Shown: in pieces, positions 1 to 64,000 of the stretch
How positions within the stretch are numbered: the first letter of the stretch is position 1
How the letters are laid out: each line of letters opens with the position of its first letter
NCBI GenBank assembly: GCA_965262915.1
Contig: OZ253564.1
Span: 288,001 to 352,000 of the forward strand
DNA: 64,000 nucleotides
Reading direction: 5' to 3'
DNA from: Candidatus Spongiisociaceae bacterium
GTDB taxonomy: Bacteria > Actinomycetota > Acidimicrobiia > Spongiisociales > Spongiisociaceae
Position numbers and translations under genes: made by a program
The notes under the pieces: model-generated
The model's input: the letters and a program-made list of their open reading frames with translations, nothing else
What the model was told of the DNA's origin: nothing
Database searches by the model: none

Positions 1-542
1 GCCCGACCGAGTATGGCTAGGGCGTCGCGATGGGCCAGGTCATCGAACGTTTCCAGGGCTGCAGGGTAGTACTCGCGCAGCGCGTTGCGCATCTGGTTGG
101 TGTGGCGGGTCCGCGCCCAGATCAGGTTCTGATGGGCACGGGCCATGATCTTGATGCCGTCCGCGTCTGGGCTGTCCCCGGCTACCGGACGGTGGTTGTG
201 ACGGTCGGTTCGTACCAGATCGGCTAACACCTTGGCGTCTCCTCGGTCTGATTTGGCTCCACCCTGGCGGTGACGGTCCCGGTAACGGGAAACTGCCATC
301 GGGTTGATCGCATACACCTGATAACCCGCCCCGACCAGAGCACCGACCCACAGACCACGGTCGGTCTCGATCCCTACCACCACCTCGGCCGCATCCGATG
401 CGTGTTTGGCGACCATCTCGTGCAAGCGGGCCACACCCGCCAGGCCCTCCGGTAGACGGGAGAACCCCAGGCGGGCTCCCTCCTCGTCCAGCAGATACAC
501 ATCGTGATGTCCCTCAGCCCAGTCGTTACCCACAAAGATCAT
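1..542 (-). CDS. IS110 family transposase (element A), 5' part, runs off the window edge
   Basis: Manual translation from ATG at 542: MIFVGNDWAEGHHDV...GIETDRGLW...AKSDRGDA (DEDD RuvC-like motifs); close paralogue of the gene starting at 3367. Confidence 0.92.
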   Translation of the reverse strand, partial: MIFVGNDWAEGHHDVYLLDEEGARLGFSRLPEGLAGVARLHEMVAKHASDAAEVVVGIETDRGLWVGALVGAGYQVYAINPMAVSRYRDRHRQGGAKSDRGDAKVLADLVRTDRHNHRPVAGDSPDADGIKIMARAHQNLIWARTRHTNQMRNALREYYPAALETFDDLAHRDALAILGR

Positions 543-559
543 CCTTCGCCCCTTCCTTG

Positions 560-786
560 CGCGGGTCCACTCTCTGCTGAGCTGTGGAGAACGCCTGGCG
601 GCGACCTAGCAGATCAGTGCTCTGTGGCACGCCACCCCCTCAGCGCTACAAGCAGCCCTCACTCACCGGCCGGGGCACGATCTATCAGCAGGAATCAACG
701 TTCCAGGAGCCTGGAGTACTCACCGGCCAGCCAGCTCAACCACCACACCCTCCCAGAAACACCGGCAGAAGTGGTGGACCCCCATT
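560..786 (-). ncRNA. Predicted IS110 bridge RNA in the non-coding left end of element A
   Basis: ~230 nt leader conserved with 3385-3609; internal AGGAGCCT (705-712) is identical to the element's flank (787-794). Confidence 0.7.
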
Positions 787-882
787 AGGAGCCTTGTGGA
801 AGGTCCGCACCGTGAGTGTACTGTCCGCCGCTTCTTGCCAGGAACCCGTTTTGGTAAACGGTAGTCCACGGGGAGGTGGTTC

Positions 883-2112
883 ATGTCGGAGGATCGGGTT
901 GATGTTTTCGGTGGGGTTGACACCCATCGGGACACGCATGTCGCGGCGGTGGTCGATGGCGTCGGTCGGGTGGTCGGCTCCGAGCCGTTCGGGGCCGACC
1001 ACACCGGATATAGGCGGATGGCGGCGTGGATGCAAGCGAAGGGGCAGCTGGTCCGAGTCGGGGTGGAAGGAACGGGTAGCTACGGCGCGGGGCTCGCCCG
1101 TTACCTGACCGAGGCGAACATCGAGGTGGTCGAGGTCATGCGTCCCAACCGGCAACTACGCCGCCGGAAGGGCGGCAAGACCGACAGCGTCGACGCCGAG
1201 GCGGCAGCCCGGGCGGCCGCCTCAGGTGAAGCAACCGCAGTTCCCAAATCCGGTGTGGGACCGGTCGAGTGTCTCCGGATGCTGCTGGCCGCCCGCCGCT
1301 CCGCGACCAAGGCCCGCACCCAGGCCGCCAACCAGATCCACGCCCTGGTGGTCACCGCCCCAGAGCCGATAAGACACCAACTGGCGGGCAAGAAACTCAG
1401 AGCACAGGTCAAGGTGTGCGCCCGCTGGCGTCCCGGCGAAGCACAGACCACCGTCGCGTACGCGAAAAGGGCGCTGCGCCACCTGGCCCGCCGATACCAG
1501 ACCCTCGAGGTCGAGATCACACAACTCAAGCGCGAGATCAGAGGTCTATGCGCCCAGGCCAACCCGGCGCTGCTGGGCGCCCCAGGCGTCGGCCCTGACA
1601 CAGCCGCCGCGCTGCTGGTCGCTGCCGGCGACAACCACGGGCGAATGAAATCGGAAAGGTCGTTCGCAGCGTTATGCGGATCCAGCCCCGTGCAGGCATC
1701 ATCAGGCCAGACAGTGCGGCATCGTCTCAACCGGGGAGGCAACCGCAAAGCCAACAACGCTCTGTGGCGGATAGCCACCACCCGGATACACAACGATGCC
1801 CGCACCCAAGCCTATGTAGCCAAACGAGAAACCGAAGGCAAGAACCGCAAAGAGATCATCCGCTGCCTCAAGCGGCACATCGCCCGAGAAATCTACCGGC
1901 TCATCACCAACCCGCCCCCAACCCCGGACTACACCCGCCTGCGCGCCCTACGCCAACAAGGAGGCATCACCATCACCCAGGCCGCCGAAGAACTCCGAAC
2001 CCGCCCGGCCCGTATCTCAGAACTAGAACTCGGCCGCAACCACAACCACCAGCTAGCAACCCAATACCAGAGGTGGCTCCGAACCCGCCAACCGGCCCCG
2101 TCCCCGATTTGA
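883..2112 (+). CDS. IS110 family transposase (element B) with C-terminal XRE-like HTH
   Basis: GGVDTHRDTH, GVEGTGSYG, KTDSVDA, SSG..RHRLNRGGNR motifs; right end TTGACA-ACCATAGGAGCATC. Confidence 0.95.
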   Translation: MSEDRVDVFGGVDTHRDTHVAAVVDGVGRVVGSEPFGADHTGYRRMAAWMQAKGQLVRVGVEGTGSYGAGLARYLTEANIEVVEVMRPNRQLRRRKGGKTDSVDAEAAARAAASGEATAVPKSGVGPVECLRMLLAARRSATKARTQAANQIHALVVTAPEPIRHQLAGKKLRAQVKVCARWRPGEAQTTVAYAKRALRHLARRYQTLEVEITQLKREIRGLCAQANPALLGAPGVGPDTAAALLVAAGDNHGRMKSERSFAALCGSSPVQASSGQTVRHRLNRGGNRKANNALWRIATTRIHNDARTQAYVAKRETEGKNRKEIIRCLKRHIAREIYRLITNPPPTPDYTRLRALRQQGGITITQAAEELRTRPARISELELGRNHNHQLATQYQRWLRTRQPAPSPI

Positions 2113-2149
2113 CAACCATAGGAGCATCCCCAGGCGCGTAATTGTCAAG

Positions 2150-3367
2150 CTGCGGCTTGGTTGATGGTGGTTCGGTGTGCCCAGGCGGTGTGTTCGTTGT
2201 GGGGGGTTTGGTGTTTGAGGCAGCCGTGGAGGATGCCTACGAGTCGGTTGGCTAGGGCTCGTAGTGCTTGGTGGTGGAGGTCGCCTGCTGCTCGTTTCTG
2301 GTCGTAGAAGGCTCGGGCTCCTGGGCTTGGGGTTAGGGAACAGAACGCCCATTGGTCCAGGGCGTTGGGGAGACGCCGCTTTTCGGACGTGGCGGGCGAC
2401 GACGGCGTGTTTGCGGCCTGACGCGATGGTGATGGGCGACGTTCCGGCGTAGTTTCTGCGAGACTTGGCGCTGGTGTAACGGTGGGGGTCGAACCTCGAA
2501 CTCACCGAGCGCCCGGGCGCCGAGCACAGTACCGAGTCCTGGCTGGGAGAGGTAGATCACGGCGTCCGGGTGCTGCTCAAAACGGGTCTGGAGGGTCGCT
2601 TCGAGTTCGGTGATCTGGCGGTTGGTTTCCACAATGATCCTCACCAATGACGCGACCGTCGCCCCGTAGGCGTCCTCGACCCGCCCAGCTGCTCTGAGAT
2701 GGGCGCCTCGTAAACCCGCTTGGATACGGCGGGCGGTCGCATCGAGGTTGCGTTGCCGTCCACCTCTTTTGAGCGCAGCCCGGATCTGGGTGATGGTCAG
2801 GCGGGCCCCTGTGCTGGGGGTGGGTGCCCGACCCAACACGGCTAGGATGTCGCGATCTGCCAGGTCCCCGAAGGTTTCAAGGGCTGCCGGATAGTATTCA
2901 CGTAGCGCGTTGCGGACCCCGTTGGTGTGGCGCACCCGAGCCCAGATCAGGTTCTGATGCGCTCGTGCTGTGATCTTGATGCCTTCCGCCCCGGGGCTGT
3001 CGCCAGCCACTGGACGATGATTGTGACGGTCGGTGCGTACCAGATCCGCTAACACCTTGGCGTCCCCGCGGTCGGACTTGGCTCCGCCCAGGCTGTGACG
3101 GTCCCGGTAACGGGACACCGCCACCGGATTGATTGCATACACCCGATAGCCGGCTGCGACCAGCGCGGCGACCCAAAGGCCGCGATCGGTTTCGATCCCT
3201 ACCACCACCTCTCCAGCATCCGATACGTGCTTGGCGACCATCTCATGCAACCTGGCTACACCTTCCAGGCCTTCTGGTAGACGCCGGGCAGCAAGTTTGG
3301 TTCCACCCTCGTCCATCAGACACACATCGTGATGTGCCTCAGCCCAGTCATCTCCCACAAAGATCAT
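2150..3367 (-). pseudogene. IS110 family transposase (element C), frameshifted near 2500 and 2390
   Basis: MIFVGDDWAEAHHDV N-terminus; the C-terminal NYAGTSPITIASG motif lies in another frame (ORF 2053..2505). Confidence 0.88.
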
Positions 3368-3384
3368 CCCTTATCCTCCCTTGC

Positions 3385-3609
3385 TCGGGCCTGCTCTTGC
3401 TGAGCTGTGGAGGAAACGCCTGGCGGCGACCTAGCAGATCAGTGCTCTGTGGCACGCCACCCCCTCAGCGCTACAAGCGGCCTCACCAACCGGCCGGGGT
3501 ACGATCTATGTTCAGGAATCAGCGTTCCAGGAGCATTCGGTACTCACCGGCCGGCAGCTCAACCACCACACCCTCCCAGAAACACCAGAAGAAGTGGTGG
3601 ACCCACATT
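3385..3609 (-). ncRNA. Predicted IS110 bridge RNA in the non-coding left end of element C
   Basis: Conserved with the element A leader; internal AGGAGCAT (3529-3536) and CTATG (3506-3510) correspond to the two flanks (3610-3617 and 2117-2121). Confidence 0.75.
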
Positions 3610-4086
3610 AGGAGCATCCGGGGCGGTTCATTCATGTGAGGTGGTCTGCGTTGCCCAGGGTCGAGGCCGCCATCGCCTAGGCTCGGCCCTACCGGGACTG
3701 CGGGTTTCGGGTCCGGCATCCAGTACTACCCATGGGCGTTCGCGATGGCGCAAAACGCCAGGTCAAAGGGAAGCGTGCGCGGAATCATGCGCGCATGGGT
3801 CGAAACGCGCACGCCCCGCGGCTGCGTTTGGGTCTGCATTGACCGAGCAGGCGTTCGGCGGCCTTGTCGAATCCAAAGGGAGGTCACTTTTTGAAACAGC
3901 GGGGCGGGGGCGGCAAGGCAAATGATATCTCACCTTGAACAATACTTTGTTTAATTACGTATTTGTAATTACAAAAATGTATGGTTGCGCACAGAAGATA
4001 GTCTCGACTAAACTCTAGCCCAAAGAGATCGGAGACTTGACATATCCTGATACCTGTGCTATTAGAAGGAGAGGAGGTGCCCGCCG

Positions 4087-4329
4087 ATGTCGGAAAAATC
4101 AGAAGCACATCGTAATTACGAAGTTTTCGCCAGACTGTTGCCTGACTTGGCGGAGACCCATGCTGATAAGTGCGCTCTGTTGCACGATGGTGAGTTGGTC
4201 GAGATTTTTGATACCAACGCTGATGCACGATTTGCAGGGAGGACACGATTCGGCAGAGGTAAATTCTCGGTACAACGGATAACTGCTCGTCCGGCTGACC
4301 TGGGATGGTTCTCCCATGTATCGGCATAG
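4087..4329 (+). CDS. Small DUF5678-like protein
   Basis: Strong RBS GAGGAGGT; 80 aa with NYEVFARLLPDL..H.DK.ALLHDGELV pattern; overlaps the next gene. Confidence 0.65.
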   Translation: MSEKSEAHRNYEVFARLLPDLAETHADKCALLHDGELVEIFDTNADARFAGRTRFGRGKFSVQRITARPADLGWFSHVSA

Positions 4330-4726
4330 CGGGACGTGGACGGAACGAGACGGCGCTATTATAGAGGTAGGACTCTTCGTCGGGGAATGGAGGGCCTTCG
4401 AGGATATACCCCGATTCCAGGCGATGATTGATACAGGGGCCGAGGAAACCTGCATCTCGAGAACAGCAGCCGCCTTGCTGGGGATACGCGACGAACCGAT
4501 AAGCATTCGTCGCGTATCCACGCCCGGCGGAGCGGCCGAACTCAATGTCTACGAAGTCAATCTGGTGTTTTTCTTAGACCCGTCATATCTCCAAATGCGC
4601 GAACAGGAAGTGGTAGAAACCAAATCTGACGCGGATCAGTGGGATGTCCTGCTAGGGCGGGATATCCTCAAGGACGCGATCTTCTTTATGGACTTTTCCG
4701 GTCGATTCACCCTTGCCTATGCCTGA
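4316..4726 (+). CDS. Retropepsin-like (clan AA) aspartyl protease
   Basis: AMIDTGAEETCIS catalytic motif and LLGRDIL motif. Confidence 0.88.
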   Translation: MYRHSGTWTERDGAIIEVGLFVGEWRAFEDIPRFQAMIDTGAEETCISRTAAALLGIRDEPISIRRVSTPGGAAELNVYEVNLVFFLDPSYLQMREQEVVETKSDADQWDVLLGRDILKDAIFFMDFSGRFTLAYA

Positions 4727-5088
4727 GTCTTCGTCTGACCCTAGGTCTAATTCGCGACGTAGTTCCCTGCGACTTGGCCCGAGCCCAGGGGAGCAACCCA
4801 GCAACAGTTGGGCGAGCGGATGGGCATCTCTCCCCAGGCAGTCCATCACTACTGGACATCCCGGTAGCACCCAGCCTGTTGCCCTGCTGGGTGGCTCTGA
4901 TGTGTGATGATCGGAACTGGTTGTTCACCTGGGGTCGGCAGCGCTCAGCCAGCCTATTACTGAGATAGCCCCCTGTGGGGTGTGATATCATCGCGGTGGT
5001 TGGATGCCAGCAGACCGCCTAGTCTTCCGATGACGATTCTGCTCACCGCCACCGACTTTCCAACCGCAGACTGTGACCGTTGATAAGC

Positions 5089-5105
5089 GGCTCTTCGGAA
5101 ATGAG
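5089..5105 (+). repeat. ISL3-type terminal inverted repeat, interrupted by a mini-element
   Basis: GGCTCTTCGGAAATGAG is identical to the ISL3 ends at 23358 and 57071. Confidence 0.75.
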
Positions 5106-5301
5106 ATGCTTCTATGTGTCTATCAGGTCACATCCGCTTCGAAGCCGAACCCCGCCCCGGACCGGGGGACAGGCCGACAGATCCCCAGCAAGGCAACACA
5201 CGCGCCGGTGTCTAGTCGGGTCAGACCCGCCCCCCGGTCACAGGGGACCACCCCGATCATCGCAGCAGCCCCCAAGAAAACAGGGCACCCTCCAGTATGA
5301 G
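5102..5301 (-). mobile_element. ~200 bp non-autonomous IS110-like mini-element, copy 1
   Basis: Highly similar to 53505-53699 in inverted orientation; TGAG repeated at both ends; no credible ORF. Confidence 0.65.
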
Positions 5302-5419
5302 TGATTTTCGCTGGTCGCCATCAGGGACTCTGGTCGTGGGCGGCGCCCCGGTGCTGGTGTGAGCCGCAGTCGGCGCCGCGGCGGCAGTGGTGGGCGCCGC
5401 GGCCGTTCTGGCCGGTCGA

Positions 5420-8200
5420 TCACAAATGGGTGACGTTGTATTCGATTCCGAGCTGGCGTAGGCCTTCTTTGACAGTCAGGTCGAGAGTGTTTTGCTTGAT
5501 GCCCTCGGGGTGGGAGGCGTTGATGGTGAGGGTGACTGTGACGGAGGCTCCGGTGGCTACAAGCGGTGAGACGGCAACCTTGACGACGTCGCGGATCCTG
5601 TCGGCGGGGACCTGGCTTGCGGTGACGACCACGCTGGTTGGGTCACCAGTCGGGTGAGTCTCTTCATGGTCGCTGGGGTGTGTGCTCTTTGATCCGGCGT
5701 GAGTTTCTGTGGTGGTGGAGGTCTCGCTGTTGGAACTTGGCTGGTCTTTAGGTGTGTGGTCGCGGATCAATTTGGTGATGGCGGCGGCTCGAACTAGCCA
5801 GGTGCCGAGTTGGAACTGGATCTCTGAGGGGTCGATGTCGGTGTTGAAGCGACGCACGGCGTCTGCTGCGTACCAGGTGGCTCCTGATGCGAGCCCGAAG
5901 ATGCCGTTGGTGGCGCCGCGGGCGAGGCAGTCTCTGAGCACGTCGGTGCTGGCGAGTTTGGGCAGGCGAGGCAGGCGGTAGAAGTAACTGAGCAGTTTGT
6001 GCAGCTCGACGGCTTCGTTGTCGGGGCCGATCAGGCCGTAGCGTTCCGATAGCAGCGCGGCCGGCGCCAGCTTAGCGAGCGCCAGCCGTTGGCCGGTGGT
6101 GAGGTGTTCGATGACGCGCTTGGTGATCGTGTCGCTGCCTCGGGCGGGGCCGAGATCGACAAGGTTGAAGCGGATGCCGCCGTTGCCGTTGGGGCCGAGT
6201 GTTGCCAGGTGCCGGTAGGCCATGACGACGAGTCGTGGGAGGCTGGCTTCGGCGTCTCTGAGACGCGCCGCGAGCTGTTCCTTCTGTTCTTGGTTGAACC
6301 GCTTGAGCCGCGTGTGGTCGTTGGTGATGTCTCTCATGGCGGCGAGAGTGCGGGCGGTCTGACGCGCCCTGGATATGCCGACGCTGTCGGCGGCGACGAC
6401 GACTAGAGCGTTCTTGTTGACTCGGGCAGAACTGCCCCGGTTGTTGAGGATCTCTTCGGCGGACGCGCGCCCGTCTCCGTCGATGGCTAGTTCTGCGCTG
6501 AGAATGGCCAGAGTGAGGCGGGGTTCGTCCGCGACGTCCATCGTCTCCGCGACATTCGTGTTGACGCGAAACGGCTCCAGCGTGGGAGCCGCGACAGCGG
6601 TGGCTTCTCGGAACAGTTGCAGGATGCGGCCGTCACTGACGGCTCCTTCCCGCTCGACTATGACCTTGTTGAGGTTCGGTTCGGTTGTGAACCGGTAGCG
6701 GTCGCCTTCTTGGCGCATGTACCAAAGCGACCCGGCGAGCGCGTCGCGCACGTCTTCGATGATGCCCCGCGAGAGACCCGGCCGGCCGACGCCGATGAGC
6801 ATTTGAGCTGCGGAGGCTCCTAGGACCCGGTCGGAGCCGAAGCTGTGCAGGAACGCCGACGTGGCGAGCCCTACCGCAGCGCGGTGCCGAGCAATGTCGC
6901 CTCCGCGTCGGCGGTCCTCTTCGACAGCTTTGGAGTCGCCTCGGATGATGTCGGCGTTCAGCGCCGACTTGTAGGACTCCCCGGCGAAGCGGATGATCTC
7001 GGCCCGCACACCGGCGTCGTCGAGGGGCACGTCGCCGCAGCAGATGAGCGTTCCGGCGTGTTGGCGCAGCGTCAGGGCCTTCACGGTGTGAGCCAGCGTC
7101 CGGAGCGCCCCGCGGGTTCGCTGGAAACCCGACAGCGACCCCCAGCGGTTGGTCAGGATGTCGATCAGTTCGGGATGGAAGGGGTAGGAACTGACGATTC
7201 GGCTCCTGTAGGCGGGGTCGCGGTAGGACTGTGGCACAACGTCGCCCAGCTGTTCGTAGTAGGCGCCGTAGGCGTCGGCCACGGCCTGCCGCTCCGCTAG
7301 TTCACCGACTGCCTCGAACAGACGCGTGTGCAGGATCGGGAAGATGTCGTCGCCCTCGACGGGAGTGACGATGTTCTCGGTGCGTCCCACCACTTTGGAG
7401 AGCCGCTCGAACATCTCTTCTCCGGAGAGGGACGAGTAGTCCTCAAGCCGTGACGAGGTCAGGGTGGCCACGATCGCCGCACCGGGAACGTTCGCGGCGG
7501 CCGTGCAGAGTTCCTTGATGACGGTGAGGGTGGTTCCGGCCAGGTTCCCGTCGCCGACTCTCACCGACAGCGCCTTGTTGAGGTACTCGAGGGTCTCGTC
7601 GAGCAGAACGAGGCACGGCGCGGAGTTCTGTAGCAGCCGCACGATCTCAGGGGTGGAAGTCCCGAGCAGCCTCTCGTCTTGGTCGCGTATCTGGGCGTGC
7701 GCCGAGGAGCCGCCAAGCTGCCACGCCAGATGCCCGAGCAGCGAGTGAACCCGCGTTCCGTCGGGCATCTGTTCTGGAGTGACGCCGAGAGCGGAGCCGT
7801 CGAGCACAGCCACATTCGCCTTTGGGAGCGTCGCGGCCTTGAGTGCGCCGACGACTTGTCGGCCCAGCGGCGTGCGGGCCACCTGGTGCGGATCGCGGAA
7901 GAGGTGGTAGGCCGCGAGGAGAGTGTGGGTCTTGCCTCCCCCGAACTCGGTCTGCATCCGGTGAACCGCAGCAGACGAGGTGTCGCCGGCGAGGCGGTTG
8001 CCGATCTCGACGAGAGCGGCCTGCAGGGGCTCTGTGAGGTAGGTTTTGTCTGCGAAGATCTTGGGGTCGAGATAGTCCTTGGGGCCTAGGCCGCGGGCGG
8101 CGAGTCCCAGGTCGGCGGCGAATAGCGACTCGTCGAAGGAGCCGTCGCTGATGTCGGTGTGCGGCCGGGCGACTTCAAGCCATGGTCTCAGGTCGGTCAT
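5420..8200 (-). CDS. DUF499 AAA+ ATPase (HmaC / Gao RL-type)
   Basis: PW..VARPH.DI..G.FDES.FAADL N-terminus, FGGGKTH Walker A, LLDE Walker B, YPFHP, FQRTRGALR. Confidence 0.9.
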   Translation of the reverse strand: MTDLRPWLEVARPHTDISDGSFDESLFAADLGLAARGLGPKDYLDPKIFADKTYLTEPLQAALVEIGNRLAGDTSSAAVHRMQTEFGGGKTHTLLAAYHLFRDPHQVARTPLGRQVVGALKAATLPKANVAVLDGSALGVTPEQMPDGTRVHSLLGHLAWQLGGSSAHAQIRDQDERLLGTSTPEIVRLLQNSAPCLVLLDETLEYLNKALSVRVGDGNLAGTTLTVIKELCTAAANVPGAAIVATLTSSRLEDYSSLSGEEMFERLSKVVGRTENIVTPVEGDDIFPILHTRLFEAVGELAERQAVADAYGAYYEQLGDVVPQSYRDPAYRSRIVSSYPFHPELIDILTNRWGSLSGFQRTRGALRTLAHTVKALTLRQHAGTLICCGDVPLDDAGVRAEIIRFAGESYKSALNADIIRGDSKAVEEDRRRGGDIARHRAAVGLATSAFLHSFGSDRVLGASAAQMLIGVGRPGLSRGIIEDVRDALAGSLWYMRQEGDRYRFTTEPNLNKVIVEREGAVSDGRILQLFREATAVAAPTLEPFRVNTNVAETMDVADEPRLTLAILSAELAIDGDGRASAEEILNNRGSSARVNKNALVVVAADSVGISRARQTARTLAAMRDITNDHTRLKRFNQEQKEQLAARLRDAEASLPRLVVMAYRHLATLGPNGNGGIRFNLVDLGPARGSDTITKRVIEHLTTGQRLALAKLAPAALLSERYGLIGPDNEAVELHKLLSYFYRLPRLPKLASTDVLRDCLARGATNGIFGLASGATWYAADAVRRFNTDIDPSEIQFQLGTWLVRAAAITKLIRDHTPKDQPSSNSETSTTTETHAGSKSTHPSDHEETHPTGDPTSVVVTASQVPADRIRDVVKVAVSPLVATGASVTVTLTINASHPEGIKQNTLDLTVKEGLRQLGIEYNVTHL

Positions 8201-8216
8201 GGGTCGGGCGCCTTCC

Positions 8217-10871
8217 TCATTGGGTGAACAGTTCGCCTTGGGCGGTAGCTTTGCCTGCTTGGGCGGTCGCTTGGCGCGTGAGGCGCTCTTGGCTGGTTGT
8301 TAGCGACTGGTACATGGTGCGCTCTCGGTCGCCCTCGGGCAGCAGTTCGCTCAAGACGCGTGCGAGATCCCAGAATCCGGGAGCGTCGCCGTAGCCGGAC
8401 GCGGCTAGGAGGTCCACGACGTCGGCTGGCCGCCCGGCGTCCCACAGTTGTGCGGCGATGTGCAGCAAGTCGATGATCGGGGCGTCGGGCCTGACACGGA
8501 TGTTTCTTCGCTGGTGCGGTCCGAGCAGGGAGAACTTCTTGCCGGAACGGTGGATCATCCCCCCTGGGTGGGTCGCGTCGTCGAGGCCGACGGAGAAGGC
8601 TCGGGAGAGTTTGATCGCTTCGTCGTCGGGTATGGGAACCGTAAGGTACGCCCAACGCCAGCTCACATAGAGCAGTGACCACTCGTCGAGCATACCGAGG
8701 GCCTCGGGACTCAGCAGTCGTCCCATGGCGTGGCGGGCGACGGTCTTGCGGGCGAGTTCCATCAGATCGCCGACGGACACTTCTGTGCCGTCGAGCCGGA
8801 TCACGCTGCGGTGGCGTGCGAACACCTCGAAGGCCGGCCCGACCGCGGACACGAAGTAGTCGGCGCCGTGCAGGCCCATGTCCTCAAAGGAGTCGAGCCG
8901 CTCATGCACGACCCGGTCGAGTTCCGCGTCGACCTCGTCGTAGAAGGCGTCGCCGGCTTTCCGCAGCGGGCGGCACACGAGCACGACGGAGCTGCCCAGC
9001 GCTGCCCTGACATGAGCGACCGGGCGGCCCACCATCTCGGAGCGGATCGGCCACGACGTTGTGACGCCCAGCCCGGCGACGCGCAACGCCAGCAGCAGCT
9101 TCTCCCAAGCCTTGACGTTGGTGTGGGCAAAGACGATGGCCACGACGCCGTCGGGTTTCACGACGCGGGCCACCTCGGAGAGGGCGTTGCCGAGGCGCCG
9201 GTCGAAGTCCTCTTCGGTTATGTGGCCGCTCATGCCCGGGCGGCACCGGTTCTGCACGACCTCTTGGGCTTTGGGCGTCCAGGGCGTGGCGAAATGCTCG
9301 GGGTACAGGTGCCCGACGCTTCGCTTGAGCCACATATAGAAGAAGTCCGACAGGTCGGAGTACATGACCGAGAAGTAGTAGGGCGGGTCGATGAGCACGG
9401 CGTCGAACTCGCCGTCTGCGAAGGGCATCGCCTGGGCGTTGCCGCGCAGCACTGTCGCGGGCCCGTCACCTGCCTGTGCGCAATGTTCGATGACCTTGCA
9501 GATCGCGGCGACAGCGCCGTTCCAGGATCCTGAGCCGGTGCGGAACGGGTAGTTCTCGCAGAAGTCCCAACGCATCTGCACCGTCTGGCCGGGAAATGTC
9601 CCTCGAATCTTCTCGCCGCCCGTCTGCCAGCTGGAGAAGGCGGAGTTGCGGTCGGCGACCTTGTCGAGAGCGAAGGCCAGATAGGTCGCGACCGCCCTGG
9701 CCCGGTGGGGGTCCATGCCCTCGTCCAGCATGGCGGCATGCGCGTCGCGGATAGCAGCGGCGAGCGTCGCGAACAGCACGAGCTGGCGGTCGGTGAACAC
9801 CGACCGCCACGTCCGGTAACCGTAGGGCAGGAACTGCAGATTCCTGTAGCCGATCTGGTCGACCGCTTCGTCGGGGAGGCGGGAGGTGCCGTCGTCGAAC
9901 TCGGCGCTCTCGAGGGCAGCGGCCTCGGCGCCGGCGAGCACCGGCCCCTCCAGTTCGACGGAGGTCGGGCTGCGATAGGTTCGGATGCGGCCGTTGATGT
10001 CGCACACGGCGTAGAGCCTGTAGCCGAAACCGTTGTCGCGGCCGTGCTGTTTGACGTCTTGCTGGGGTGCTGTGATGCCCGTGATGGGGCAGGTGACGCT
10101 GCCCGCGGACTCGAAGCCCTCCTTGAGGGTCGGATCGTTGGGCAGTTCGCCCTGGTGCACGTCGATGTTGACGCCTTCGGGCCCGGCGGATGTGGTCACC
10201 CAGGCGTTGCGCCGGGCCGACGCGAGGAGACGGGAACTGAGAATAGGGATCTCGGCATCGAGGTTCGGATCCGGGCTCGGCATAGTCCGCACCCAGAAGT
10301 AGTACGGCGCCGGGCCGCTCTGACCCTCTGCGATGGGGTACAGGCGGTCGACGGTTCGGCGTGTTCGCTCCGCCGTCCAGTCCGCCCATCGTTGCACGTC
10401 CACGGCGAGGGCGTTGCGGCCCCTTGTGTCGTTGTCCCGGTACCGTTGCGGGTAGTCGAGGCACGCCAACTCGATGAGGTACGCGACGGGGTTGAGGTCC
10501 ATCGCTGTCGTGTCGCATCCGAGTCGCAGCGCCTCCAGCGGGATCGCGCCGCCGCCGGCGAAGCAGTCAAGCACCTTCGGGCCGCCCGGCGCTGTGGCCC
10601 TGATGCGCTCGCGCAGCCACTTGATCCCTTGATTGTTGGGGAGCTCCTTGGTGGCCATGGCCTGCGCGATCTGCTTCTCGGCCTCGGCTGCGTCGCCGCT
10701 GCTGTCGATCAGAGACGCGGCTGCCACGGCTCTGGCCATGGGCAGGGGCCGACGTGCCCACCAGGTGTGCATCGTGGAGATGTGCCCGTCGTGGGTTCGC
10801 TTGTCGGTGTCGGACGCGTCGTTGATCGCCGGCAGCGGCAGCGTCTCCTCGATCAGCCTCTTTGTGGTCAT
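8217..10871 (-). CDS. DUF1156 DNA amino-methyltransferase
   Basis: MHTWWARRPL, DCFAGGGAIPLEA (motif I), DPPY (motif IV). Confidence 0.92.
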   Translation of the reverse strand: MTTKRLIEETLPLPAINDASDTDKRTHDGHISTMHTWWARRPLPMARAVAAASLIDSSGDAAEAEKQIAQAMATKELPNNQGIKWLRERIRATAPGGPKVLDCFAGGGAIPLEALRLGCDTTAMDLNPVAYLIELACLDYPQRYRDNDTRGRNALAVDVQRWADWTAERTRRTVDRLYPIAEGQSGPAPYYFWVRTMPSPDPNLDAEIPILSSRLLASARRNAWVTTSAGPEGVNIDVHQGELPNDPTLKEGFESAGSVTCPITGITAPQQDVKQHGRDNGFGYRLYAVCDINGRIRTYRSPTSVELEGPVLAGAEAAALESAEFDDGTSRLPDEAVDQIGYRNLQFLPYGYRTWRSVFTDRQLVLFATLAAAIRDAHAAMLDEGMDPHRARAVATYLAFALDKVADRNSAFSSWQTGGEKIRGTFPGQTVQMRWDFCENYPFRTGSGSWNGAVAAICKVIEHCAQAGDGPATVLRGNAQAMPFADGEFDAVLIDPPYYFSVMYSDLSDFFYMWLKRSVGHLYPEHFATPWTPKAQEVVQNRCRPGMSGHITEEDFDRRLGNALSEVARVVKPDGVVAIVFAHTNVKAWEKLLLALRVAGLGVTTSWPIRSEMVGRPVAHVRAALGSSVVLVCRPLRKAGDAFYDEVDAELDRVVHERLDSFEDMGLHGADYFVSAVGPAFEVFARHRSVIRLDGTEVSVGDLMELARKTVARHAMGRLLSPEALGMLDEWSLLYVSWRWAYLTVPIPDDEAIKLSRAFSVGLDDATHPGGMIHRSGKKFSLLGPHQRRNIRVRPDAPIIDLLHIAAQLWDAGRPADVVDLLAASGYGDAPGFWDLARVLSELLPEGDRERTMYQSLTTSQERLTRQATAQAGKATAQGELFTQ

Positions 10872-13800
10872 GGCCGGGCCTCGGATGCGTCGATGACTGG
10901 CTGTGGGGCCACCCGGTAACGCACATCGAGGGTGGACGCCCAGGCATCCGCGAGGGACTTGACCGGGTTCTGGACGCGGTACAGGCGCGGTCGCGGGCTG
11001 GCGCAGTCCAACACGACGTATAGCCAGTAGCCGTCCCCGAGCTCGATTGCCTTGGCAAACTCAGACCAGGTCAACTCGACCGATCCGACGCCGGCTCGTC
11101 CTTTGACCTCGATGCGGCGCCGCTGAACGCCCTTCACCGACACCAGATCGAATCCGACGTTGTCGGATTCGACGGATTGCACCTGCGCGCCGCGCACCTC
11201 GGTCTCGTACCTCACAACGACTCCAACAGCGACCTGCTCGATCTCGCGGTTCGAGTGCATGGCGGCTCCACCGCCAGGGGTCTGTTGATTCTGGTCGGGG
11301 CGACCCGAGGCGTCTGTGGGCAGCAACAGTGCCCTTGCGAAGATCCGCACCGGTCCCCGTCTGACGTTGCGGGCTCGTCGTACCTCGCTCAGCCGGCGGT
11401 TGCGTCGTGTCTCGATCTCCTCTCGGGTCAGTTCAGCCTGACGCAGCCGCCCCTTGGACCCAATAGCGCCCCTTTGGACTTCGGCGTCAAGACCAAACAG
11501 GGTTTCCTGCTGCCGGCTCAACATCACCCTGAACGCATTGGTGAGGTACTCCTCGGCGATGGCGGTAGTGCGTTCGCGCTCTGATCGCGCCCTCTGGTAA
11601 CGACGCTCGAACTCGTGGCCTCGCGCCCATCCGGTAACGACCTCATCGCCCGGGGCCTGCACATGCGGTGTCTCGCCCGTGTGATCGATCAGGTCATAGA
11701 GCAGGATCCGCTCCGAAGCCAGAGTCCCGCCGAGCGGCTCGGTGATCGAGGCGAACGCCCGGTGCACGACCTCGCCGTTGCCGTCGATGCTGTCTCCAGT
11801 GACGAAGTACACGACTGTGGGAGAAGCGATGTCGGATGCGCAGAACGCGGCTCCGGCTTCGACATCGGCGCGGGTCTGTTCGACGACCGCGTCGAGGGCG
11901 GCGTCGAACAGCGGGTGCCCAGGGCCGCACAACTCCGCTTCGGGCGTGGCCGTTGCGGCGGCGTCGCCGGGACGCAGAGCGACAGCCCGGTCAAAGGTGA
12001 GCCGTTCGTAAGTTGGGAAGATCTCGCGAGTGGCGCCAGCCAGCCGCGAGGCGGCTACGAGTTGATCAGGCGTGCGGGTAACTCGAAGGGTGTGGTCGAG
12101 TCTGTGGGCCACGTGTCCGCCGAGGAAGTCCACTGCGTCACGGAAGAACCGCTCGACGTAGCCCGCGGGCAGACGCCGATCAGTGGCTCGCGCCGCGGAG
12201 TCCGCTTGCGCCTGCCAGTTCAGGTGGTGCGTAGCCAGCGCCTTGGCGGTCAGCGTCCGGAACTTCTCCTCTATCTGCGGGTCGATGGTGTCGCCGCCGA
12301 GTTCGTCGATTGCCTGCTGTTGGGTGACTTCCCCCGCGAGGACCTTCTCGATCAGAACGGCGAGGTGCGTACCTGCGAAGATCTCTCCGATCACGTCGAA
12401 CACGCTCTCGCCGAGTGTCTCGGCCATGTTCTCCAGCTTGCGTAGCAACGTCGCCAGCACGGCGCCCTCGCGGGTGTTCATCGCCACGAGGTTGTAGATG
12501 TGCACGTCGCGTGTCTGCCCGATGCGGTGTATGCGGCCCATCCGCTGTTCGAGACGGTTCGGGTTCCATGGGATGTCGTAGTTGACCATCAAGTGGCAGA
12601 ACTGCAGGTTGATGCCTTCTCCCGCTGCTTCTGTGGCGACCATGATCTGTGCCTGTTCGCGGAACTGCTTCTCCGCGGCGATGCGGTTTCGCAGCCTCAG
12701 CCCGCCGTGGATGACCGCCACCTCAAAGCCCTCAACGTCGAGCCTCTCGGTAAGAAAGTCAAGGGTGTCTTTGTGTTCGGTGAAGATGAGCAGCTTGACG
12801 GAACGGTCCTGACGGAGGCCTAGCTTGTCGAGGACACTGAGCAACTCGTTCAGTTTGATTTCGGTGCCTGCCGCCTCGGTCTGCTCGGCCTGTGCCAGCA
12901 GGGGCCGCAACACTTCGAGTTCGTCCCGCAACTCCTCCACCGTGCTGGGCAGCCATTCCTCGAGGGCTCGCTCCTCCAAGTCCCACCTCTCTTGCTCGGC
13001 GAGGTCGGCCAGTGCCTCCGAGTCGCCTCCATAAACCTGTAAAATGAAGTCCCTGAGGTTCCGCACGTATGTCTCGGGATCATCCAGCGCCCGCTCGAGG
13101 CGGGCGATACGACGTTGCAGGGTCCGCTTGATTGCCCGCACCGACGACGCCAGACGGCGCTGCATGATTGTGAGCGCGAATCCGGCCACCCCTCGAGTCG
13201 CGTTGCCGCGGATGCGGGCCAGTTCCGTGGACACGAATCGGGTCACCGCCTCATACAAATCCAGCTCAGCACCGGACAACGAATAACTGACTGTGTGGGG
13301 ATGGCGAGGCTTGAACAGCTTGTTGCCCGCCATGTCCACCATCTGCTCTTTGGGGACCTTCCGATAGTGCTGAGGGCTCAAGTCGATCGGGCCGGTCGGG
13401 CAGACATCTCCGTAGGCGTCACGGTCCACGAGGCGCAGCAGCCCCCACAGCGACGAGTTGCGCCCCGAATGCGGGGTAGCCGTCAGACAGATCAACCGGT
13501 GCGTTCTCTCAGCCACCTGCTCCGCTGCTTGGTAGCGGTCGCTGCGCTTGTTCACCCGCCCATCAGCGCCCACCTGCAGCGTGTAGCCGTGAGCCTCGTC
13601 CAGAATCGCCAGGTCCCAGCGCTTGTCAGCTGCACAGAATGCGGCCAAGACCTCCTCGCGCTTGAGCCAATCACGCGACACGATCACGAAGTCGTGCAGA
13701 TCCCAGGGATTTTGGGTCGGGTTCGCGTCGAACGTCGAAGCATCGAACTGTACGCAGTGGATATCGAAGCGCTCAGCTAGCTCGCGCTGCCACTGAGGGC

Positions 13801-14302
13801 GAAGATTCGCAGGCGTCACGATAAGCACCCGATCCGCGGCGCGGCGCAGCATCAACTCCTTGATGAACAGACCGGCCATGATCGTCTTGCCCGAGCCCGG
13901 GTCGTCTGCCAGCAGAAAGCGCAGAACGGGCTCCTCCAAGAACACCCCATAGACAGCGTCAAGTTGATGAGGCAGCGGAGATATCCGCGACACCGCCAAC
14001 CCCGGCATATCGTGACGGAAGGCGTTCTCGATCCGCCACGCCTCAACACCGAGACGGAACCGGCGCGGGTCGCCGTCAAACAACGGGCCCGTCGCCGAGC
14101 CGATGATCTCGATCCCGGCAAGCTCGTCCTCAGGAAGCGTCACCTCCCCGAAACCGCCCGACAGGCCGCGGAACACGAACTCCCAGAACGGGCCCTGCCG
14201 AACGCTGACCAGCGTCACAGCAGCCTCATCACCCGGAAAACGCACACGCGCGTCGGGCGTTAGCCGCAAGGGGTCAAACATCCCCAGAGTATGACATAGC
14301 AC
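10868..14302 (-). CDS. SNF2-family helicase with C-terminal DUF3883 nuclease domain
   Basis: LLADDPGSGKT, DEAH, LTATPH, QRMGRIHR; C-terminal GFDL..IEVKGR PD-(D/E)xK motif. Confidence 0.92.
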   Translation of the reverse strand: MLCHTLGMFDPLRLTPDARVRFPGDEAAVTLVSVRQGPFWEFVFRGLSGGFGEVTLPEDELAGIEIIGSATGPLFDGDPRRFRLGVEAWRIENAFRHDMPGLAVSRISPLPHQLDAVYGVFLEEPVLRFLLADDPGSGKTIMAGLFIKELMLRRAADRVLIVTPANLRPQWQRELAERFDIHCVQFDASTFDANPTQNPWDLHDFVIVSRDWLKREEVLAAFCAADKRWDLAILDEAHGYTLQVGADGRVNKRSDRYQAAEQVAERTHRLICLTATPHSGRNSSLWGLLRLVDRDAYGDVCPTGPIDLSPQHYRKVPKEQMVDMAGNKLFKPRHPHTVSYSLSGAELDLYEAVTRFVSTELARIRGNATRGVAGFALTIMQRRLASSVRAIKRTLQRRIARLERALDDPETYVRNLRDFILQVYGGDSEALADLAEQERWDLEERALEEWLPSTVEELRDELEVLRPLLAQAEQTEAAGTEIKLNELLSVLDKLGLRQDRSVKLLIFTEHKDTLDFLTERLDVEGFEVAVIHGGLRLRNRIAAEKQFREQAQIMVATEAAGEGINLQFCHLMVNYDIPWNPNRLEQRMGRIHRIGQTRDVHIYNLVAMNTREGAVLATLLRKLENMAETLGESVFDVIGEIFAGTHLAVLIEKVLAGEVTQQQAIDELGGDTIDPQIEEKFRTLTAKALATHHLNWQAQADSAARATDRRLPAGYVERFFRDAVDFLGGHVAHRLDHTLRVTRTPDQLVAASRLAGATREIFPTYERLTFDRAVALRPGDAAATATPEAELCGPGHPLFDAALDAVVEQTRADVEAGAAFCASDIASPTVVYFVTGDSIDGNGEVVHRAFASITEPLGGTLASERILLYDLIDHTGETPHVQAPGDEVVTGWARGHEFERRYQRARSERERTTAIAEEYLTNAFRVMLSRQQETLFGLDAEVQRGAIGSKGRLRQAELTREEIETRRNRRLSEVRRARNVRRGPVRIFARALLLPTDASGRPDQNQQTPGGGAAMHSNREIEQVAVGVVVRYETEVRGAQVQSVESDNVGFDLVSVKGVQRRRIEVKGRAGVGSVELTWSEFAKAIELGDGYWLYVVLDCASPRPRLYRVQNPVKSLADAWASTLDVRYRVAPQPVIDASEARP

Positions 14303-14770
14303 CCTCCGGTCCCCGTCGCCTGTATGCCGAAGCGTTGTCCGTCAGTTCGTATCCCATGATCGAACACGAGCAAGACGGATCGTGGGCTAGGCGTCCTTGC
14401 GGACATCCTTCACCTTAACGTCCGGACTTGCGATTTCCTGGGGGCGGCGGAGGCCTCTTTCGGAAGGCCGAATCAGGTGCCCTCCGATGGACCGTGGTAC
14501 TAAACGTGGGACTCCACCACTTGGCTGCCGCCTGCCACAGCCGATCACCTGGCTGTTCGCCGCTGTGGGCAGCGGAGGACCCGACCCTTCCGCTGCGGGG
14601 CTCAGGAGGTGATAGAGAGGTAGGACCGGGCGTCTTACAGCGACCAGCGCCATAGCGCCCCGTCCAGGTCTGTACCGGCGTGGTGATGATCCCGTGTTCG
14701 GTGTGTAGTCCGCCCGGCGGCGGGCCCTATAGTGCCCGAGGGCGTCCCATGCGACTGAACGGAGTGGCCA

Positions 14771-15928
14771 GTGAAGAACCGACCACCAAACGTCTTCGTG
14801 AGTTCGACCATGTACGACCTCAACCATCTCCGCTCGCAGCTTCGCCGATTCATAGAGGGACTCGGTTGGATCGCCGTGATGGCCGAGCACGGCTCGTTCG
14901 CGATCGACGCGAACCAGACGACGGTCAACAACAGCCTGAGGAACGTCCGCGAGAACGCCGATATCTTCGTGATGGTTGTCGGCGCGCGGTACGGTTCGGT
15001 CGACCCCGATACCGACAAGTCCGTAACCAACCTCGAATTCCTTGAAGCCCGAGCACGGGGCGTACCCACGTACGTCTTCGTCGACAGCGCCGTTCTTGCA
15101 CAGTTGAGTGTGTGGCGGAGCAACCCCGACGCCGACTACTCAGGCGTCGTCGACACGCCGCGCGTGCTCGAGTTCATAGATTCGTTCCGCGGGAGTGGCG
15201 ACGTCTGGACATTCCCATTCGCTATCACCGAGGACATCGTGGACACCTTGCGCAAGCAGTTCGCATACCTCGTGCAAGACGCCCTCGCTCTCCGTCAGAT
15301 GGCACATGGCCACGACCGTCTCCTAGAGGAGCTCGCCGGCGATGCTCTGCTAGTGGCGCTTCGACGCGACCCACAATGGGAACTCAGGCTCTTTGGAACA
15401 GTCCTCGAAGCAGAGCTGGACCGTCGAGCACCGCTACGCCGCGAGATCGAGTACCGGTTCGCTCAAGCCGACGTGACCCACATCAACCTAGACGATTTCG
15501 GACCGTGGGCACAGGATAGACTGCACGAACTCGGTGGGTACACGAGCACAGCGACGGCCATCGTCAACGACTACCTCCCACAGGCGATAGGGGATAAGGG
15601 GGTGCCAGGAGACCCGATCGAGACCGCCGCCGCTGCGCGTCGCCTCGCCCAGGTCTGGGAGGACAGCGCCCGCTGGACATTGCGCTGCCGCGCGGTTCGC
15701 GTCGACCCTGGTGCGGAACGTGTCGTTGATCTGCTGTCAACCATGAACGCCAACGTGCTCGACGAGATCTGGGAGTTTGGGCACAGAATCACCCCATTCT
15801 TCGATGAAGGCATCCCGGAATACACGGGTGACGGCCCCCGAGTCTTCGAGATACCTCTTACGCTCACCGTTGATGTCGACGAATTCACCGAGGAACTAGC
15901 CCGGTTCCGGCAAAGTCTGGTCCCATAG
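14771..15928 (+). CDS. DUF4062 (TIR/NDT-like) domain protein
   Basis: VFVSSTMYDL...ADIFVMVVGARYGS...SVTNLEFLEA pattern. Confidence 0.85.
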   Translation: MKNRPPNVFVSSTMYDLNHLRSQLRRFIEGLGWIAVMAEHGSFAIDANQTTVNNSLRNVRENADIFVMVVGARYGSVDPDTDKSVTNLEFLEARARGVPTYVFVDSAVLAQLSVWRSNPDADYSGVVDTPRVLEFIDSFRGSGDVWTFPFAITEDIVDTLRKQFAYLVQDALALRQMAHGHDRLLEELAGDALLVALRRDPQWELRLFGTVLEAELDRRAPLRREIEYRFAQADVTHINLDDFGPWAQDRLHELGGYTSTATAIVNDYLPQAIGDKGVPGDPIETAAAARRLAQVWEDSARWTLRCRAVRVDPGAERVVDLLSTMNANVLDEIWEFGHRITPFFDEGIPEYTGDGPRVFEIPLTLTVDVDEFTEELARFRQSLVP

Positions 15929-16279
15929 CCGCCAGGCCCCCTCCCACAGCTTTCCAACGGTTCCCTGTCTGGGTTTCTTTGTGCAAACCGGCGTCCGTGG
16001 GGTGGCCTCAGGTCGTGGGCGGGTTCTCCCGGCCCGCAGGGCGGCTCCTAGGCCTTTGGGTTGTATTGGTTAACGATCCTAGGGCCGGTTTCTGAGTGTT
16101 ACAGCCCGAAACCCTTCGAGGGGTTTCGGGGCCACGGTGTGCTGTGGGGAACCGGTTACCTGACTGTTCATCGGGCGGCAACGGAGCACCCTTCCGCTGT
16201 GGACCTTTTGGGAAGGGATGCGGAGCCGTGGAACCAACCGCCGGTCCTCAACAAACCGCAAAGCGGCCTATTCCCTCCG

Positions 16280-16753
16280 TTATGGATTGACGAACCAGCC
16301 TTCGACGATGCCCCAGTCCTCCGCTCCGAAGTTCTGGCCAGGACCAGTTGTGGGCGGTATGTCGCATATCTTCGATCCGTTGGTTGACCACACTACGGTG
16401 CCATCAGTATCTCGGCAGTGACGCTCCTTCTCTGACACCTGCGGCACGGCGGCCCATTCGTCAACGGCGAAGTCCTCCGGGCCGAATAGCTCGCCTTCTG
16501 ATGTCTTTGGGTGACGATCGCACACCCGTCCCCCGGTCGTCGATAGTTCGATGGAGCCGTTCAAGGTGGCGCATTGAACTTCTGCGGGTGACGGCTCGAA
16601 CACCCCTGTGTGGCGTATCAACACGTATAGGATTCCGACGAGAACGACAAGTATCCCGAGGAGTACCAGCGTTGTGCCGGTGCCGAGTGTGATAGTGGTG
16701 GGACTGTCGGGTTGCTTGTCGAGCATCAGGTTGGGCGTAAGGTCGTCGGCCAT
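16280..16753 (-). CDS. Single-TM protein with a duplicated Cys-pair domain
   Basis: Hydrophobic segment followed by two similar ~35 aa C-x16-C repeats. Confidence 0.7.
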   Translation of the reverse strand: MADDLTPNLMLDKQPDSPTTITLGTGTTLVLLGILVVLVGILYVLIRHTGVFEPSPAEVQCATLNGSIELSTTGGRVCDRHPKTSEGELFGPEDFAVDEWAAVPQVSEKERHCRDTDGTVVWSTNGSKICDIPPTTGPGQNFGAEDWGIVEGWFVNP

Positions 16754-16891
16754 GTTTCATGGTCCCTTCGGTTGTGAGCCTACACGATAGGCATGGCTGG
16801 TGAGAGGGTCACAACGTGCTGGGAAGCTGGTACCTGGCTGCTTGCCGGGCGGTAGTTAACGGACAACCCCACCGCCGCTCGGCGACGGTTG

Positions 16892-17341
16892 CTATGGGGT
16901 CGTTAGCGACCTGATCAAGTCGCGTGCTGCTGCCGCTCCCTCTTTGTAGACCGTTTCCTGGGCATCATCGAGGCTCGTTTTACCTTCGCCGGCTTGGTGG
17001 AGTTGATGGGCGAGAAGCTGGGCTTGGGCGGAGTACCAGTCCAGGGCTGCGTCTATGGCTTCTTCGCGGGTGTGGTGGTTGCCTAGGCCGACGCGTTGCC
17101 CAGAGACAGCGTGGGTAGCTTCTCCCCAGATATCCCATCCCCGAGACCTTCCCCGCTTTTTCATTGTCGCAACTGGGGATAGTCCAATGCCGGGCAATCC
17201 GAGTAACGGCCCGACGGGGTAGACCTTCTGTCCCTGCTTCTTCATAGTGATGTCAAGCTGATGCCACAACTCGAACTGACGCCGCCTCCTGCGTCGTAAG
17301 GTCAGCATCTCGGCATAGTCCGGTATATCTGAGTCGGCCAC
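16892..17341 (-). CDS. Hypothetical protein
   Basis: AAGGAGGT RBS before the GTG start; protein-like composition. Confidence 0.65.
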   Translation of the reverse strand: MADSDIPDYAEMLTLRRRRRRQFELWHQLDITMKKQGQKVYPVGPLLGLPGIGLSPVATMKKRGRSRGWDIWGEATHAVSGQRVGLGNHHTREEAIDAALDWYSAQAQLLAHQLHQAGEGKTSLDDAQETVYKEGAAAARDLIRSLTTP

Positions 17342-17460
17342 GACGAACCTCCTTTACGGTCGAAGGATCCTGCGAAGCAGAACACGCCGCGAGGTTCCAG
17401 ACGATGGTGTGGACGATACCGAGGATGAGGCGGGGCGTTTACGCTGGACAGTCACCCTCT

Positions 17461-17859
17461 CTAGGTGTCGTAGACGGTGCTGATGGCGGTTTCGTGCTGA
17501 GGACACCAGAAGAAAGCCAGGTGGAAGGCGTCCACCAGATCCCAGGCCTGGATCCTCAGATTGGGGGGAGCCTCCTCATCCTGTGACAGGATGATCAACT
17601 CGAATAGCAGCGCCCTGGCATGGTTCAGGGGATAGTCAGGCTGCGCGGCCTCCCGCCTGTCGAGCTCCTCACAGATGACGCGGGCAGCTTGAGCCACATC
17701 GAAAAGAGTCAGGTCAGTGCCCCCAGTCCGGTTGATGTCAGCAATGATCTCCTCCACCAGAGCATTACGGGCCAACGGGTCCTGTTTCCAGGCGTCCGGA
17801 TCACCGCAGCTGGTGAGGGTGAGGACGCCGACCAGGACCAGGGTGATTAGTCGGAACAT
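17461..17859 (-). CDS. Putative lipoprotein
   Basis: Signal peptide with lipobox LTSC. Confidence 0.72.
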   Translation of the reverse strand: MFRLITLVLVGVLTLTSCGDPDAWKQDPLARNALVEEIIADINRTGGTDLTLFDVAQAARVICEELDRREAAQPDYPLNHARALLFELIILSQDEEAPPNLRIQAWDLVDAFHLAFFWCPQHETAISTVYDT

Positions 17860-18069
17860 GCGTAGCAGGTTACCCCCCAGCGTTCCAGGTCCCGTCGGTC
17901 CACACAGTTACCAAACGCTCTGACTGCGTAGAGGAACAGAAACCACACCAGTGAGTCCGTCCGTTGCCCTCCCCATGCCGACCAGCACCAACACCCGAGG
18001 TTGAGGCTCAGGATCCCACGATTCGTACCACCATCAGAGCGGCTCAAACGGTTGAGTTTACAGCAAAGC

Positions 18070-19506
18070 GGCTCATCGATTTCAGTGGGGAGTGACCGAT
18101 GCGAGGAGGTCCCAGTTGGGTTTCCCCGCGTAGAGGAGGGCCCGGATTCGGTAGTTCGCGAAGTTGGGTAACCCGAACGCGATGCGTTTGATCCGTTTGA
18201 TGAGGTTGTTGAGGGCTTCGGTGGCATCTGTTGGTTACCTTGGGTGATGTGCCAGTTGGTGATCTGGGGGGTCCAGCGGGCGATGGTGCGACCTAGCTTG
18301 TTGATCTCCGGTGGGCAGGATTCGTCCTGGAGGTCGTCTGCGAGCTGGAGGGTGTATCGGAGAGCAAGGACCGGACTTTCGATCCCGTAGATGCCCCGTA
18401 CCGTTTCCTTCGCGTGCCAGGCGGTGCGTACCTCCCCGTAGGGGTCACCGGCATCGAGGAGACCACGCAGCCGGGTTTGACCGCGGTCGCTGATCCTCTC
18501 GGAAGCGGCGGTTAGGAGCCGCCGTATCCGATACAGCGGGTCATCCTTGCGGCCTCTGTGTCCCAGGGTTTCGTTCTGGACTCTTCGTCGTAGGTCGTCG
18601 AGTCGCTGGTTGGCCAAGCGGATGACGTGGAAGGGGTCTGCTACCTGCACAGCGTTGGGGAGCACCCGGTTATACGCCTTCCGATAAGGCCCTGACATGT
18701 CCGACACCGCCCAGCGGATCCCGTCGAGCCACTCGGGGGGCTGGGATCGGAACCAGGCTGCGGCGCTATCAGCCGTTCTACCACCGACTATGTCGAACCG
18801 GCTGGTGGCCCCCCACGTCGACGACAGAAGTGCACCAAACCTTGGTTCGCCACCGGCCTTTCCGCCAGAACAACGACTCTTGTCGATGCCCACAGCTCCG
18901 ACCTCGCCTATCCGATCGGTGTCGGCCCCCAGGAGGGCTTCGCCCCAGCGGACGACCTCGTTGTTCACCGTATGCCAATCACAACCAAGCTCCGCGGCGA
19001 CCTCGTCGACCGGACGGCCCCGCCCACCCACCCCGACGGTCACCCACCGGGCCGCTCGGGATGTCAACAACGCCCGTTGGGGACCAATCGTGGGGTCTTG
19101 CTCGATGAACGACCTGATCGCACAGTCGGTGTTCGGGCACGTCCACCGCCGTTTCCGCCACCGCAGCCGAACCGGACGGCCGAACGCCGGTAAATCCACC
19201 AACACAACCGTTCTGTGACCCTTCGACCACACCGGGCCGCCACAGGACTCACACAACGGGCGGGCCTTGCGGGACCCGATCACCACCCCAAGCGGTGCAC
19301 CCTCGCCCGGGTCGTTGATCCCTACCAGATCAACGTCGCCCAGGCCTACCAACTTCTCGCACATGCGCGTAGGATCAGCTTCCACAGGGGTCCTCCTGCC
19401 TCGGATGTCATTGCTGAAGTCCGATTATGGAGGACCCCCCATCACTTCTGGTGGATTACCACTCCCCCTAGCAGATCCCCGACTCCCCACTCATTTCCGA
19501 AGAGCC
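18070..19506 (-). mobile_element. ISL3 family IS, copy 1 (frameshifted transposase)
   Basis: GGCTC...GAGCC ends; near-duplicated flanks CAGCAAAGC / CACAAAGC; homologous to 23358-24790. Confidence 0.92.
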
Positions 19507-19991
19507 CACAAAGCCTCAACCTCGGCGACCGCTGCCATCGCGTCGCTCACCATGTAAGACTCCCCGAGTGCTACGACCCATGAGTCCTTCAGCGCGGTCC
19601 GCCGAGCTGGGTCTCTCACTCGGTCAATGAGAGTTTCCACCAAATCCTCAGCCTCGAAGAAGACCTTAAAGCAGTCCTTGATGCGCTGCTCTGCGGCAGG
19701 AAGGACAATAACCGCCGAACGCCGTACCGTCGGGTCAGGATGGTGGTGGACAGCGCTCGCCACCCCGGTACGGAACGAAATAGCGGCCGCATAGTCCGGG
19801 AAGGCAGCGCCGCTCACCGCGTCCCATGCTGACCTCAGAGCGGCCCTCTCATCCCCATCAGACACCGAGCGGATGGCGAGGTTCATCAATATCGTCGCCT
19901 CGCCAAGGGCGGAAAGGGAGTTGTCAAGTCTCTGGTGGGCGGCCCGTAGTCGGGCTCGTAGTTGACGGCGCCGTTTTCGCTTTTCGAACAA
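19507..19991 (-). CDS. Hypothetical helical protein, 3' end cut by ISL3
   Basis: AGGAGG RBS; the ORF runs into the ISL3 end. Confidence 0.55.
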
Positions 19992-20359
19992 GCCGAACTT
20001 CCTCCTAGGGGGACTGCTCCTACACGGCGACCAACTGCCGTCTCAACTCGGATGGACACCGGCCCTCAAGGTCCAGAGACTCCATAGACCTGACCGTGCT
20101 GACGTTGTCCGATAATAGACATTATGACAACCCGGCCCGGGGGCGTTTCCCCAGGTAGATGGTGGTTTCCAGCGGTCGGTGGCCGGTGGTGTGCATTAAC
20201 ACGGTCGAATATGCGACGGTTAATACTGGTCACCGATGGCCAGCGGAGACCAGGCTGGTAGAGGAGCTCCCGGCGTTTCGGGACGTCGGCCGCATGTGGT
20301 GACCTGCCGGGGACGGCCCGTGTTGTCACTGATCCACAACGGGGTACCGTGAACCCCCT

Positions 20360-20524
20360 ATGAGCAGAGTCCTCCCCCCAGGGCGCCCACCACGCACGTA
20401 TCCTCCCGGCCGCTACTGCGCCACCGACAGCTGCACGGCGCGCCTGTCCATCTACAACCCGACCGACCACTGCTGCCTCCACTCCCTCCGACACCCACTC
20501 AAACGGAACCGCCGAGGCTGGTGA
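20360..20524 (+). CDS. 54-aa zinc-finger-like small protein (below the ORF track cut-off)
   Basis: Manual translation MSRVLPPGRPPRTYPPGRYCATDSCTARLSIYNPTDHCCLHSLRHPLKRNRRGW; C-x4-C...C-x2-H. Confidence 0.6.
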   Translation: MSRVLPPGRPPRTYPPGRYCATDSCTARLSIYNPTDHCCLHSLRHPLKRNRRGW

Positions 20525-20635
20525 GACCATCGGGCGGGTAGCCGCTGTCGGCGGCGGGTCGAGCCTCCCGAGTCCTTTCAGAGGTCGGGAGTACGGCAGG
20601 CGCCCACGAACCTAAGGAGGGGTCTCTGGAATATT

Positions 20636-22060
20636 TGGACGGTGGTCTCAATCGGTGAACGCAACGGATGGCTGTCTTGTAGCTTAGAGTTGAGGTAGTG
20701 AAGCGGCGTGTCAGTCCCCGTTGTTTCGGCCGTGTGAGGTTTAGAGGAGTGTTTCGTCGCGATATCTCCGTGGAGGCTCCTTGTGGTCGTGGGTCGTCTC
20801 AATGACCAACGCCGTGGGCATCGGAGTGTTCAAGATGTTTGTTTGGTTACGGCTGTTAATGCTTGGTGGGGTGTTTGCCAGCCGAGGATCTGGCGTGGTC
20901 GGTTGTTTAGTTCTGCTGCTACCTGGTCGTACGCTCTCTGGTCGAGCTTGTAGAAGTTGGTTGACTTGGGGAAATACTGGCGGAGCAGCCCGTTGGTGTT
21001 CTCGTTGGTTCCGCGCTGCCAGGGACTGTTGGGGTCGCAGAGGTAGACTTCGATACCGGCCTTCTCCCGGAGGGTCTTATGGCCGGCGGTCTCCTTGCCC
21101 TGATCCCACGTCAACGTTCTACGCAGGAGTGGGCGGGAAGGCTTCGAGCTGGGCGGCTATCGCGTTGTTCAGTGCCTCAGCGGTGCGGCTCCCTGGGAGG
21201 GCAGCCAGTATCAGGTACCGGGTCTTGGGTTCCACCAGGGTAGCCACGGCGGTTACTCGGTTCCCCACCAGTAGATCTCCTTCCCAATGCCCAGCCTCCT
21301 CACGGGTTTCAACTACGCCGGGTCGGGCTGAGATCAAGACAGGATCCCTGATCACACCCTGGCCTCTCCCTCGACGATGCCCTGTCCGTGGTGTTCGAGC
21401 AGCACGGCGGGTGCGAAGGCATCGCCACAGTTCTTTGCGGAGCACACCACGATGATGGGCGTACACAGACCGGTAGATCGTCTCGTGGCATACCCACATC
21501 GACGGGTCAGTCGGGTACTGGGTACGAAGCCACCCCGAGATCTGCTCGGGTGACTACCGAACTGCCAGTTTGCTCTCCACGAGGATCCGCAGGCGGCTGT
21601 TAGCGGCGAGTTTGGGCACCTTCGGACGTTTCGCTCGTTCACGGACTCGATCCTCAGCGTCAACAGCCCGATAGGCACCCCGCCCACCGTTGGTGTTCAC
21701 TTCACGACAGATCGTCGAGGGCGCGCGGTCAAGCCGCCTGGCTATCGACCGCAACGACTCACCCGCTACCAGCCCCCGAGATATCTCTTCTCGGTCCATC
21801 AGCGACATCCGTGCCGAAGACCAAGCAGGCGGCCCCACAGGCCGCCGGAACCCGTGACGGGCCACATAGTCCCGCACCGTGCTCAACGGCCGCCCGACCG
21901 ACGCCGCTATCTCCCTCAAAGTCTGACCAGCCTCGTACCGATCCCAAATCTCTGTCTGTTCCACAGTATTCATATGACGGCCCATCACAACACCTCCTAC
22001 CCATCCCGACTGGTATTTCCAGACCTAGGTGTTGCGTTGACCCTCTGAGGCCACAGTCCA
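20636..22060 (-). mobile_element. IS30 family IS, transposase frameshifted into three ORFs (20830-21988)
   Basis: GHWEGDL, TWDQGKE, PWQRGTNENTNGLLRQYFPK motifs; imperfect IRs TGGAC.GTGG.CTCA...AACGCAAC. Confidence 0.9.
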
Positions 22061-22510
22061 TTTTCTACGGTAACCCCAAGACGCACACACCGCTGTCGCC
22101 GCCGCGGCCCTCCCCGACAACGTCGCCGCCCTGTTGGAGCGGCTACTCAACCGGACCGTCCCGTCCCAGGACCCCGGGACGGGACCTGCAGCTGGCGAAC
22201 ACGGCCGGCTGCCCCCACCTGAGCAACCGTTCACCGCTACCGCCCACCCGCCCACACCGACACCCACCAGCCGACCAGTAGGGGAGCAGTACTGTCCGAA
22301 TGTCCCAGGGCGTCGGGGTTCGGTATCCCCCGATCTGATATAGAATTACAACCATGTTAGTATTAAAGGCGCCGTTTAGGAGTATCTTGGGCGACTTCAC
22401 CGACTATCTGTTTAGGGGAGTCGGAGCTCTTGTCTGCCTCTGATCATCATCGTTGTTGCTCGCTTCGTATGACCTCGGACCCTTACCCGACCCGAAAGGA
22501 ACAACCCACC

Positions 22511-22693
22511 ATGCTGCCCAACCGTGCGGACCGCGTCCTGTTGGATCTCACACGCATCATCGACTCATGTGAAGCTGCGATCGAATACACAGAGAGCGGA
22601 GACGACCCTGATGTCGCAGTTGAGGTCGAGAGGATCAAACGCCACCTCGACGACGCCATCAATGTACTACGCCAAGACGATCTTATCGCTTAA
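22511..22693 (+). CDS. Small acidic helical hypothetical protein
   Basis: AAAGGA RBS, ATG at 22511. Confidence 0.55.
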   Translation: MLPNRADRVLLDLTRIIDSCEAAIEYTESGDDPDVAVEVERIKRHLDDAINVLRQDDLIA

Positions 22694-22716
22694 CCCATTG
22701 CAAAGGAGAAACAGAA

Positions 22717-22905
22717 ATGGAACCCATCGCCGAACGTGACCTGAAGAACATCTTGAACGAAATCGCCGGAGCAGCAGGGAAAGCCCAACGGCAGATCAAG
22801 AGGCGTCGCTACCCGTACGCTGCTCGGCTCATCGCAGACGAGATGGCCTACAACGTGAAAGGCGCTGTCGCCATCGTGGACCGGTACATCAAACCCGTCG
22901 TTTAG
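22717..22905 (+). CDS. Small hypothetical protein
   Basis: AAAGGAG RBS; co-oriented with the previous ORF. Confidence 0.6.
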   Translation: MEPIAERDLKNILNEIAGAAGKAQRQIKRRRYPYAARLIADEMAYNVKGAVAIVDRYIKPVV

Positions 22906-22959
22906 CCATCATTTGCGATGTGGCTCATCGGATTGAGACCTAATTGCGGCTGTGCCAGA

Positions 22960-23240
22960 AAAGAGCGTGGGGTTTCCCTGTCCGTTTGTCGAGCCGCTTG
23001 GGTTTTGAGCATGGCCAGGATGATGTTGCATCGGCGTCGGGCGACGCAGATGACAACTACGGTTGAGGCCCCGCTGGAATCGGTGAATAGCAAAACCGCC
23101 GATCCGGGAGGGGTCTCGATATCTGATCTTATGTCCGTGCGACTGCCACCTGGGGGGGTGTTCGCGTGTTGGGTGTGCTGGTAGATTCATCCCGGGAGTG
23201 GTCTCGGTGTCGCCATTGTGGGTGTAAATGCGGACGCACA
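22960..23240 (-). pseudogene. Internally deleted IS110 remnant
   Basis: ICVARRRCNIILAMLKT resembles the IS110 transposase C-terminus. Confidence 0.45.
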
Positions 23241-23357
23241 TCGCGTTATCCGCCCCCGTCTCCCATAGCTACGAGCGTGATGATCTGCTCAGCTAGCGAC
23301 AGTTGACTCCCAACGGAGTTAGGTTCTCACTTCATCACAGAGCGCTTGTAATAAACT

Positions 23358-24790
23358 GGCTCTTCGGAAATGAGTGGGGAGTAGGGGATCTGCCAGGGGG
23401 AGTTGGAATCCACCAGAAGTGAGGAGGGGTCCTCCATAATCGGGTGTTGGTAATGACATCCGAGGCAGGAGGACCCCTGTGGAAGCTGATCCTACGCGCA
23501 TGTGCGAGAAGTTGGTAGGCCTAGGTGAGGTTGATCTGGTAGGGATCAACGACCCGGGCGAGGAGGCACCGTTGGAGGTGGTGATCCGGTCCCGCAAGCC
23601 CCGGCCGTTGTGTGAGTCCTGTGGCGGGTCGGTGTGGTCGAAGGGCTATCGGACGGTTGTGTTGGTGGATTTACCGGCGTTCGGCCGGCCTGTGCGGCTG
23701 CGGTGGCGGAAACGGCGCTGGACATGTCCGAACCCCGACTGTGCGCTCAGATCGTTCATCGAACAAGACCCCAAGATTGGTCCCCAACGGGCGTTGTTGA
23801 CATCCCGAGCGGCCCGGTGGGTGACCATCCAGGTGGGTGGGCGGGGCCGTTCGGTCGACGAGGTCGCCGCAGAACTTGGTTGTGATTGGCATACGGTGAA
23901 CAAAGAGGTTGGCCGCTGGGGCGAAGCGCTGCTGGAAGCAGACACCGATCGGGTCGGGACCGTCGAAGCTGTGGGAGTGGACGAGACGTTGTTCTGGCGT
24001 CGGGGCCGTTGGCGTACCAAAGTCTGGTGCACCTCTGTCGTCGACGTTGGCGGCCACCAGCTGATCGACATAGTCCCTGGTAGAACAGCAGAAAGCGCCG
24101 CAGCCTGGTTCCGGTCACAACCCACCGAATGGTGTGAGGCTATCCGCTGGGCGGTGTTGGACATGTCCGGTTCGTATCGGAAGGCGTATGACAGGGTGCT
24201 GCCGCACGCGCTGCAGGTAGCGGACCCGTTCCACGTCATCCGCCTCGCCAACCAGCGTCTCGACGAGGTACGACGAAGAGTCCAAAACGAAACCCTCGGG
24301 CATCGAGGCCGCAAGGATGACCCGCTGTATCGGATACGGCGGCTCCTAACCGCTGCGCATGAGAGGATCAGCGACCGGGGTCAAATACGGCTGCGTGGTC
24401 TCCTCGATGCTGGTGACCCCTACGGGGAAGTGCGCACAGCCTGGCACGCGAAAGAGACGGTACGAGGCATCTACGGGATCGAGAGTCCGGTCCTTGCTCT
24501 CCGATACACCCTCCAGCTCGCAGACGACCTCCAACACGAATCCTGCCCACCCGAGATCAACAAGCTGGGTCGTACCATCGCCCGCTGGACCCCCCAGATC
24601 ACCAACTGGCACATCTCGAAGGTAACCAACGGACCCACCGAAGCCCTCAACAACCTCATCAAACGGATCAAACGAGCAGCGTTCGGGTTCCGCAACTTCG
24701 CGAACTACCGAATCCGCGCCCTTCTCTACGCGGGGAAACCCAACTGGGACCTACTCCCATCGGTCACTCCCCACTGAAATCCGATGAGCC
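23358..24790 (+). mobile_element. ISL3 family IS, copy 2 (intact)
   Basis: IRs GGCTCTTCGGA / TCCGATGAGCC; perfect 8-bp TSD AATAAACT. Confidence 0.96.
23479..24777 (+). CDS. ISL3 family transposase
   Basis: Zinc finger CESC...CPNPDC, GVDET, DPFHV, TNGPTEALNNLIKRIKR. Confidence 0.96.
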   Translation: MEADPTRMCEKLVGLGEVDLVGINDPGEEAPLEVVIRSRKPRPLCESCGGSVWSKGYRTVVLVDLPAFGRPVRLRWRKRRWTCPNPDCALRSFIEQDPKIGPQRALLTSRAARWVTIQVGGRGRSVDEVAAELGCDWHTVNKEVGRWGEALLEADTDRVGTVEAVGVDETLFWRRGRWRTKVWCTSVVDVGGHQLIDIVPGRTAESAAAWFRSQPTEWCEAIRWAVLDMSGSYRKAYDRVLPHALQVADPFHVIRLANQRLDEVRRRVQNETLGHRGRKDDPLYRIRRLLTAAHERISDRGQIRLRGLLDAGDPYGEVRTAWHAKETVRGIYGIESPVLALRYTLQLADDLQHESCPPEINKLGRTIARWTPQITNWHISKVTNGPTEALNNLIKRIKRAAFGFRNFANYRIRALLYAGKPNWDLLPSVTPH

Positions 24791-25323
24791 AATAAACTGT
24801 ATATACGATCAAAGGCAGCTGATGTCAGAATCACGTGAGTTCCGTTAAGTCGATAGTAGATACCTGGTATCATTGACTTACCGATACTCCATCTCGTCTC
24901 CGACGTGGGAAAACGTGACCAAACTGGTTCCGATTCCATTATCTGCCTATACCGGCGAACCGTATCTACGCACGTGTTATCGCGAAGTGTATCTAAATCT
25001 CCGCCCGTATGAGCAACTGCATTCCTGATACAGACTAGGGCACTGAACTCATCTTGTGGTAGAGAAGGACGATTCGTCCAAGGCTTAGGACCTAATGTAC
25101 TTTCAACAATAGCAAAAGAAATCATGAGGAAGGCAGCCGCGTGAAAATGAGTCCACATCTCTTGGAGGTTATCTTCAGTCTCTGAACTGAGATTAAGGAA
25201 TTGAGGTAGACGATCTATCTCGCGTTGCGTTGCATCCCTTAGTGTTGCAAACATATCAGTTATGAGCTGACCGTCGTCCCAGCCAGATGGCATCGGAACT
25301 CCCATCGGTACCTCCTCACGCAA
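24791..25323 (-). CDS. HEPN-like (RxxxxH) protein, last codons displaced by ISL3
   Basis: IRNAVAH motif; AT-rich; removing the IS restores the ending SLLQALCDEVRT* at 23319. Confidence 0.6.
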
Positions 25324-25531
25324 TCGTCACTGGATAATGTGGTCTTGGACTAAACCATACACAGCATGAACTTGGGAGGGTTGAACTGCGGCGGTGGCTT
25401 GCGGACTGTAACAGTCGACCCGCCGCCCGCCTCGAGGCGTATCACGAACGATGCGGGCCTGACTGGGGATGGTAAGGATCCCTGACGGCGGGCGGCGGCT
25501 CCTCACGTCCAGCGATGGTGGTGGCAGGGAG

Positions 25532-25852
25532 CTATGGCGCGAGGTCGGCTGCGAACTGTGGGATGCTTATTGTGATGGTGGACCACAGCAGGTCGTAGTC
25601 CACATTGTTGTAGTCGTGAGCGATGAGGTTACGCAGGTCTTTGGCCAATCGGAGCGGCAGATGGGGGCGGGCACTGTGGAACTGTTCCGACAGGTTGGCA
25701 GCGGCTTCGCCGATTATCTCAAGCTGACGTTCGGCGGCGCTGCGGGTCTGCCAGCTGCGGTCGAAGGTCGCTCGTCCAGACGCGACTATCTCGGCGAGGT
25801 GGCCGCAGGCCTCCAGGATGTCGTTGATGCGTTGGTCGTCGCTTCTGGTCAC
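25532..25852 (-). CDS. hepT: HepT/DUF86 HEPN ribonuclease toxin
   Basis: AAERQLEIIGEAA and RNLIAHDY motifs. Confidence 0.9.
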   Translation of the reverse strand: MTRSDDQRINDILEACGHLAEIVASGRATFDRSWQTRSAAERQLEIIGEAAANLSEQFHSARPHLPLRLAKDLRNLIAHDYNNVDYDLLWSTITISIPQFAADLAP

Positions 25853-26139
25853 AGCCCGATAGCGTCTTCGAGGACACCGCTATGCCTGTCTTTGAGGCCT
25901 CCCGCGGAGAGCACATCAACATGGCGTCCTAGCAGGTCTTGGAGTTCGTTGCGGAGACCGGCGAGGTCGAACAGTGTGGCCCCGGGGGCGAAGGTTGCGA
26001 GGAAGTCGTAGTCGCTGTCGGTGGTGTCGTCACCGCGGGCGACCGAGCCGACGAGGGCGATGGAGTCTACTTTGTGGCGTGCCGCGACGGCCCGGATAGC
26101 TTCGCGGTGGGTTACGAGGACATCGTCACGCAGGCTCAC
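25849..26139 (-). CDS. mntA: MntA minimal nucleotidyltransferase antitoxin
   Basis: GSVARGD...SDYD motif; 4-bp overlap with hepT. Confidence 0.9.
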   Translation of the reverse strand: MSLRDDVLVTHREAIRAVAARHKVDSIALVGSVARGDDTTDSDYDFLATFAPGATLFDLAGLRNELQDLLGRHVDVLSAGGLKDRHSGVLEDAIGL

Positions 26140-26657
26140 AGGGCTGATGATAGAGCCTGTTCACAGTTGACGATACGGCCGTTCCGAGTTGGTCCACGAG
26201 CGGGGTAGCAACGGTGCTCGAATACGTCTACCCCGAACTTGCAGGTCGACGGCGGCTTGTAAGACCTTATCGTGTCTGACCTCAATCGGGCCGGGCTCGC
26301 GACAATAGACTCACCTCATGTGACGGGTACTCACGATGGTTAAATGCTTGCCAAACAATCAAGCGAAATGGGCGCCCGAGTCCGCGCATTCGTCACTGAA
26401 ACCGATTCGGTGTGACGGTTGCTGAGCGAGGCCGACCGGCCGACTCGGGGGGCCAGCACCCCTGTCCTCAGCGGCTTGGACCGTTTTGCAGGTATGGGGG
26501 CATTATCTGCCGTCGGAGCCCTACCGACACCGCCCCCACCTGGGGTTCCCCAACTGCTGGGAATGCACGAAGCGGTCGGATTATCTGCCGTCGGCGGTTC
26601 TGTCACACCCCGCCCCCTGCATTGAAGGGTGACAAAGCCGACCAAGGAGCACCGGGA

Positions 26658-26983
26658 ATGGCCGAAACCAAGACCGTTTACCTGCCGGATCGGGGGCCGG
26701 TGGCCGTCTCCCTCGACGAGTGGGAGTACCTCGTCGGTGGGATCGGACACAAGGTGGACTCCTTCACCATCGACCCGCCGCTACGGGACCAGCAGTCGGG
26801 GCAGGGCGAACCCGCCGAGTTCGTCGTCGACGTGTACCACCAGGACGGCCGCTACCTGATGGTCGGGCACCACTTCGGCTCCGTCTGGAGCGTCCGCCAC
26901 GAAACCATGCGGCTGGTGCGCAGCGATTGGATTACCTGCAGGACTTCCTGAAGAAGTATGTGAAAGTAGATGAGTTTCTGTAG
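26658..26983 (+). CDS. Hypothetical protein, probable frameshift near 26925
   Basis: AAGGAG RBS, ATG at 26658; the protein-like tail DYLQDFLKKYVKVDEFL is in another frame. Confidence 0.45.
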
Positions 26984-27009
26984 CCCGGTTGGTGTAGGAG
27001 AGGGGTGAA

Positions 27010-27509
27010 ATGCCAGACGATATATACCGCGGGCGGGTAGCCATGCAGCGAAGGCTCGATGAGCTATTCCCTCGCGGGCTGAGCCTGGAGGTTTTGGACA
27101 CGGAGTTGGTTCCGGGTGTGCCGGTCCAGACGGGCATACAGGCCCCGTGTGGGCGGGTGTTCTGTTCTGCGATGGTGATGCTGGGTGAGCCGTTGCCTAC
27201 GTTGTGGCTGCTGCGGTTCGACTTCACCACGCGCATCGACCCTGACCCTTGGGTGGAGCTTGGCAGGCCCTGGGAGGCGTGGATGGACGGGTATTTCACG
27301 ATGCTCGCCAGCAGACGTACCGTTCTGACACGTATCGATTCAAGGTTCTGGACCAAGACGGAGATCCGGTCGGCTGGACGGCGTATGTTGATGCGGACCC
27401 GTCGGAGAATGGGCCGCTGCAGCGGGCTGTTAAACCCCGGTATCGGCGCTATGCCACCGAGCGGTGGGAGCAGGAGTTGTTTCCGGAGGGGCTGGCGATC
27501 GATGGTTAG
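27010..27509 (+). CDS. Hypothetical protein, probable frameshift near 27305
   Basis: ELFPRGL / ELFPEGL internal repeat is split between ORFs 27010..27573 and 27249..27509. Confidence 0.45.
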
Positions 27510-27777
27510 GGCGGCAGGAGTGGATTTTATGCCGGATCCCACGACGACGCAATCGAGGCTGTCGGGGCGGTGATCGACGAACTGGCAGCCACCGCCACCG
27601 AGCTGCGCCGCGAGCTGTCGCAGCAGCTCCTCGCCGCCCGCCTCCCCGTACCCCTCGGCTGAAGCCCAGCCGCCGCGACCGCCCCTTACCCGGGCGGTCG
27701 CCCGCGTCCAGGCCCCGGATCCGGAGCGGGTCGCATTGCCCCGCCCTGAGCGGGCAGCGTGGGATACTCCGGAGGGT

Positions 27778-28698
27778 ATGAACCTCGTCCACTTCCCCCA
27801 GGCGCAGGAAGGCCACCCCACCCGGCACGTCCCGCCGGTCGGGGCGGCGGTAGACGCCTTTTTCGTTCACCGGGACCTGGCCCCGAACAGCCGCCGCGCC
27901 TACCGGGCCGCTCTCGAGCCGCTGGTGGAGGCTGTCGGAGCCGACCAGCCCCTAGCGGCGCTCACCCCCGCAGCCGTGGCTGGGGTGTTCACCGATCGGT
28001 GGGGTGGTGCTGCGCCGGCGACGTGGAACACTCGGCGGGCGGCGGTGCGGGCGTTCGTGTCCTGGTGCGAGGACAGATGGACGCTCGGCGTTGACCCGCT
28101 CGCCGGCGTCGGCCCACGCCGCCAGCACACCGACCACACCCGAGCGGTCCCCTACCGGGACCTCGACGAGTTGTGGCGCCGACGGAACGTGCCGCTTCGG
28201 GAGAAGACCCTGTGGAGGATGCTGTACGAGACCGCGGCTCGGGCGTCGGAGGTGCTGGCCCTCGACGTGGAGGACCTGGACCGGCCGCAGCGGCGGGCGC
28301 GGGTCGTTTCCAAAGGCGGCAGCACCGACATGATCTACTGGGCGACCCCCACCGCGCGGCTACTCGCCCGCTACCTCGCAGGGAGGAACATCGGGCCGCT
28401 GTTCCTCACCACAGCCCGCTCCCGCACCCCCACCCACCGCCGAGACCTCCACACCCCGACCGGCCAAGCCCGGCTCAGCTACCGCACCGCCGCCGCCCTC
28501 TTCGGCCGACACTCCGGAGGGTGGACCCTCCACCAGCTGCGCCACTCGTCTCTTACCCATCTGGCAGAGAGCGGAGCGTCGGCGGTCATGCTCCAAGCCA
28601 AAAGCTGCCACCGGGACCTACGCACCCTCAGCCTCTACACCCGGCCCGGTCCCGAAGCCGTCGCCCGCCTCACCGACGACCAGTTCGACAGGCGCTGA
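27778..28698 (+). CDS. Tyrosine recombinase (XerC/D-like)
   Basis: YETAARASE (R), SKG (K), HQLRH (HxxR), C-terminal H and Y; GGAGG RBS. Confidence 0.92.
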   Translation: MNLVHFPQAQEGHPTRHVPPVGAAVDAFFVHRDLAPNSRRAYRAALEPLVEAVGADQPLAALTPAAVAGVFTDRWGGAAPATWNTRRAAVRAFVSWCEDRWTLGVDPLAGVGPRRQHTDHTRAVPYRDLDELWRRRNVPLREKTLWRMLYETAARASEVLALDVEDLDRPQRRARVVSKGGSTDMIYWATPTARLLARYLAGRNIGPLFLTTARSRTPTHRRDLHTPTGQARLSYRTAAALFGRHSGGWTLHQLRHSSLTHLAESGASAVMLQAKSCHRDLRTLSLYTRPGPEAVARLTDDQFDRR

Positions 28699-28758
28699 GC
28701 GAGGCGTCACCCACCTTCTTCGGGCCACCGTCGGCTACGTCACCGCAGAGCGGAGGGG

Positions 28759-29442
28759 CTAGCCGGCTCGCTGCCTGTAGTTGTCGATCATTTGCTGGCT
28801 GATATCGCTTTCATCGCAGAGCGGCGACTCCCCGCCGGGACGGCTGTGGGCGCTCCGTCCCCCGCATCGGCGGCCCGCCCGGTCTGTGGAGTACGGACAC
28901 GGGCAGCTACCAGAGTACGCGTTGATCGACTCGCGGATCAGTACCTGTTTGATCGCCGTATCCGACAGCGTCGGCGCGACTGTTGTGGTGGTGGCAGGAT
29001 CGATGTAAGTGGCGCATTGGTCCTCCCACGCGGTTTGTGTACCTCTACCCCATACTCCGTCGGCGGTGACTCCAAGCCCTTCCTGCACTGCTCGGATATC
29101 GCCTGCGCGTGCGTCCGGGCTGCAGAACCAGGGGATGTTGAGAAACGCGGCAAGGCGTTCCTCCCCGCCGCGCAGAAAGGTAGCCATGTCGGCGCGAGTC
29201 GCTCCGTCGGGAAAGACACGGGCGACCACCGTCGCGATCTGGTGTTCGGGGATCACCGAGTCGGGTCTGAAGGTACCGTCGTCGTATCCGACGAACCAAC
29301 CCTGGGAAGCGGCATACTCGATGTCCGCATATCGCGGATGGCTGGTTTGGACATCTGAGAACCGCCCGGCAGCGGCAAGCACCGCTGCGGCCACCGCGAC
29401 GGCCACAGCAGCGGTACACAAGACTGAGAGGCTTCTACGCAC
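28759..29442 (-). CDS. Secreted SLH-domain protein with peptidoglycan-binding-like segment and Cys-rich C-terminus
   Basis: Signal peptide; FSDV...GYDDGTFRPD...TRADMA; VQEGLGVTADGVWG; CPCPY...CGGRSA. Confidence 0.8.
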   Translation of the reverse strand: MRRSLSVLCTAAVAVAVAAAVLAAAGRFSDVQTSHPRYADIEYAASQGWFVGYDDGTFRPDSVIPEHQIATVVARVFPDGATRADMATFLRGGEERLAAFLNIPWFCSPDARAGDIRAVQEGLGVTADGVWGRGTQTAWEDQCATYIDPATTTTVAPTLSDTAIKQVLIRESINAYSGSCPCPYSTDRAGRRCGGRSAHSRPGGESPLCDESDISQQMIDNYRQRAG

Positions 29443-29846
29443 TGGACCCGACCTCCGATAGGCGCAGACAGGGATGCTACCGAAGAACGCAGTCGCCGGA
29501 CTGATGGACTTGAGAGTCTTACGATCCCGCCACCCCGGACAACCCAAACCGCTTCGCCGGCAGCTCCCTCTTTAGCCTGAATTCACCGATGGGGAGGGCG
29601 CAGCGGACATGGAGATATGGTGGAAATGCCTCCTGATCTGCGGCGATAGCTATTGGTAAGGATGGTTCGGTCCTGGGAAGAGGAGCAACTTCCTGTGAGT
29701 GGTGGATCCCGGAGATCGCCCTGGTCAGGATTGGTTTTCGGAATATGAATCGGTGGATTCAGGTTTAGCATGTGCACTCACCAGCCGGCCCCCGGGTCGG
29801 GTGGGGGTTCAGGTGACAGGTGCTTGGGCCGGGTGTGGCGGGATCG

Positions 29847-29914
29847 GGGTGTGGTTCCATCCCCGGATGCTCGATAAGGGAACCCCCGACTGGTGGCTGC
29901 CCTGGGACTGACCC
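29847..29914 (+). repeat. Duplicated 3' end of the downstream gene
   Basis: Encodes VWFHPRMLDKGTPDWWLPWD*, nearly identical to 30397-30464. Confidence 0.85.
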
Positions 29915-29984
29915 TCGCCGCCGAGTCGCCCACCGGACGGTGACGCCGGTAGCATCGGCGTAACCCTGACGAGGTACCACCCGG

Positions 29985-30461
29985 ATGACCCAGCCGACCG
30001 CACCATCGCTGCCTCCTGCACCCGCCGGTAGGAAGGTCGTTCGTCGGCGGATGCCTCTGACCGCAGCGGAGTTACCGCCGCTCATGTCGGTCCCGCCCAT
30101 TGTCGACACCGACCCGTACCGGTTCCCTTTGCTGCAGTTCATCTGTGATTGGAACGTGGCGGCGGACAGGGAGGCGCTGGTCGCGGAGACCCCTGTCTAC
30201 GAGGGGGACGACCCGCTGTTGTTGCCGGCGATCGCTGTGGTCGTTCACGCTCTGGCAGACCGGGCCGGGGTGCCCCTGCCGGGCTGGGTGCTCGGCCATC
30301 GCGCTCGGGCCGACGTGATGCTGTTCGGGTGGCCGTTCAATGGATGCTACGCCCGGTGGGTCCGGCTGCGTTCCCCCGCCGCCTGCTACCACCATCGGGT
30401 CTGGTTCCATCCCCGGACGCTTGACAAGGGAACCCCCGACTGGTGGCTGCCCTGGGACTGA
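29985..30461 (+). CDS. Conserved hypothetical protein (possible antitoxin partner of a DUF6036 NTase)
   Basis: Paralogue at 52203-52679; lies directly before an NTase fragment. Confidence 0.7.
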   Translation: MTQPTAPSLPPAPAGRKVVRRRMPLTAAELPPLMSVPPIVDTDPYRFPLLQFICDWNVAADREALVAETPVYEGDDPLLLPAIAVVVHALADRAGVPLPGWVLGHRARADVMLFGWPFNGCYARWVRLRSPAACYHHRVWFHPRTLDKGTPDWWLPWD

Positions 30462-30676
30462 CCCCCGACCCCGAGAAGGAGCTGACCGCCCGGCGGATCG
30501 GTGGCCTTCTCTCCCAGGTGGACGACGGCCTCGGCGGGCTCCGCTTGGCCGCTCCGGTGGAGATCGTGGTCGTGGGTGGGGCCGCGGTGGCGATGCAGTG
30601 GAACCCCCGACGGGTCACCTACGACGTTGATGTGGTTTCCGAGGGTATTCCAGCGGCGGAAGTATACCACCTTTGA
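30461..30676 (+). pseudogene. Truncated DUF6036/AbiEii-like nucleotidyltransferase
   Basis: IVVVGGAAVAM...RVTYDVDV motif, followed by truncation. Confidence 0.65.
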
Positions 30677-30924
30677 GACCCTCCGATACCTCATATCACA
30701 GTAAAATGGTTCCCATGCGAAGATACTTTCACTGCTATTCCACAATGCGGAACAGTTTTGTATCGTGGAATAGCGTTAAGTGATTGTGTCAGTAGTATGA
30801 TGGAGTGAGGGTGCCGGAGGGGGCTGTGCGTCCTTCGCTTTAAGACCCTCACTCCCCCCGGCACTCCCGACTTACAGGAAGGGAGAAGGCTGGCAGTCCC
30901 GTTTTGGGCTGTCCAGCCGTTGCC

Positions 30925-32136
30925 ATGTTCAATAATCGAGTTATTGCTACTTCACTAGCTGCTATTCTAATTGTTCTCGCCGCTAGCCCGGCGTTCGGCC
31001 AGTCCGGGCCGATGCCGGAGAACTGGTACAGGAACACCGACCCGCATGATCTGGTCGGTGACTACAAACGCAATCTTCCTCGCAGTGTCACAGTTGATGT
31101 GTGGGATGTGTGGGTGTGTGATCCGGTGGCAGCACCGTTGTACGTTGAGGCGTTTCCTTCATTGACCGACCGTTTCGGGTACACATCTAGGATGGTGGCT
31201 GACTGGCTGAACTACGAGTCATCCATTGACAATTATTTTCATTGGCTGTCTGACGGCAAATATGATCTGCTGTTCATGGATGCAGGGTTTGTTTCACCGG
31301 ACCTGTCGGATCGTTCGTTCTCAGAGTACAGCGATTTCCGTGTGCGGCACAGAGCATGCGAGGATGCTGTTGTGTCAGCGGCTGGGGAAAGCGAAGCTGA
31401 TGGTGGTTTGATTGTGGACACAACCCGTACCTTCGGCACCGTTTCCGGGACCGCTACCGCAGGCAAAAGCAATTGTGCGGGGGAGAACGGTTGTGTGCCG
31501 TATACCGACCCTAACAGTCACCGATTCGTTTTTGTGGATGGTAGCGTGTGGGTAGATGCGTATATTCATGAGATAGGCCATTCGATTAACTGGTCTCATT
31601 CGTACTTCGCTGTTACAGGTGTGGAACATCCATCTGAGTATACGAACCCTATGGATGTGATGAGCGGAAGTACTGGCTGGTTGGGGACAATAGCGATTAA
31701 CCGTTACGCTGCCGGTTGGATTGATCCTGACGATGTGAAAGTGTGGACGTTGGGCGACAGAACCGCAACGTTCCGTCTCAACCCTGTACGTGTGTCAGGT
31801 GGCTATCAAATGTTGGTGATTCGGGATGGGCACAACACATCGTATTACACGTTTGGGGCGAGGGTAAGAGCCGGATACGATAGGCACATACCTCAAGAGG
31901 GTGTGGAGTGGTATATCGTTGACGAGTCGAAGTATGTCGAGTGCGGCTGGACGTGGTGTTCTGGTGCGCGGCGGCAAATCACGACCATTGGGAAACCCCG
32001 AAGCACTGACCATGTGCTTACGGAAACCGAGTCGGTAGTTGTGCCGTTGTGGGACGGTGAGGATTGGGTGGATGTGTTGGTGTGGGTGGAGAAGCGTAGG
32101 GGCGATTCGTTTGATGTGCTGGTCAGCTACGAATAA
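30925..32136 (+). CDS. Secreted zinc metallopeptidase (M6/M11-like)
   Basis: Signal peptide; HEIGHSINWSH zinc motif; Met-turn-like PMDVMSG. Confidence 0.85.
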   Translation: MFNNRVIATSLAAILIVLAASPAFGQSGPMPENWYRNTDPHDLVGDYKRNLPRSVTVDVWDVWVCDPVAAPLYVEAFPSLTDRFGYTSRMVADWLNYESSIDNYFHWLSDGKYDLLFMDAGFVSPDLSDRSFSEYSDFRVRHRACEDAVVSAAGESEADGGLIVDTTRTFGTVSGTATAGKSNCAGENGCVPYTDPNSHRFVFVDGSVWVDAYIHEIGHSINWSHSYFAVTGVEHPSEYTNPMDVMSGSTGWLGTIAINRYAAGWIDPDDVKVWTLGDRTATFRLNPVRVSGGYQMLVIRDGHNTSYYTFGARVRAGYDRHIPQEGVEWYIVDESKYVECGWTWCSGARRQITTIGKPRSTDHVLTETESVVVPLWDGEDWVDVLVWVEKRRGDSFDVLVSYE

Positions 32137-32151
32137 GAAGGGGAGAACACG

Positions 32152-32337
32152 ATGGCCAACAGACCGGAATGGACGAACGAGGACATGGCCAAACGGCTAG
32201 AATGGCTTTACAGGGTCACCGAGAACGCTTTCGCTCTGCTAGAGAGGAAAGGACTGAGCGGAGACTATGAGCCTAGCCTGTGGGACCAGGCTATCGAGCA
32301 GACGAAGGAGGACCAGGCTGGGTCGCGCCCTGCCTGA
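32152..32337 (+). CDS. Small hypothetical protein
   Basis: GGGGAG RBS; follows the peptidase gene closely. Confidence 0.5.
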   Translation: MANRPEWTNEDMAKRLEWLYRVTENAFALLERKGLSGDYEPSLWDQAIEQTKEDQAGSRPA

Positions 32338-32642
32338 TTGCCTCTGCTCTTTAGCCTAACCTCAGATTTCATCGCCTGCCAGACTATCTCACGCTGGCGG
32401 TCCATGCGGTTAATTTGTTCGTCGATAGCTTGACGCTTCGCAAAGTTCATAGCCGCTATTGTACTGTGACCACCGTGTCCAGCCGTACTCGCAATGGGAG
32501 ATAATAATGGATACACCAGGTCGGGACACCTACCCAGGGCCGATGCGCCGGGCCTTCCACAACGGAGACCCCAGGTGGAAAATTCGCCTAGACCAGCTAA
32601 CAGCAGAAGCCGCCCGAAGACGGCTCCCACAACTGAAACGGA

Positions 32643-33035
32643 TTGTTCTACCGGGTCATGAGCCTCCGTCCTTACGCCGTGAGGACCGCTGGCTCAACTG
32701 AGTCGAGGACTCCGCAGGAACCCTTCGGGGGCAGCTGGGACGAGATCTGGCAGTCTGTGGCCCGGGCCGACAGCATCGACGTGGAAACAGTCGCCGCCTA
32801 CTGCCAAATGGTGGATGGTGGGGCGGCTCTGCGAGCAAAGGTCGGGTTCTTCTTGGACCAGCACCGCGACGAGTGGGGCATCGAAGACGACGACCTAGCC
32901 CCGTTCCGTCCCCCTGCCGGCTGTGCGCCCGTCTATCTCGACGCTGCACCCCACCCCCGGTGCCGCTACGTCAGGGAGTGGAACCTGATGGCCCCCGCCG
33001 AGGTTCTTGAGCGCAAATGGGAACTGGTCTACTAA
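32643..33035 (+). CDS. AbiEi-type antitoxin C-terminal domain (HTH missing)
   Basis: GSWDEIWQSV...AKVGFFLDQHR...WNLMAPAEVLERKW resembles the type IV TA antitoxin C-terminus. Confidence 0.55.
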   Translation: MFYRVMSLRPYAVRTAGSTESRTPQEPFGGSWDEIWQSVARADSIDVETVAAYCQMVDGGAALRAKVGFFLDQHRDEWGIEDDDLAPFRPPAGCAPVYLDAAPHPRCRYVREWNLMAPAEVLERKWELVY

Positions 33036-33232
33036 CACCACCCGGACAGGGGGAACGCTCTCGCCCGCCAGTTCCGCTCCGCCCTGACCACACTGGCCGA
33101 ACTCACAGCGAGAGCCGCACCGGCGCAGCGGATGGTGGTTCCCCTCAATCCCACCGAGGTGGAGTTCTTGGACCGGTTAGCCGTCCGGCTAGCGATCGAG
33201 GATCTCGACGCTGCTGTAGGCCGCCGACTGGC

Positions 33233-34416
33233 CTAGAAGCCGAGGGACAGCCTCCGGTCGGGGCCGCGGTCGTCGGCGTCGTCGACCTGGTAGTGGAGGC
33301 AGTGCGCTCCCAGCGTCTGGCAGGCGCATTCGCGGTCGCCGGCCAGCGTCGTGTCGGTCACCCGCCCGGCCCGTTGCGGGTCTCCCGTCATAGCAGCCAA
33401 CGTTCCCAGGTAGTCAACAGCGGCGTGGGCCGTTTCGTAGCTGGGGTAGGGAAGCGACGTGCGGATGACCGTCCCGGAGCGCCGGCGGGCTTCCAGCCGC
33501 CAGGTGTCGGGCGGTGTCGGTGGGAGGATCCGGACTGTGGCCGCGGCTTCGTCGTCTGTTGGGGGTATGTGGCCGACGCCTTGGGCTCCCCGCCAGGGCT
33601 GCCACCCGTCGAAGCGGATCGGGTGTGCACCGTTGACGACGCGCAGAGCGAAGTCGCTGGCGTCGAGTGCCGCCTTCTCTGTCGGGTACGGTGCCGAGTG
33701 CCCCAGCGGCGCCCCGTCTTCGTCGCGGGTGACCATCTCCCATCCTTGCGTTGATCGGGGGTTGGGCCGCACACTGACCGACACCTGGTTGGCCACCGGG
33801 GCGGCCAACTCGTCGAAGTGGTGGCAGCGCCGCTCCAGCTGTGGGCAGTCACATTCCCTGTCGATGCGGACCTGTCGGGGCTGCACCTGGTCGACGGAGC
33901 GGAGAAAGCCCACCGCCATGTCGGCTGCCCGATACGTCGGGTACAGGTGGGACTCCGCTTCCAGATCCCCATCCGGACGGTACGCCACCAGCTTCCACCC
34001 GTAGGGGACCGGCACCGGACGCACCCTCATAGCGTCGCCCCCCAACCGCCGGGGGCGGTACTCGGATCCCGGCTCCCAGTTAGCGAACCGAAGCGGGAGG
34101 CGGGCGCTGACCAGACCCGCAGCGAAGTCGCACGCCGCCGCAGCGTCGGACTCCGACGGGTACCTGCCCGAGGTCGCTACCGGCTCACCGTCGGGGTGGC
34201 GCACCATAAGCGTCCAACCCCATTCGGCGTCGTCTGGCTGGACGGTGAGGGAGGGGTAAGCCGGCTTGGTGGCGCTGGGCTGCTCGGGTACAAACGACGG
34301 CTCGCCTGGCTGGTCCTGGGACCACTCTTGGGGCTCGTCCCCGATACGTCGTCGGAGAGCAGCGCCGGCGGTTAGGAACCTCGCCCGCCACCCCTCCACG
34401 GTCCTCCCCACGGTGC
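33233..34416 (-). CDS. Protein with four YegP/DUF1508-like repeats and two SWIM-like zinc fingers; 5' end cut by IS21
   Basis: Four W.L...DG.....S..YP....A repeats; CDC-x6-CHH and CAC-x6-CLH. Confidence 0.65.
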
Positions 34417-34745
34417 TGTTGACGATCATTGAAAATCCCCAGACTCGATCACTGAAAATCCCCACCCTGTGACGGCAAATACCAGACGTTGAGTGGGGCC
34501 CTCTCCAAGCTGCTGACTGAGAGATTCGGCAGCGAGGAGAGGGAGCCCTGCCCCTGATGTTGGCACAGGAGGAATACGTGGAAGTACACGCGTTGAGGAA
34601 GCGAGGCTGGTCGATCTCGGCTATTGCCCGCCATCTGGGAAGAGACCGCAAAACAGTGCGTGCCCACCTGTCAGGTGAGCACGTGCCGGGCCGGCGGAGG
34701 CCGGCGGAGCCGGATCCGTTCGATACCTTCGAGGCTTATGTTCGG
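34417..34745 (+). mobile_element. istA: IS21 family left end with truncated istA
   Basis: TGTTGACGATCATTGAAAATCCCC with a second TGAAAATCCCC repeat; MLAQEEYVEVHALRKRGWSISAIARHLGRDRKTVR from 34557. Confidence 0.88.
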
Positions 34746-34994
34746 CTACTCGGCCCGGTCGTCGTCGGTCGTAGACCGCCCGACGAGGTACACGACCGCT
34801 AACAGGCACGCGGCCCACAACACAACATCCCACCACTGCGGGGCCGACCACAGCGAGGCCCGGTTGTCTGCCCCCGGTCCCCCAGCCCCCAGACGCGAAG
34901 CCCATGCTGCACCAGCGACGACGAGACGAGCCGTCGATACTCCCAGGGCAAAGAGGGCGTACGGTAGGAGCCGCCGGGCCCGGGCGGAGTTCAT
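34746..34994 (-). CDS. Small two-TM membrane protein
   Basis: ATGA overlap with the upstream gene; two hydrophobic stretches. Confidence 0.6.
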   Translation of the reverse strand: MNSARARRLLPYALFALGVSTARLVVAGAAWASRLGAGGPGADNRASLWSAPQWWDVVLWAACLLAVVYLVGRSTTDDDRAE

Positions 34995-35413
34995 GGCGTG
35001 CCTCGGCGGGTGCCGTCGCCCACGCGGCGGAGGGCCTCGAGGACAGCAGCCTGGTGGCGGGGGGGGATGGCCAGGCCGGATTCCCACCGTGACCACTCCG
35101 CTGCGTTGATACCGGCCCGTTGGGCTGCTTCGGCTTGGGTGAGCCCCGCCGCGTAGCGGCGGCCGCGGAGGGTGGTGACGTCGACGAGGTGGCCGGCGGG
35201 GATGTCGAGGGCGGCGGCGAGGTCTGCGAGTTGGTGGGCGTGGGGGGTGGTCTCGCCCCGTTCCCATTCGTGGATGCGCTGGCGTTGTGTTCCGGCTTTG
35301 TGGGCGAGTTGGGTGGGTGTGAGCCCGGCGTGCAGGCGGGAGGCTCGGAGCTTCCCGCCTGCGAAGGGGGCCCGGTGGCTGGTTGGCGCCATCGCCGGGA
35401 GCCTACCCCCCAT
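34991..35413 (-). CDS. Tandem XRE-family HTH regulator
   Basis: Two repeats: R..AGLT..QLA...WERG and R.AAGLTQAEAA...WESG. Confidence 0.85.
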   Translation of the reverse strand: MGGRLPAMAPTSHRAPFAGGKLRASRLHAGLTPTQLAHKAGTQRQRIHEWERGETTPHAHQLADLAAALDIPAGHLVDVTTLRGRRYAAGLTQAEAAQRAGINAAEWSRWESGLAIPPRHQAAVLEALRRVGDGTRRGTP

Positions 35414-36705
35414 CCCCGCTCCCGCCGCCGTTGGTGGCGGGTTCGTAGAGGCCGAGTTGGGCGGCTAGCCCTGCGATGATGTTGTACTCGTGGGGGTGGC
35501 GGTCGGCCCACCAGTGGTTGTGGAGCATCCGGTCAATCTTTTGGCGGATGAACGCCCGTGCCAGGGTCGGGGCGTCGACCGCGGCGATAGCTTCGGGTGG
35601 GTACTGCCAGGCGATGTCGCGGGTGGTGTGGTCGTGGGGGATGGGGATGAGCCGGTCCCCGTCCGGTACCTGCTGCAGGCTGCCCAGTGCCAGCACCCGC
35701 AGGGCGGTGTCGCACACGGTGGCCTCGTCGACGGTTTCGAGCCGGTCCCCAACCTCGAACATCAGCCGGGCGTAGGCGGCGGTGGCTTCCGCTTGGTGGG
35801 CTTTGCGGTCGGCGTCCTCTTGCGCTCCGATAGCGTCGTAGTCGGGGAGCTGCAGCCCGGAGTCACCGCCCGGCTCGTGGCGGCTCCGGTCTCGACACGA
35901 CGGCCGCTCCACGATAGGCGACCCCGGCCAGTCCCGGCTGAGGACGATGACATGGCAGGGCTCGGCCGTGTGAGCGTCCGCATCGAGGTCCCACAGTTGG
36001 CGCAGCGCCGTGTGGTCGGGGTCGGACCAGTACCGGCTGACGATGGCCGCTTTGTAACCGTCGGCTCGTATCTCGCTCACACGGGCTTCGAGTTCGTCCC
36101 TCGACTCGGCCTCTTTCAGCACCGTCTCGGTGGCGTGGACCGGCTTGGTAGCCAAGCTGGTCAGCTTGTGGGGTCCGACGTTGCGGTCGGCCAGGCGGCT
36201 GATCTGGTAGGCGTGGTCGACGGTGATGTCGCCTGCCCGTACCTTCTCCTGCACTTCGGCGGGTAGGGCCAGCAGCCGGAGCCGCTTGCTGACGTGGCCC
36301 TTCGAGCGGCCGACCCTGCGGGAGACCTTGCCCTGGGACCAGCCCGCCTCGACCAGCATGGCGAACCCGCGTGCCTCGTCGATCGGGTCCAGGTCCTCGC
36401 GGACCAAGTTCTCTACCAGGGTGGCAACCAGGCGCTCGTCGTCGCCGCCGACATCGACCACCACAGCTGGCACCCGGCTGAGGCCGGCCTGCTCCGCGGC
36501 GGCCACCCGACGGTGGCCCGCTACCAGCACCCACCGGCCGCCGCCGTTGGCGCCGTGGCTGGCGACCGTGACCGGGGTGTTTCAACGATCGTCAACACAC
36601 GGACTCCACCAGGGTGTCGAGGTCCCCAAGCCCGGTACGCACGTTGCGTCCCCGGTCCAGGTCCCCAATGTCGACCACCAGTACCATGCTCTGCTGTTCT
36701 GCCAT
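35403..36705 (-). pseudogene. parB: ParB/RepB/Spo0J family protein interrupted by an IS21 end scar
   Basis: AGHRR, ENLVREDLDPIDEA, HTH; N-terminus MAEQ...RNVRTGLGDLDTLVESV stops at the IS21 IR. Confidence 0.85.
36574..36597 (-). repeat. Solo IS21 terminal inverted repeat
   Basis: TGTTGACGATCGTTGAAACACCCC on the minus strand matches the end at 34417. Confidence 0.8.
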
Positions 36706-36988
36706 GATGCCCCTCCCTAGTTGCGTCCGCTTTACATAGAAGATAACACGGACCTATGACAAGTCTACGGCTGGCGGTGGGGCTCTACCCGAAACCGCTC
36801 GCCCAGCCCGGCGGTCTCCGCTCGATCCGGTTCGGGCGGGCATCCGAGTGCATGGCCACGTTCTCCCGGCCCTCAAAACGCCTCCTAGCCCTTCCGGTTA
36901 CGTTGGGTAACGTTCCGCATCCCGTTTTCGGGGGCTGCGGGGCCGTTTCCGACGGAAACGGCCAAGGGGCTGCCGGGCGGGCGGCGTT

Positions 36989-37552
36989 TCAGCCGAGGCC
37001 GGGTGGGAAACGGAAGGGCTGGCCGGCGTGGTCGGCGGTGAAGCTGTCGAACAGTGATGCCGGTGGTGGTTGGGACTCGGCGAGTAGCGCGCCGATCCAT
37101 CCTTCGACGTGGCCGAGGTCGCTGCGTGTGACGGTGCTGATCGTGTCGAGGTGGTGGTGGAGGCAGCCGGGTTCGAGTTGTGTGGTGGCGTTGAGCGCTT
37201 CGGTGGGTGGCCCTTCGGCGTGCCAGACACTGACGCTGGGGTCACCGAGTTTGGGTGCCGTCTGCCAGAACCGTACCTCGATGTGGTAGGCGGTGAGGAA
37301 CGCCGCAGTAGCGCCCCTCGTTTCGCCGGGTGGTTCCTCGGCCCAGCGGCGGGTGAACCCGTCGCCTAGGAGCAGCCGGACGGGACGGCCGTTGGGAACG
37401 ACGCCCGCCAGCCAGACCAAACCCACCGGGGCGGCTACCTCGACTGCCACGGTGAGCCGCCCGTGGCTGCTGCGCAGGAACTCGGCTATCCGCTGGGCGG
37501 ACGAAACCGTCGACCACGGCCTGTCGGCGACGTTGGGGGCGGGCTGGTTCAT
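36989..37552 (-). CDS. Hypothetical protein, possibly a degenerate PLD-like fold
   Basis: LTVAV...GLVWL...RPVRLLLGD...IEVRFW pattern; no HxK motif. Confidence 0.5.
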   Translation of the reverse strand: MNQPAPNVADRPWSTVSSAQRIAEFLRSSHGRLTVAVEVAAPVGLVWLAGVVPNGRPVRLLLGDGFTRRWAEEPPGETRGATAAFLTAYHIEVRFWQTAPKLGDPSVSVWHAEGPPTEALNATTQLEPGCLHHHLDTISTVTRSDLGHVEGWIGALLAESQPPPASLFDSFTADHAGQPFRFPPGLG

Positions 37553-37601
37553 GGTTACCGAGCCTAGCCCCGGGGGCCTGCCCTACCTCGGGTTTGGCTG
37601 G

Positions 37602-38399
37602 TCAGCCGCAGACCTCGGCCAGCGACTCGAGGACGGCCATCTCGTCGGGGTCGGCAGACAGCCCCCAGGTGGCTTTTACCTCGATCCACACCGCGACGTA
37701 GACGCACCACACGTCCTTGTTGGGGGGCAGCCACCCGGCGGGGTCCGACGCTGCTTTAGCCATGTTGGACGCCGCGCTGACAGCTACCAGCCCGTCCTCA
37801 GCGTTGGCGAAGGCCTCCCGCTGCTCGGCCGTCCACAACCGCGCGCCGGACTCCCACGCCTCGGCCAGCGGTACCAGATGATCGATGTGGAGGTGGTCGG
37901 GGTTCGTTGTCGTGGCGTCGTCGTACGCCGACCACCAGCGCCCCTCGACCACCCGGCACACCCGCTCCGGATGCAACACCACCTCGGTGTCGGAATCGCG
38001 GATCAGGACTTCTTGGCGTGTGTCGCACCCGTCGCCGTCGCCGTCGATCCAATGGGGGAACAGATCCCGGTCGTAGCCGCCCCACACCTCCGCCCCCACG
38101 ACCAGGCGGGACGGGTCAACAAGACGGGCGGTGGGCGGCGGGCCGGTAGCGTCGCTGCCGGCGGCCCCCGCCGTGGTGGTAGAGGAGTCCGGAGCAGCGG
38201 CGCCGGTGGCGTCCCCCGAAGACGTGGAAGCCGCCGTGCTGGTCGGGGTGGTGGCCGCCAGGGTGATGCGCAGCTCCCCCTGCGGTGTGTCCACCACGAT
38301 GGACCCCGGCACCTCGGGTGCCGGGTTCTGGCCTGCCCCACAGGCTGCCAGCCACACCGCTAGGACCACGACGGCCAGCGTCCCCAGCCGGGGGGTCAC
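37602..38399 (-). CDS. Lipoprotein HNH nuclease (DUF1524 type)
   Basis: Lipobox LAAC; GYDRDLFPHW, CDTRQEVLIRD, IDHLVPLAEAW, N..K motifs. Confidence 0.88.
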   Translation of the reverse strand: MTPRLGTLAVVVLAVWLAACGAGQNPAPEVPGSIVVDTPQGELRITLAATTPTSTAASTSSGDATGAAAPDSSTTTAGAAGSDATGPPPTARLVDPSRLVVGAEVWGGYDRDLFPHWIDGDGDGCDTRQEVLIRDSDTEVVLHPERVCRVVEGRWWSAYDDATTTNPDHLHIDHLVPLAEAWESGARLWTAEQREAFANAEDGLVAVSAASNMAKAASDPAGWLPPNKDVWCVYVAVWIEVKATWGLSADPDEMAVLESLAEVCG

Positions 38400-38647
38400 C
38401 CTTCGCGAACCGCTTCCGCCGGCGTTGCTGTGTGTGCGGCCCGTCCGGCGTCGCGGTGTTGGCGGACAGCGCGGGGGGTCACTCCCATAACCCGTGCCAT
38501 GTGCTTGAGGGTTACGCCGGCCTCGTCGGCCCGCACCACAGCCCGGCGGAACTGGGCGGTGGCCACGTCCACGGCGTGGATGCAGTCCGCCCGCTTCGAC
38601 CACAACTGCAACAACTCCGACAAGGCAAGGTTTTTCGCTGGATCCAC
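38396..38647 (-). CDS. Small HTH protein
   Basis: AGVTLKHMARVMGVTPRAV; GTGA overlap with the HNH gene. Confidence 0.7.
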   Translation of the reverse strand: MDPAKNLALSELLQLWSKRADCIHAVDVATAQFRRAVVRADEAGVTLKHMARVMGVTPRAVRQHRDAGRAAHTATPAEAVREG

Positions 38648-38752
38648 CGCAGTCTCCCGATCCCCCCAATACGTCCCGCTGGTGTTCCACTATAGGACAG
38701 GAACTCGCCGATCCGTCAGCTACTACCTCGGGTCGGGGAGCGCCGATGCTGG

Positions 38753-40030
38753 TTAGAGGGACAGCGCGAGGGCGGGGGTCTGGGGGTGGTGGTCGGCGGG
38801 GTCGAGCAGCGAAGCGGCTCCCAGCACCCGCTCGACGGGCAGCCCCGTGAGAGCCGCCGCCGCGGCGGCCAACTCCATGCGGGTGGCCGGGTCTGGTTGG
38901 GCGGAGATCACTTGGTGGGCGGCGGTGAGCTTGCGGCGGCGGGCGTCGAAGCTGCCCGCCCCCCGGTAGCCCGCCAACGTCGACACCAGCCGGGCCTCGG
39001 GCAGCGGCGTCGCTGAACGGGCGGCGGCCACCACAGCCTGGCGGGTGATATCGGCACCCTCGCCCGCAGGGGCCTGAGCGACGTACAGGTCGAGGTCGTG
39101 GCCACCGGGGTCGCTGTCGAGGAGGTGTCGGGTCGCTGCGTCGTTGGGGGTGAGCACCACAGCCCGGTCGCACCACCTCGACAGGGTGGCGACCTGGTCG
39201 GCTGTGGGGTGCGGGCCGCACGGAGCCACCGTGTTGGCCAGCCCGACCCGGTGGTAGGCAACCACCGTCGGATAGCCCGACACCACCACAGCGGTGGCTT
39301 CGCGGGCGATGGGCGACCGTGCCTGGCCGAACCCGAACAACGATCGGCCCCCCCGGCGGGGATGCTGCACACCACCGTTGCGGTCCTCAGCCGCGAAGCC
39401 CGACACCCGTTCGGGGCCGGTTACCACCGGGTACAGAACCCGGCCGAAATGCTGAGCGAACGGACGGCCGGGGCCGCGGCGGGCAACGCCGGCGGCCACC
39501 ATGTCGGGCTCGGACACGCCCAAGCGTCCCAGATGCTTCGGTATCACTGTGGGGTCGGTCGGTGCCCACCCGATGTGGAAAGCCCGCACGTCGTCGCTGC
39601 GGTAACGGTGCGTCCGTCTCAGATACGCCCGAGCCGCCGACCCAGAATCGTCGCTCACCAACAGCTGGTGGCAAAACATTGCGGCCTGCCAGCGGACAGC
39701 GTCGAGGCGCTGCGCCCGGCTGGGCCGTGCCATCGACGGGCCCAGATCGACACCTGCCCGGCGGGCTAGCAGATCGAGCGATTCGCGGAAGCCGACACCG
39801 TGGGTTTGCTGCACCCATGTCAGCGCATCCCCCGACGCGCCACACCCGAAGCAGTGGTAGAGCCCCCGCTCGCCGTCCACCGACATCGCCGGGGTGTCGC
39901 TGTTGGGATGGAACGGGCACATGGCCATAACCGACGCGGCGCCCCCGGCCCGCCTCACCTGGGTGACCTCTCCGATGAGGTCGACGAGGTCGGTAGCTTC
40001 TCGGACCAGCACCGCCGCCGCCGAACCCAT
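38753..40030 (-). CDS. DnaG-like primase homologue with degenerate TOPRIM domain
   Basis: CHC2 zinc finger CPFH...CFGC intact; EGYMD replaced by SGYPT; DxD replaced by PND. Confidence 0.85.
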   Translation of the reverse strand: MGSAAAVLVREATDLVDLIGEVTQVRRAGGAASVMAMCPFHPNSDTPAMSVDGERGLYHCFGCGASGDALTWVQQTHGVGFRESLDLLARRAGVDLGPSMARPSRAQRLDAVRWQAAMFCHQLLVSDDSGSAARAYLRRTHRYRSDDVRAFHIGWAPTDPTVIPKHLGRLGVSEPDMVAAGVARRGPGRPFAQHFGRVLYPVVTGPERVSGFAAEDRNGGVQHPRRGGRSLFGFGQARSPIAREATAVVVSGYPTVVAYHRVGLANTVAPCGPHPTADQVATLSRWCDRAVVLTPNDAATRHLLDSDPGGHDLDLYVAQAPAGEGADITRQAVVAAARSATPLPEARLVSTLAGYRGAGSFDARRRKLTAAHQVISAQPDPATRMELAAAAAALTGLPVERVLGAASLLDPADHHPQTPALALSL

Positions 40031-40075
40031 GCTGCCCTCCCTTCCGGTAGCTTGATGGGGTTTGTACACCACCGG

Positions 40076-40161
40076 GCCGGGCGCGACCGTACGACTAACC
40101 GTGCGAGTAGCCCCCAAACCGTGCGACTAACCGTGCGTCTGTCTCTGACCTGGGGTTTCGC
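40076..40161 (-). promoter_or_regulatory. ACCGTGCG repeat module upstream of the primase-like gene
   Basis: Four 8-mer copies plus TCTGTCTCTGACCTGGGGTTTCGCG; module recurs at 40452-40519 and, inverted, at 49228-49313. Confidence 0.65.
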
Positions 40162-40451
40162 GGACGCCGCCTGGGGGATGTGAGTCCCTGCTGCGGGTGG
40201 CTACTCGGCACAGCCGACCTGCCGGCAAGCAGCCTTCCTCGAGGAGTACGAAGCGCCCGTGTCTGGTCGGGCGGGGAAAGCACGGCGAAACAGCCGGGCA
40301 GCTTCCGCCGGTCCACACGCCCAGGCCGCCTCCCCTACGGCGAGGGGATCCGGTCGACGTAGGAGCTGGCCGAAACATGACGCATGGGACGGCTCCAGGG
40401 GTACCACCCGCGTGGGTAACAGCGGTACCCCCCGGGCCGCCCGCGCTGGCC

Positions 40452-40519
40452 AAACCGTGCGTTTACATCCCCAAACCGTGCGACTAACCGTGCGTCTGTC
40501 TCTGACCTGGGGTTTCGCG
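40452..40519 (-). repeat. Second ACCGTGCG repeat module
   Basis: Three 8-mer copies and the same 25-bp tail. Confidence 0.8.
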
Positions 40520-40968
40520 GGGCAGCGGTGCCGGCTCCCCGGCCGGGCCGACGGGGCGTGTCACCTCCCCCCCTCCCCAGGGTTACAGGGGTACCCCTGG
40601 GCGGGAAGCCGCAGAAGCCGGGCTCCACCTCTACGCGGTAGCGGGTAACGGGGGGATTTTGGGGATCTGGGTGGGCGGGTGTCGCCGTGTTGGGGCCGGG
40701 CCTTGGGCGGGGCGGGCCCGGTTTGCCCAGACCCGGAAGGGCCGGCTACTTGCCTCGGGAGGACGGGTGTGGGTCTGGGTGGGCTGTGTGCCGGGGCGGG
40801 TATTGGTGGGCTGACCTGGGGGTTTGGGGGTCTGGTCGGGGTTGGTGGCGGGGTGTACGGCGATAGGTGTGTGTGTGGTCGGGATGGGTGGTTCGGGTGT
40901 CGGGTGGTTGGGATGGGTGGGGCGGTGTCGGGTGGTTCGGTGCCGGGGTGGGTGTCCGGGCGGGGGGT

Positions 40969-41108
40969 GTACCGGGGTATCGGTGGTTGTGGATAAGTGG
41001 GGGTACTTGGGTATCTCTGGGGTTGGGTGCGGGGAGGGTGTTTCGGGGCCGTTTATGCGAGGCACGTTTGCATTAGCAAATGCGGCCCCCAAGATACCGC
41101 AGTACCCC
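40969..41108. repeat. GTAC-N4-GTATC iteron-like cluster with a DnaA box
   Basis: Three motif copies; perfect TTATCCACA on the minus strand at 40988-40996. Confidence 0.6.
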
Positions 41109-41121
41109 GTTTCGGAAGTAT

Positions 41122-44100
41122 TCATCGGTCCCATAGCCAGTCGAGGTCTGAGAAGGCGAGCGCGTGGCCGAAGCCTTCGATGTTGTCCCGGACGTTGAGG
41201 ATGAGGCATCGCTCGTCGCCTCCGTTCTTTGGGCCTCGGAGGCCTCGTCCGATCATCTGGAAGTAGAGGTTCGGGCTGTTCACAGGGCGGGCGACGATGA
41301 TGGCGCGTGTTTTGGGCGCGTCGAATCCTTCCGCAAAGACGCCGTAGTTAACGAGGGCTTTGATCGCGCCGTCGCGGAATGCTTCGATCACGCGGCGGCG
41401 TGTCGCTGGTTCGGTTGTCCCGCTCACAGCTCGCGCAGTGATTCCCTGACGATTGAGGAGTGCCGCCAGGGTCTTGGCGTGTTCCACGGAGGTGGCGAAG
41501 ATCAGCGTTGGCCAGTCCGGCTCGATGTGGTCCTTGTACGCGTCGAGGATGCGGCGGGTGCGCTCAGCGTTGTTTGCGATCCGGTCCGCCACAGTCTGAG
41601 GCAGCCAGCCCAAGAGCAGTCTCTGTCTCCGCGGACCTGGCACGAATCGCAAAACATACTCCCACTCTTCGGGTCTCACTCGAAAGCTTCCACCTTCGAT
41701 GACCTTTTGGTCTGCTTGGGCTAGCACTCGATTGACCTGCAGCTGCTGGATGACCTTCTGCGGATCGTCGTCTGCGAACGCGCCGCTGTCGAGCCGCGTG
41801 GTGCCGTAGCGCCGGACAAGCCTCGCGGTCTCGTCCTCATCGTCCCTGCGGTAGGGCGTCGCCGTTAGGCCAATGAGGAGAGGTTCATCCTTTTCTCGAC
41901 GGTAGGTCAAACCGATCTCACTCATGACCGTTGTGAACGTGGGTGCGATCGACCGGTGTGCTTCGTCGAAGACCACGAGTTTGAAGTCTTTCAAGAAGTC
42001 GTATTGCGTCGGCCGGCGCGAAAGCCGCGAGTTGAGTGTCTGAATCGTGGCAACGACGACGTGGTCTTCTGTTGTCGGCAACGGCTGGGGCTGTCCGCTC
42101 CACATCCTGGATATTCGGAGTGGTCCAGCTTCTATCCCCTCGCTCCTCCATACTTGCGCCCATGCTACGACTGCCTGCTCGCAAAGCTCGCCGCGATCGG
42201 CGACCCAGAGCACCCCACCGCGGAACCTGTCGTCCCGCATGGCTTCGACGATCGCCTGCACCGCAACCCTTGTCTTCCCCGATCCGGTTGGCAGGCTGAT
42301 CATTCCGCGTCGTTCAACACCTCCGGCACCGTTCGCGCGCAGCACCTCACGCACGTTGTCTGCGACTGTCCGCTGGTAGTCGTGCAACTTAGGAAGCGAC
42401 TGAGGACCTTCGATCTCCATGAACGCCGGGCGTCGCCTCCTACGCTCCCCCGCCCATTCGTCGGAAAACCCGAGTGACCGGACGAATGCCACAGCGCGAC
42501 GAGATCCGGCCCATTTCGTCGGTGGTCCTAGGTGTTCCAGGACCGACTTGAATTGTTTGAGAGCGTTGGTGTGGTAGGTCGCGATGGCGGCTTCCGCTAT
42601 CTCCGTTGTGGTCAATGGCTCATGGTCTTGCTCCAGCACGTTCAACAGCGATGGGGGAAGACCCTTGCGCAGCGTGTCTTCACCCACCGCCTGGAGGAGG
42701 CGTTCAGCGTCGGTGGCACATTGCCTTACCGCAGCGCGCCTCTTCTCGATTTCTGCCGATGTTCGGCGCTTCAGGATCGCCTCGACGTGATGATGTCGGA
42801 GTCCGAGATGTAGCTCTTCTGCAACGTGTTCGAGAGCGTTGCGTTCGTCGTCTTCAACACTTCCGGCGAGATAAACGTCGGGAGCGTGGAATACACAGGT
42901 GCGTTCCGCGCCAGCAACGCGGATTCGCTCGCACGCGACGAGGCGAGTGTTCGTCCGGTGTGCAGGCAGGTGCTCTCGCAGCCCAGGCCAGATGTCGGTC
43001 AGCGGAGTCGGGTCTCCTTCGCCGAAGAATTCCGGTGCCGGATCGGATAGATCGAAGGCGGCCTTGATCTTGTCGGCGTTCTGATGTTGTAGCAGCGTGT
43101 GCAGGGCCGCCGGGTTTGCTGGGTGCGGCCCGAGAGCGTCGGCTAGCGGCACGACCCCGGCGGGAGTCTGGACCCGTCCGGCGCTTCTGAGAAACCAGAT
43201 CGGGAGTGACTCGCAGCACATCTTTGGGTATGTCTCGCGGTTGCTGCCTTTGTGCCACATCACCCACCGCCGGTAACAGGCGTCCAAACTCAGCAAAGCG
43301 TCGGTATAGGCGGCAGCTGCCTCCTCGGATAGGTCGCGAATCACGCTGAGCGGTCCGATCTTGTCATAGTGGGTGAAGCCCACATAGCCAGCCTGGGGGC
43401 TGGCTGGCAAGTCCTGGCTCCGGTAACGCTTTTCCTGTTCCCCTTGGTATTTGCGGAACAAAGGTCGCCAGCCGAGCTCGGATCCCACGAACGGGCCGTC
43501 CGCGATACCCAGGTCATCGAGCAGATCGCGATCAAGGTCATGGAAGTCGCAGTCAACAGCCACGCCGTCATCGCGGCTTCCGTCGCCAGGAATGATGGCT
43601 CCGGGCATCAGGACACGGCCAAGCGGCTGCCACAGACCGGCACGTGTTCGGACCCGCAAGCCAACCCGCCAGTTGTGATGCTCCTGGATGATCGGTAGCG
43701 CAACGCCCGGATTGAGCCCACGCGACGCCTTCCACAACTGTTTATGGAGGTACGCGCCAGAGCCCTTCAGTCGTGTGCCGCTCAGCACGCGATGCGCGAT
43801 GGCCCTGAAGCGTCCTTCGGGGGAGGGAGGTTTGAGTCCGAGTCGTCGTAACGCGGATAGGGTCTCCTTATCCGTGGCCAACTCCGGGTGGACGCTTGAG
43901 CCCGGGTCAGCCGAGCCATCGGTAGCGGGCGATTCGAACGGAAGGAAGAGAGCTTGGGGATCAGGTTTGCGCCAACCTCCGGACTTCGTCAACACGATCC
44001 TGCCAAGGTCGGTACGTATTCGTATGTTGCGCGGAATCCGAGCGGCGGTCTGGATCGCCGCCATCGATGCCGCGACTGCGTCGGTCGGCCCGGCGCGCTT

Positions 44101-45597
44101 TACGAGGGCTTCGAGCCATTCCGCGACCGAGACCCGTGGCACTCGCGAGGTCCTCCAGGCCCAAGCCGGTTGCCTGGGATCTTGGGATAGGCGGTCCACG
44201 GTCGCTCGTCTGGTCCGGGTGAGTGCCTTGTGATGCAGCCAGTCATCCGGCCGGCCCGGGTAGGCCGCCCATCGCTCGAACGGCGCCACGACCATTTCAC
44301 GATCCGGAGTCAGCTGCTTCGGCGGGTACGAAATGTCCCTAACTCGGCAGAGTTGCCCACTCTGATCGGGAACGATTGCCCGCCCGTGCAGAGCTGTGTA
44401 CAGACGCTTTCGAAGCAGTTTTGCCTGATGGGAATCGCCCGCCTGGTGCCCACGCGGCAGTACGTCCAAGTGGCGGGCGGGATCCTCCGTGGTTGGTAAT
44501 TTGGGCAGCGCGTCGGCGATCAGCGCTGCGGAGGCGCCGATTAACTCGTCGTTGTACCAGCCGCTCAGCAGATTCTGACGATCCTCGTTCGTCTTCCAAG
44601 GCGCGTTGAGGATGCCAGGAACAAGGCTCTCGGTGTTCGTCGGGAAGAACGCCCAGAACTTCCCGGACCGGTTGAGCCGGTCGACGGGTGCTGCCCACCA
44701 GACGGGAACCTCATCGCGGTCGTCGCCTGGACGCCGATCGGCACGCGCCTCGTCCGATAGCCGGTGGGTACCCTGGAACAGTCTCCACTCGTTGGTCGTG
44801 TCACCTTCGGCCAACAGATAGCAATCGTCAACTCGCTCCAACTCCAGCACGCGATTGACCGCACCGGAATCGTCGATCAGTGTGAGCGATCCGACATGCG
44901 CCACGAACAGAAGGAACTCCGCGGGGAACCCCCCCATCTGCCGACGGAGATCGTCTCGGGCTCCACGCCTTAGCGGCAACCGCACAATGTTCACCGCCCA
45001 CGCCATCAGATCGCGCAGCACTACGTCTTGGCCCCAACAATCGGCAGGGTCGATCGGTTCCGGCAGCCGCAACACGGGACAAACCTCTGCACTGCTCACA
45101 ACGGTCCTCACCCGCTCCAGCGAACGCGCACGATCGAATCGGAACGAGCCGGATCGGCTGAAGAACTCGGGCGCGTCACTCACGCCGAGAACGGCCTTGA
45201 ACCCCAGGCCGAATGTGCCTATCTGGCCTGTGCCCCTCTTGGGCGACAGACGCGAGAACATGAGCGCCTTCACACCGTGGGCGGCGATCGGGTCACCGTT
45301 GTCTGCGCAGTACAGATACTCGGACGTCAGCCGCACGTCGACGCGGCCACGAACCACCCTCGACGCATGGTCGCCGTCCTCTGCCCCGGCGTCGATCCAC
45401 AGCGCATCTGCGCTGTTCTGGACCAGTTCGAAGAGTTGCCGGTGCTGGTAACCGCCGAGCGCCGTATCCTGCTCCTCGTTAGCGTGCTCCTCGAGCAGGT
45501 TCGGCTGGGCGCGATACGCATCAAGCGACCGCCCCGACTCCTCCAAAATGTACTGACCCAGATGTCCATTCGGACCGGCCCACCCCTCCAGCAACAC
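41122..45597 (-). CDS. Sacsin-like GHKL ATPase fused to an SF2 (ResIII/DEAH) helicase
   Basis: ELVQNSADA, DNG, GTFGLGFKAV; PTGSGKT, DEAH, LTATP, QMIGRGLR. Confidence 0.9.
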   Translation of the reverse strand: MLLEGWAGPNGHLGQYILEESGRSLDAYRAQPNLLEEHANEEQDTALGGYQHRQLFELVQNSADALWIDAGAEDGDHASRVVRGRVDVRLTSEYLYCADNGDPIAAHGVKALMFSRLSPKRGTGQIGTFGLGFKAVLGVSDAPEFFSRSGSFRFDRARSLERVRTVVSSAEVCPVLRLPEPIDPADCWGQDVVLRDLMAWAVNIVRLPLRRGARDDLRRQMGGFPAEFLLFVAHVGSLTLIDDSGAVNRVLELERVDDCYLLAEGDTTNEWRLFQGTHRLSDEARADRRPGDDRDEVPVWWAAPVDRLNRSGKFWAFFPTNTESLVPGILNAPWKTNEDRQNLLSGWYNDELIGASAALIADALPKLPTTEDPARHLDVLPRGHQAGDSHQAKLLRKRLYTALHGRAIVPDQSGQLCRVRDISYPPKQLTPDREMVVAPFERWAAYPGRPDDWLHHKALTRTRRATVDRLSQDPRQPAWAWRTSRVPRVSVAEWLEALVKRAGPTDAVAASMAAIQTAARIPRNIRIRTDLGRIVLTKSGGWRKPDPQALFLPFESPATDGSADPGSSVHPELATDKETLSALRRLGLKPPSPEGRFRAIAHRVLSGTRLKGSGAYLHKQLWKASRGLNPGVALPIIQEHHNWRVGLRVRTRAGLWQPLGRVLMPGAIIPGDGSRDDGVAVDCDFHDLDRDLLDDLGIADGPFVGSELGWRPLFRKYQGEQEKRYRSQDLPASPQAGYVGFTHYDKIGPLSVIRDLSEEAAAAYTDALLSLDACYRRWVMWHKGSNRETYPKMCCESLPIWFLRSAGRVQTPAGVVPLADALGPHPANPAALHTLLQHQNADKIKAAFDLSDPAPEFFGEGDPTPLTDIWPGLREHLPAHRTNTRLVACERIRVAGAERTCVFHAPDVYLAGSVEDDERNALEHVAEELHLGLRHHHVEAILKRRTSAEIEKRRAAVRQCATDAERLLQAVGEDTLRKGLPPSLLNVLEQDHEPLTTTEIAEAAIATYHTNALKQFKSVLEHLGPPTKWAGSRRAVAFVRSLGFSDEWAGERRRRRPAFMEIEGPQSLPKLHDYQRTVADNVREVLRANGAGGVERRGMISLPTGSGKTRVAVQAIVEAMRDDRFRGGVLWVADRGELCEQAVVAWAQVWRSEGIEAGPLRISRMWSGQPQPLPTTEDHVVVATIQTLNSRLSRRPTQYDFLKDFKLVVFDEAHRSIAPTFTTVMSEIGLTYRREKDEPLLIGLTATPYRRDDEDETARLVRRYGTTRLDSGAFADDDPQKVIQQLQVNRVLAQADQKVIEGGSFRVRPEEWEYVLRFVPGPRRQRLLLGWLPQTVADRIANNAERTRRILDAYKDHIEPDWPTLIFATSVEHAKTLAALLNRQGITARAVSGTTEPATRRRVIEAFRDGAIKALVNYGVFAEGFDAPKTRAIIVARPVNSPNLYFQMIGRGLRGPKNGGDERCLILNVRDNIEGFGHALAFSDLDWLWDR

Positions 45598-46335
45598 CTT
45601 CCTCCCTTACCTTGGCTTCACCTACCAGGTCACGTCCACGGATCGCTACCGACTGAACAGATCCCCGGGTTCGGCTATTCGCGCGTTCGGTGTTTCTACC
45701 CGGAACCTCCCCGCCTGTCAACGTCGGGTGAATGCTGATAGTGGGGTTGACCCCGAAGTGCGTCTCCCACGTCCGGGAGTCCGAACGAGTGGCGAACGTC
45801 CGGCCGCTTGTGCACGCGCCAGCAGCCAGCAGAACCAAGACTCAAGTTGAACATCCTCTGGTTGCTCGTGGCAGTAGTTGTCCTTGTCGCGTTCTTGGTG
45901 TGGCTGCTTGAGAGTCAGATCTGCCCGCAGGAGGGGTGGCGGGGTTGTGCGACGCACTCCGACAAGCGTTCCGGAAAGCACTCTCTGGACGCTGAACCCG
46001 GCACCCCACCGGGAGCAACGATCCAGAGCGTGGGACTGAGTGTGGGAGCAGGCACCGGAATCAGGCGGCTGCCGGTGTGCTCGACCTGGCTATTCGGTGT
46101 CCACTGGCAACGGCGGACTGGCTTCCGCTAGGGATTAAGGCTCCGATGCGTGCCTGGTGAGAGTGCCTCTGGTCTTTGACGCTCACGACGTGGCCAAACA
46201 ACAGCGATGATCGAATGTTACGGATGGGCCGCGTGTCTCAAGGTAACCAGCAGCATAGCGATTTCGCTATGCTGCTCTTGGTAGTGTCCCCGCTGGGGTG
46301 TGGTATACTACCTTGACGCTAAGAGACGGAACGGG

Positions 46336-47157
46336 ATGGGAACACTACGCCGACCTCTCATTGCGGTACTGGCGGTGTGTGTTTCGTTGATAGGCGGCGG
46401 TGTCGTCGGTTATGCGGCCACCGGTGGGTTCTCCGATGTGCCTGATGACCATTTACAGGCTGCCGATATAGCTCGCGCTGTTGAGTTAGGCTGGTACGCT
46501 GGGTATCCCGACGGTACGTTCAAGCCGGATAGGTTGCTTTCTACTGATCAAGCTGTGACTGTGTTCGGCCGTGCCTTTCCTGATGGTGTGTCACGTGCGG
46601 ACTTAGCTACGATCCTCGTTGGTGGTACTTTTAGGCTAAATAATCTGAGAACTTCATCAACAACGACGCCAGCTGGCCAGTCATCTTCTAACGCGCCTCA
46701 GGAAGTAGGTACATGGACGGGATTTGAAGGTGAGGGCGTTGATGGGGCGTTTTACGGCTATTGGGTAGATGCAATAAGCTATACCGACTCCCACCTAGTC
46801 TCTGTACCATCACTCTATTTGCGCTGTGGAAGGGGCAACACTGCCTATGATGATATCTTCATCATTACACCGTGGTATCTCCCAGCCAACGAGGATAAGA
46901 ACGTATTAGTACGAGCACGGTTCAGCCATCAGGATGAACCGATCATCGGGTATATATGGAGCAGTGAAGAATCTGACGGGTCCGCGCTGGTCGCAGACTT
47001 CGACTCGGGAGCCATTAAGATGGAACTTACGGATCTCGATGATGATCCTACGAGTTGGTTCATTGAGATTATTGACAACGTGGACAACCGAGAACGGGCT
47101 ACCTTTGAACTGTCGTACACTGCTACTGCCATAAGCAATCTAGCCTGCTTTAGCTAA
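46336..47157 (+). CDS. Secreted SLH-domain protein
   Basis: Signal peptide; FSDVP...GYPDGTFKPD...SRADLA; SLH region similar to that of 28759-29442. Confidence 0.82.
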   Translation: MGTLRRPLIAVLAVCVSLIGGGVVGYAATGGFSDVPDDHLQAADIARAVELGWYAGYPDGTFKPDRLLSTDQAVTVFGRAFPDGVSRADLATILVGGTFRLNNLRTSSTTTPAGQSSSNAPQEVGTWTGFEGEGVDGAFYGYWVDAISYTDSHLVSVPSLYLRCGRGNTAYDDIFIITPWYLPANEDKNVLVRARFSHQDEPIIGYIWSSEESDGSALVADFDSGAIKMELTDLDDDPTSWFIEIIDNVDNRERATFELSYTATAISNLACFS

Positions 47158-47627
47158 GACGAGGTCAGGTGATACCCGAGTGTCCCGCATCGCACCGGTC
47201 AAGGTTTTGCAGATGGAACTCGACAGGCGTGACCCTCCTCAGTCCTTCCAACGGAAGGGCTATCCGTTGCTCGGTAGAGGTTGATCTGGCTAGATGTCGA
47301 GGATTGCCGAATCTATCCCACGATTGGTACGACCGACCATTGTGAGTACGTGGTAGCACTTGGGCTGGGACACGCTCGCTGTGGGCGGCCGATGCCCGCT
47401 CTAGGACCATCACCTTGGGCAAGGGACCGAGAGCAGGATCGGGGTGAATCGACCGGTCTCAGCTTGTAGACGTAAGAGGGTGATGACTGCCAGTTCAGAT
47501 CCGAGCTCGTTCGGAGACTTGGTTACTCAGGGACCGTCTTCAGCTTTTCGTTAGATGGGTGGTTGAGCGTGGACCCCCTAGGGCCCTTCCCGGGGATACA
47601 AGACCGATACCCGCACCTCCACCTGGC

Positions 47628-47819
47628 TTACGCTGCGGGTTTGAGACCGTCGCTCCAGTGTTGGATGTCGCCTCAGCGCCAGCCCACCGCCCGGGTGCCT
47701 TTGGGTCCGAGTCGGATAGGTGGAGGGAACGACCCGTCCCGGACCCGCCGCTAGATCGTGGTTCTGCTCAGGCCGGTGAGTTGCATCACGTCGTTCTGTC
47801 GCAGGATTCGGTTGTTCAT
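47628..47819 (-). pseudogene. alpA: AlpA family regulator/excisionase with two in-frame stops
   Basis: MNNRILRQNDVMQLTGLSRTTI*RRVRDGSFPPPIRLG...VGWR*. Confidence 0.85.
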
Positions 47820-48309
47820 GCTCCTCCAGAGTTCGCAAGAGGGGGTGTGCGGTTGGGTTTCGATCTGGTCTCTTGCTGTTGTTGGGTTCGAACGGTCGGA
47901 GGGTGGCGCTACTGGGTGCGAACATAGCTTGGGGCTGCGCACGCACGCGCACGATTTCCGCGCACGCTTCGCTCTGACCTGGCCTCTTACACCCATGTCT
48001 CCAAGCTTATGTTGTCGCGCCAGTCGCTAATGAAGGTCGCGAGGGCACGCTTCGGCCTGGATTCGGATACCGGGTGACCTCTTTGAGGAACGTCTGGTGC
48101 GGGTCGTCGTAGTTGCCAATCCCACCGGATCGGGCCATGTGGGCTGATCCCGAGCAGCCCATCAACGATCCGGTACCCGAGGTTGGTGGCTCAGTGGCCG
48201 GCACCCGGGCCCCTGGGAGCGATCGGAACAGAAGACCCCAAAGCCGTCGCGGGGTGATCACCCGCCAGCTTCTCTGAGCCTCATGGGAAGTGGGGTGACA
48301 AGATGGCGG

Positions 48310-48482
48310 GTACCGCGGTATCTCAGGTGGGGTACTGCGGTATCCCCTGGAGGGGGGTACCGGGGTACCGCATTTCAATGCAAACGTGCCTCTGTTTTAA
48401 CCCGGGTTGACACGCCCTCTCACCCCGGTCACGACCCACCTCCCCGATACCCACGTACCCCCCCGATCGGATACTCCGGTAC
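48310..48482. repeat. GTAC-N4-GTATC cluster (four copies, two per orientation)
   Basis: Copies at 48310, 48332, 48446 and 48470; shares an inverted GAGGCACGTTTGCATT block with ~41059. Confidence 0.7.
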
Positions 48483-48894
48483 CACCCCCGGGTACTCCAC
48501 TACCCCCGTACATCGGCCATGATCACTACCTCCGGCTCGAACAGGCCCATAAGACCTCCTCCCAGTCCCACACCCGCACCGTCCCGAGACCATCCGACAA
48601 AGACCCGTCCAGCAGTTCCACCTACGCGGCTCTCTCCCGGCATCACAGAACCTGGCATTCGTCCGGCGGGCAACGGGGTTGGGCACCGGGTTTGCGGGGC
48701 AGCAGGCGGGAGGTGACAGCGATCCCCTCCGGACATTGAGGGCTCCCACCTTTCCGAGGCCCGCAACACCCCATCGGATGCTGGGTGTACAGCGGTACCC
48801 GGGCCGTGTTCGTAGCCGCTCCGGGACCGTTTCTCGGGGGGCACGGACCGGGGGTACAGGGATACCAGGTGGGGCGATCTCATGTTGCGGGTCG

Positions 48895-49412
48895 GGTGCT
48901 GAGGGGGTAGGGCGGTATCTGTGGTGCCGCGAAACCCCAGGTCAGAGACGAGCGCGCTCGCGAGCGCGCCTTTGAGCGAGCGGTCGCGCGCTGTTGGTGC
49001 CGCTACGGTCGCCGACCAAACAGCCCGGATCTTCCCACCGGCAGGACGTGCAGCAGCCAAGAACAAGGAATTCGATCGGAAAGGAAACCCCGAGATGAGA
49101 AACCAACAACACGACCCTTCTTTGTCCCACGACGCGGGCACGGACCTTGCGGGTACTGCAGTATCCGGAGGGGAAATGGGTGCTGCGGGGCGGGGTGTTG
49201 AGGGGGGTAGGGCGGTATCTGTGGTGTCGCGAAACCCCAGGTCAGAGACAGACGCACGGTTAGTCGCACGGTTTGGGGCTAAACGCACGGTTAGTCGCAC
49301 GGTCGCGCACGGTCCGGGCCGCTACGGTCGCCGACCAAATAGCGGGGCTCTCCCATCGGAGGGCCGCAGCAACCAAGTACAGGAATTCGATCGGAAAGGA
49401 AACCTCGAGATG
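48895..49412 (+). repeat. Imperfect ~200-bp direct duplication of the alpA upstream region
   Basis: 48895-49100 and 49193-49412 share GGGGTAGGGCGGTATCTGTGGTG, CGCTACGGTCGCCGACCAAA and GGAATTCGATCGGAAAGGAAAC. Confidence 0.85.
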
Positions 49413-49622
49413 AGTAAGCGAACACCCCGCCGCAATATCCGAATCCTGAGACAGCCCGAAGTGACCGAGATGACCGGTTTGAGCAGAACCACGATCTGGC
49501 GTCGGGTCCAAGACGGGTCGTTCCCCCAGCCTGTGCGGCTGGGACCTGAGGGCAGCCGGGCTGTGGGCTGGTTACACCACGAAGTGCAAGACTGGCTCAA
49601 CGGTCTCCGACCTGCAGCATGA
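49410..49622 (+). CDS. alpA: AlpA family regulator/excisionase
   Basis: ILRQPEVTEMTGLSRTTIWRRVQDGSFPQPVRLG...AVGW; AAAGGA RBS. Confidence 0.92.
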   Translation: MSKRTPRRNIRILRQPEVTEMTGLSRTTIWRRVQDGSFPQPVRLGPEGSRAVGWLHHEVQDWLNGLRPAA

Positions 49623-49974
49623 CACCAACCCCCAAAACAAGCCCGAACGCTACGGCCCCGCAAAGGGCCCACCCAGTTCCCTGCGGGTCTCCCGCCGGGG
49701 CCTTGGCGTCCCCGCCTTCAGAAGGCGCTGTGCGGGGAGCTGGCGGCGGTCGGGTTGCACAACCGGGCCGGCCGGTTCATCGGATCCCGACAGCATCCAG
49801 AGCTGTGGCCGGTCCTGGCCGGTCGTCTCCCACCTGTCACGGCCAGGCCTGATCAGCTCGGCTGCCCACCAGAACCGGTCGATACGCCGTCGCAGGACCC
49901 CGGCGGGCGGACCAACCCAGCGGGCAACAGATGTCAGTCACCTAAATGGGGCCTGAGGAAAAGGAAGCGAGACG

Positions 49975-52058
49975 ATGGCTAGGAGACTGCTGATTAATCG
50001 GTCCTGTTGGGTGTTGGTGGGTTCGCGTTTTAGGTGTTGTGGGATTATTGTAGTGGTATGCAGGGTAGTGAACGTTTTGATCGTGAGTTTCTGGACACAA
50101 CGGATCTGTGGCATCTGGTTCCGGAAGGGTCTGTGTACGGGTTCTTGGCTGAGAACCGGCGCCGTTTGTTTCCCGATGAGATGTTCGCCGATTTGTTCGG
50201 TAGTGGTCGGGGTCGCCCGTCGATACCGGGTCCGGTGATCGCTGCGGTGATGGTTCTCTAGGCGTTGGAGTGCGTCTCTGACCGGGAAGCGATACAGCGG
50301 CTCCGCCGTGATATAGCTTGGAAAGCCGCGACTGGTCTGTCGTTGACACATGGGGGGTTCCACCCGACGGTGCTGACGTTGTGGCGTGCCCGGTTGCGTG
50401 CCAGCGAAAAGCCGGAGCGTATCTTCGACGCGGTGCGCCGAGTTATGGATAGTTGCGGGGTGTTGGCGACCAGGGACCGTCGGGCGCTGGACTCGACCAT
50501 TTTGCACGACGCGGTTGCTACCGGGGACACGGTGGATGATGATCTCATCGCAGATAAGGCGTTGCCGCCGTCTGATCCCCGCAGGCGGCCGACCTGGTGT
50601 TGGTAGCACATGACTTGCGAATCGGTGACGAAACCGTCCTGCGACTGGTCTGATCCCGATGCCCGCTCGGAACTAATCAACGGTTTGGTCACCGACGGGC
50701 TGGCGCTGATCGAAGCGGTCGAGGGTGTGAAGTTGGATCCCGATCAGGCCGACGCGGTAGGTTTGTTGGGAGTGGTGACGGGCCAGGATGTGGAACCGGA
50801 CCCCCACCGGGTGGGCCGATGGCGGATAGCGCGGCGTGTGGCCCGAGATCGGACCATATCGACAGTGGACCCCGAAGCGCGGCACGGTCACAAGACCCGG
50901 ACCCACAAACGGGACGGGTACAAGGCCCATGTCGCTGCCGAACCCGTAACCGGACTGGTCACCGCCGCGGTCCTAACAGCTGCCAACACCCCAGACGCCG
51001 ACAGCATCGCGGATCTCGTTGCCGACCAACCCCCGGGTGCCGAAATCGTCGCGGATTCGGCGTACGCGTCCGGTGCGGCTCTCGAAACGTTCGACGATCT
51101 TGGTCACACCCCGGTGGTGAAACCAATCGTAGGCAAACCCCACATCGAAGACGGGTTCCACCGCGACGACTTCGGGATCGACACCGGAGCCCGCACGGTG
51201 ACGTGTCCCGCCAACCACACCACCCGTATACGTCCCGGAGGTACCGCCCCCTTCGCGAAGCGGTGCAACGGCTGCCCCCTGCGGGCACGATGCACCACCT
51301 CGCAGAAGGGACGGACCATCACAGTCGACAAACACCACGACCGTCGAGCGGCGAACAAACCACGATGGGCCAAAGAAGAAACGCAGGACACCTACCGCAA
51401 CTTGCGGCCGTCCGCAGAACGGACCATCGCCTGGCTCACCCGCCACAACCCCAGACGCGTCCCCTACCGAGGAATCATCCCCAACCAGCAATGGCCCACC
51501 ACCCCAACAGCAGCCATCAACCTACGACGCCTCATCAACCTCGGACTCACCCACACCACCACCGGCTGGGCCACCAACCCCGCCTAGAACCCCCAAAAAC
51601 CGGGACACCGCCCCCAACCAACCCCGCCACCGCCACCAACCAACCCAAAACACCCACCCCACAAGCCCCAACCAGCCCCACCACACCAACACAGCCAACT
51701 CGCCGAACCCCATAATCAGCAGGCTCCTAGACGACGCAGAAAGAGGCCACCACCCCGACGCCGCGCCGCCAGTACCCACAACGCCAAACCGGCGAAGTCG
51801 CCGGAGCTGTCGGCTCCTTACCATTCCCCGTGGGTACGCGCCCCCCAGATCGCCGAGCGGCGCCGCCAACAGCAGGCAGCCCTCGGGGACACAAACCGTG
51901 AACTACGAGCCGTCTGCACCGAACTCCACAACACAGGCGCCACACTGAGACAGATCGGGAACCTCATAGGGGTATCAGCCCAAGCCGTCCACTCCTACTG
52001 GCTAACCCCCACACCCACCGAACCCCACCAAACCCCGACGATCGACATCTGCTCATAG
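49975..52058 (+). pseudogene. HTH protein gene split at codon 3 by IS1182
   Basis: Joining at CTAG restores MARRRRKRPP...GATLRQIGNLIGVSAQAVHSYW...*. Confidence 0.65.
49983..51726 (+). mobile_element. IS1182 family IS, transposase with a stop codon and frameshifts (50057-51587)
   Basis: IRs GAGACTGCTGATTA / TAATCAGCAGGCTC, CTAG target duplication; GRPS, DST, DGYKAH, ADSAY motifs. Confidence 0.9.
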
Positions 52059-52202
52059 GACAGTGACGGATAAGCCCGCAGCTGCGTTCATCTGCGGTTG
52101 TCGGCGTATGACACCCGCAGGGGGCGACAACGTCATCCGCCGCCGCGAACAGACCCCACAACCCCCTCCACGGTCAGGGCACCGCCAGCGTCCGGGGGCA
52201 CC

Positions 52203-52679
52203 TCAGTCCCAGGGCAGCCACCAGTCGGGGGTTCCCTTATCAAGCGTCCGGGGGTGGAACCAGACCCGATGGTAGGCGCACACGGCCGGCGACCGCCCAC
52301 GTACCCACCGGGCGTAGCCCCCGTCGAAGTTCCACCCGAACAGCATCACGTCCGGGGGGGAGCGATAGCCGAGCACCCAGCCCCGGCAGGGGCACCCCGG
52401 CACGGTCTGCCAATGTGTGGACAGCCACGGCGATCGCCGGGGAGCAACAGCCAGTCGGGGCCCTCTGTAGATGGGGGCCTCGGTTATCAGGGCCGGCCGG
52501 TCATCCGCAACGTTCCAATCCCAGATGAACTGCGACAGCGGGAACCGGTACGGGCTGGTGTCGACACTGGCCGGGATCGACATGAGCGGCGGCAGGTCCG
52601 CCACGGTCAGAGGCACCCGCCGCCGAACGACCCTACCGGCGGGTGTAGGAGGCAACGATGATGCGGTCGGCTGGGTCAT
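52203..52679 (-). CDS. Paralogue of 29985-30461 (local compensating frameshifts)
   Basis: Same N- and C-termini; shared upstream GGTAGCATCGGCGTAACCCTGACGAG. Confidence 0.7.
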   Translation of the reverse strand: MTQPTASSLPPTPAGRVVRRRVPLTVADLPPLMSIPASVDTSPYRFPLSQFIWDWNVADDRPALITEAPIYRGPRLAVAPRRSPWLSTHWQTVPGCPCRGWVLGYRSPPDVMLFGWNFDGGYARWVRGRSPAVCAYHRVWFHPRTLDKGTPDWWLPWD

Positions 52680-53146
52680 CGGTATCTCGTCAGGGTTACG
52701 CCGATGCTACCGACGTCACGCGTCGGCGACTCGGGGTCATCCCGGCTAGCCGGATCGGCCACGTCGATGGGTAGGGGAGCCGTTCCGGATCCGGGGAAGG
52801 GTATGGCCAATCGTTGCTTCTGTCGTCGGATCTGATGGCACCGACCTGCCAACGCGTCCGGGTAAGGTCTCGGGCTGTGCCCTGGCTGCCTCGGATGGGT
52901 GTGGCGACGCGCCGTCGCCACTCGCCGGCCCGCAACCAACCGATTCCACCAATAACACCCCCAGGGTTTCGGGCCCCGTTTGGGCCGTCCCCCTCACGAA
53001 ACGGCGAATTCCGGCCCTCCCCCAGACCCCCGAACACCCGAAGCGCCGCTCCCAAGCGTCTGGAGGCCTCTCACCAGTCTCTTGTACCAATCTGTGCACG
53101 GGGGTAACGTTGTATGTGACAGGACAAGGGGCGAAAGGAACAACGC

Positions 53147-53425
53147 GTGGACACCGCCAAGACCTTCCAAGCGAAGCGGGTACGCAGCCTCGGAGACCAG
53201 GCTGTCACCTTCCGGTCGCCCGACCACCGCCACGGCGATCTGGTGACCCTCAATGTTCACGACCGCGGCCACTACGACCACACCGCCACCTACCGAGTGA
53301 GCCACCGGCCCAGCACCGCCGACGAGCGGCTCGTGTGGCCACCCGAGGTGCTCGCCTTCCCAGCCCGCGACCCGGAACCCGCTACGGTCTGTCCAACCCG
53401 TCGGAGAACCGCCAAAACCGGGTAA
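53147..53425 (+). CDS. Hypothetical protein
   Basis: AAAGGA RBS before the GTG start. Confidence 0.45.
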   Translation: MDTAKTFQAKRVRSLGDQAVTFRSPDHRHGDLVTLNVHDRGHYDHTATYRVSHRPSTADERLVWPPEVLAFPARDPEPATVCPTRRRTAKTG

Positions 53426-53504
53426 TCCCCAAAGCAACCGTCAAGTCCCGCTGCCGGTACCCACCCGGGCTCCGCCAGCGGATCTGTTGGCGATCACCGA
53501 AATT

Positions 53505-53699
53505 CACTCATACTGAAGGTGCCCTGTTCTTAGGGGGGCTGCTGCGATGATACGAGGTGGTCCCCTGTGACCGGGGGGCGGGTCTGACCCAAGTGAAATC
53601 CGGCGCGTGTGTTGCCTTGCTGGGGATCTGTCGGCCTGTCCCCCGGTCAGGGGGCGGGGTTTGCGGTTCGAGGCGGATGTGACCTGATAGACACACTCA
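53505..53699 (+). mobile_element. ~195 bp non-autonomous IS110-like mini-element, copy 2
   Basis: Inverted homologue of 5102-5301; CACTCA at both ends. Confidence 0.65.
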
Positions 53700-53761
53700 A
53701 ACTGATAACCCACAAGCCCAAATAGCCTGTGACCTGGGAGTATATCCCAGGTCACAGTGGA

Positions 53762-53872
53762 GGAGCGGGCACCGAGACCTGCGAGGTAGCCGACGGGCTG
53801 TTGTTGGACGTGTACGACGACGGCTAGGTGGTCGGCCTCGACGTTGACCATGCTTCGGAACTGCTCGCCCCC
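53762..53872 (+). pseudogene. DUF2283-like fragment
   Basis: GTETCEVADGLLLDVYDDG*VVGLDVDHASELL. Confidence 0.55.
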
Positions 53873-54177
53873 CCGGATCGAATAGTCGGACCTAGACGCC
53901 GCTGGCCGGGCCTGCGGATCCGCTGAGGCGAAGAACTCAAGTCAACGACGCCGTCGAGGATTTACCAGCCGGGCCAACGAGGGCGGCTGCGGAGAATCAG
54001 CTGACTGCCGCTTGCGGTTGTTAGTGGCCCGATGTCTGTTCTTCGTGACCTGCTATGCGAGCTAATGCGATGTATCGTACCTATCGCTGGAGTGCCGTCC
54101 ACAAGGCGATACTTCCCGGGCGCTCCAGGTCGGTAGACGTTGTGGGTAGCCTGTCTGAGGCTGGAGGGGAGAGACGC

Positions 54178-57018
54178 TTGCGTGCTACTGCCCAGCAAGT
54201 AACGGGGACGGAGGGCGAGCTTCGGGTGGCGGCCGACTTCGCCGCGATTGGTTGGCTTCCGGTTCTCAATGCGTCTCAGGAAATGGGTACCGATCTTCTG
54301 GTCGCGGTGCGGGATCATCGGCTTTTTGATCGTGTTCTGGTCGTTGGTGTGCAGGTGAAGGCGGGTCCGAGCGCTTTCGACCGGCCCGAGACCGGTGAGA
54401 GCGGTGAGGTGTCCGGTTGGTGGTGCCGCGAAGACGATACGCGCCACTTCGATGACTGGGTGACGCATGGCCTACCTCATCTGGTTGTTCTGCACGACTG
54501 TGCAACACGGGTGTCTTATTGGGCGCACGTCACTGCCAATGAGGTGGTGTCGACGGGGAGGGGCTGCAAGATCCTCGTACCTTCGGACCAGACGATCGAT
54601 GCGGAACACGCTGACGCGCTTGTGGCTGTCGCGTCCACACTGAAGGCGGCACCTGAGATTGAGCACACCGCCTATTACGCAGGGGCCGGGAATGTCCCAC
54701 CAGGACGGAGGCTTCGCTACGCGCTTGTAGCCCCAAGATTGGTAGCGCGACATCCCGACGCCGGACACTCCCAACCGATTGATGCGGTAGAGGCGGTAGC
54801 TCTTCTGGCGCAGGGTCGCTTCCGCGCCCTCAAGGACTTCGCCGAAAAGCACGGGGGTGTACCCGACCGTTCCGGCCATCATCGTGACTGGCGTTGGCGG
54901 TTTGTTGCAGCGATATGGGATTGGGCGATGACAGACAGCTCCGAACGTCTACGCGAGGTGTTCGACTGTGCTCCCGATGAAACCGCAAGAGCAGCGAGCG
55001 GCGTGCTTCTGGCGTGCGCTCTCCAGCGGGTCGAACAGCACGGTCCGGCCCTCGGTCTCCTAGATAGTCTGGTGACAACCGACGATCTCAGGCCTGCGGA
55101 CCACGGATGGGTTCTTGTTCAGCGCGCACGCACACGACTCGAGATCGGTGACACCGCTGGTGCAGGTTCCGACGCAACCGAAGCACGGAGAAGCTTTGTT
55201 GCCGACCCTGACGACATCACGGTGTCCGCGCTTGCTGCTTCCGCAGCATGGCAACTATTCACCACCGCCTGGCTTGAAGGACACGAACCCCCTGCTGCCA
55301 CAACCGACGATGACGATGCAGAGACGGAAGAACCGTTCGCTCAGTTAGTGACAGCCTCCGATACTGCTGTCTCTTGGTGGCGGTCCCAGGCCCTCGCTCG
55401 CGCCTTGGCTAAAGCGGAGAACGAACGGTTCCGATCATGGGCCGACGACCAACAAGAAGTGCTCGGTAGTCGTGCAGCACATACCCAGCACCATGACCTA
55501 TTCGGTGCCGAACTCAACGCTGACATCACAGGGGACCACGGCATGTGGCGATCGATCTCAGCGCTCGCGGCGCAACAGCGGCTCATGTCACCAACCGACT
55601 TTGGCGACGAGGTCGCTGCACTAGCTGAAGGGCTCGATGGTTTACGTCGATGCGGGAGCCGCGAGTCACTGAAGTTGGCGATGCGTCATCTCCGGTGCGT
55701 AGGGCCTCTCGACGCTGTTAAGCGAGTTGTGAACAAGATCCCCGTCAATGGATGGACCCACACCACCGCCGGCCGTAACCTCGACGCGTTGGCGCTAGCG
55801 GGTGATCTGGTCGAAGAGCACACCGCTGCACAGCATCTCTGTCGGCTCACCCGGCTTGTGGGGGGAGAAACAGAAGACTTCATAGCAAGGGTACGGCCAA
55901 ACTTCGTCGTTCCTCACTTTGCTGCCAATGCCCTGGTCGGACTTCTGCCTTCGGTTGAAGGGATCGGGCATAGCCGAGTGGCCCGTCTTGTCGCCTCGTT
56001 GCCGATCCCTACGCCTGCGTTTCTACTATCCCGAACCGCGACCAGAATCGTTCAACAGTTGGACTTCGACCAGGTGACCGCTGCTGACCGCGAAGCTTTG
56101 TGGCTGCGGGGGCAGCGAGATCCTGGACATCTGGGGTCTGATGTGATCGGGTGGCTAGCAGCCAACGGACATCCCGACGCCCGCCGCAAACTGATTGACC
56201 GTGCCGCAGGAGGCGATCCGTATGCCCTAGCAGCCCTCCGAGACGTGCACTCACTCGAAAGCACCGATGCGGCCTCGATCATCGAAGCGTGTGGAAACCT
56301 GGTTCAGGACACTCTTAGAGACGCACGAAGCGGTTCTCACCCCACTGGACCAGACCATTGCTCCGCGCTCGCACGTTTCAACCTGTGGTTCCCCGATCAG
56401 GCACGCTGGGATGAGGTCATCAGCCTTCTGCTAGAACCCCGAGTGGCACCATTTCGGAAGCTGCCGACAGCGTGGGTTGTCGCGGAGGAGGCCGCTGAGC
56501 TACCGCCGGAGGTACGAACCGCTGTATCACAGAACATAGACGCGGTAACAACGGCCGGAACAAGGCTCGGTAACGCGTCGGGCATGGAAGGTGTCGGTGT
56601 CGTTCTAACCATCGCCCTCGGCATAACTGAGGGGAGCGATGCCGACACTGCAGCCGCTCTACTCGCAGCCGGAACGCCGCAACAACGCGAACACGCCGCA
56701 ATGTTGCTGGGCTCAGGCTACTGCCCAGCAAGCCGCCCGATCCTCGCCGCGCTCGTTCGCGACCGACACTCCGATGTGCGATACAGAGCAGCTGAGGCAG
56801 TCGGCAGACTCGCAGTCGCGACCCAAGACAAGCTATACCACACACTGGCATCGGACATGGCCCACAGCGATGGCACCCTCCTGCCGGTGGCACTCCTTAA
56901 CGGTATTTCCGCAGAGGTCTCGACCATTCCGTCCAGCATTGAGAGGATCGCGACGTTTCTCCTGCAACACCCCTCCGCTCGAATACGGAACTACGCGCGT
57001 CACCTTCTGTCCACCTAA
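54178..57018 (+). CDS. DUF4365 (PD-(D/E)xK nuclease) protein with TPR/HEAT-like repeats
   Basis: GTEGE...EMGTDL...GVQVKAG nuclease motif; long Ala/Leu-rich helical region; C-terminal DVRYRAAEAVGRL; start placed at TTG after GGAGGGG. Confidence 0.8.
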   Translation: MRATAQQVTGTEGELRVAADFAAIGWLPVLNASQEMGTDLLVAVRDHRLFDRVLVVGVQVKAGPSAFDRPETGESGEVSGWWCREDDTRHFDDWVTHGLPHLVVLHDCATRVSYWAHVTANEVVSTGRGCKILVPSDQTIDAEHADALVAVASTLKAAPEIEHTAYYAGAGNVPPGRRLRYALVAPRLVARHPDAGHSQPIDAVEAVALLAQGRFRALKDFAEKHGGVPDRSGHHRDWRWRFVAAIWDWAMTDSSERLREVFDCAPDETARAASGVLLACALQRVEQHGPALGLLDSLVTTDDLRPADHGWVLVQRARTRLEIGDTAGAGSDATEARRSFVADPDDITVSALAASAAWQLFTTAWLEGHEPPAATTDDDDAETEEPFAQLVTASDTAVSWWRSQALARALAKAENERFRSWADDQQEVLGSRAAHTQHHDLFGAELNADITGDHGMWRSISALAAQQRLMSPTDFGDEVAALAEGLDGLRRCGSRESLKLAMRHLRCVGPLDAVKRVVNKIPVNGWTHTTAGRNLDALALAGDLVEEHTAAQHLCRLTRLVGGETEDFIARVRPNFVVPHFAANALVGLLPSVEGIGHSRVARLVASLPIPTPAFLLSRTATRIVQQLDFDQVTAADREALWLRGQRDPGHLGSDVIGWLAANGHPDARRKLIDRAAGGDPYALAALRDVHSLESTDAASIIEACGNLVQDTLRDARSGSHPTGPDHCSALARFNLWFPDQARWDEVISLLLEPRVAPFRKLPTAWVVAEEAAELPPEVRTAVSQNIDAVTTAGTRLGNASGMEGVGVVLTIALGITEGSDADTAAALLAAGTPQQREHAAMLLGSGYCPASRPILAALVRDRHSDVRYRAAEAVGRLAVATQDKLYHTLASDMAHSDGTLLPVALLNGISAEVSTIPSSIERIATFLLQHPSARIRNYARHLLST

Positions 57019-57070
57019 CGACGGACACCACGATCAAGCGATTTCTCGATCGCCTCATCCCTGCTAAACA

Positions 57071-58506
57071 GGCTCTTCGGAAATGAGTGGGGAGTCGGGG
57101 ATCTGCCAGGGGGAGTGGTAATCCACCAGAAGTGATGGGGGGTCCTCCATAATCGGACTTCAGCAATGACATCCGAGGCAGGAGGACCCCTGTGGAAGCT
57201 GATCCCTGCGCGCATGTGCGAGAAGTTGGTAGGCCTAGGCGACGTTGACCTGGTAGGGATCAACGACCCGGGCGAGGGTGCACCGTTGGAGGTGGTGATC
57301 GGGTCCCGCAAGCCCCGCCCGTTGTGTGTGGCATGTGGCGGCCCGGTGTGGTCCAAGGGTCACAGAACGGTTGTGTTGGTGGATCTACCGGCGTTCGGCC
57401 GGGCCTGTGCGGCTGCGGTGGCGGAAACGCCGCTGGACGTGCCCGAACCCCGACTGTGAGATCAGATCGTTCATCGAACAAGACCCCCACGATTGGTCCC
57501 CAACGGGCGTTGTTGACATCGAGAGCGGCCCGGTGGGTGACCATCCAGGTGGGTCGGCGGGGCCGTTCGGTCGACGAGGTCGCCGCAGAGCTAGGTTGTG
57601 ATTGGCATACGGTGAACAACGAGGTCGTCCGCTGGGGCGAAGCCCTCCTGGGGGCCGACACCGATCGGATAGGCGAGGTCGGAGCTGTGGGCATCGACGA
57701 GACGTTGTTCTGGCGGAAAGGCCGGTGGCGAACCAAGCAGTGGTGCACCTCTGTCGTCGACGTGGGAGGCCGCCAGCTGATCGACATAGTCCCTGGTAGA
57801 ACAGCAGAAAGCGCAGCTTCGTGGTTCCGATCCCAGCCCCCCGAGTGGCTCGACGGGATCCGCTGGGCGGTGCTGGACATGTCAGGTCCTTACCGGAAGG
57901 CGTATAACCGGGTGCTCCCGAACGCTCTCCAAGTAGCAGACCCCTTCCACGTCATCCGCCTCGCCAACCAGCGACTCGACGAAGTACGACGAAGAGTCCA
58001 AAACGAAACCCTGGGACACAGAGGCCGCAAGGATGACCCGCTGTATCGGATACGGCGGCTCCTAACCGCTGCGCATGAGAGGATCAGCGACCGGGGCCAG
58101 GTCCGCTTGCGTGGTCTCCTCGATGCCGGTGACCCCCACGGCGAGGTACGCACAGCCTGGCACGCAAAGGAAACGGTACGAGGCATCTACGGGATCGACA
58201 CTCCGGTCCTTGCTCTCCGATACACCCTCCAGCTCGCAGACGACCTCCAACACGAATCCTGCCCACCCGAGATCAACAAGCTAGGTCGCACCATCGCCCG
58301 CTGGACCCCCCAGATCACCAACTGGCACATCTCGAAGGTAACCAACGGACCCACCGAAGCCCTCAACAACCTCATCAAACGCATCAAACGAGCAGCGTTC
58401 GGGTTACCCAACTTCGCGAACTACCGAATCCGCGCCCTTCTCTACGCCGGGAAACCCAACTGGGACCTATTGGCCACCGTCACTCCCCACTGAAATCCGA
58501 AGAGCT
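57071..58506 (+). mobile_element. ISL3 family IS, copy 3 (frameshifted transposase)
   Basis: IRs; 8-bp TSD GCTAAACA; homologous to copy 2. Confidence 0.93.
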
Positions 58507-59219
58507 GCTAAACACCGTAAACCCATGTCAACAAGAGCTATCCTCACTTAGGACGACCAGATTAACTCCCGAGCCTCTCCACCGCCCAGCCCAGCACCCA
58601 CACTCTTCGGTGATTGACGATCGTCAACCTCATCGACCTCGACAATGGAGAGGACCGGCACGGCTCCCCCCGCGACTGATGGTCCCCGAGCCTCGCGGTT
58701 TCAGGTCAGGTGGATCAATGGAGTGACCAACGGTGTCGTAGAAGATTGTCGCTCATCCGATCAGCCCGCCCAGCGGCTCGAAAGTAGCGGTTCGCAAGCC
58801 AACCGTCCTTACAATCCCCCATTGCCCTGGTGGGTGCGCGTGTCGGACTCGAACACGCTCCGCTAACGAACTACATGACTCAGATCAACTGAAACAGGGT
58901 TCTACATGGGGAAACAGTGCCCACGTTCACTGATGGTCGCCGATGACACAAGACCTGCCCCCTTTACCCCGACAGCATCGACCACCCCTCAAACCGCAGT
59001 CCCGGGACGAGTCTCTACCCGGCCCTTGGGATTGAACCAGCCAACGAGGAAGGGCCATCGGATACGGCACCCTCCACCAGCGCCATGCGACCTGAACACA
59101 GTGTGTTAGAGCCCCGCTGGACAACGCCGACCTCAACCCGGACCGGGGCCGGAGCCGCCGGCATTCCACTCGGATCAGTAATCCCACGTGGGTATAGCCG
59201 GCTGGCTAGTCCTATCAGG

Positions 59220-60410
59220 TCAGTTTGGTAGTCGCGCAGAAGCAGGAGCCTGGTTGTGTAGGTAGTCGGCCCAGTCTTGCATGAGTTGGCGGCGTCGGTC
59301 GAAGAGGTCGCTTCGTTGGTAGGCGGCTTCGACTCGGTCGTTGTTGACGTGGGCGAGTGCGAGTTCGCAGATTTGTCGGGGTGTGTCGGTTAGCTCGGCT
59401 GCCCAGTCCCTGAAGCTGGATCGGTATCCGTGGGGTACGGCGGGGATGTTGTGTTCTCGCATTAGTTTGGACAGTGTCGCGTCGGATAGTTCCCGTCCGG
59501 TGGCTGATGGGAACACCAGGCCGCTGCGGTCCCGAAACCGCTGCGCTTCTGTCAACAGTTCGACAGCGCGGGTGGGGAGGGGTACACGGTGTTGGCGGGC
59601 GGTTTTCATCCGGGTGGCGGGGATCGTCCAGGTGGCTTCGGCGAGGTTGATCTCGTCCCATCGGGCGCCTCTTATCTCACCGGAGCGGCAAGCTGTGAGT
59701 ATCAGGAACTCGAACGCCAAGATGGTGGTCGGATAGGCGGCGGAGGCTCGGATGGTGGCGAGGCTGGCCGCCACGTCGGTGTGGGGCAGCGCCGGGTGGT
59801 GTCGGCGTCTTCCCATGTTGGTGGGAAGCGCGGCGGTGATGGCGTCCCCGGCTGGGTTGTCCGTCCGGTAGCCCTGGGCGATGGCCCAGCGCATGACCGC
59901 GCCGATGCGCTGTCTTACCCGCCTTGCGGTCTCGGGGCGGGTGTGCCAGATCGGAAGGAGGCAGGCCATCACATCCGCGGTGGTGATCCGATCCACTGGT
60001 CGGCGTCCCAGACGCGGGTAGGCGTAGGTGGTGAGCGACGATCGCCACTGCTTCTCTGATTTGCCGCCTGGTTTCCACCCGGCGGCGTGTATAGCGATGA
60101 CCTTTTCGGTGGCTTGGGAGAAGCTGGGTACGCGGCTGCCTCGGGGGTCGAGGCCCGCTTCGATCGTTCGCCGGTTGGCGACGGCTTTTTTTCGGGCTTC
60201 GGCCAAAGTGACGATCGGATACGGGCCTAGGCCGATGTTGGTGACCCGTCCATGGAATCTGACCCGTTGGCTCCACGTTTTGGATAGCCGCCTGTTCGCG
60301 GTTGGTTTGACCAGGAGGCTGAGGCCGTAGCCGCCGCGTCCGTCGCCGTAGCGGCCCGGTTGGGTGACGGTGCGCACGAACGCGGCTGATAGGATTCGTG
60401 GACGTTTCAC
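59220..60410 (-). CDS. int: P4-like tyrosine integrase with arm-binding domain
   Basis: DGRGGYGLSL...GLGPYP..TLAEAR arm domain; TACRSGE, MKT, PHGYRSSFRDW, LAH, AAY. Confidence 0.95.
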   Translation of the reverse strand: MKRPRILSAAFVRTVTQPGRYGDGRGGYGLSLLVKPTANRRLSKTWSQRVRFHGRVTNIGLGPYPIVTLAEARKKAVANRRTIEAGLDPRGSRVPSFSQATEKVIAIHAAGWKPGGKSEKQWRSSLTTYAYPRLGRRPVDRITTADVMACLLPIWHTRPETARRVRQRIGAVMRWAIAQGYRTDNPAGDAITAALPTNMGRRRHHPALPHTDVAASLATIRASAAYPTTILAFEFLILTACRSGEIRGARWDEINLAEATWTIPATRMKTARQHRVPLPTRAVELLTEAQRFRDRSGLVFPSATGRELSDATLSKLMREHNIPAVPHGYRSSFRDWAAELTDTPRQICELALAHVNNDRVEAAYQRSDLFDRRRQLMQDWADYLHNQAPASARLPN

Positions 60411-60431
60411 CTGCCTCTCCTCCCCGTTTCG

Positions 60432-60586
60432 GTTATCACCTATAGTTATCACTTTATCGGTGGGATTAGACGGTACCGTCTGAGACGGCAAGAAGCAAGA
60501 AATACCTGATAAACAGGGTGTTCAGAATGACAGTGGGGCGTTGGGAAACCATGTGAGACCATCAAACGGCGGTCACTCCCTCCGCC
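60432..60586 (+). other. Putative att site: arm-type repeats and tRNA-Ser-like 3' core
   Basis: GTTATCAC twice (60432, 60445); CACTCCCTCCGCC (60574-60586) resembles a tRNA-Ser 3' end. Confidence 0.6.
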
Positions 60587-60622
60587 GGCTGCCGAGGCCC
60601 ACCCGAGGGGACAGTGCCCGCC

Positions 60623-61306
60623 TCAGGTCTTGGTCAGGATAGCGCCGTAGACAAAGCCCAGTGGTCCCATCCGCCATAGCGCGTCGGTGCGGAACGGCGT
60701 GCGGGCGTAGAGCTGTTCGGGGGGAGGCAGCTTGTCCAGGGACCGGTACAGGTATCGGTACTCGGCCGCCGCGCCGACCAGCGACCCGGCCGCGGGAACC
60801 ACCACCGCCGAGCCCGTGCGGTGGATCGCCGCTGCGACCTTCCCCCTGGGGCGGGCCAGATCGACGATGCCAAGCGATCCACCCCTGCGGAGGACCCGGC
60901 CCACCTCGGTCAACGTGGCGGTCACCGAGTCGAGGTTCCGGAACACGAAAGCCGAGAAGACCGCGTCGAAGCTACGGTCCGCGAACGGCAGCGCCTCGCC
61001 CATCCCGACCACCCTGGCTGTCACGGGACTGAGTGCCAGCATCTCCGGTACCGGATCCAGGGCGATCACCTCGCGATCCCCGAACAACGGTGCGGCCGCG
61101 CCCGTACCGGAGCCGAGGTCGAGGAGCCGGCCCGGAGGAAGGCGGTCCACTACGGAACGGCGCCAGGCCTGGTCCCGTCCGAGGGCCAGCACGCGGTTGA
61201 TGAAGTCGTACCTGCGGGCGATCCTGGCAAAGATCGCGTCGGAGGTGCGGGTGGTCAGCTGCCCCCTGATGCCGTCATCCGACCCGGTCGAATCCGACGT
61301 GAGCAC
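60623..61306 (-). CDS. ubiE: UbiE/MenG family SAM-dependent methyltransferase
   Basis: F.RIARRYDFINRVL..G.D..WR, LDLGSGTG, LPFADRSFD. Confidence 0.8.
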   Translation of the reverse strand: MLTSDSTGSDDGIRGQLTTRTSDAIFARIARRYDFINRVLALGRDQAWRRSVVDRLPPGRLLDLGSGTGAAAPLFGDREVIALDPVPEMLALSPVTARVVGMGEALPFADRSFDAVFSAFVFRNLDSVTATLTEVGRVLRRGGSLGIVDLARPRGKVAAAIHRTGSAVVVPAAGSLVGAAAEYRYLYRSLDKLPPPEQLYARTPFRTDALWRMGPLGFVYGAILTKT

Positions 61307-62528
61307 GCAGAGCCTCGGGTACGACGAAGGATCCGTCGGCCTGTTGATGGTTCTCCAGCAGGGCGATGAGCAGGCGGCCCACCGCCACCGCCGTCCCGTT
61401 GAGGGTATGGACGAGCCGGTTCCCGCCCTCCGACCGGAAACGGATCCTCAGGCGCCTGCTCTGGAAGTCGGTGGTGTTCGAGCACGAGGTGATCTCCCGG
61501 TAGCGACCCTGCGACGGGATCCATGCCTCGATGTCATACTTCTTGGCGGCGGAGGAACCCAGGTCGCCCGCCGCTACGTTGACGACCCGGTACGGGATCT
61601 CGAGGCGCTGGACGATCTCCTCCTCGAGGGACAGCAGGAAGTCGTGCTCGTCCCACGACCGCTCCGGATGGCAGAACGAGAACATCTCGACCTTGTCGAA
61701 CTGGTGAACCCTGAATATCCCGGCGGTGTCCTTGCCGTGGGCGCCCGCCTCCCGCCGGAAGCAGGAGGAGAACCCCGCGTAGCGGAGCGGCAGATCGTCC
61801 TCTTGGAGTATCTCGTCGGCGTGGTAGGCGGCCAGAGCAACCTCGGAGGTTCCGATCAGGTAGAGGTCGTCGCGGTCTATCTTGTATACCTGCTGATCGT
61901 CGTCAGGAAAGAAACCGGTCCCGAACAGCGCGTGCTCGCGGACCAGGACCGGAGGAACGACCGGCGTGAAGCCCTCTCCTCCCAGGAAGTCGAGCGCCAT
62001 GCGCACCAGGCCGAACTCGATGATCACCGCCGGCCCGGTCAGGTATCCGAAGCGGCTTCCGGATACCTTGGCGGCCCGCTCGATGTCGATCATCCCGAGG
62101 GCGGCGCCCAGTTCCCGATGATCCTTGAGCGGATAGTCAGTTTCCGGAACCTCGCCCCAGCGCTTCAACTCGAGGCTGTCCTCGTCGGTGAACCCGTACG
62201 CTGCCGACGGATCGGCCAGGTTCGGAACCTTGATCCAGAGTTCTTCAAAATCCTTATCCCGTTCGTCGGCCTCGGCCAGCGCGGAGCGGTACTGTCTCGC
62301 CAGCGTCCCCGCCCGGGCGATCGCCGCCTGCCGAGGTTCACCCTCCAGCCGGGAGATCCGGCGGCTTACCCCATTCTGCTCGGCGCGCGTCCTCTCGGCC
62401 TGCGCCCGAAGGTTCCGGCGTGCCTGGTCGATCTGCGCCATCGTGTCTACATCGAGTTCCAGACCCCGCCGGGCCAGGGCGGCCTTGAGAACCTCCGGCT
62501 GCCGCCTGAGAATCGAGATATCGATCAT
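61275..62528 (-). CDS. serS: Serine--tRNA ligase
   Basis: AAKVSGSRF, LIGTSE, FRREAG, RVHQFDKVE, EITSCSN, HTLNGT. Confidence 0.98.
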   Translation of the reverse strand: MIDISILRRQPEVLKAALARRGLELDVDTMAQIDQARRNLRAQAERTRAEQNGVSRRISRLEGEPRQAAIARAGTLARQYRSALAEADERDKDFEELWIKVPNLADPSAAYGFTDEDSLELKRWGEVPETDYPLKDHRELGAALGMIDIERAAKVSGSRFGYLTGPAVIIEFGLVRMALDFLGGEGFTPVVPPVLVREHALFGTGFFPDDDQQVYKIDRDDLYLIGTSEVALAAYHADEILQEDDLPLRYAGFSSCFRREAGAHGKDTAGIFRVHQFDKVEMFSFCHPERSWDEHDFLLSLEEEIVQRLEIPYRVVNVAAGDLGSSAAKKYDIEAWIPSQGRYREITSCSNTTDFQSRRLRIRFRSEGGNRLVHTLNGTAVAVGRLLIALLENHQQADGSFVVPEALRAHVGFDRVG

Positions 62529-62657
62529 CCGGCGATTCTACGCCCCGCCAGCTGACTTCCGTAGTCGGCAATCCGCAGTCGGTGACCCCTAGCGGCCGGC
62601 AAGGATACCCGGGCTCACCTTCGACCATATAACGCCCAGCCACCCGACACCCTGCAA

Positions 62658-62807
62658 CAGGTGCCAGGTGCCAGGTGCCAGTCCTCGACGATGGGTTCTG
62701 TCGCCACCGACGGCACGGACAGGACACCAACCCAGCCCAAAAAACACCGAAAATCCTTCAGTCCCGCCAGTCACCACTGACACCTGACACCTAACACCCG
62801 ACACCTA
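62658..62807. repeat. Short heptamer tandem repeats in opposing orientation
   Basis: (CAGGTGC)x3 at 62658-62678; (CTGACAC-like)x4 at 62777-62804. Confidence 0.7.
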
Positions 62808-63926
62808 ACCGGGTGGGTTGATCCTGACCTCGGACTCCCATAGGTTGTCATCGGTGTTCACTTCGTCCTCGACCACGGTCAGGCTGAAGGTCAGCAGGTA
62901 CTCGGTGCCGGGAGCGACAGACTCGGGGGCGAACAGCACGGATCCGAGTTCCCCTGGGGCGAGATCCACCGTGTGGCTGTCCGCGGTGGCGACCGCTTCG
63001 CCGGACTCGGTACGGATACCGACAGTGACCTTGAGGCCTTTCTGATCCACGTTGCCGCGGTTGCCGATCACCGCGCTGAACTGCAGCCGGTCCGTCGCCG
63101 GGAAGATGATCTCTCCGTCCTCGCCCAGTCCCCCGGACGGGAGGGGCTCGAACACCACCTGGAGTATGGCGACGTCGGGCCGGACCCCCATCTGGGTGCT
63201 GCCTCGAAGAATGCGGGCCAGCCTCTCAGCGTTGAGGAGCGCCCACTCCTCTCCGATGAAGGCAACAACCGGGAACTCGCTGATGGCGACGTCCAAACCC
63301 TCGATCATTGCGCTTGCCCGGTCCAGGAAACGGGCGTATACGAGATCACCCACCCGCAGGTGCGCGATGGCTCCTCCGAGCCGGTCCACCGGCGCCGTGT
63401 CCATCGGGTTGTCGATCACGTCGGTTGTGGCGGTCCGGAACTCGACCAGGCCAACCGCCCACGAATCGAAGGCCAGATCGAGCATCTCGCGTGCGGCCTG
63501 GGCCGATGCCGGCGTCTCGACCTCCTCCAGGCCGGTCGCCTGATGGGTCATCTCGGAAGCCAACCGGTCCATGAGCAGTTCGAAGTCGTCCCGTGCGAGG
63601 CTCCGGAGTTCGGTCCCGACCAGACGGCGGAACCCGGCTGCCACCTGGGCGACCTCCTGGGACAGGGTTCTGGTGGCGTCCAAGAAGGCCGCTTCGCGGC
63701 GAGTCTCGGTACCTCGATCGTTGACCAGCACTGCGGCTCCGACTATGACCGCCACTGCGAGCACGAACCACCACACGGTGCGCCTGCGACGTGACGGGTA
63801 CCGGCCGGGTCGGAGGTAGTTGCGCGCCACGGCCGGTCGTCCTGCCCGGATCAGGAGAGCGGGAAGGGTGTCTGGAGCCAGGCCGGGACGTCGGAGACCT
63901 CCACGGACTCGACCCACTTGACCCAC
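62805..63926 (-). CDS. Membrane-anchored protein with C-terminal CARDB/Ig-like domain
   Basis: N-terminal TM; IGNRGNV...LAPGE...EVNTDDN pattern; start uncertain. Confidence 0.75.
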
Positions 63927-64000
63927 CAGAAACCCCGCCGACCGGGCGCCACGATCCGCGCCGGGAAGCCGTGACCGGCGCTCAGCGGGGCGCCGCCTAC

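Follow-up and report, generated by a model that had tools for sequence, protein, structure and literature searches.

An IS110-superfamily element is said to insert site-specifically into the end of another mobile element, a Tn3-family transposon, in a manner similar to the insertions described here; its host is reportedly not a fellow IS110 element and its target reportedly not a guide-RNA gene. We know of no description of reciprocal targeting for that element. In the bridge RNA of IS621, the 5′ loop strand equals the left top strand of target or donor, core included, and the right half is represented in the 3′ loop strand by its reverse complement (Durrant et al. 2024, PMC11208160). The accessible text of recent reports describes half-match insertion for IS621 (Xie et al. 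2026, 10.64898/2026.08.31.748434), as well as repeated insertion at IS110 loci that are already occupied, tandem modules, one-sided boundary matches and no target immunity (10.64898/2026.08.31.748434; 10.64898/2026.08.14.744561).

We analysed a 64,000-nt stretch of a Candidatus Spongiisociaceae genome (contig OZ253564.1, positions 288,001–352,000; hereafter the window) and identified a locus at which three IS110-type elements, A, B and C, are nested. They belong to two distantly related families, designated A/C and B. The features of the window are as follows.

1–786 (whole element at genome 287,302–288,786), minus strand: element A, A/C family, from copy alignments, Pfam and NCBIfam
606–641, minus strand: predicted donor-binding loop of A, from the consensus fold
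682–715, minus strand: putative target-binding loop of A, with guides matching the flanks
682–690: putative right target guide of A, ctatcagca on the plus strand and GATAG on the minus, fitting flank CT-ATCA
705–715: putative left target guide of A, aggagcctgga on the plus strand and AGGCTCCT on the minus, fitting flank AGGCTC-CT
787–788: core dinucleotide at the junction of A's left end and B's leader, AG on the plus strand and CT on A's strand, from an 11-copy alignment
789–2128, plus strand: right-hand portion of element B, a B-family member of the IS110 family, from Pfam, NCBIfam and copy alignments
2129–3609, minus strand: element C, A/C family, from copy alignments and right-end comparison
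3506–3539, minus strand: putative target-binding loop of C, from guide/flank comparison
3506–3514: putative right target guide of C, ctatgttca on the plus strand and CATAG on the minus, from guide comparison
3529–3539: putative left target guide of C, aggagcattcg on the plus strand and ATGCTCCT on the minus, from guide comparison
3610–3630, plus strand: core AG (3610–3611), then GAGCATC and CGGGGCGGTTCA, from comparison with copy b23
5125–5317, minus strand: F1, a solo B-type left end and leader, with guides as in B (TAGACAC, CTGGGG)
53491–53701, plus strand: F2, a solo B-type leader, with ACA after GATAG and then CACTCAAACTGA

The window holds the left end of A, its 247-nt leader and the first 180 codons of an intact 406-aa ORF. 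The ORF of B is likewise intact (883–2112, 409 aa), and the left end of B and the rest of its leader, with the target-binding loop, are located outside the window on its left side (genome 287,118–287,301). The ORF of C is broken, with 344 codons open and homology going on in two other frames; its leader spans 3368–3609. A and B are members of the IS110 family of RNA-guided transposases: the DEDD (PF01548) and Tnp (PF02371) domains were both present in B, A and the A sibling c8, and A and B matched NF033542 (NCBIfam) above cut-off. Only PF01548 was found in C, because its ORF is frameshifted. The A and B proteins displayed only 24.6 % identity, over 118 aa. In this genome there are 11 full copies of the A/C family, 26 copies of the B family longer than 1 kb, and additional fragments. 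The locus adjoins a tRNA-Ser and lies amid other mobile DNA.

Several features are shared with IS621/IS110 bridge-RNA recombination (PMC11208160; Hiraizumi et al. 2024, PMC11208158), including a recombinase with DEDD and Tnp domains, an extended non-coding left end in which a 5′ hairpin precedes two stem-loops with internal loops, the logic of the loop strands and, in the A/C family, the CT core. RNAalifold predicted a consensus of two stem-loops with internal loops for 11 A/C leaders, and likewise for 11 B-family leaders, although stem covariation was weak because the leader copies are closely related. The predicted order in both families is 5′ hairpin, target-binding loop and donor-binding loop. 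The 5′ strands of these loops are same-sense copies of the left flank or the right end, and their 3′ strands are reverse-complementary to the right flank or the left end. The first-pass annotation had proposed a bridge-RNA layout around a CT core; the predicted folds of both families agree with this and support leaders of the bridge-RNA type, with a same-sense left guide and a reverse-complement right guide. We infer that the leaders are expressed, bound by the recombinases and steer the insertions. In an Rfam 15 scan of L001 (E≤1) the leaders were unmatched and the only matches were Ms_AS-4 antisense within the A and C ORFs, tRNA and weak chance matches; Rfam 15 may hold no bridge-RNA model. 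The leaders of A and C were 89 % identical over 239 nt and differed beyond one loop, which corrects an initial description of them as nearly identical apart from a single loop.

Donor-loop strands could also be assigned. In the A/C family, UGGGGUG fits TGGGGTG at the right end, and CCAUUAG corresponds in reverse complement to CT-AATGG. The left donor guide of A lies at 632–641; its right donor guide is a variant (606–612, CUGCUAG) that mismatches A's own left end, as do the right donor guides of C and c5 theirs, while the CCAUUAG of c8 does fit its left end. In the B-family donor loop, ATAGGAGC fits the right end with A/G covariation (four TGTAG leaders, four CGTAG right ends), and GTGAGTG, found in B at 812–818 in the 3′ part of the loop, approximates the reverse complement of the left end CACTCAT. 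The right end contains TTGACA, a putative −35 box comparable to that of IS621 (PMC11208160; PMC11208158), and a promoter might be rebuilt at the joined ends: 17 nt away, a −10-like hexamer would arise only on right/left end joining (TCTAAT in A/C, CATAAT or CATACT in B, read from the element ends). In contrast to IS621, junctions of the B family appear to share a single C rather than CT, and the targets, as predicted from sequence, would be the right end and bridge-RNA donor-guide segment of another IS110 family instead of REP elements.

Guide/flank agreement across copies and genomes was far above chance. The A/C right guide matched the right flank at 4–5 of 5 bases in all 12 tabulated copies other than C; the left guide matched at 4–6 of 6 bases in 13 copies from four genomes. 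Control comparisons of guides with the flanks of other guide classes gave a mean of 2.2 of 5 (n=164). In the B family, the right guide matched at 4–5 of 5 bases in 12 of the 13 copies with both ends, the exception being a complex locus at 4,462,393. The target-loop strands covaried with the flanks around the shared core across at least six guide classes and several genomes, with C as the exception under the insertion order preferred below. The runs that were found all comprised short contigs, none of which bridges a B-less or C-less allele.

Excluding the core, the guides of A match its flanks at six left-guide and four right-guide bases, and a hairpin (GGAA-CGTTGA-TTCC) sits between the two target guides. 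All guide and flank strings quoted in the first-pass annotation were present in the window. The visible flank is AGGCTCCT, with GAGCC at 789–793 beside the core AG on the plus strand. The other flank lies outside the window and had been predicted to end in GATAG, probably within GTGACCTGATAG; beside A's right end ACACCCCAGG the genome indeed reads GTGACGTGATAG (287,290–287,301). According to the consensus fold, the A lineage hits the donor-binding loop of B in its left donor guide, which repeats the B right end in the same sense. The suggestion that the A/C guides are aimed at ATAGGAGC held; this motif is present both at B's right end and, same-sense, in the 5′ strand of the donor loop. Two further copies in this genome, c8 and c9, are 98–99 % identical to A and occupy the same B-family leader site, giving three copies whose flanks AGGCTC-CT and CT-ATCA equal their own guides; c8 and c9 may represent a single event copied as a composite, since both parts are 99 % identical. 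B-type leaders broken at GATAG| by an A/C right end were also found at six loci in five related genomes (G001, G002, G005, G006 and G007). Copies with the same loops therefore lie at the homologous B-family leader site, not in unrelated targets, and this site was occupied even in B-family leaders only 72 % identical. Five of seven GATAG-type leader sites in this genome were occupied or scarred, compared to none of 26 non-GATAG sites.

The predicted target of C has six perfect matches in the genome, five of them at B-family right ends. The segment at 3610–3630 appears to be a B-family right-end tail with a right flank typical of the b23 subfamily, forming C's left target: 19 nt are identical to the right-end junction of b23, the right guide of which fits CGGGG. 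Both C-lineage left junctions (window 3610 and genome 4,018,496) fall on B-family right-end tails that run on into that B member's own flank, and a 9-nt A/C footprint was present within a B-like right end at 3,392,163. At the opposite side, C stops after CCTGGG(G), and the consensus tail TGT-CT that it lacks sits directly left of B, at genome 287,113–287,117. The right end of B, CATAGGAGCATC (2117–2128), is complete up to GGAGCATC (2121–2128), like 25 other copies, and B's guides (TAGACAC on the left; CCCAG, the reverse complement of the right guide) fit its own flanks at 7/7 and 5/5 bases. Read together, the two guides spell the A/C-family right-end junction found on either side of B, where AG-ACA on the left and CCCCAGGCGCG on the right rebuild the consensus right end. 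The arrangement ..TAG-ACA|CACTCATA also occurs at F2 and at two places in G007, in one of which the left guide TAGACAC can be seen. Because B's guides correspond to this junction and C's TGT-CT lies beyond B, B most likely entered C's right end; the complete right end of B and the 96 % identity of C's last 260 nt to c3 and c7, both with the consensus end, likewise indicate that B probably interrupts C. A would later have entered B's leader. A string previously read as a split B end, ATGCTCCTATG, is thus most likely the place where the truncated end of C meets the intact right end of B, and the proposal that B is disabled at both ends is not supported, as only the leader is broken. Targeting between the two families would accordingly run both ways, the elements appearing to aim at one another and not at host genes.

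Solo leaders and fragments displayed comparable arrangements. In F1, GATAG is followed by ACA and then a B-like right-end string; F1 carries B's guides yet adjoins a non-matching left flank. In F2, CACTCAAACTGA is the start of a B-type left end, and the whole resembles the remains of an A-type insertion whose right-end junction was later entered by a B-type element. At 4,804,8xx, an A/C right end of the form CCTGGG-ATGCTC-CT adjoins unique DNA, so ATGCTC-CT ends can exist without a resident B. This fragment groups with a different sublineage and has three G's versus four, as expected under independent B-type entries.

These data are, in our assessment, probably best explained by a nest of three RNA-guided IS110-family elements built in the order C, B into C, then A into the leader of B. 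A C-lineage element would first have entered a B-family right-end sequence at its CT core, leaving GAGCATC and that element's own flank to the left of C. B would then have inserted 3–4 bp inside C's right end, guided by TAGACAC and CCCAG, splitting it into CCTGGG(G) and TGT-CT. Lastly, A, with its AGGCTC-CT-ATCA loop, would have inserted at the CT core within the left donor guide of B's bridge-RNA gene, so that the target loop of B became detached from most of the donor loop. The B family would be hit by the A/C lineages because its donor guide has to reproduce the right end in the same sense, so that ATAGGAGC occurs twice per B element. Of these two copies, the A lineage may be tuned to the one in the leader (GATAG|GAGCC) and the C lineage to the one at the end (CATAG|GAGCAT), while a B sublineage may be tuned to T-AG-ACACCCCAGG, the junction that arises whenever an A/C element inserts next to ..T. 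This order requires at least one deletion, because only the tail of the B-family element beside C is present and its body is absent. C's right guide also matches its inferred right flank, CT-AATGG, at just 1/5 bases, in contrast to the other A/C copies; this might tentatively be explained by a left-half match and a donor-like right half beside a 55-nt relic of an earlier element. The one-sided match and short left-end scars fit the half-match loci of Xie et al. and Hu et al., which, in the accessible text of both reports, involve own donor halves and cargo growth, with no cross-family guides to another family's donor end or guide described. Were B instead the first arrival, with C entering at the CT core of its right end, A entering its leader and GGGGATGCTC-CT being a variant C end, three insertions would suffice, C's guides would fit ATGCTC-CT-ATGGT at 6/6 and 4/5 like every other copy, and the fragment at 4,804,8xx provides a precedent for such an end. 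B's right flank would then be CGGGGCGG, however, which matches B's right guide at 0/5 bases where nearly all B-family copies match at 4–5, and which is the cognate right flank of the b23 subfamily although B's left flank is not b23-like. Moreover, it would be coincidence that AG-ACA lies left of B and that the guides of B together spell an A/C right-end junction; C's right-end region is only 89 % identical to the fragment at 4,804,8xx, and C's ORF has decayed whereas that of B is intact. We therefore regard this order as unlikely.

An origin of the nesting through homologous recombination, through duplication or by chance within an island rich in insertion sequences is highly improbable: the many copies in the genome, the resemblance of c8 and c9 to a duplicated composite and the position beside tRNA-Ser among mobile DNA would suit it, but the junctions are base-exact at CT cores, guides and flanks covary across classes and genomes, and one site is hit in divergent B-family leaders. 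Whether the targeting amounts to conflict is a separate matter. The first-pass annotation spoke of RNA-guided parasitism between insertion sequences, of which the guide/target match stood and 'parasitism' is interpretation, as harmless multicopy aiming explains the same data. We give about an even chance to IS110 elements simply aiming at harmless repeats, with nesting and occupancy reflecting survivorship. Most A/C copies here (c3–c7, c10, c11) sit in heptamer tandem repeats, CTGACAC or CTGGCAC, repeated sequence is likewise the target of IS621 (REP elements) and of IS4321/IS5075 (Tn21-family terminal repeats; Durrant 2024, PMC11208160), and the accessible text of Hu et al. (2026, 10.64898/2026.08.14.744561) reports recurrent insertion into occupied IS110 loci. 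This account fits every sequence fact and thus rivals the word parasitism rather than the mechanism; it does not by itself explain why each family has guides for the other's donor-recognition sequences, or why only GATAG-type leader sites are hit. A doubtful but conceivable alternative is that the two families are in RNA-guided conflict. The A/C loops would have been retuned to the B right end and the matching donor guide, which B cannot freely change, and a B sublineage would have retuned its left guide from TGAAATC to TAGACAC, toward the A/C-insertion junction. Susceptibility would hinge on the base just outside the B donor-guide pairing, the G of GATAG, a position at which 26 of this genome's 33 leaders have a different base. 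Through C-type guides, an invaded A/C element may even excise its invader or adopt the invader's tail as an end, of which the ATGCTC-CT end at 4,804,8xx and the footprint at 3,392,163 could be traces.

Bridge recombinases are under development as programmable genome editors, and little is known of natural guide retuning. The A/C family offers what appears to be a natural series of retuned target loops, directed at a heptamer repeat, the B leader and the B right end, with outcomes readable base-exact from the flanks, and its natural one-sided matches, short end scars and altered ends bear on off-target behaviour. Because a donor guide repeats the element's end in the same sense, anything aimed at that end would also find a target in the guide gene, a weakness inherent in the system. 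With guides that are reciprocal, competition between such elements becomes directly testable in plasmid assays.

Three nested IS110-family elements, designated A, B and C, open the window, which covers 288,001-352,000 of a single 5.06-Mb contig (G000:C1).

Features of the IS nest and the DNA to its left
Genome 286,455-287,058, left of the window: tRNA-Ser (TGA), then a truncated retroelement-like fragment
Window 1-786, minus: A, IS110 family; left end, leader and first 180 codons
Window 789-2128, plus: B, IS110 family; ORF at 883-2112
Window 2129-3609, minus: C, IS110 family

DEDD_Tnp_IS110 and Transposase_20 domains (Pfam) were found in B, in full-length A and in its sibling copy c8, and A and B scored above the cut-off of the NCBIfam model 'IS110 family RNA-guided transposase'. 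The A/C and B proteins shared 24.6 % identity over 118 aa and thus represent distant families. BLAST searches with the elements identified 11 full-length A/C-family copies in the genome (A, C and c3-c11), along with several fragments; for the B family, 26 copies exceeded 1 kb. The ORF of C is broken in three frames and that of B is intact; A is a young element.

The leaders of both families, which are predicted bridge-RNA genes, were folded in silico. The consensus of 11 A/C leaders (RNAalifold) comprised a 5' hairpin, a stem-loop whose internal loop bears both target guides, and a second stem-loop, in which the right end recurs on the predicted 5' loop strand (..UGGGGUG..) and the left end, CT-AATGG, recurs in reverse complement on the 3' strand (CCAUUAG). 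B-family leaders had the same predicted fold, with a target loop of GGTCTGAC..left guide..hairpin..right guide-GATCTGTCGG and a donor loop with ..GACCTAATAGGAGCC.. on its 5' strand and ..GTGAGTG.. on its 3' strand. This is the layout described for IS621, in which, according to the available text of Durrant 2024 (PMC11208160), target sequence is recognised by the first loop and donor sequence by the second. An Rfam scan of the leaders returned no matching family and no bridge-RNA match. Read from the end alignments, the right ends of both families contain TTGACA, 17 nt from a -10-like hexamer that would arise only when right and left ends are joined. The donor loops of A (606-612), C (3437-3443 region) and c5 carry the right donor guide CUGCUAG, mismatched to their own left ends, whilst c8, a 99 % sibling of A, carries the matching CCAUUAG, three changes away within four bases; this patchy distribution suggests gene conversion among copies or a retuned donor loop. 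The Rfam family Ms_AS-4 (RF02464, an Actinobacteria sRNA) matched the transposase ORFs of A and C on the strand opposite the genes (positions 3640-3721 and 6464-6546 of L001, the locus scanned around the nest; 83.7 and 72.2 bits), which suggests that this family was built on an IS110 antisense segment.

Every string quoted in the first-pass annotation was recovered at its position. Alignment of the 11 A/C copies with their flanks placed the left end, on the coding strand, at flank-CT/AATGGGGGTCC and the right end at ..CCTGGGGTGT-CT/flank (slash, boundary or insertion point). The left guide, the leader segment between GTGAGTAC and GGAACGCTGATTCC, was identical to the left flank including CT, and the right guide, the segment past the hairpin, matched CT and the right flank in reverse complement. 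Six guide classes in this genome were each paired with their own flanks, among them GACAC, AGCAC and GGCAC within tandem heptamer repeats, ATCA in A, c8 and c9, and ATG in C; the rule also held for further classes in copies from three related genomes (G002, G005 and G006). Left guides fitted their own flank at 4-6 of 6 positions in 13 rows, against a cross-class mean of 3.3 of 6 (n=144), and right guides at 4-5 of 5 in 12 of 12 rows, C excepted, against 2.2 of 5 (n=164). Most A/C copies (c3-c7, c10 and c11; e.g. genome 719,805-721,289, 1,359,844-1,361,324 and 371,395-372,876) were located inside tandem repeats of CTGACAC or CTGGCAC units that their guides spell out, and the heptamer array looks like the main target of the family.

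The guides of C predict the target ATGCTC-CT-ATGTT, which had six perfect matches in the genome, five of which fall on right ends of B elements in the b23/b24/b25 subfamily. C is flanked on its left by GAGCATC and then CGGGGCGGTTCA; over 19 nt this equals the junction at the right end of b23, an element with a right guide of its own for CGGGG. The same guides occur in another left end of the C lineage (genome 4,018,496), where the adjoining sequence is GAGCAT and then 61 nt sharing 98 % identity with the flank of a further B-family member. At 3,392,163, a B-like right end has, at that same core, an A/C footprint of 9 nt. Together, these matches, flanks and the footprint bear out the earlier proposal that the C lineage is aimed at B-family right ends.

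The A lineage met the same family inside its leaders. B-family right ends read ..TTGACAACCATAGGAGCATC/flank in all 26 copies, small variants included, and ATAGGAGC recurs in the same sense in the 5' strand of B's donor loop; loop and end co-vary, four TGTAG leaders pairing with four CGTAG right ends. The insertion point of A is the CT core inside B's donor guide, GATAG/GAGCC. The flank of A outside the window had been forecast to end in GATAG, probably within GTGACCTGATAG, and the genome there indeed reads GTGACGTGATAG, followed directly by the right end of A, ACACCCCAGG. Copies c8 and c9, 98-99 % identical to A and with the same guides, occupy the homologous position in a B-family subfamily that shares just 72 % identity with B, and may represent a single event copied as a composite. 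Among relatives, locus L048 of G043 excepted, an A/C right end breaks B-type leaders at GATAG/ in six loci of five genomes (G001, G002, G005, G006 and G007), of which those in G005 and G006 look orthologous and that in G001 holds a short left-end scar; six unbroken B-type leaders in relatives have GGTAGGAGCC, GATAGGGGCC or TTGTAGGAGC instead. A census of leaders in G000, which excluded 46 rows without TAG among the 9 bases that follow, as well as one with an unrelated site, and added four b24/b25-type leaders from separate listings of leader sequences, yielded seven GATAG leaders, three occupied, two with an ACA relic (the solo B-type leaders F1 and F2) and two intact. None of the other 26 leaders, which read AATAG, TATAG, TGTAG or CATAG, was occupied.

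The order of events at the B/C junction was revised. The first-pass annotation had C entering B's right end, yet that end is complete and B's guides match both of its own flanks. The target loop of B carries TAGACAC and, as the reverse complement of the right guide, CCCAG; the left flank, ..CATTAGACA/C, fits the left guide at 7 of 7 positions and the right flank, C/CCCAGGCGCG, fits the right guide at 5 of 5. Joined, the two flanks read AG-ACACCCCAGGCGCG, the consensus A/C right-end junction running on into C. Right guides fitted at 4-5 of 5 positions in 12 of the 13 B-family copies with both ends scored, a set that leaves aside the large b6-b22 group, whose copies were read from aligned ends and leaders. 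Had C entered B, the original right flank of B would have been CGGGGCGG, which its right guide would fit at 0 of 5, and B would bear the cognate right flank of another subfamily without that subfamily's left flank; we consider this order unlikely. In most siblings of B, the left guide is TGAAATC, the right guide is that of B and the right flanks are CCCAGGGTTG, indicating that the B sublineage altered its left guide only. Over its last 260 nt, C shares 96 % identity with c3 and c7, both of which have the consensus end. A single further ATGCTC-CT end exists, at 4,804,8xx; it falls in another sublineage, with 93.7 % identity to the 1035 fragment, and has three G's versus four, which would follow from separate entries of B-type elements into the two kinds of end. 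The configuration ..TAG-ACA/CACTCATA also occurs at F2 (window 53491-53701, plus) and twice in G007, where one case shows the left guide TAGACAC in the inserted element.

We therefore favour the entry of B into the right end of C as the probable order. Against it, just one of the five bases of C's right guide fits the right flank so reconstructed. In that flank, CT-AATGGGCGTCCA precedes a perfect hairpin, an arrangement reminiscent of an A/C left end with its 5' stem-loop, so C may have inserted at the left junction of an older element that has since been truncated. Short A/C left-end scars are common in this genome, and the available text of two preprints on IS110 elements (Xie et al. 2026, 10.64898/2026.08.31.748434; Hu et al. 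2026, 10.64898/2026.08.14.744561) reports tandem modules and matches on one side only. No contig of sequencing runs X1, X5, X6 and X7, which gave short pieces only, spanned a B-less or C-less allele, and a search for B right ends in the loci of relatives yielded nothing informative.

To the left of the nest, the fragment was classed as truncated retroelement-like because its G002 homologue runs into an RVT_1 ORF. It is followed by 55 nt resembling an A/C-type left end and hairpin, and the nest starts where it breaks off. A B-family body was also considered for the 576 nt left of B and was rejected after local alignment to b23, B and the leader of A produced nothing above noise. A/C left-end scars of 20 nt, ending ..CCACTTCT, stand alone at genome 4,967,436, 3,825,181 and 3,719,685; excision that used an internal CT as a false core would produce them. 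Two joints on L001 were seen in contig pieces too short to count as evidence: 3299 to 4767 (runs X5 and X7; side 21), which is like a short left-end scar, and 3142 to 6129 (side 22).

Within the window, F1 (5125-5317, minus) carries B's guides, TAGACAC and CTGGGG, with a mismatched left flank. Its leader is followed by ACA, a B-like right-end string and a flank of the kind seen in a different B-like subfamily, present also at genome 523,832; F1 may represent a recombinant or a mini-element lacking a transposase. It lies just beside the end of a helicase-methylase-ATPase defence system (5420-14302, minus), whose three adjacent large ORFs matched the PADLOC models HmaC (E 8e-140), HmaB (E 1.5e-108) and HmaA (E 1.5e-186). 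Three ISL3-family transposase ORFs (PF01610) were present at 17847-19385, 23479-24777 and 57324-58493. A 70-nt stretch upstream of B-family copy b6 also matches 18078-18146, 24713-24782 and 58429-58498, so elements of that subfamily may adjoin or sit within ISL3 ends.

In sum, guides and flanks support reciprocal insertion of A/C and B elements into one another, exact at the core and probably RNA-guided. The sequence is equally compatible with conflict between the families and with a simple preference for harmless multicopy targets. The targeting of repeats by IS110-family elements and of Tn21-family ends by IS1111-group elements is known (available text of Durrant 2024, PMC11208160), and the accessible portions of the preprints describe recurrent insertion into IS110 loci (Hu et al. 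2026, 10.64898/2026.08.14.744561) and half-match events at IS110 elements (Xie et al. 2026, 10.64898/2026.08.31.748434). A full-text literature search, with supplements (which may list such targets) outside its scope, found no description of one IS110 element targeting a second, of IS110 guides aimed at another IS110 family's donor end, of an IS110 aimed at the donor guide within a bridge-RNA gene, or of reciprocal guides between IS110 families.

Follow-up and report, generated by a model that had tools for sequence, protein, structure and literature searches.

Truncated bridge-RNA genes of an IS110 lineage, probably cut by a second IS110 lineage, in the genome of a Candidatus Spongiisociaceae bacterium

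Introduction

MITEs are miniature non-autonomous elements: short stretches of non-coding DNA that resemble one end of an autonomous insertion sequence (IS). Among IS110-family elements, IS621 possesses a bridge RNA (PMC11208160, PMC11208158) whose left target guide is sense and whose right target guide is antisense to the flanking DNA, according to PMC11208160. The ISPpu9 report (PMC12288879) describes an RNA-only module, ssr9, that forms circles and is proposed to spread independently. IS4321 and IS5075 target the terminal repeats of Tn21-family transposons, as mentioned in PMC11187229. Recombination in which the RNA matches one arm only is described as half-match recombination (10.64898/2026.08.31.748434) and in connection with partial circles (10.64898/2026.08.14.744561).

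Here we describe two copies of a short repeat within a window of 64,000 nt (assembly GCA_965262915.1, contig OZ253564.1, positions 288,001 to 352,000) from a Candidatus Spongiisociaceae bacterium; coordinates are those of the window unless given as genome positions. The copies derive from the left end of an IS110 lineage, here called P. Like IS621, P appears to encode an RNA in its left end upstream of a DEDD recombinase, obeys the same orientation rule (left guide sense of the left flank, right guide antisense to the right flank), places both target guides in one internal loop and has a second guide pair matching its own ends. P differs from IS621 in lacking a clean CT crossover dinucleotide, its left and right junctions having only a C in common, whereas a second lineage found here, IS-A, does use CT; P also has no Rfam family match, and half of the donor loop is missing from the window copies. 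As with ssr9, transposase-less copies of a small-RNA gene stand beside full IS110-family copies in one genome, but interruption by another IS accounts for the window fragments, which give no sign of independent spread. The likeness to IS4321 and IS5075 lies in the insertion of IS110/IS1111-type elements into terminal repeats of other mobile elements, always at the same position; the hosts here are different, namely IS21 ends, ISL3 right repeats, and the guide-coding DNA and right end of another IS110. Half-match recombination of the kind described in those two reports could have produced the copy 2 junction, but the copy 1 junction fits neither arm and nothing here shows such an event. The fragments resemble MITEs in being short, non-coding and related to an IS end; unlike MITEs, they do not have both functional ends, and the mere three copies vary in their junctions and in their contexts.

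The repeat and its copies

Window positions 5120-5303 on the minus strand (copy 1) and 53505-53690 on the plus strand (copy 2) share 89% identity, do not code for protein and fold strongly. Copy 3, with 93% identity, lies 0.7 kb upstream of the window start. A preliminary description had presented the window copies as inverted, hairpin-rich, non-coding homologues, which is borne out. The plus strand at 5060-5340 can be aligned to 53470-53750 in reverse complement, BLAST gives 88.7% identity across 213 nt, and a repeat search also listed the arms (I12, I22, I24). Copy 2 as a folded RNA reaches -91.2 kcal/mol (z = -2.54), with equal or better folding in 2 of 200 shuffles. The repeated core reported at both ends is present as well: on the transposase strand, copy 1 carries CTCA in AATCA[CTCA]TACTGG and GCAT[CTCA]TTTCC, and copy 2 carries CACTCA in AAATT[CACTCA]TACTG and AGACA[CACTCA]AACTG. 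The boundaries proposed for the elements, 5102-5301 and 53505-53699, conflate four different things, which are separated below.

Copy 1 (5120..5303, minus strand) is assigned by alignments, the guide table and the consensus structure as a P-lineage IS110 left end and putative truncated bridge-RNA gene. It starts with (C)ACTCATA at 5303, continues with a 5' hairpin and a complete target-binding loop, and carries the left target guide ACTAGACAC (5208-5216) and the right target guide GCTGGGGAT (5181-5189). Copy 2 (53505..53690, plus strand), assigned in the same way by alignments and folding, terminates in ..CCTGATAG, has the left target guide AGTGAAATC at 53592-53600 and the right target guide GCTGGGGAT at 53619-53627, and is 92% identical to a copy in another genome (G001). 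Undamaged target-loop stems, as seen in copies 1 and 2, would also be expected of a still-functional RNA gene.

All three copies have the left end, but each has a different right junction. All of them terminate within the left donor guide (..TGATAG), followed by ACAC; copies 1 and 2 break off this guide after ..TGATAG and have no right donor guide. After ACAC, copy 3 continues into IS-A, copy 1 into an 11-nt right-end remnant and copy 2 into unrelated DNA.

Full-length relatives and the predicted bridge RNA

The P left end lies upstream of a DEDD/Transposase_20 recombinase gene in full-length relatives. Within the same genome, the ~190-nt segment is 71-83% identical (BLAST) to the left ends of full-length copies. 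In this genome and in relatives, homologous leaders precede recombinase genes, with ORFs of 409-426 aa that carry the Pfam domains DEDD_Tnp_IS110 and Transposase_20; at loci of relatives, the recombinase is adjacent to the segment in 5 of the 15 examined. The earlier view of these segments as IS110-derived and without a transposase gene is supported.

P elements begin with (C)ACTCATA.. and end with ..ATAGGAGCATC. According to the consensus structure, both target guides lie within one internal loop closed by a long stem (~21 bp), which encloses the left target guide, a small hairpin and the right target guide. The left target guide, the 9 nt before (T/C)GG, equals the left flank, with a mean match of 7.18 of 9 over 28 distinct guide/flank pairs (examples are ACTGAAATC, CGCGAAAAC, CCGGGAAAC, CCTCGTAAC, AAAGAACAC and GGTGAAATC), against a mean of 4.31 of 9 over 442 control pairs in which a guide was set against the flank of another guide differing at 4 or more positions. 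Among subfamilies this guide aligns in two registers, one base apart. The right target guide occupies the 6-7 nt before GATCTGTCGGCC and corresponds, in reverse complement, to the bases that directly follow ..GCATC; at least 5 contiguous nt agree in 5 of 8 distinct pairs, and the other three match over 4, 2 and 0 nt. The left donor guide of full-length copies would be ATAGGAGC within the left end, equal to ATAGGAGC of the right end, and the right donor guide would be CCGTGAGTG, the reverse complement of the left-end start CACTCA. Both of these assignments are made by analogy, because the donor ends hardly vary. Stem pairs are mostly invariant and covariation in the structure is weak, with a double change in 5 of 62 predicted pairs. 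RNAalifold also pairs the left-end start with the right donor guide; we take this for an artefact that arises because guide and donor are complementary.

The covariation of guides and flanks supports, at the level of sequence, the view that the P leader behaves as a bridge RNA gene. The leader occupies the recombinase-adjacent end, and its target-loop guides match flanks across the lineage; a complete donor loop with both guides is absent from copies 1 and 2. No relevant curated RNA family reached the gathering score over the whole window in Rfam 15, a collection that may hold no bridge RNA family, and at E values up to 10 the region 53450-53760 gave just two microRNA chance matches.

A second IS110 lineage inserted in P

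The ACAC that follows the truncated copies is the terminal 4 nt of IS-A, a second IS110 lineage whose guides match its insertion site within P. Across 29 family genomes, ACAC follows ..TGATAG in all 8 such ends. These ..GATAGACAC ends occur in 4 of the 29 genomes, and 6 of the 8 continue into the IS-A right end, CCCAGG..AAATGTCAAGC; copy 3 and all of the ends of this kind in relatives (5 of 5) still have IS-A, and the only ..GATAGACAC ends without it are the two window copies. The scar, from the tip of the IS-A right end, lies at 5116..5119 (minus strand) beside copy 1 and at 53691..53694 (plus strand) beside copy 2.

Copy 3 consists of a left-end fragment, then IS-A, then the remaining P with its right donor guide, recombinase gene and right end. 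This first IS-A element (IS-A#1), assigned to the IS110 family by Pfam (DEDD_Tnp_IS110 and Transposase_20), its junctions and its guides, has its left-end part at 1..786 (minus strand), its guides at about 660-715 and its right end at genome position 287306, before the window; it sits within the donor-guide-coding DNA of P. The remainder of P follows at 787..2128 (plus strand) and is colinear with an intact relative (L044). In the alignment of L044 to copies 1-3, agreement extends to ..TAG, and from the same TAG it is window 787-900 that carries the alignment on into the recombinase gene. From 787 the remainder reads TAG-GAGCCTTGTGG.., the rest of the predicted left donor guide, and then the right donor guide CCGTGAGTG. 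The recombinase gene lies at 883-2112 (tblastn at 288880-290100, 79% identity to the P recombinase) and the right end ATAGGAGCATC at 2118-2128, both on the plus strand. Adjoining this right end is IS-A#2 (2129..3609, minus strand; assigned by Pfam DEDD_Tnp_IS110, junctions and guides), a variant whose guides match P-family right ends.

The IS-A junctions, GGCTC-CT-AATGG.. and ..GGGGTGT-CT-ATCACG, are matched by the guides AGGCTCCT and CTGATAG. The target loop reads GGCTC-CT-ATCAG, which is the DNA encoding the P left donor guide, and the guides of a sister variant read the P right end, whose sequence equals that of the guide-coding DNA because the donor guide copies the donor. It is well supported that IS-A, with both of its guides, is aimed at the donor-guide DNA of P and at the P right end, so beheading the P bridge RNA. 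For IS-A#2, the presence at genome position 4804798 of an IS-A right end of the same form without an adjoining P body favours insertion of IS-A#2 in the P right end, and not insertion of P 4 nt inside the IS-A#2 right end; on this parse the P right guide does not match the right flank, CGGGGCGG.

In the best explanation, to which we assign a probability of about 75%, copies 1 and 2 represent orphan 5' fragments of P IS110 elements, that is, truncated bridge-RNA genes cut by IS-A insertion. The truncation point would have been created by RNA-guided insertion of IS-A into the DNA of the left donor guide, with copy 3 (left-end fragment, IS-A, rest of P) as the presumed primary state. Whatever lay past the first 4 nt of IS-A (ACAC) would later have been replaced in copies 1 and 2, in the former by 11 nt that remain of the right end of another IS110, set in the tip of an ISL3 left repeat, and in the latter by ssrA-downstream-like DNA. 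The overall origin would thus be nested IS110 insertions followed by rearrangement. This order of events is our inference, as is the loss of mobility by copies 1 and 2. Since both break after exactly ACAC, a site-specific event is suggested for the loss of IS-A, rather than random deletion. The earlier hunch that the 3' break lies at an internal donor guide proved correct; the deletion then proposed, between that guide and the right end, does not fit, the break being the IS-A insertion point and ACAC being kept in all three copies.

The preliminary description had instead regarded the ~190-200-nt units as transposase-less IS110 mini-elements carrying only a bridge RNA, which P recombinases would move in trans into transposon ends, and we consider this improbable. 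Three copies at three loci, 89-93% identical and with one common 3' boundary, are in keeping with such mobility. There are also published precedents: ends-only IS110/IS1111 elements can be moved with recombinase and RNA in trans (PMC11187229, PMC11208160), circles with the ssr9 small-RNA gene alone were reported for ISPpu9 (PMC12288879), and so were partial circles with one matching donor arm (10.64898/2026.08.14.744561). However, IS-A accounts for the common 3' boundary, and copy 3 is disqualified, the rest of its parent lying beyond IS-A. The unit is without a right donor guide, its end GATAGACAC fits none of the left donor guides of the genome, which all read.TAGGAGC, and no such unit apart from IS-A is found in the other genomes searched. 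Two candidate assignments, GATAGACAC as a mini-element right end and CCCAGG at copy 3 as the target of the right guide, were ruled out by the IS-A right end and the split P.

Flanks of the window copies

The left flank of copy 1 (5304..5323, plus strand) is ATTTTCGCTGGTCGCCATCA, the outer 20-nt terminal repeat unit of an IS21-family element with its tip at 5323. It shares 16 of 20 nt with the unit GGGG-AATTTCAGTGATCGCCATCA that ends IstA/IstB elements, the ORFs of which match rve/Mu-transpos_C_2 and IstB_IS21 in Pfam, and eight further left ends of P abut this IS21 unit. On the left of copy 2, at 53485..53504 (plus strand), stands the IS21-type outer terminal unit TGTTGGCGATCACCGAAATT, assigned by motif family, which begins exactly where homology to the paralogous loci at genome positions 248455 and 4477683 ends. 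Both left flanks are thus of the type of repeated ~20-nt units that end an element with IstA and IstB. The IS21 terminal repeat is the cognate (natural) target of the P subfamily to which the copies belong, and not the ISL3 ends that had been named as the target. The left target guide agrees with its own left flank at 4/9 in copy 1, 6/9 in copy 2 and 8/9 in copy 3, and neither copy 1 nor copy 2 has a right flank that matches its own right target guide. With 4/9, at least copy 1 is therefore not at a site that its guide would choose, whereas the fit of copy 3 would be in keeping with independent insertion of the unit. The left flank of copy 3 also resembles the IS-A left end over ~45 nt only, which is suggestive and no more.

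The right side of copy 1 is composite. The ISL3 left inverted repeat tip GGCTCTTCGGAAATGAG (5089..5105, plus strand; 17 nt) is identical to the tips of ~1.43-kb ISL3 copies; the remainder of this ISL3 copy is missing, and an ISL3 transposase (DDE_Tnp_ISL3) is confirmed for the ISL3 copy of the window at 18070-19506. Next to the tip stands the right-end remnant of another IS110 copy, ATAGAAGCATC (5106..5115, minus strand), whose last C is base 5105, common with the tip. Its likeness to the right end ..ATAGGAGCATC of full-length IS110 copies had been noted before and is confirmed. The 31 nt across the remnant/tip junction recur identically at genome positions 523813-523843, where the remnant leads on into the 3' portion of a fragmentary IS110 recombinase gene. 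Among the 36 ISL3 left tips in the genome, the next bases are TGGGGAGT in 29, GGGGGAG in 3, GGAGGAG in 1, AGGCCCTGCG in 1 and ATGCTTCTAT in 2, the last two being copy 1 and genome position 523815; none of the 36 continues into TGATTTTCG. Copy 1 is linked to the ISL3 tip solely via this unrelated 11-nt remnant. Excision of copy 1 had been said to restore an exact ISL3 end, but only the 17 nt at 5089-5105 are ISL3, ATTTTCGCTGGTCGCCATCA at 5304-5323 is not, and the last 2 nt of the proposed 19-mer come from the IS110 left-end start. An ISL3 repeat borders copy 1 on one side only and copy 2 on neither.

The right flank of copy 2 (53695..53770, plus strand) is a conserved segment, ACTCAAACTGATAACCC.., followed by a hairpin, with homologues beside an ssrA-like 3' end. 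These four other copies, in three genomes (G000 1955977, G001 C68, G001 C60 and G007 C2), begin at the same base, and all four are preceded by ..CGAT. What had been taken for another ISL3-like end, GGGTTATCAGTTTGAGTG, is this segment.

The flanks of copies 1 and 2 rebuild no contiguous sequence: none joining both flanks of either copy was found in the own genome and 40 relatives. The search for empty sites covered all four flanks in the own genome, and the copy 2 right flank and copy 1 inner flank in 41 genomes each, and yielded none, although this does not prove that such sites do not exist; nor was a second copy with matching ends found. A scan of genome contigs for the 20-mer end gave 5 matches, of which 4 are relatives already counted and the fifth, in unrelated AT-rich DNA, is as expected by chance. 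The junction between ACAC and ATAGAAGCATC in copy 1 was reproduced neither by microhomology deletion nor by AC-core crossover nor by IS-A excision. The two parental recombination ends are not both the same in all copies, the three right junctions being different; together with the lack of an empty site and of the right donor guide, this speaks against mobile mini-elements. The preliminary reading, in which mini-elements with a bridge RNA alone sit in ISL3 ends, does not hold, and the repeat should not be counted as a new kind of mobile element.

One or both of the odd junctions could also be assembly chimeras at high-copy repeats of this single-contig genome, which we regard as very improbable. 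The genome holds dozens of near-identical IS copies, its estimated contamination is 5.9%, and short-read contigs break at 5116-5120 and 5289. Against this, a 1542-nt contig spans the junction of the IS110 remnant and the ISL3 tip with no differences up to 5116, this junction recurs at genome position 523815, and each of the two shows divergence from all further copies, as would not be expected of a chimera of other repeats. Four sequencing runs of one sample, which may be the source sample, contain 0.87-0.89 of the sampled words, other runs contain 0.21 or less and the RNA runs 0.04. The contigs of the four runs break at repeat edges and provide no joints; those from the best-matching run end at the repeat edge 5116, and the copy 1 junction is not independently confirmed.

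Possible function of the fragments

The fragments could have been kept as working target-loop-only RNAs, which would pair with the donor loop of another RNA and retarget the P recombinase, including to the P::IS-A junction; to this we give little credence. The IS621 synaptic complex takes its target and donor loops from two different bridge RNA molecules, according to PMC11208158, and the target-loop stems are undamaged in all three copies, but conservation of the stems at 89-93% identity could reflect youth alone. The guides of copies 1 and 3 (ACTAGACAC, and GCTGGG with the reverse complement CCCAGC) match the junction of ..GATAGACAC with CCCAGG, and both window copies are broken at exactly this bond. 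Moreover, the copy 2 right flank ACTCAAACTGA is 10/11 identical to the P left-end start ACTCATACTGA, a match that fits a one-arm ('half-match') donor as described in 10.64898/2026.08.31.748434. The copy 1 junction, however, does not fit this scheme.

As an extension of the preferred reading, in which IS-A cut the P elements, the beheaded remnants may survive as target-loop-only guide genes that steer the resident recombinase in trans. They would then drive local rearrangements, because their guides match the P::IS-A junction where both window copies break. We think this unlikely; if truncated target-loop genes do act in trans, it would bear on the retargeting of bridge systems and on off-target rearrangement.

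Guide variation in the two lineages

The locus records how an IS110 lineage, guided by RNA, inserted into another such lineage, both in the DNA that encodes a guide and at the right end, which comes about because the donor guide has the same sequence as the donor. No insertion of this kind was found in the literature searched, although the supplements of PMC11208160 and PMC11187229 might include the lineage.

A different P subfamily occupies 17 of the 40 ISL3 right repeats. One copy of the P subfamily that targets ISL3, at genome position 3665110, lies at a non-cognate site, the left guide matching at 5/9 and the right guide at 0. In this one genome, guide/flank covariation extends over no fewer than eight subfamilies of P and three variants of IS-A, which together form a natural reprogramming series for two bridge-recombinase lineages. 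Further IS-A variants have different guides, each fitting its own flanks, the right guides GTGTCAG, GTGCCAG and GTGCTAG corresponding to the flanks GACAC, GGCAC and AGCAC, respectively.

Repeat copies and the parent IS110 lineage

The window (G000:C1:288001-352000 in genome coordinates) carries two copies of a repeat, copy 1 at 5120-5303 (- strand) and copy 2 at 53505-53690 (+ strand), and positions 5060-5340 (+) align with 53470-53750 in reverse complement. The genome, assembled as a single contig, has an estimated contamination of 5.9%. A BLAST search of the whole genome gave 88.7% identity over 213 nt between the two copies and placed a third, closer homologue (copy 3; 93.1% over 189 nt) at genome positions 287118-287305, about 0.7 kb upstream of the window start. 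The RNA fold of copy 2 reached -91.2 kcal/mol (z = -2.54), with 2 of 200 shuffles as stable or better. The inverted homology of two hairpin-rich segments noted in the preliminary description is thereby confirmed; its short repeats at both ends are seen in the sequence, and the 11-mer ATAGAAGCATC is present in copy 1.

The same search matched the repeat more weakly (71-83%) at about 20 further genome sites. Several of these lie directly upstream of ORFs of 409-426 aa encoding DEDD_Tnp_IS110 and Transposase_20 domains. In this lineage, here called P, the ends are fixed by three copies of equal length as ..(C)ACTCATAATGG on the left and ..ATAGGAGCATC on the right. Motif scans of the genome detected 43 P left-end starts and 51 right-end sites, some of the latter within left ends, and one P recombinase used as tblastn query returned 51 HSP rows genome-wide, counted as rows and not as merged loci.

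The P leader as a bridge RNA gene

The P leader has the properties of a bridge RNA gene. The 9 nt preceding a conserved (T/C)GG are a copy of the element's left flank (left guide), and the 6-7 nt preceding a conserved GATCTGTCGGCC (right guide) repeat, in reverse complement, the DNA directly past the right end. This orientation, left sense and right antisense, is the rule described for IS621 in PMC11208160. From 48 left-end records of G000 and 27 loci of relatives, 28 distinct left guide/flank pairs were drawn, with 7.18 of 9 positions matching on average; for mismatched controls (442 pairs) the average was 4.31 and the maximum 9, because many left flanks resemble each other. The 8 distinct right guide/junction pairs in G000 gave contiguous matches of 5, 5, 5, 4, 6, 2, 5 and 0, where the score of 2 belongs to an ISL3 right-repeat variant (GAAGA vs GATGA) and the score of 0 to a P copy at a non-cognate site. 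In the consensus fold of six intact leaders, one internal loop contains both target guides, with a closing stem of ~21 bp and a small hairpin separating the guides; since double changes occur in 5 of 62 predicted pairs, covariation supports the structure weakly.

Further downstream in the leader, ATAGGAGC is identical to the P right end, and CCGTGAGTG matches the left-end start CACTCA in reverse complement. By analogy, and judging from position and sequence identity in these nearly invariant stretches, they would be the left and right donor guides, respectively.

The guides differ between P subfamilies. Those of the ISL3-targeting subfamily, ACTGAAATC and TCATCGAT, match the ISL3 right repeat, and in 17 of 40 ISL3 right-repeat tips such an IS110 is inserted, always at the same point, GGCTC(A/T)TC|G.., the other 23 being intact. 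The guides of the IS21-targeting subfamily, ACTGAAAT(C/T) and CCCAG, agree with IS21 ends that are uninterrupted. ISL3 itself (~1.43 kb) is very abundant genome-wide, with window copies at 18070-19506, 23358-24790 and about 57071-58500; DDE_Tnp_ISL3 was detected in a window copy.

Truncation of P by a second IS110 lineage

Copies 1-3 align with L044, an intact P relative, from the left-end start through the entire target loop up to ..GGATGTGAC.TGATAG, a point in the middle of the left donor guide. ACAC comes next in each of the three copies, and beyond it their sequences differ. In copy 3, ACAC runs on as CCCAGGAGCGTAAATGTCAAGC.., which in reverse complement is the 3' end of the gene of a second IS110-family lineage, IS-A (406 aa, DEDD_Tnp_IS110 and Transposase_20). 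Beyond IS-A, the sequence picks up again at window 787 with TAG-GAGCCTTGTGG and is colinear with L044, starting at the exact base where copies 1-3 leave it; this remainder includes the right donor guide, then the P recombinase gene at 883-2112, and finishes at 2118-2128 with ATAGGAGCATC, the right end. Copy 3 is thus no mini-element but the front part of a P element that IS-A has divided in two. Allowing <=1 mismatch, the end motif had 8 matches in 4 of 29 family genomes, and the IS-A right end follows 6 of the 8, the exceptions being the two window copies. A scan of the whole collection, one genome per species, gave 5 matches: 4 were relatives already among the family matches and 1 was unrelated AT-rich DNA.

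In IS-A orientation, the junctions of IS-A in P read GGCTC-CT-AATGGGGG.. and ..CCTGGGGTGT-CT-ATCACG. The IS-A leader contains AGGCTCCT, in sense orientation to the left flank and CT, and 17 nt further CTGATAG, antisense to CT and the right flank. Judging from these matches, IS-A is predicted to be guided to the donor-guide-coding DNA of P. Three IS-A copies in the genome carry the guides AGGCTCCT/CTGATAG, and all three are inserted in donor-guide-coding DNA of P elements, in two P subfamilies. Two more, with guides ATGCTCCT and CATAG, are located in P-family right ends; both kinds of P site are targeted because the donor guide sequence equals the donor sequence. Seven further copies are located in tandem GACACCT/GGCACCT heptamer repeats, where the right guide (GTGTCAG, GTGCCAG or GTGCTAG) varies with the repeat variant and matches flanks GACAC, GGCAC or AGCAC. 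Examples outside the window are at genome 1359847, 2093379 and 372873.

In L034 (G001:C265), a full-length P relative, a 17-nt IS-A left-end piece, AGTGGTGGACCCCCAT, lies in the left donor guide (~1700-1740 of the locus) and appears to be the footprint of a lost IS-A. In L025 (G002), near a left-end fragment, a ~35-nt tandem duplication occurs in the donor-loop part of the leader, ahead of ..GATAGACAC. The sole Rfam gathering-score match in the window, Ms_AS-4 (72.2 bits; 2464-2546, +), is antisense within the recombinase gene (2333-3367, - strand) of IS-A#2, an IS-A variant abutting the P right end; this 'sRNA' match is therefore IS110 gene sequence.

Junctions and flanks of the window copies

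Copies 1 and 2 had been described as IS110 mini-elements without transposase, inserted in ISL3-type terminal repeats, a reading that we rejected on junctions, flanks, empty sites and donor guides. The right junctions of the three copies are three different ones, and neither window copy lies between flanks that belong to one another. Flank searches of the genome and 40 relatives found no uninterrupted target site of the window copies. Any RNA that these encode would be without a right donor guide, and their end GATAGACAC matched none of the left donor guides seen in the genome. Between the left guide of copy 1 and the adjoining flank, 4 of 9 positions agree; no score in the set is lower, and one other copy, whose guide carries a 1-nt deletion, scores the same.

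On the left-end side, copy 1 adjoins ATTTTCGCTGGTCGCCATCA (5304-5323) and copy 2 TGTTGGCGATCACCGAAATT (53485-53504), versions of a ~20-nt IS21-type unit. This unit, often doubled, terminates elements encoding IstA-like and IstB proteins (rve, Mu-transpos_C_2, IstB_IS21) and adjoins eight other P left ends; at copy 2, homology to two paralogous loci ends exactly where it starts. A doubled unit at 34416-34462 (- strand) has no IstA/IstB adjoining, and the neighbouring ORF (35403-36530) is ParB-like.

On the other side, copy 1 continues past ACAC with ATAGAAGCATC and then a 17-nt ISL3 left-repeat tip (5089-5105). Excision of copy 1 was claimed to restore an exact ISL3 end, yet 0 of the 36 ISL3 left-repeat tips in the genome continue in that way. 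The 31 nt spanning the ATAGAAGCATC/ISL3-tip junction recur at genome 523813-523843, where the remnant is continuous with a 3' fragment of a recombinase gene of the IS110 family. Genome 757460 has a third such ISL3 left-repeat tip, which is more diverged; sequence resembling an IS110 right end and the 3' remnant of a recombinase gene follow it, at the same tip position as at copy 1 and genome 523815. Copy 2 continues past ACAC with ACTCAAACTGATAACCC.. plus a hairpin; four homologues of this stretch elsewhere begin at the same base, and all four adjoin an ssrA-like 3' end, with ..CGAT preceding each. Next to copy 2 (53695-53790) is a fragment of an ssrA-like 3' end, together with its conserved downstream segment; both also occur at G000 1955760-1956330, where at genome 1955977 the same base marks the end of a distantly related gene of the IS110 family (27-44% identity to the P recombinase).

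Both window copies are broken exactly after ACAC, with junctions as in the assembly. The guides of copies 1 and 3, ACTAGACAC and CCCAGC (reverse complement of GCTGGG), match the IS-A-made junction in P, ..GATAGACAC|CCCAGG, and the right flank of copy 2 is identical to the P left-end start at 10 of 11 positions. The breaks might fit recombination guided by the truncated target loop, with the donor matching one arm only, which we regard as rather improbable. One-arm-match recombination is reported for IS621 and natural IS110 loci (10.64898/2026.08.31.748434, 10.64898/2026.08.14.744561), and the IS621 structure described in PMC11208158 has target and donor loops supplied by two RNA molecules, so that a target-loop-only RNA is not absurd. 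The copy 1 junction was matched by none of the recombination schemes tried. We infer the sequence of events at the copies.

Bridge RNAs are already known, as are IS4321/IS5075, IS110/IS1111 elements located in other transposons' terminal repeats (cited in PMC11187229), and the RNA-only modules described for ISPpu9 in PMC12288879. No case of one IS110 lineage being directed by its guides to another's donor-guide-coding DNA and right end, with truncated bridge RNA genes as the result, turned up in the full-text articles searched. What is of interest at this locus mostly falls outside the original claim.

Copy 1 also adjoins a 926-aa ORF with DUF499 (5420-8200, -). Exact 51-52-nt repeats (CCCCAAACCGTGCGACTAACCGTGCG..), direct and inverted and unrelated to the copies, occur at 40112-40520 and 48900-49420.
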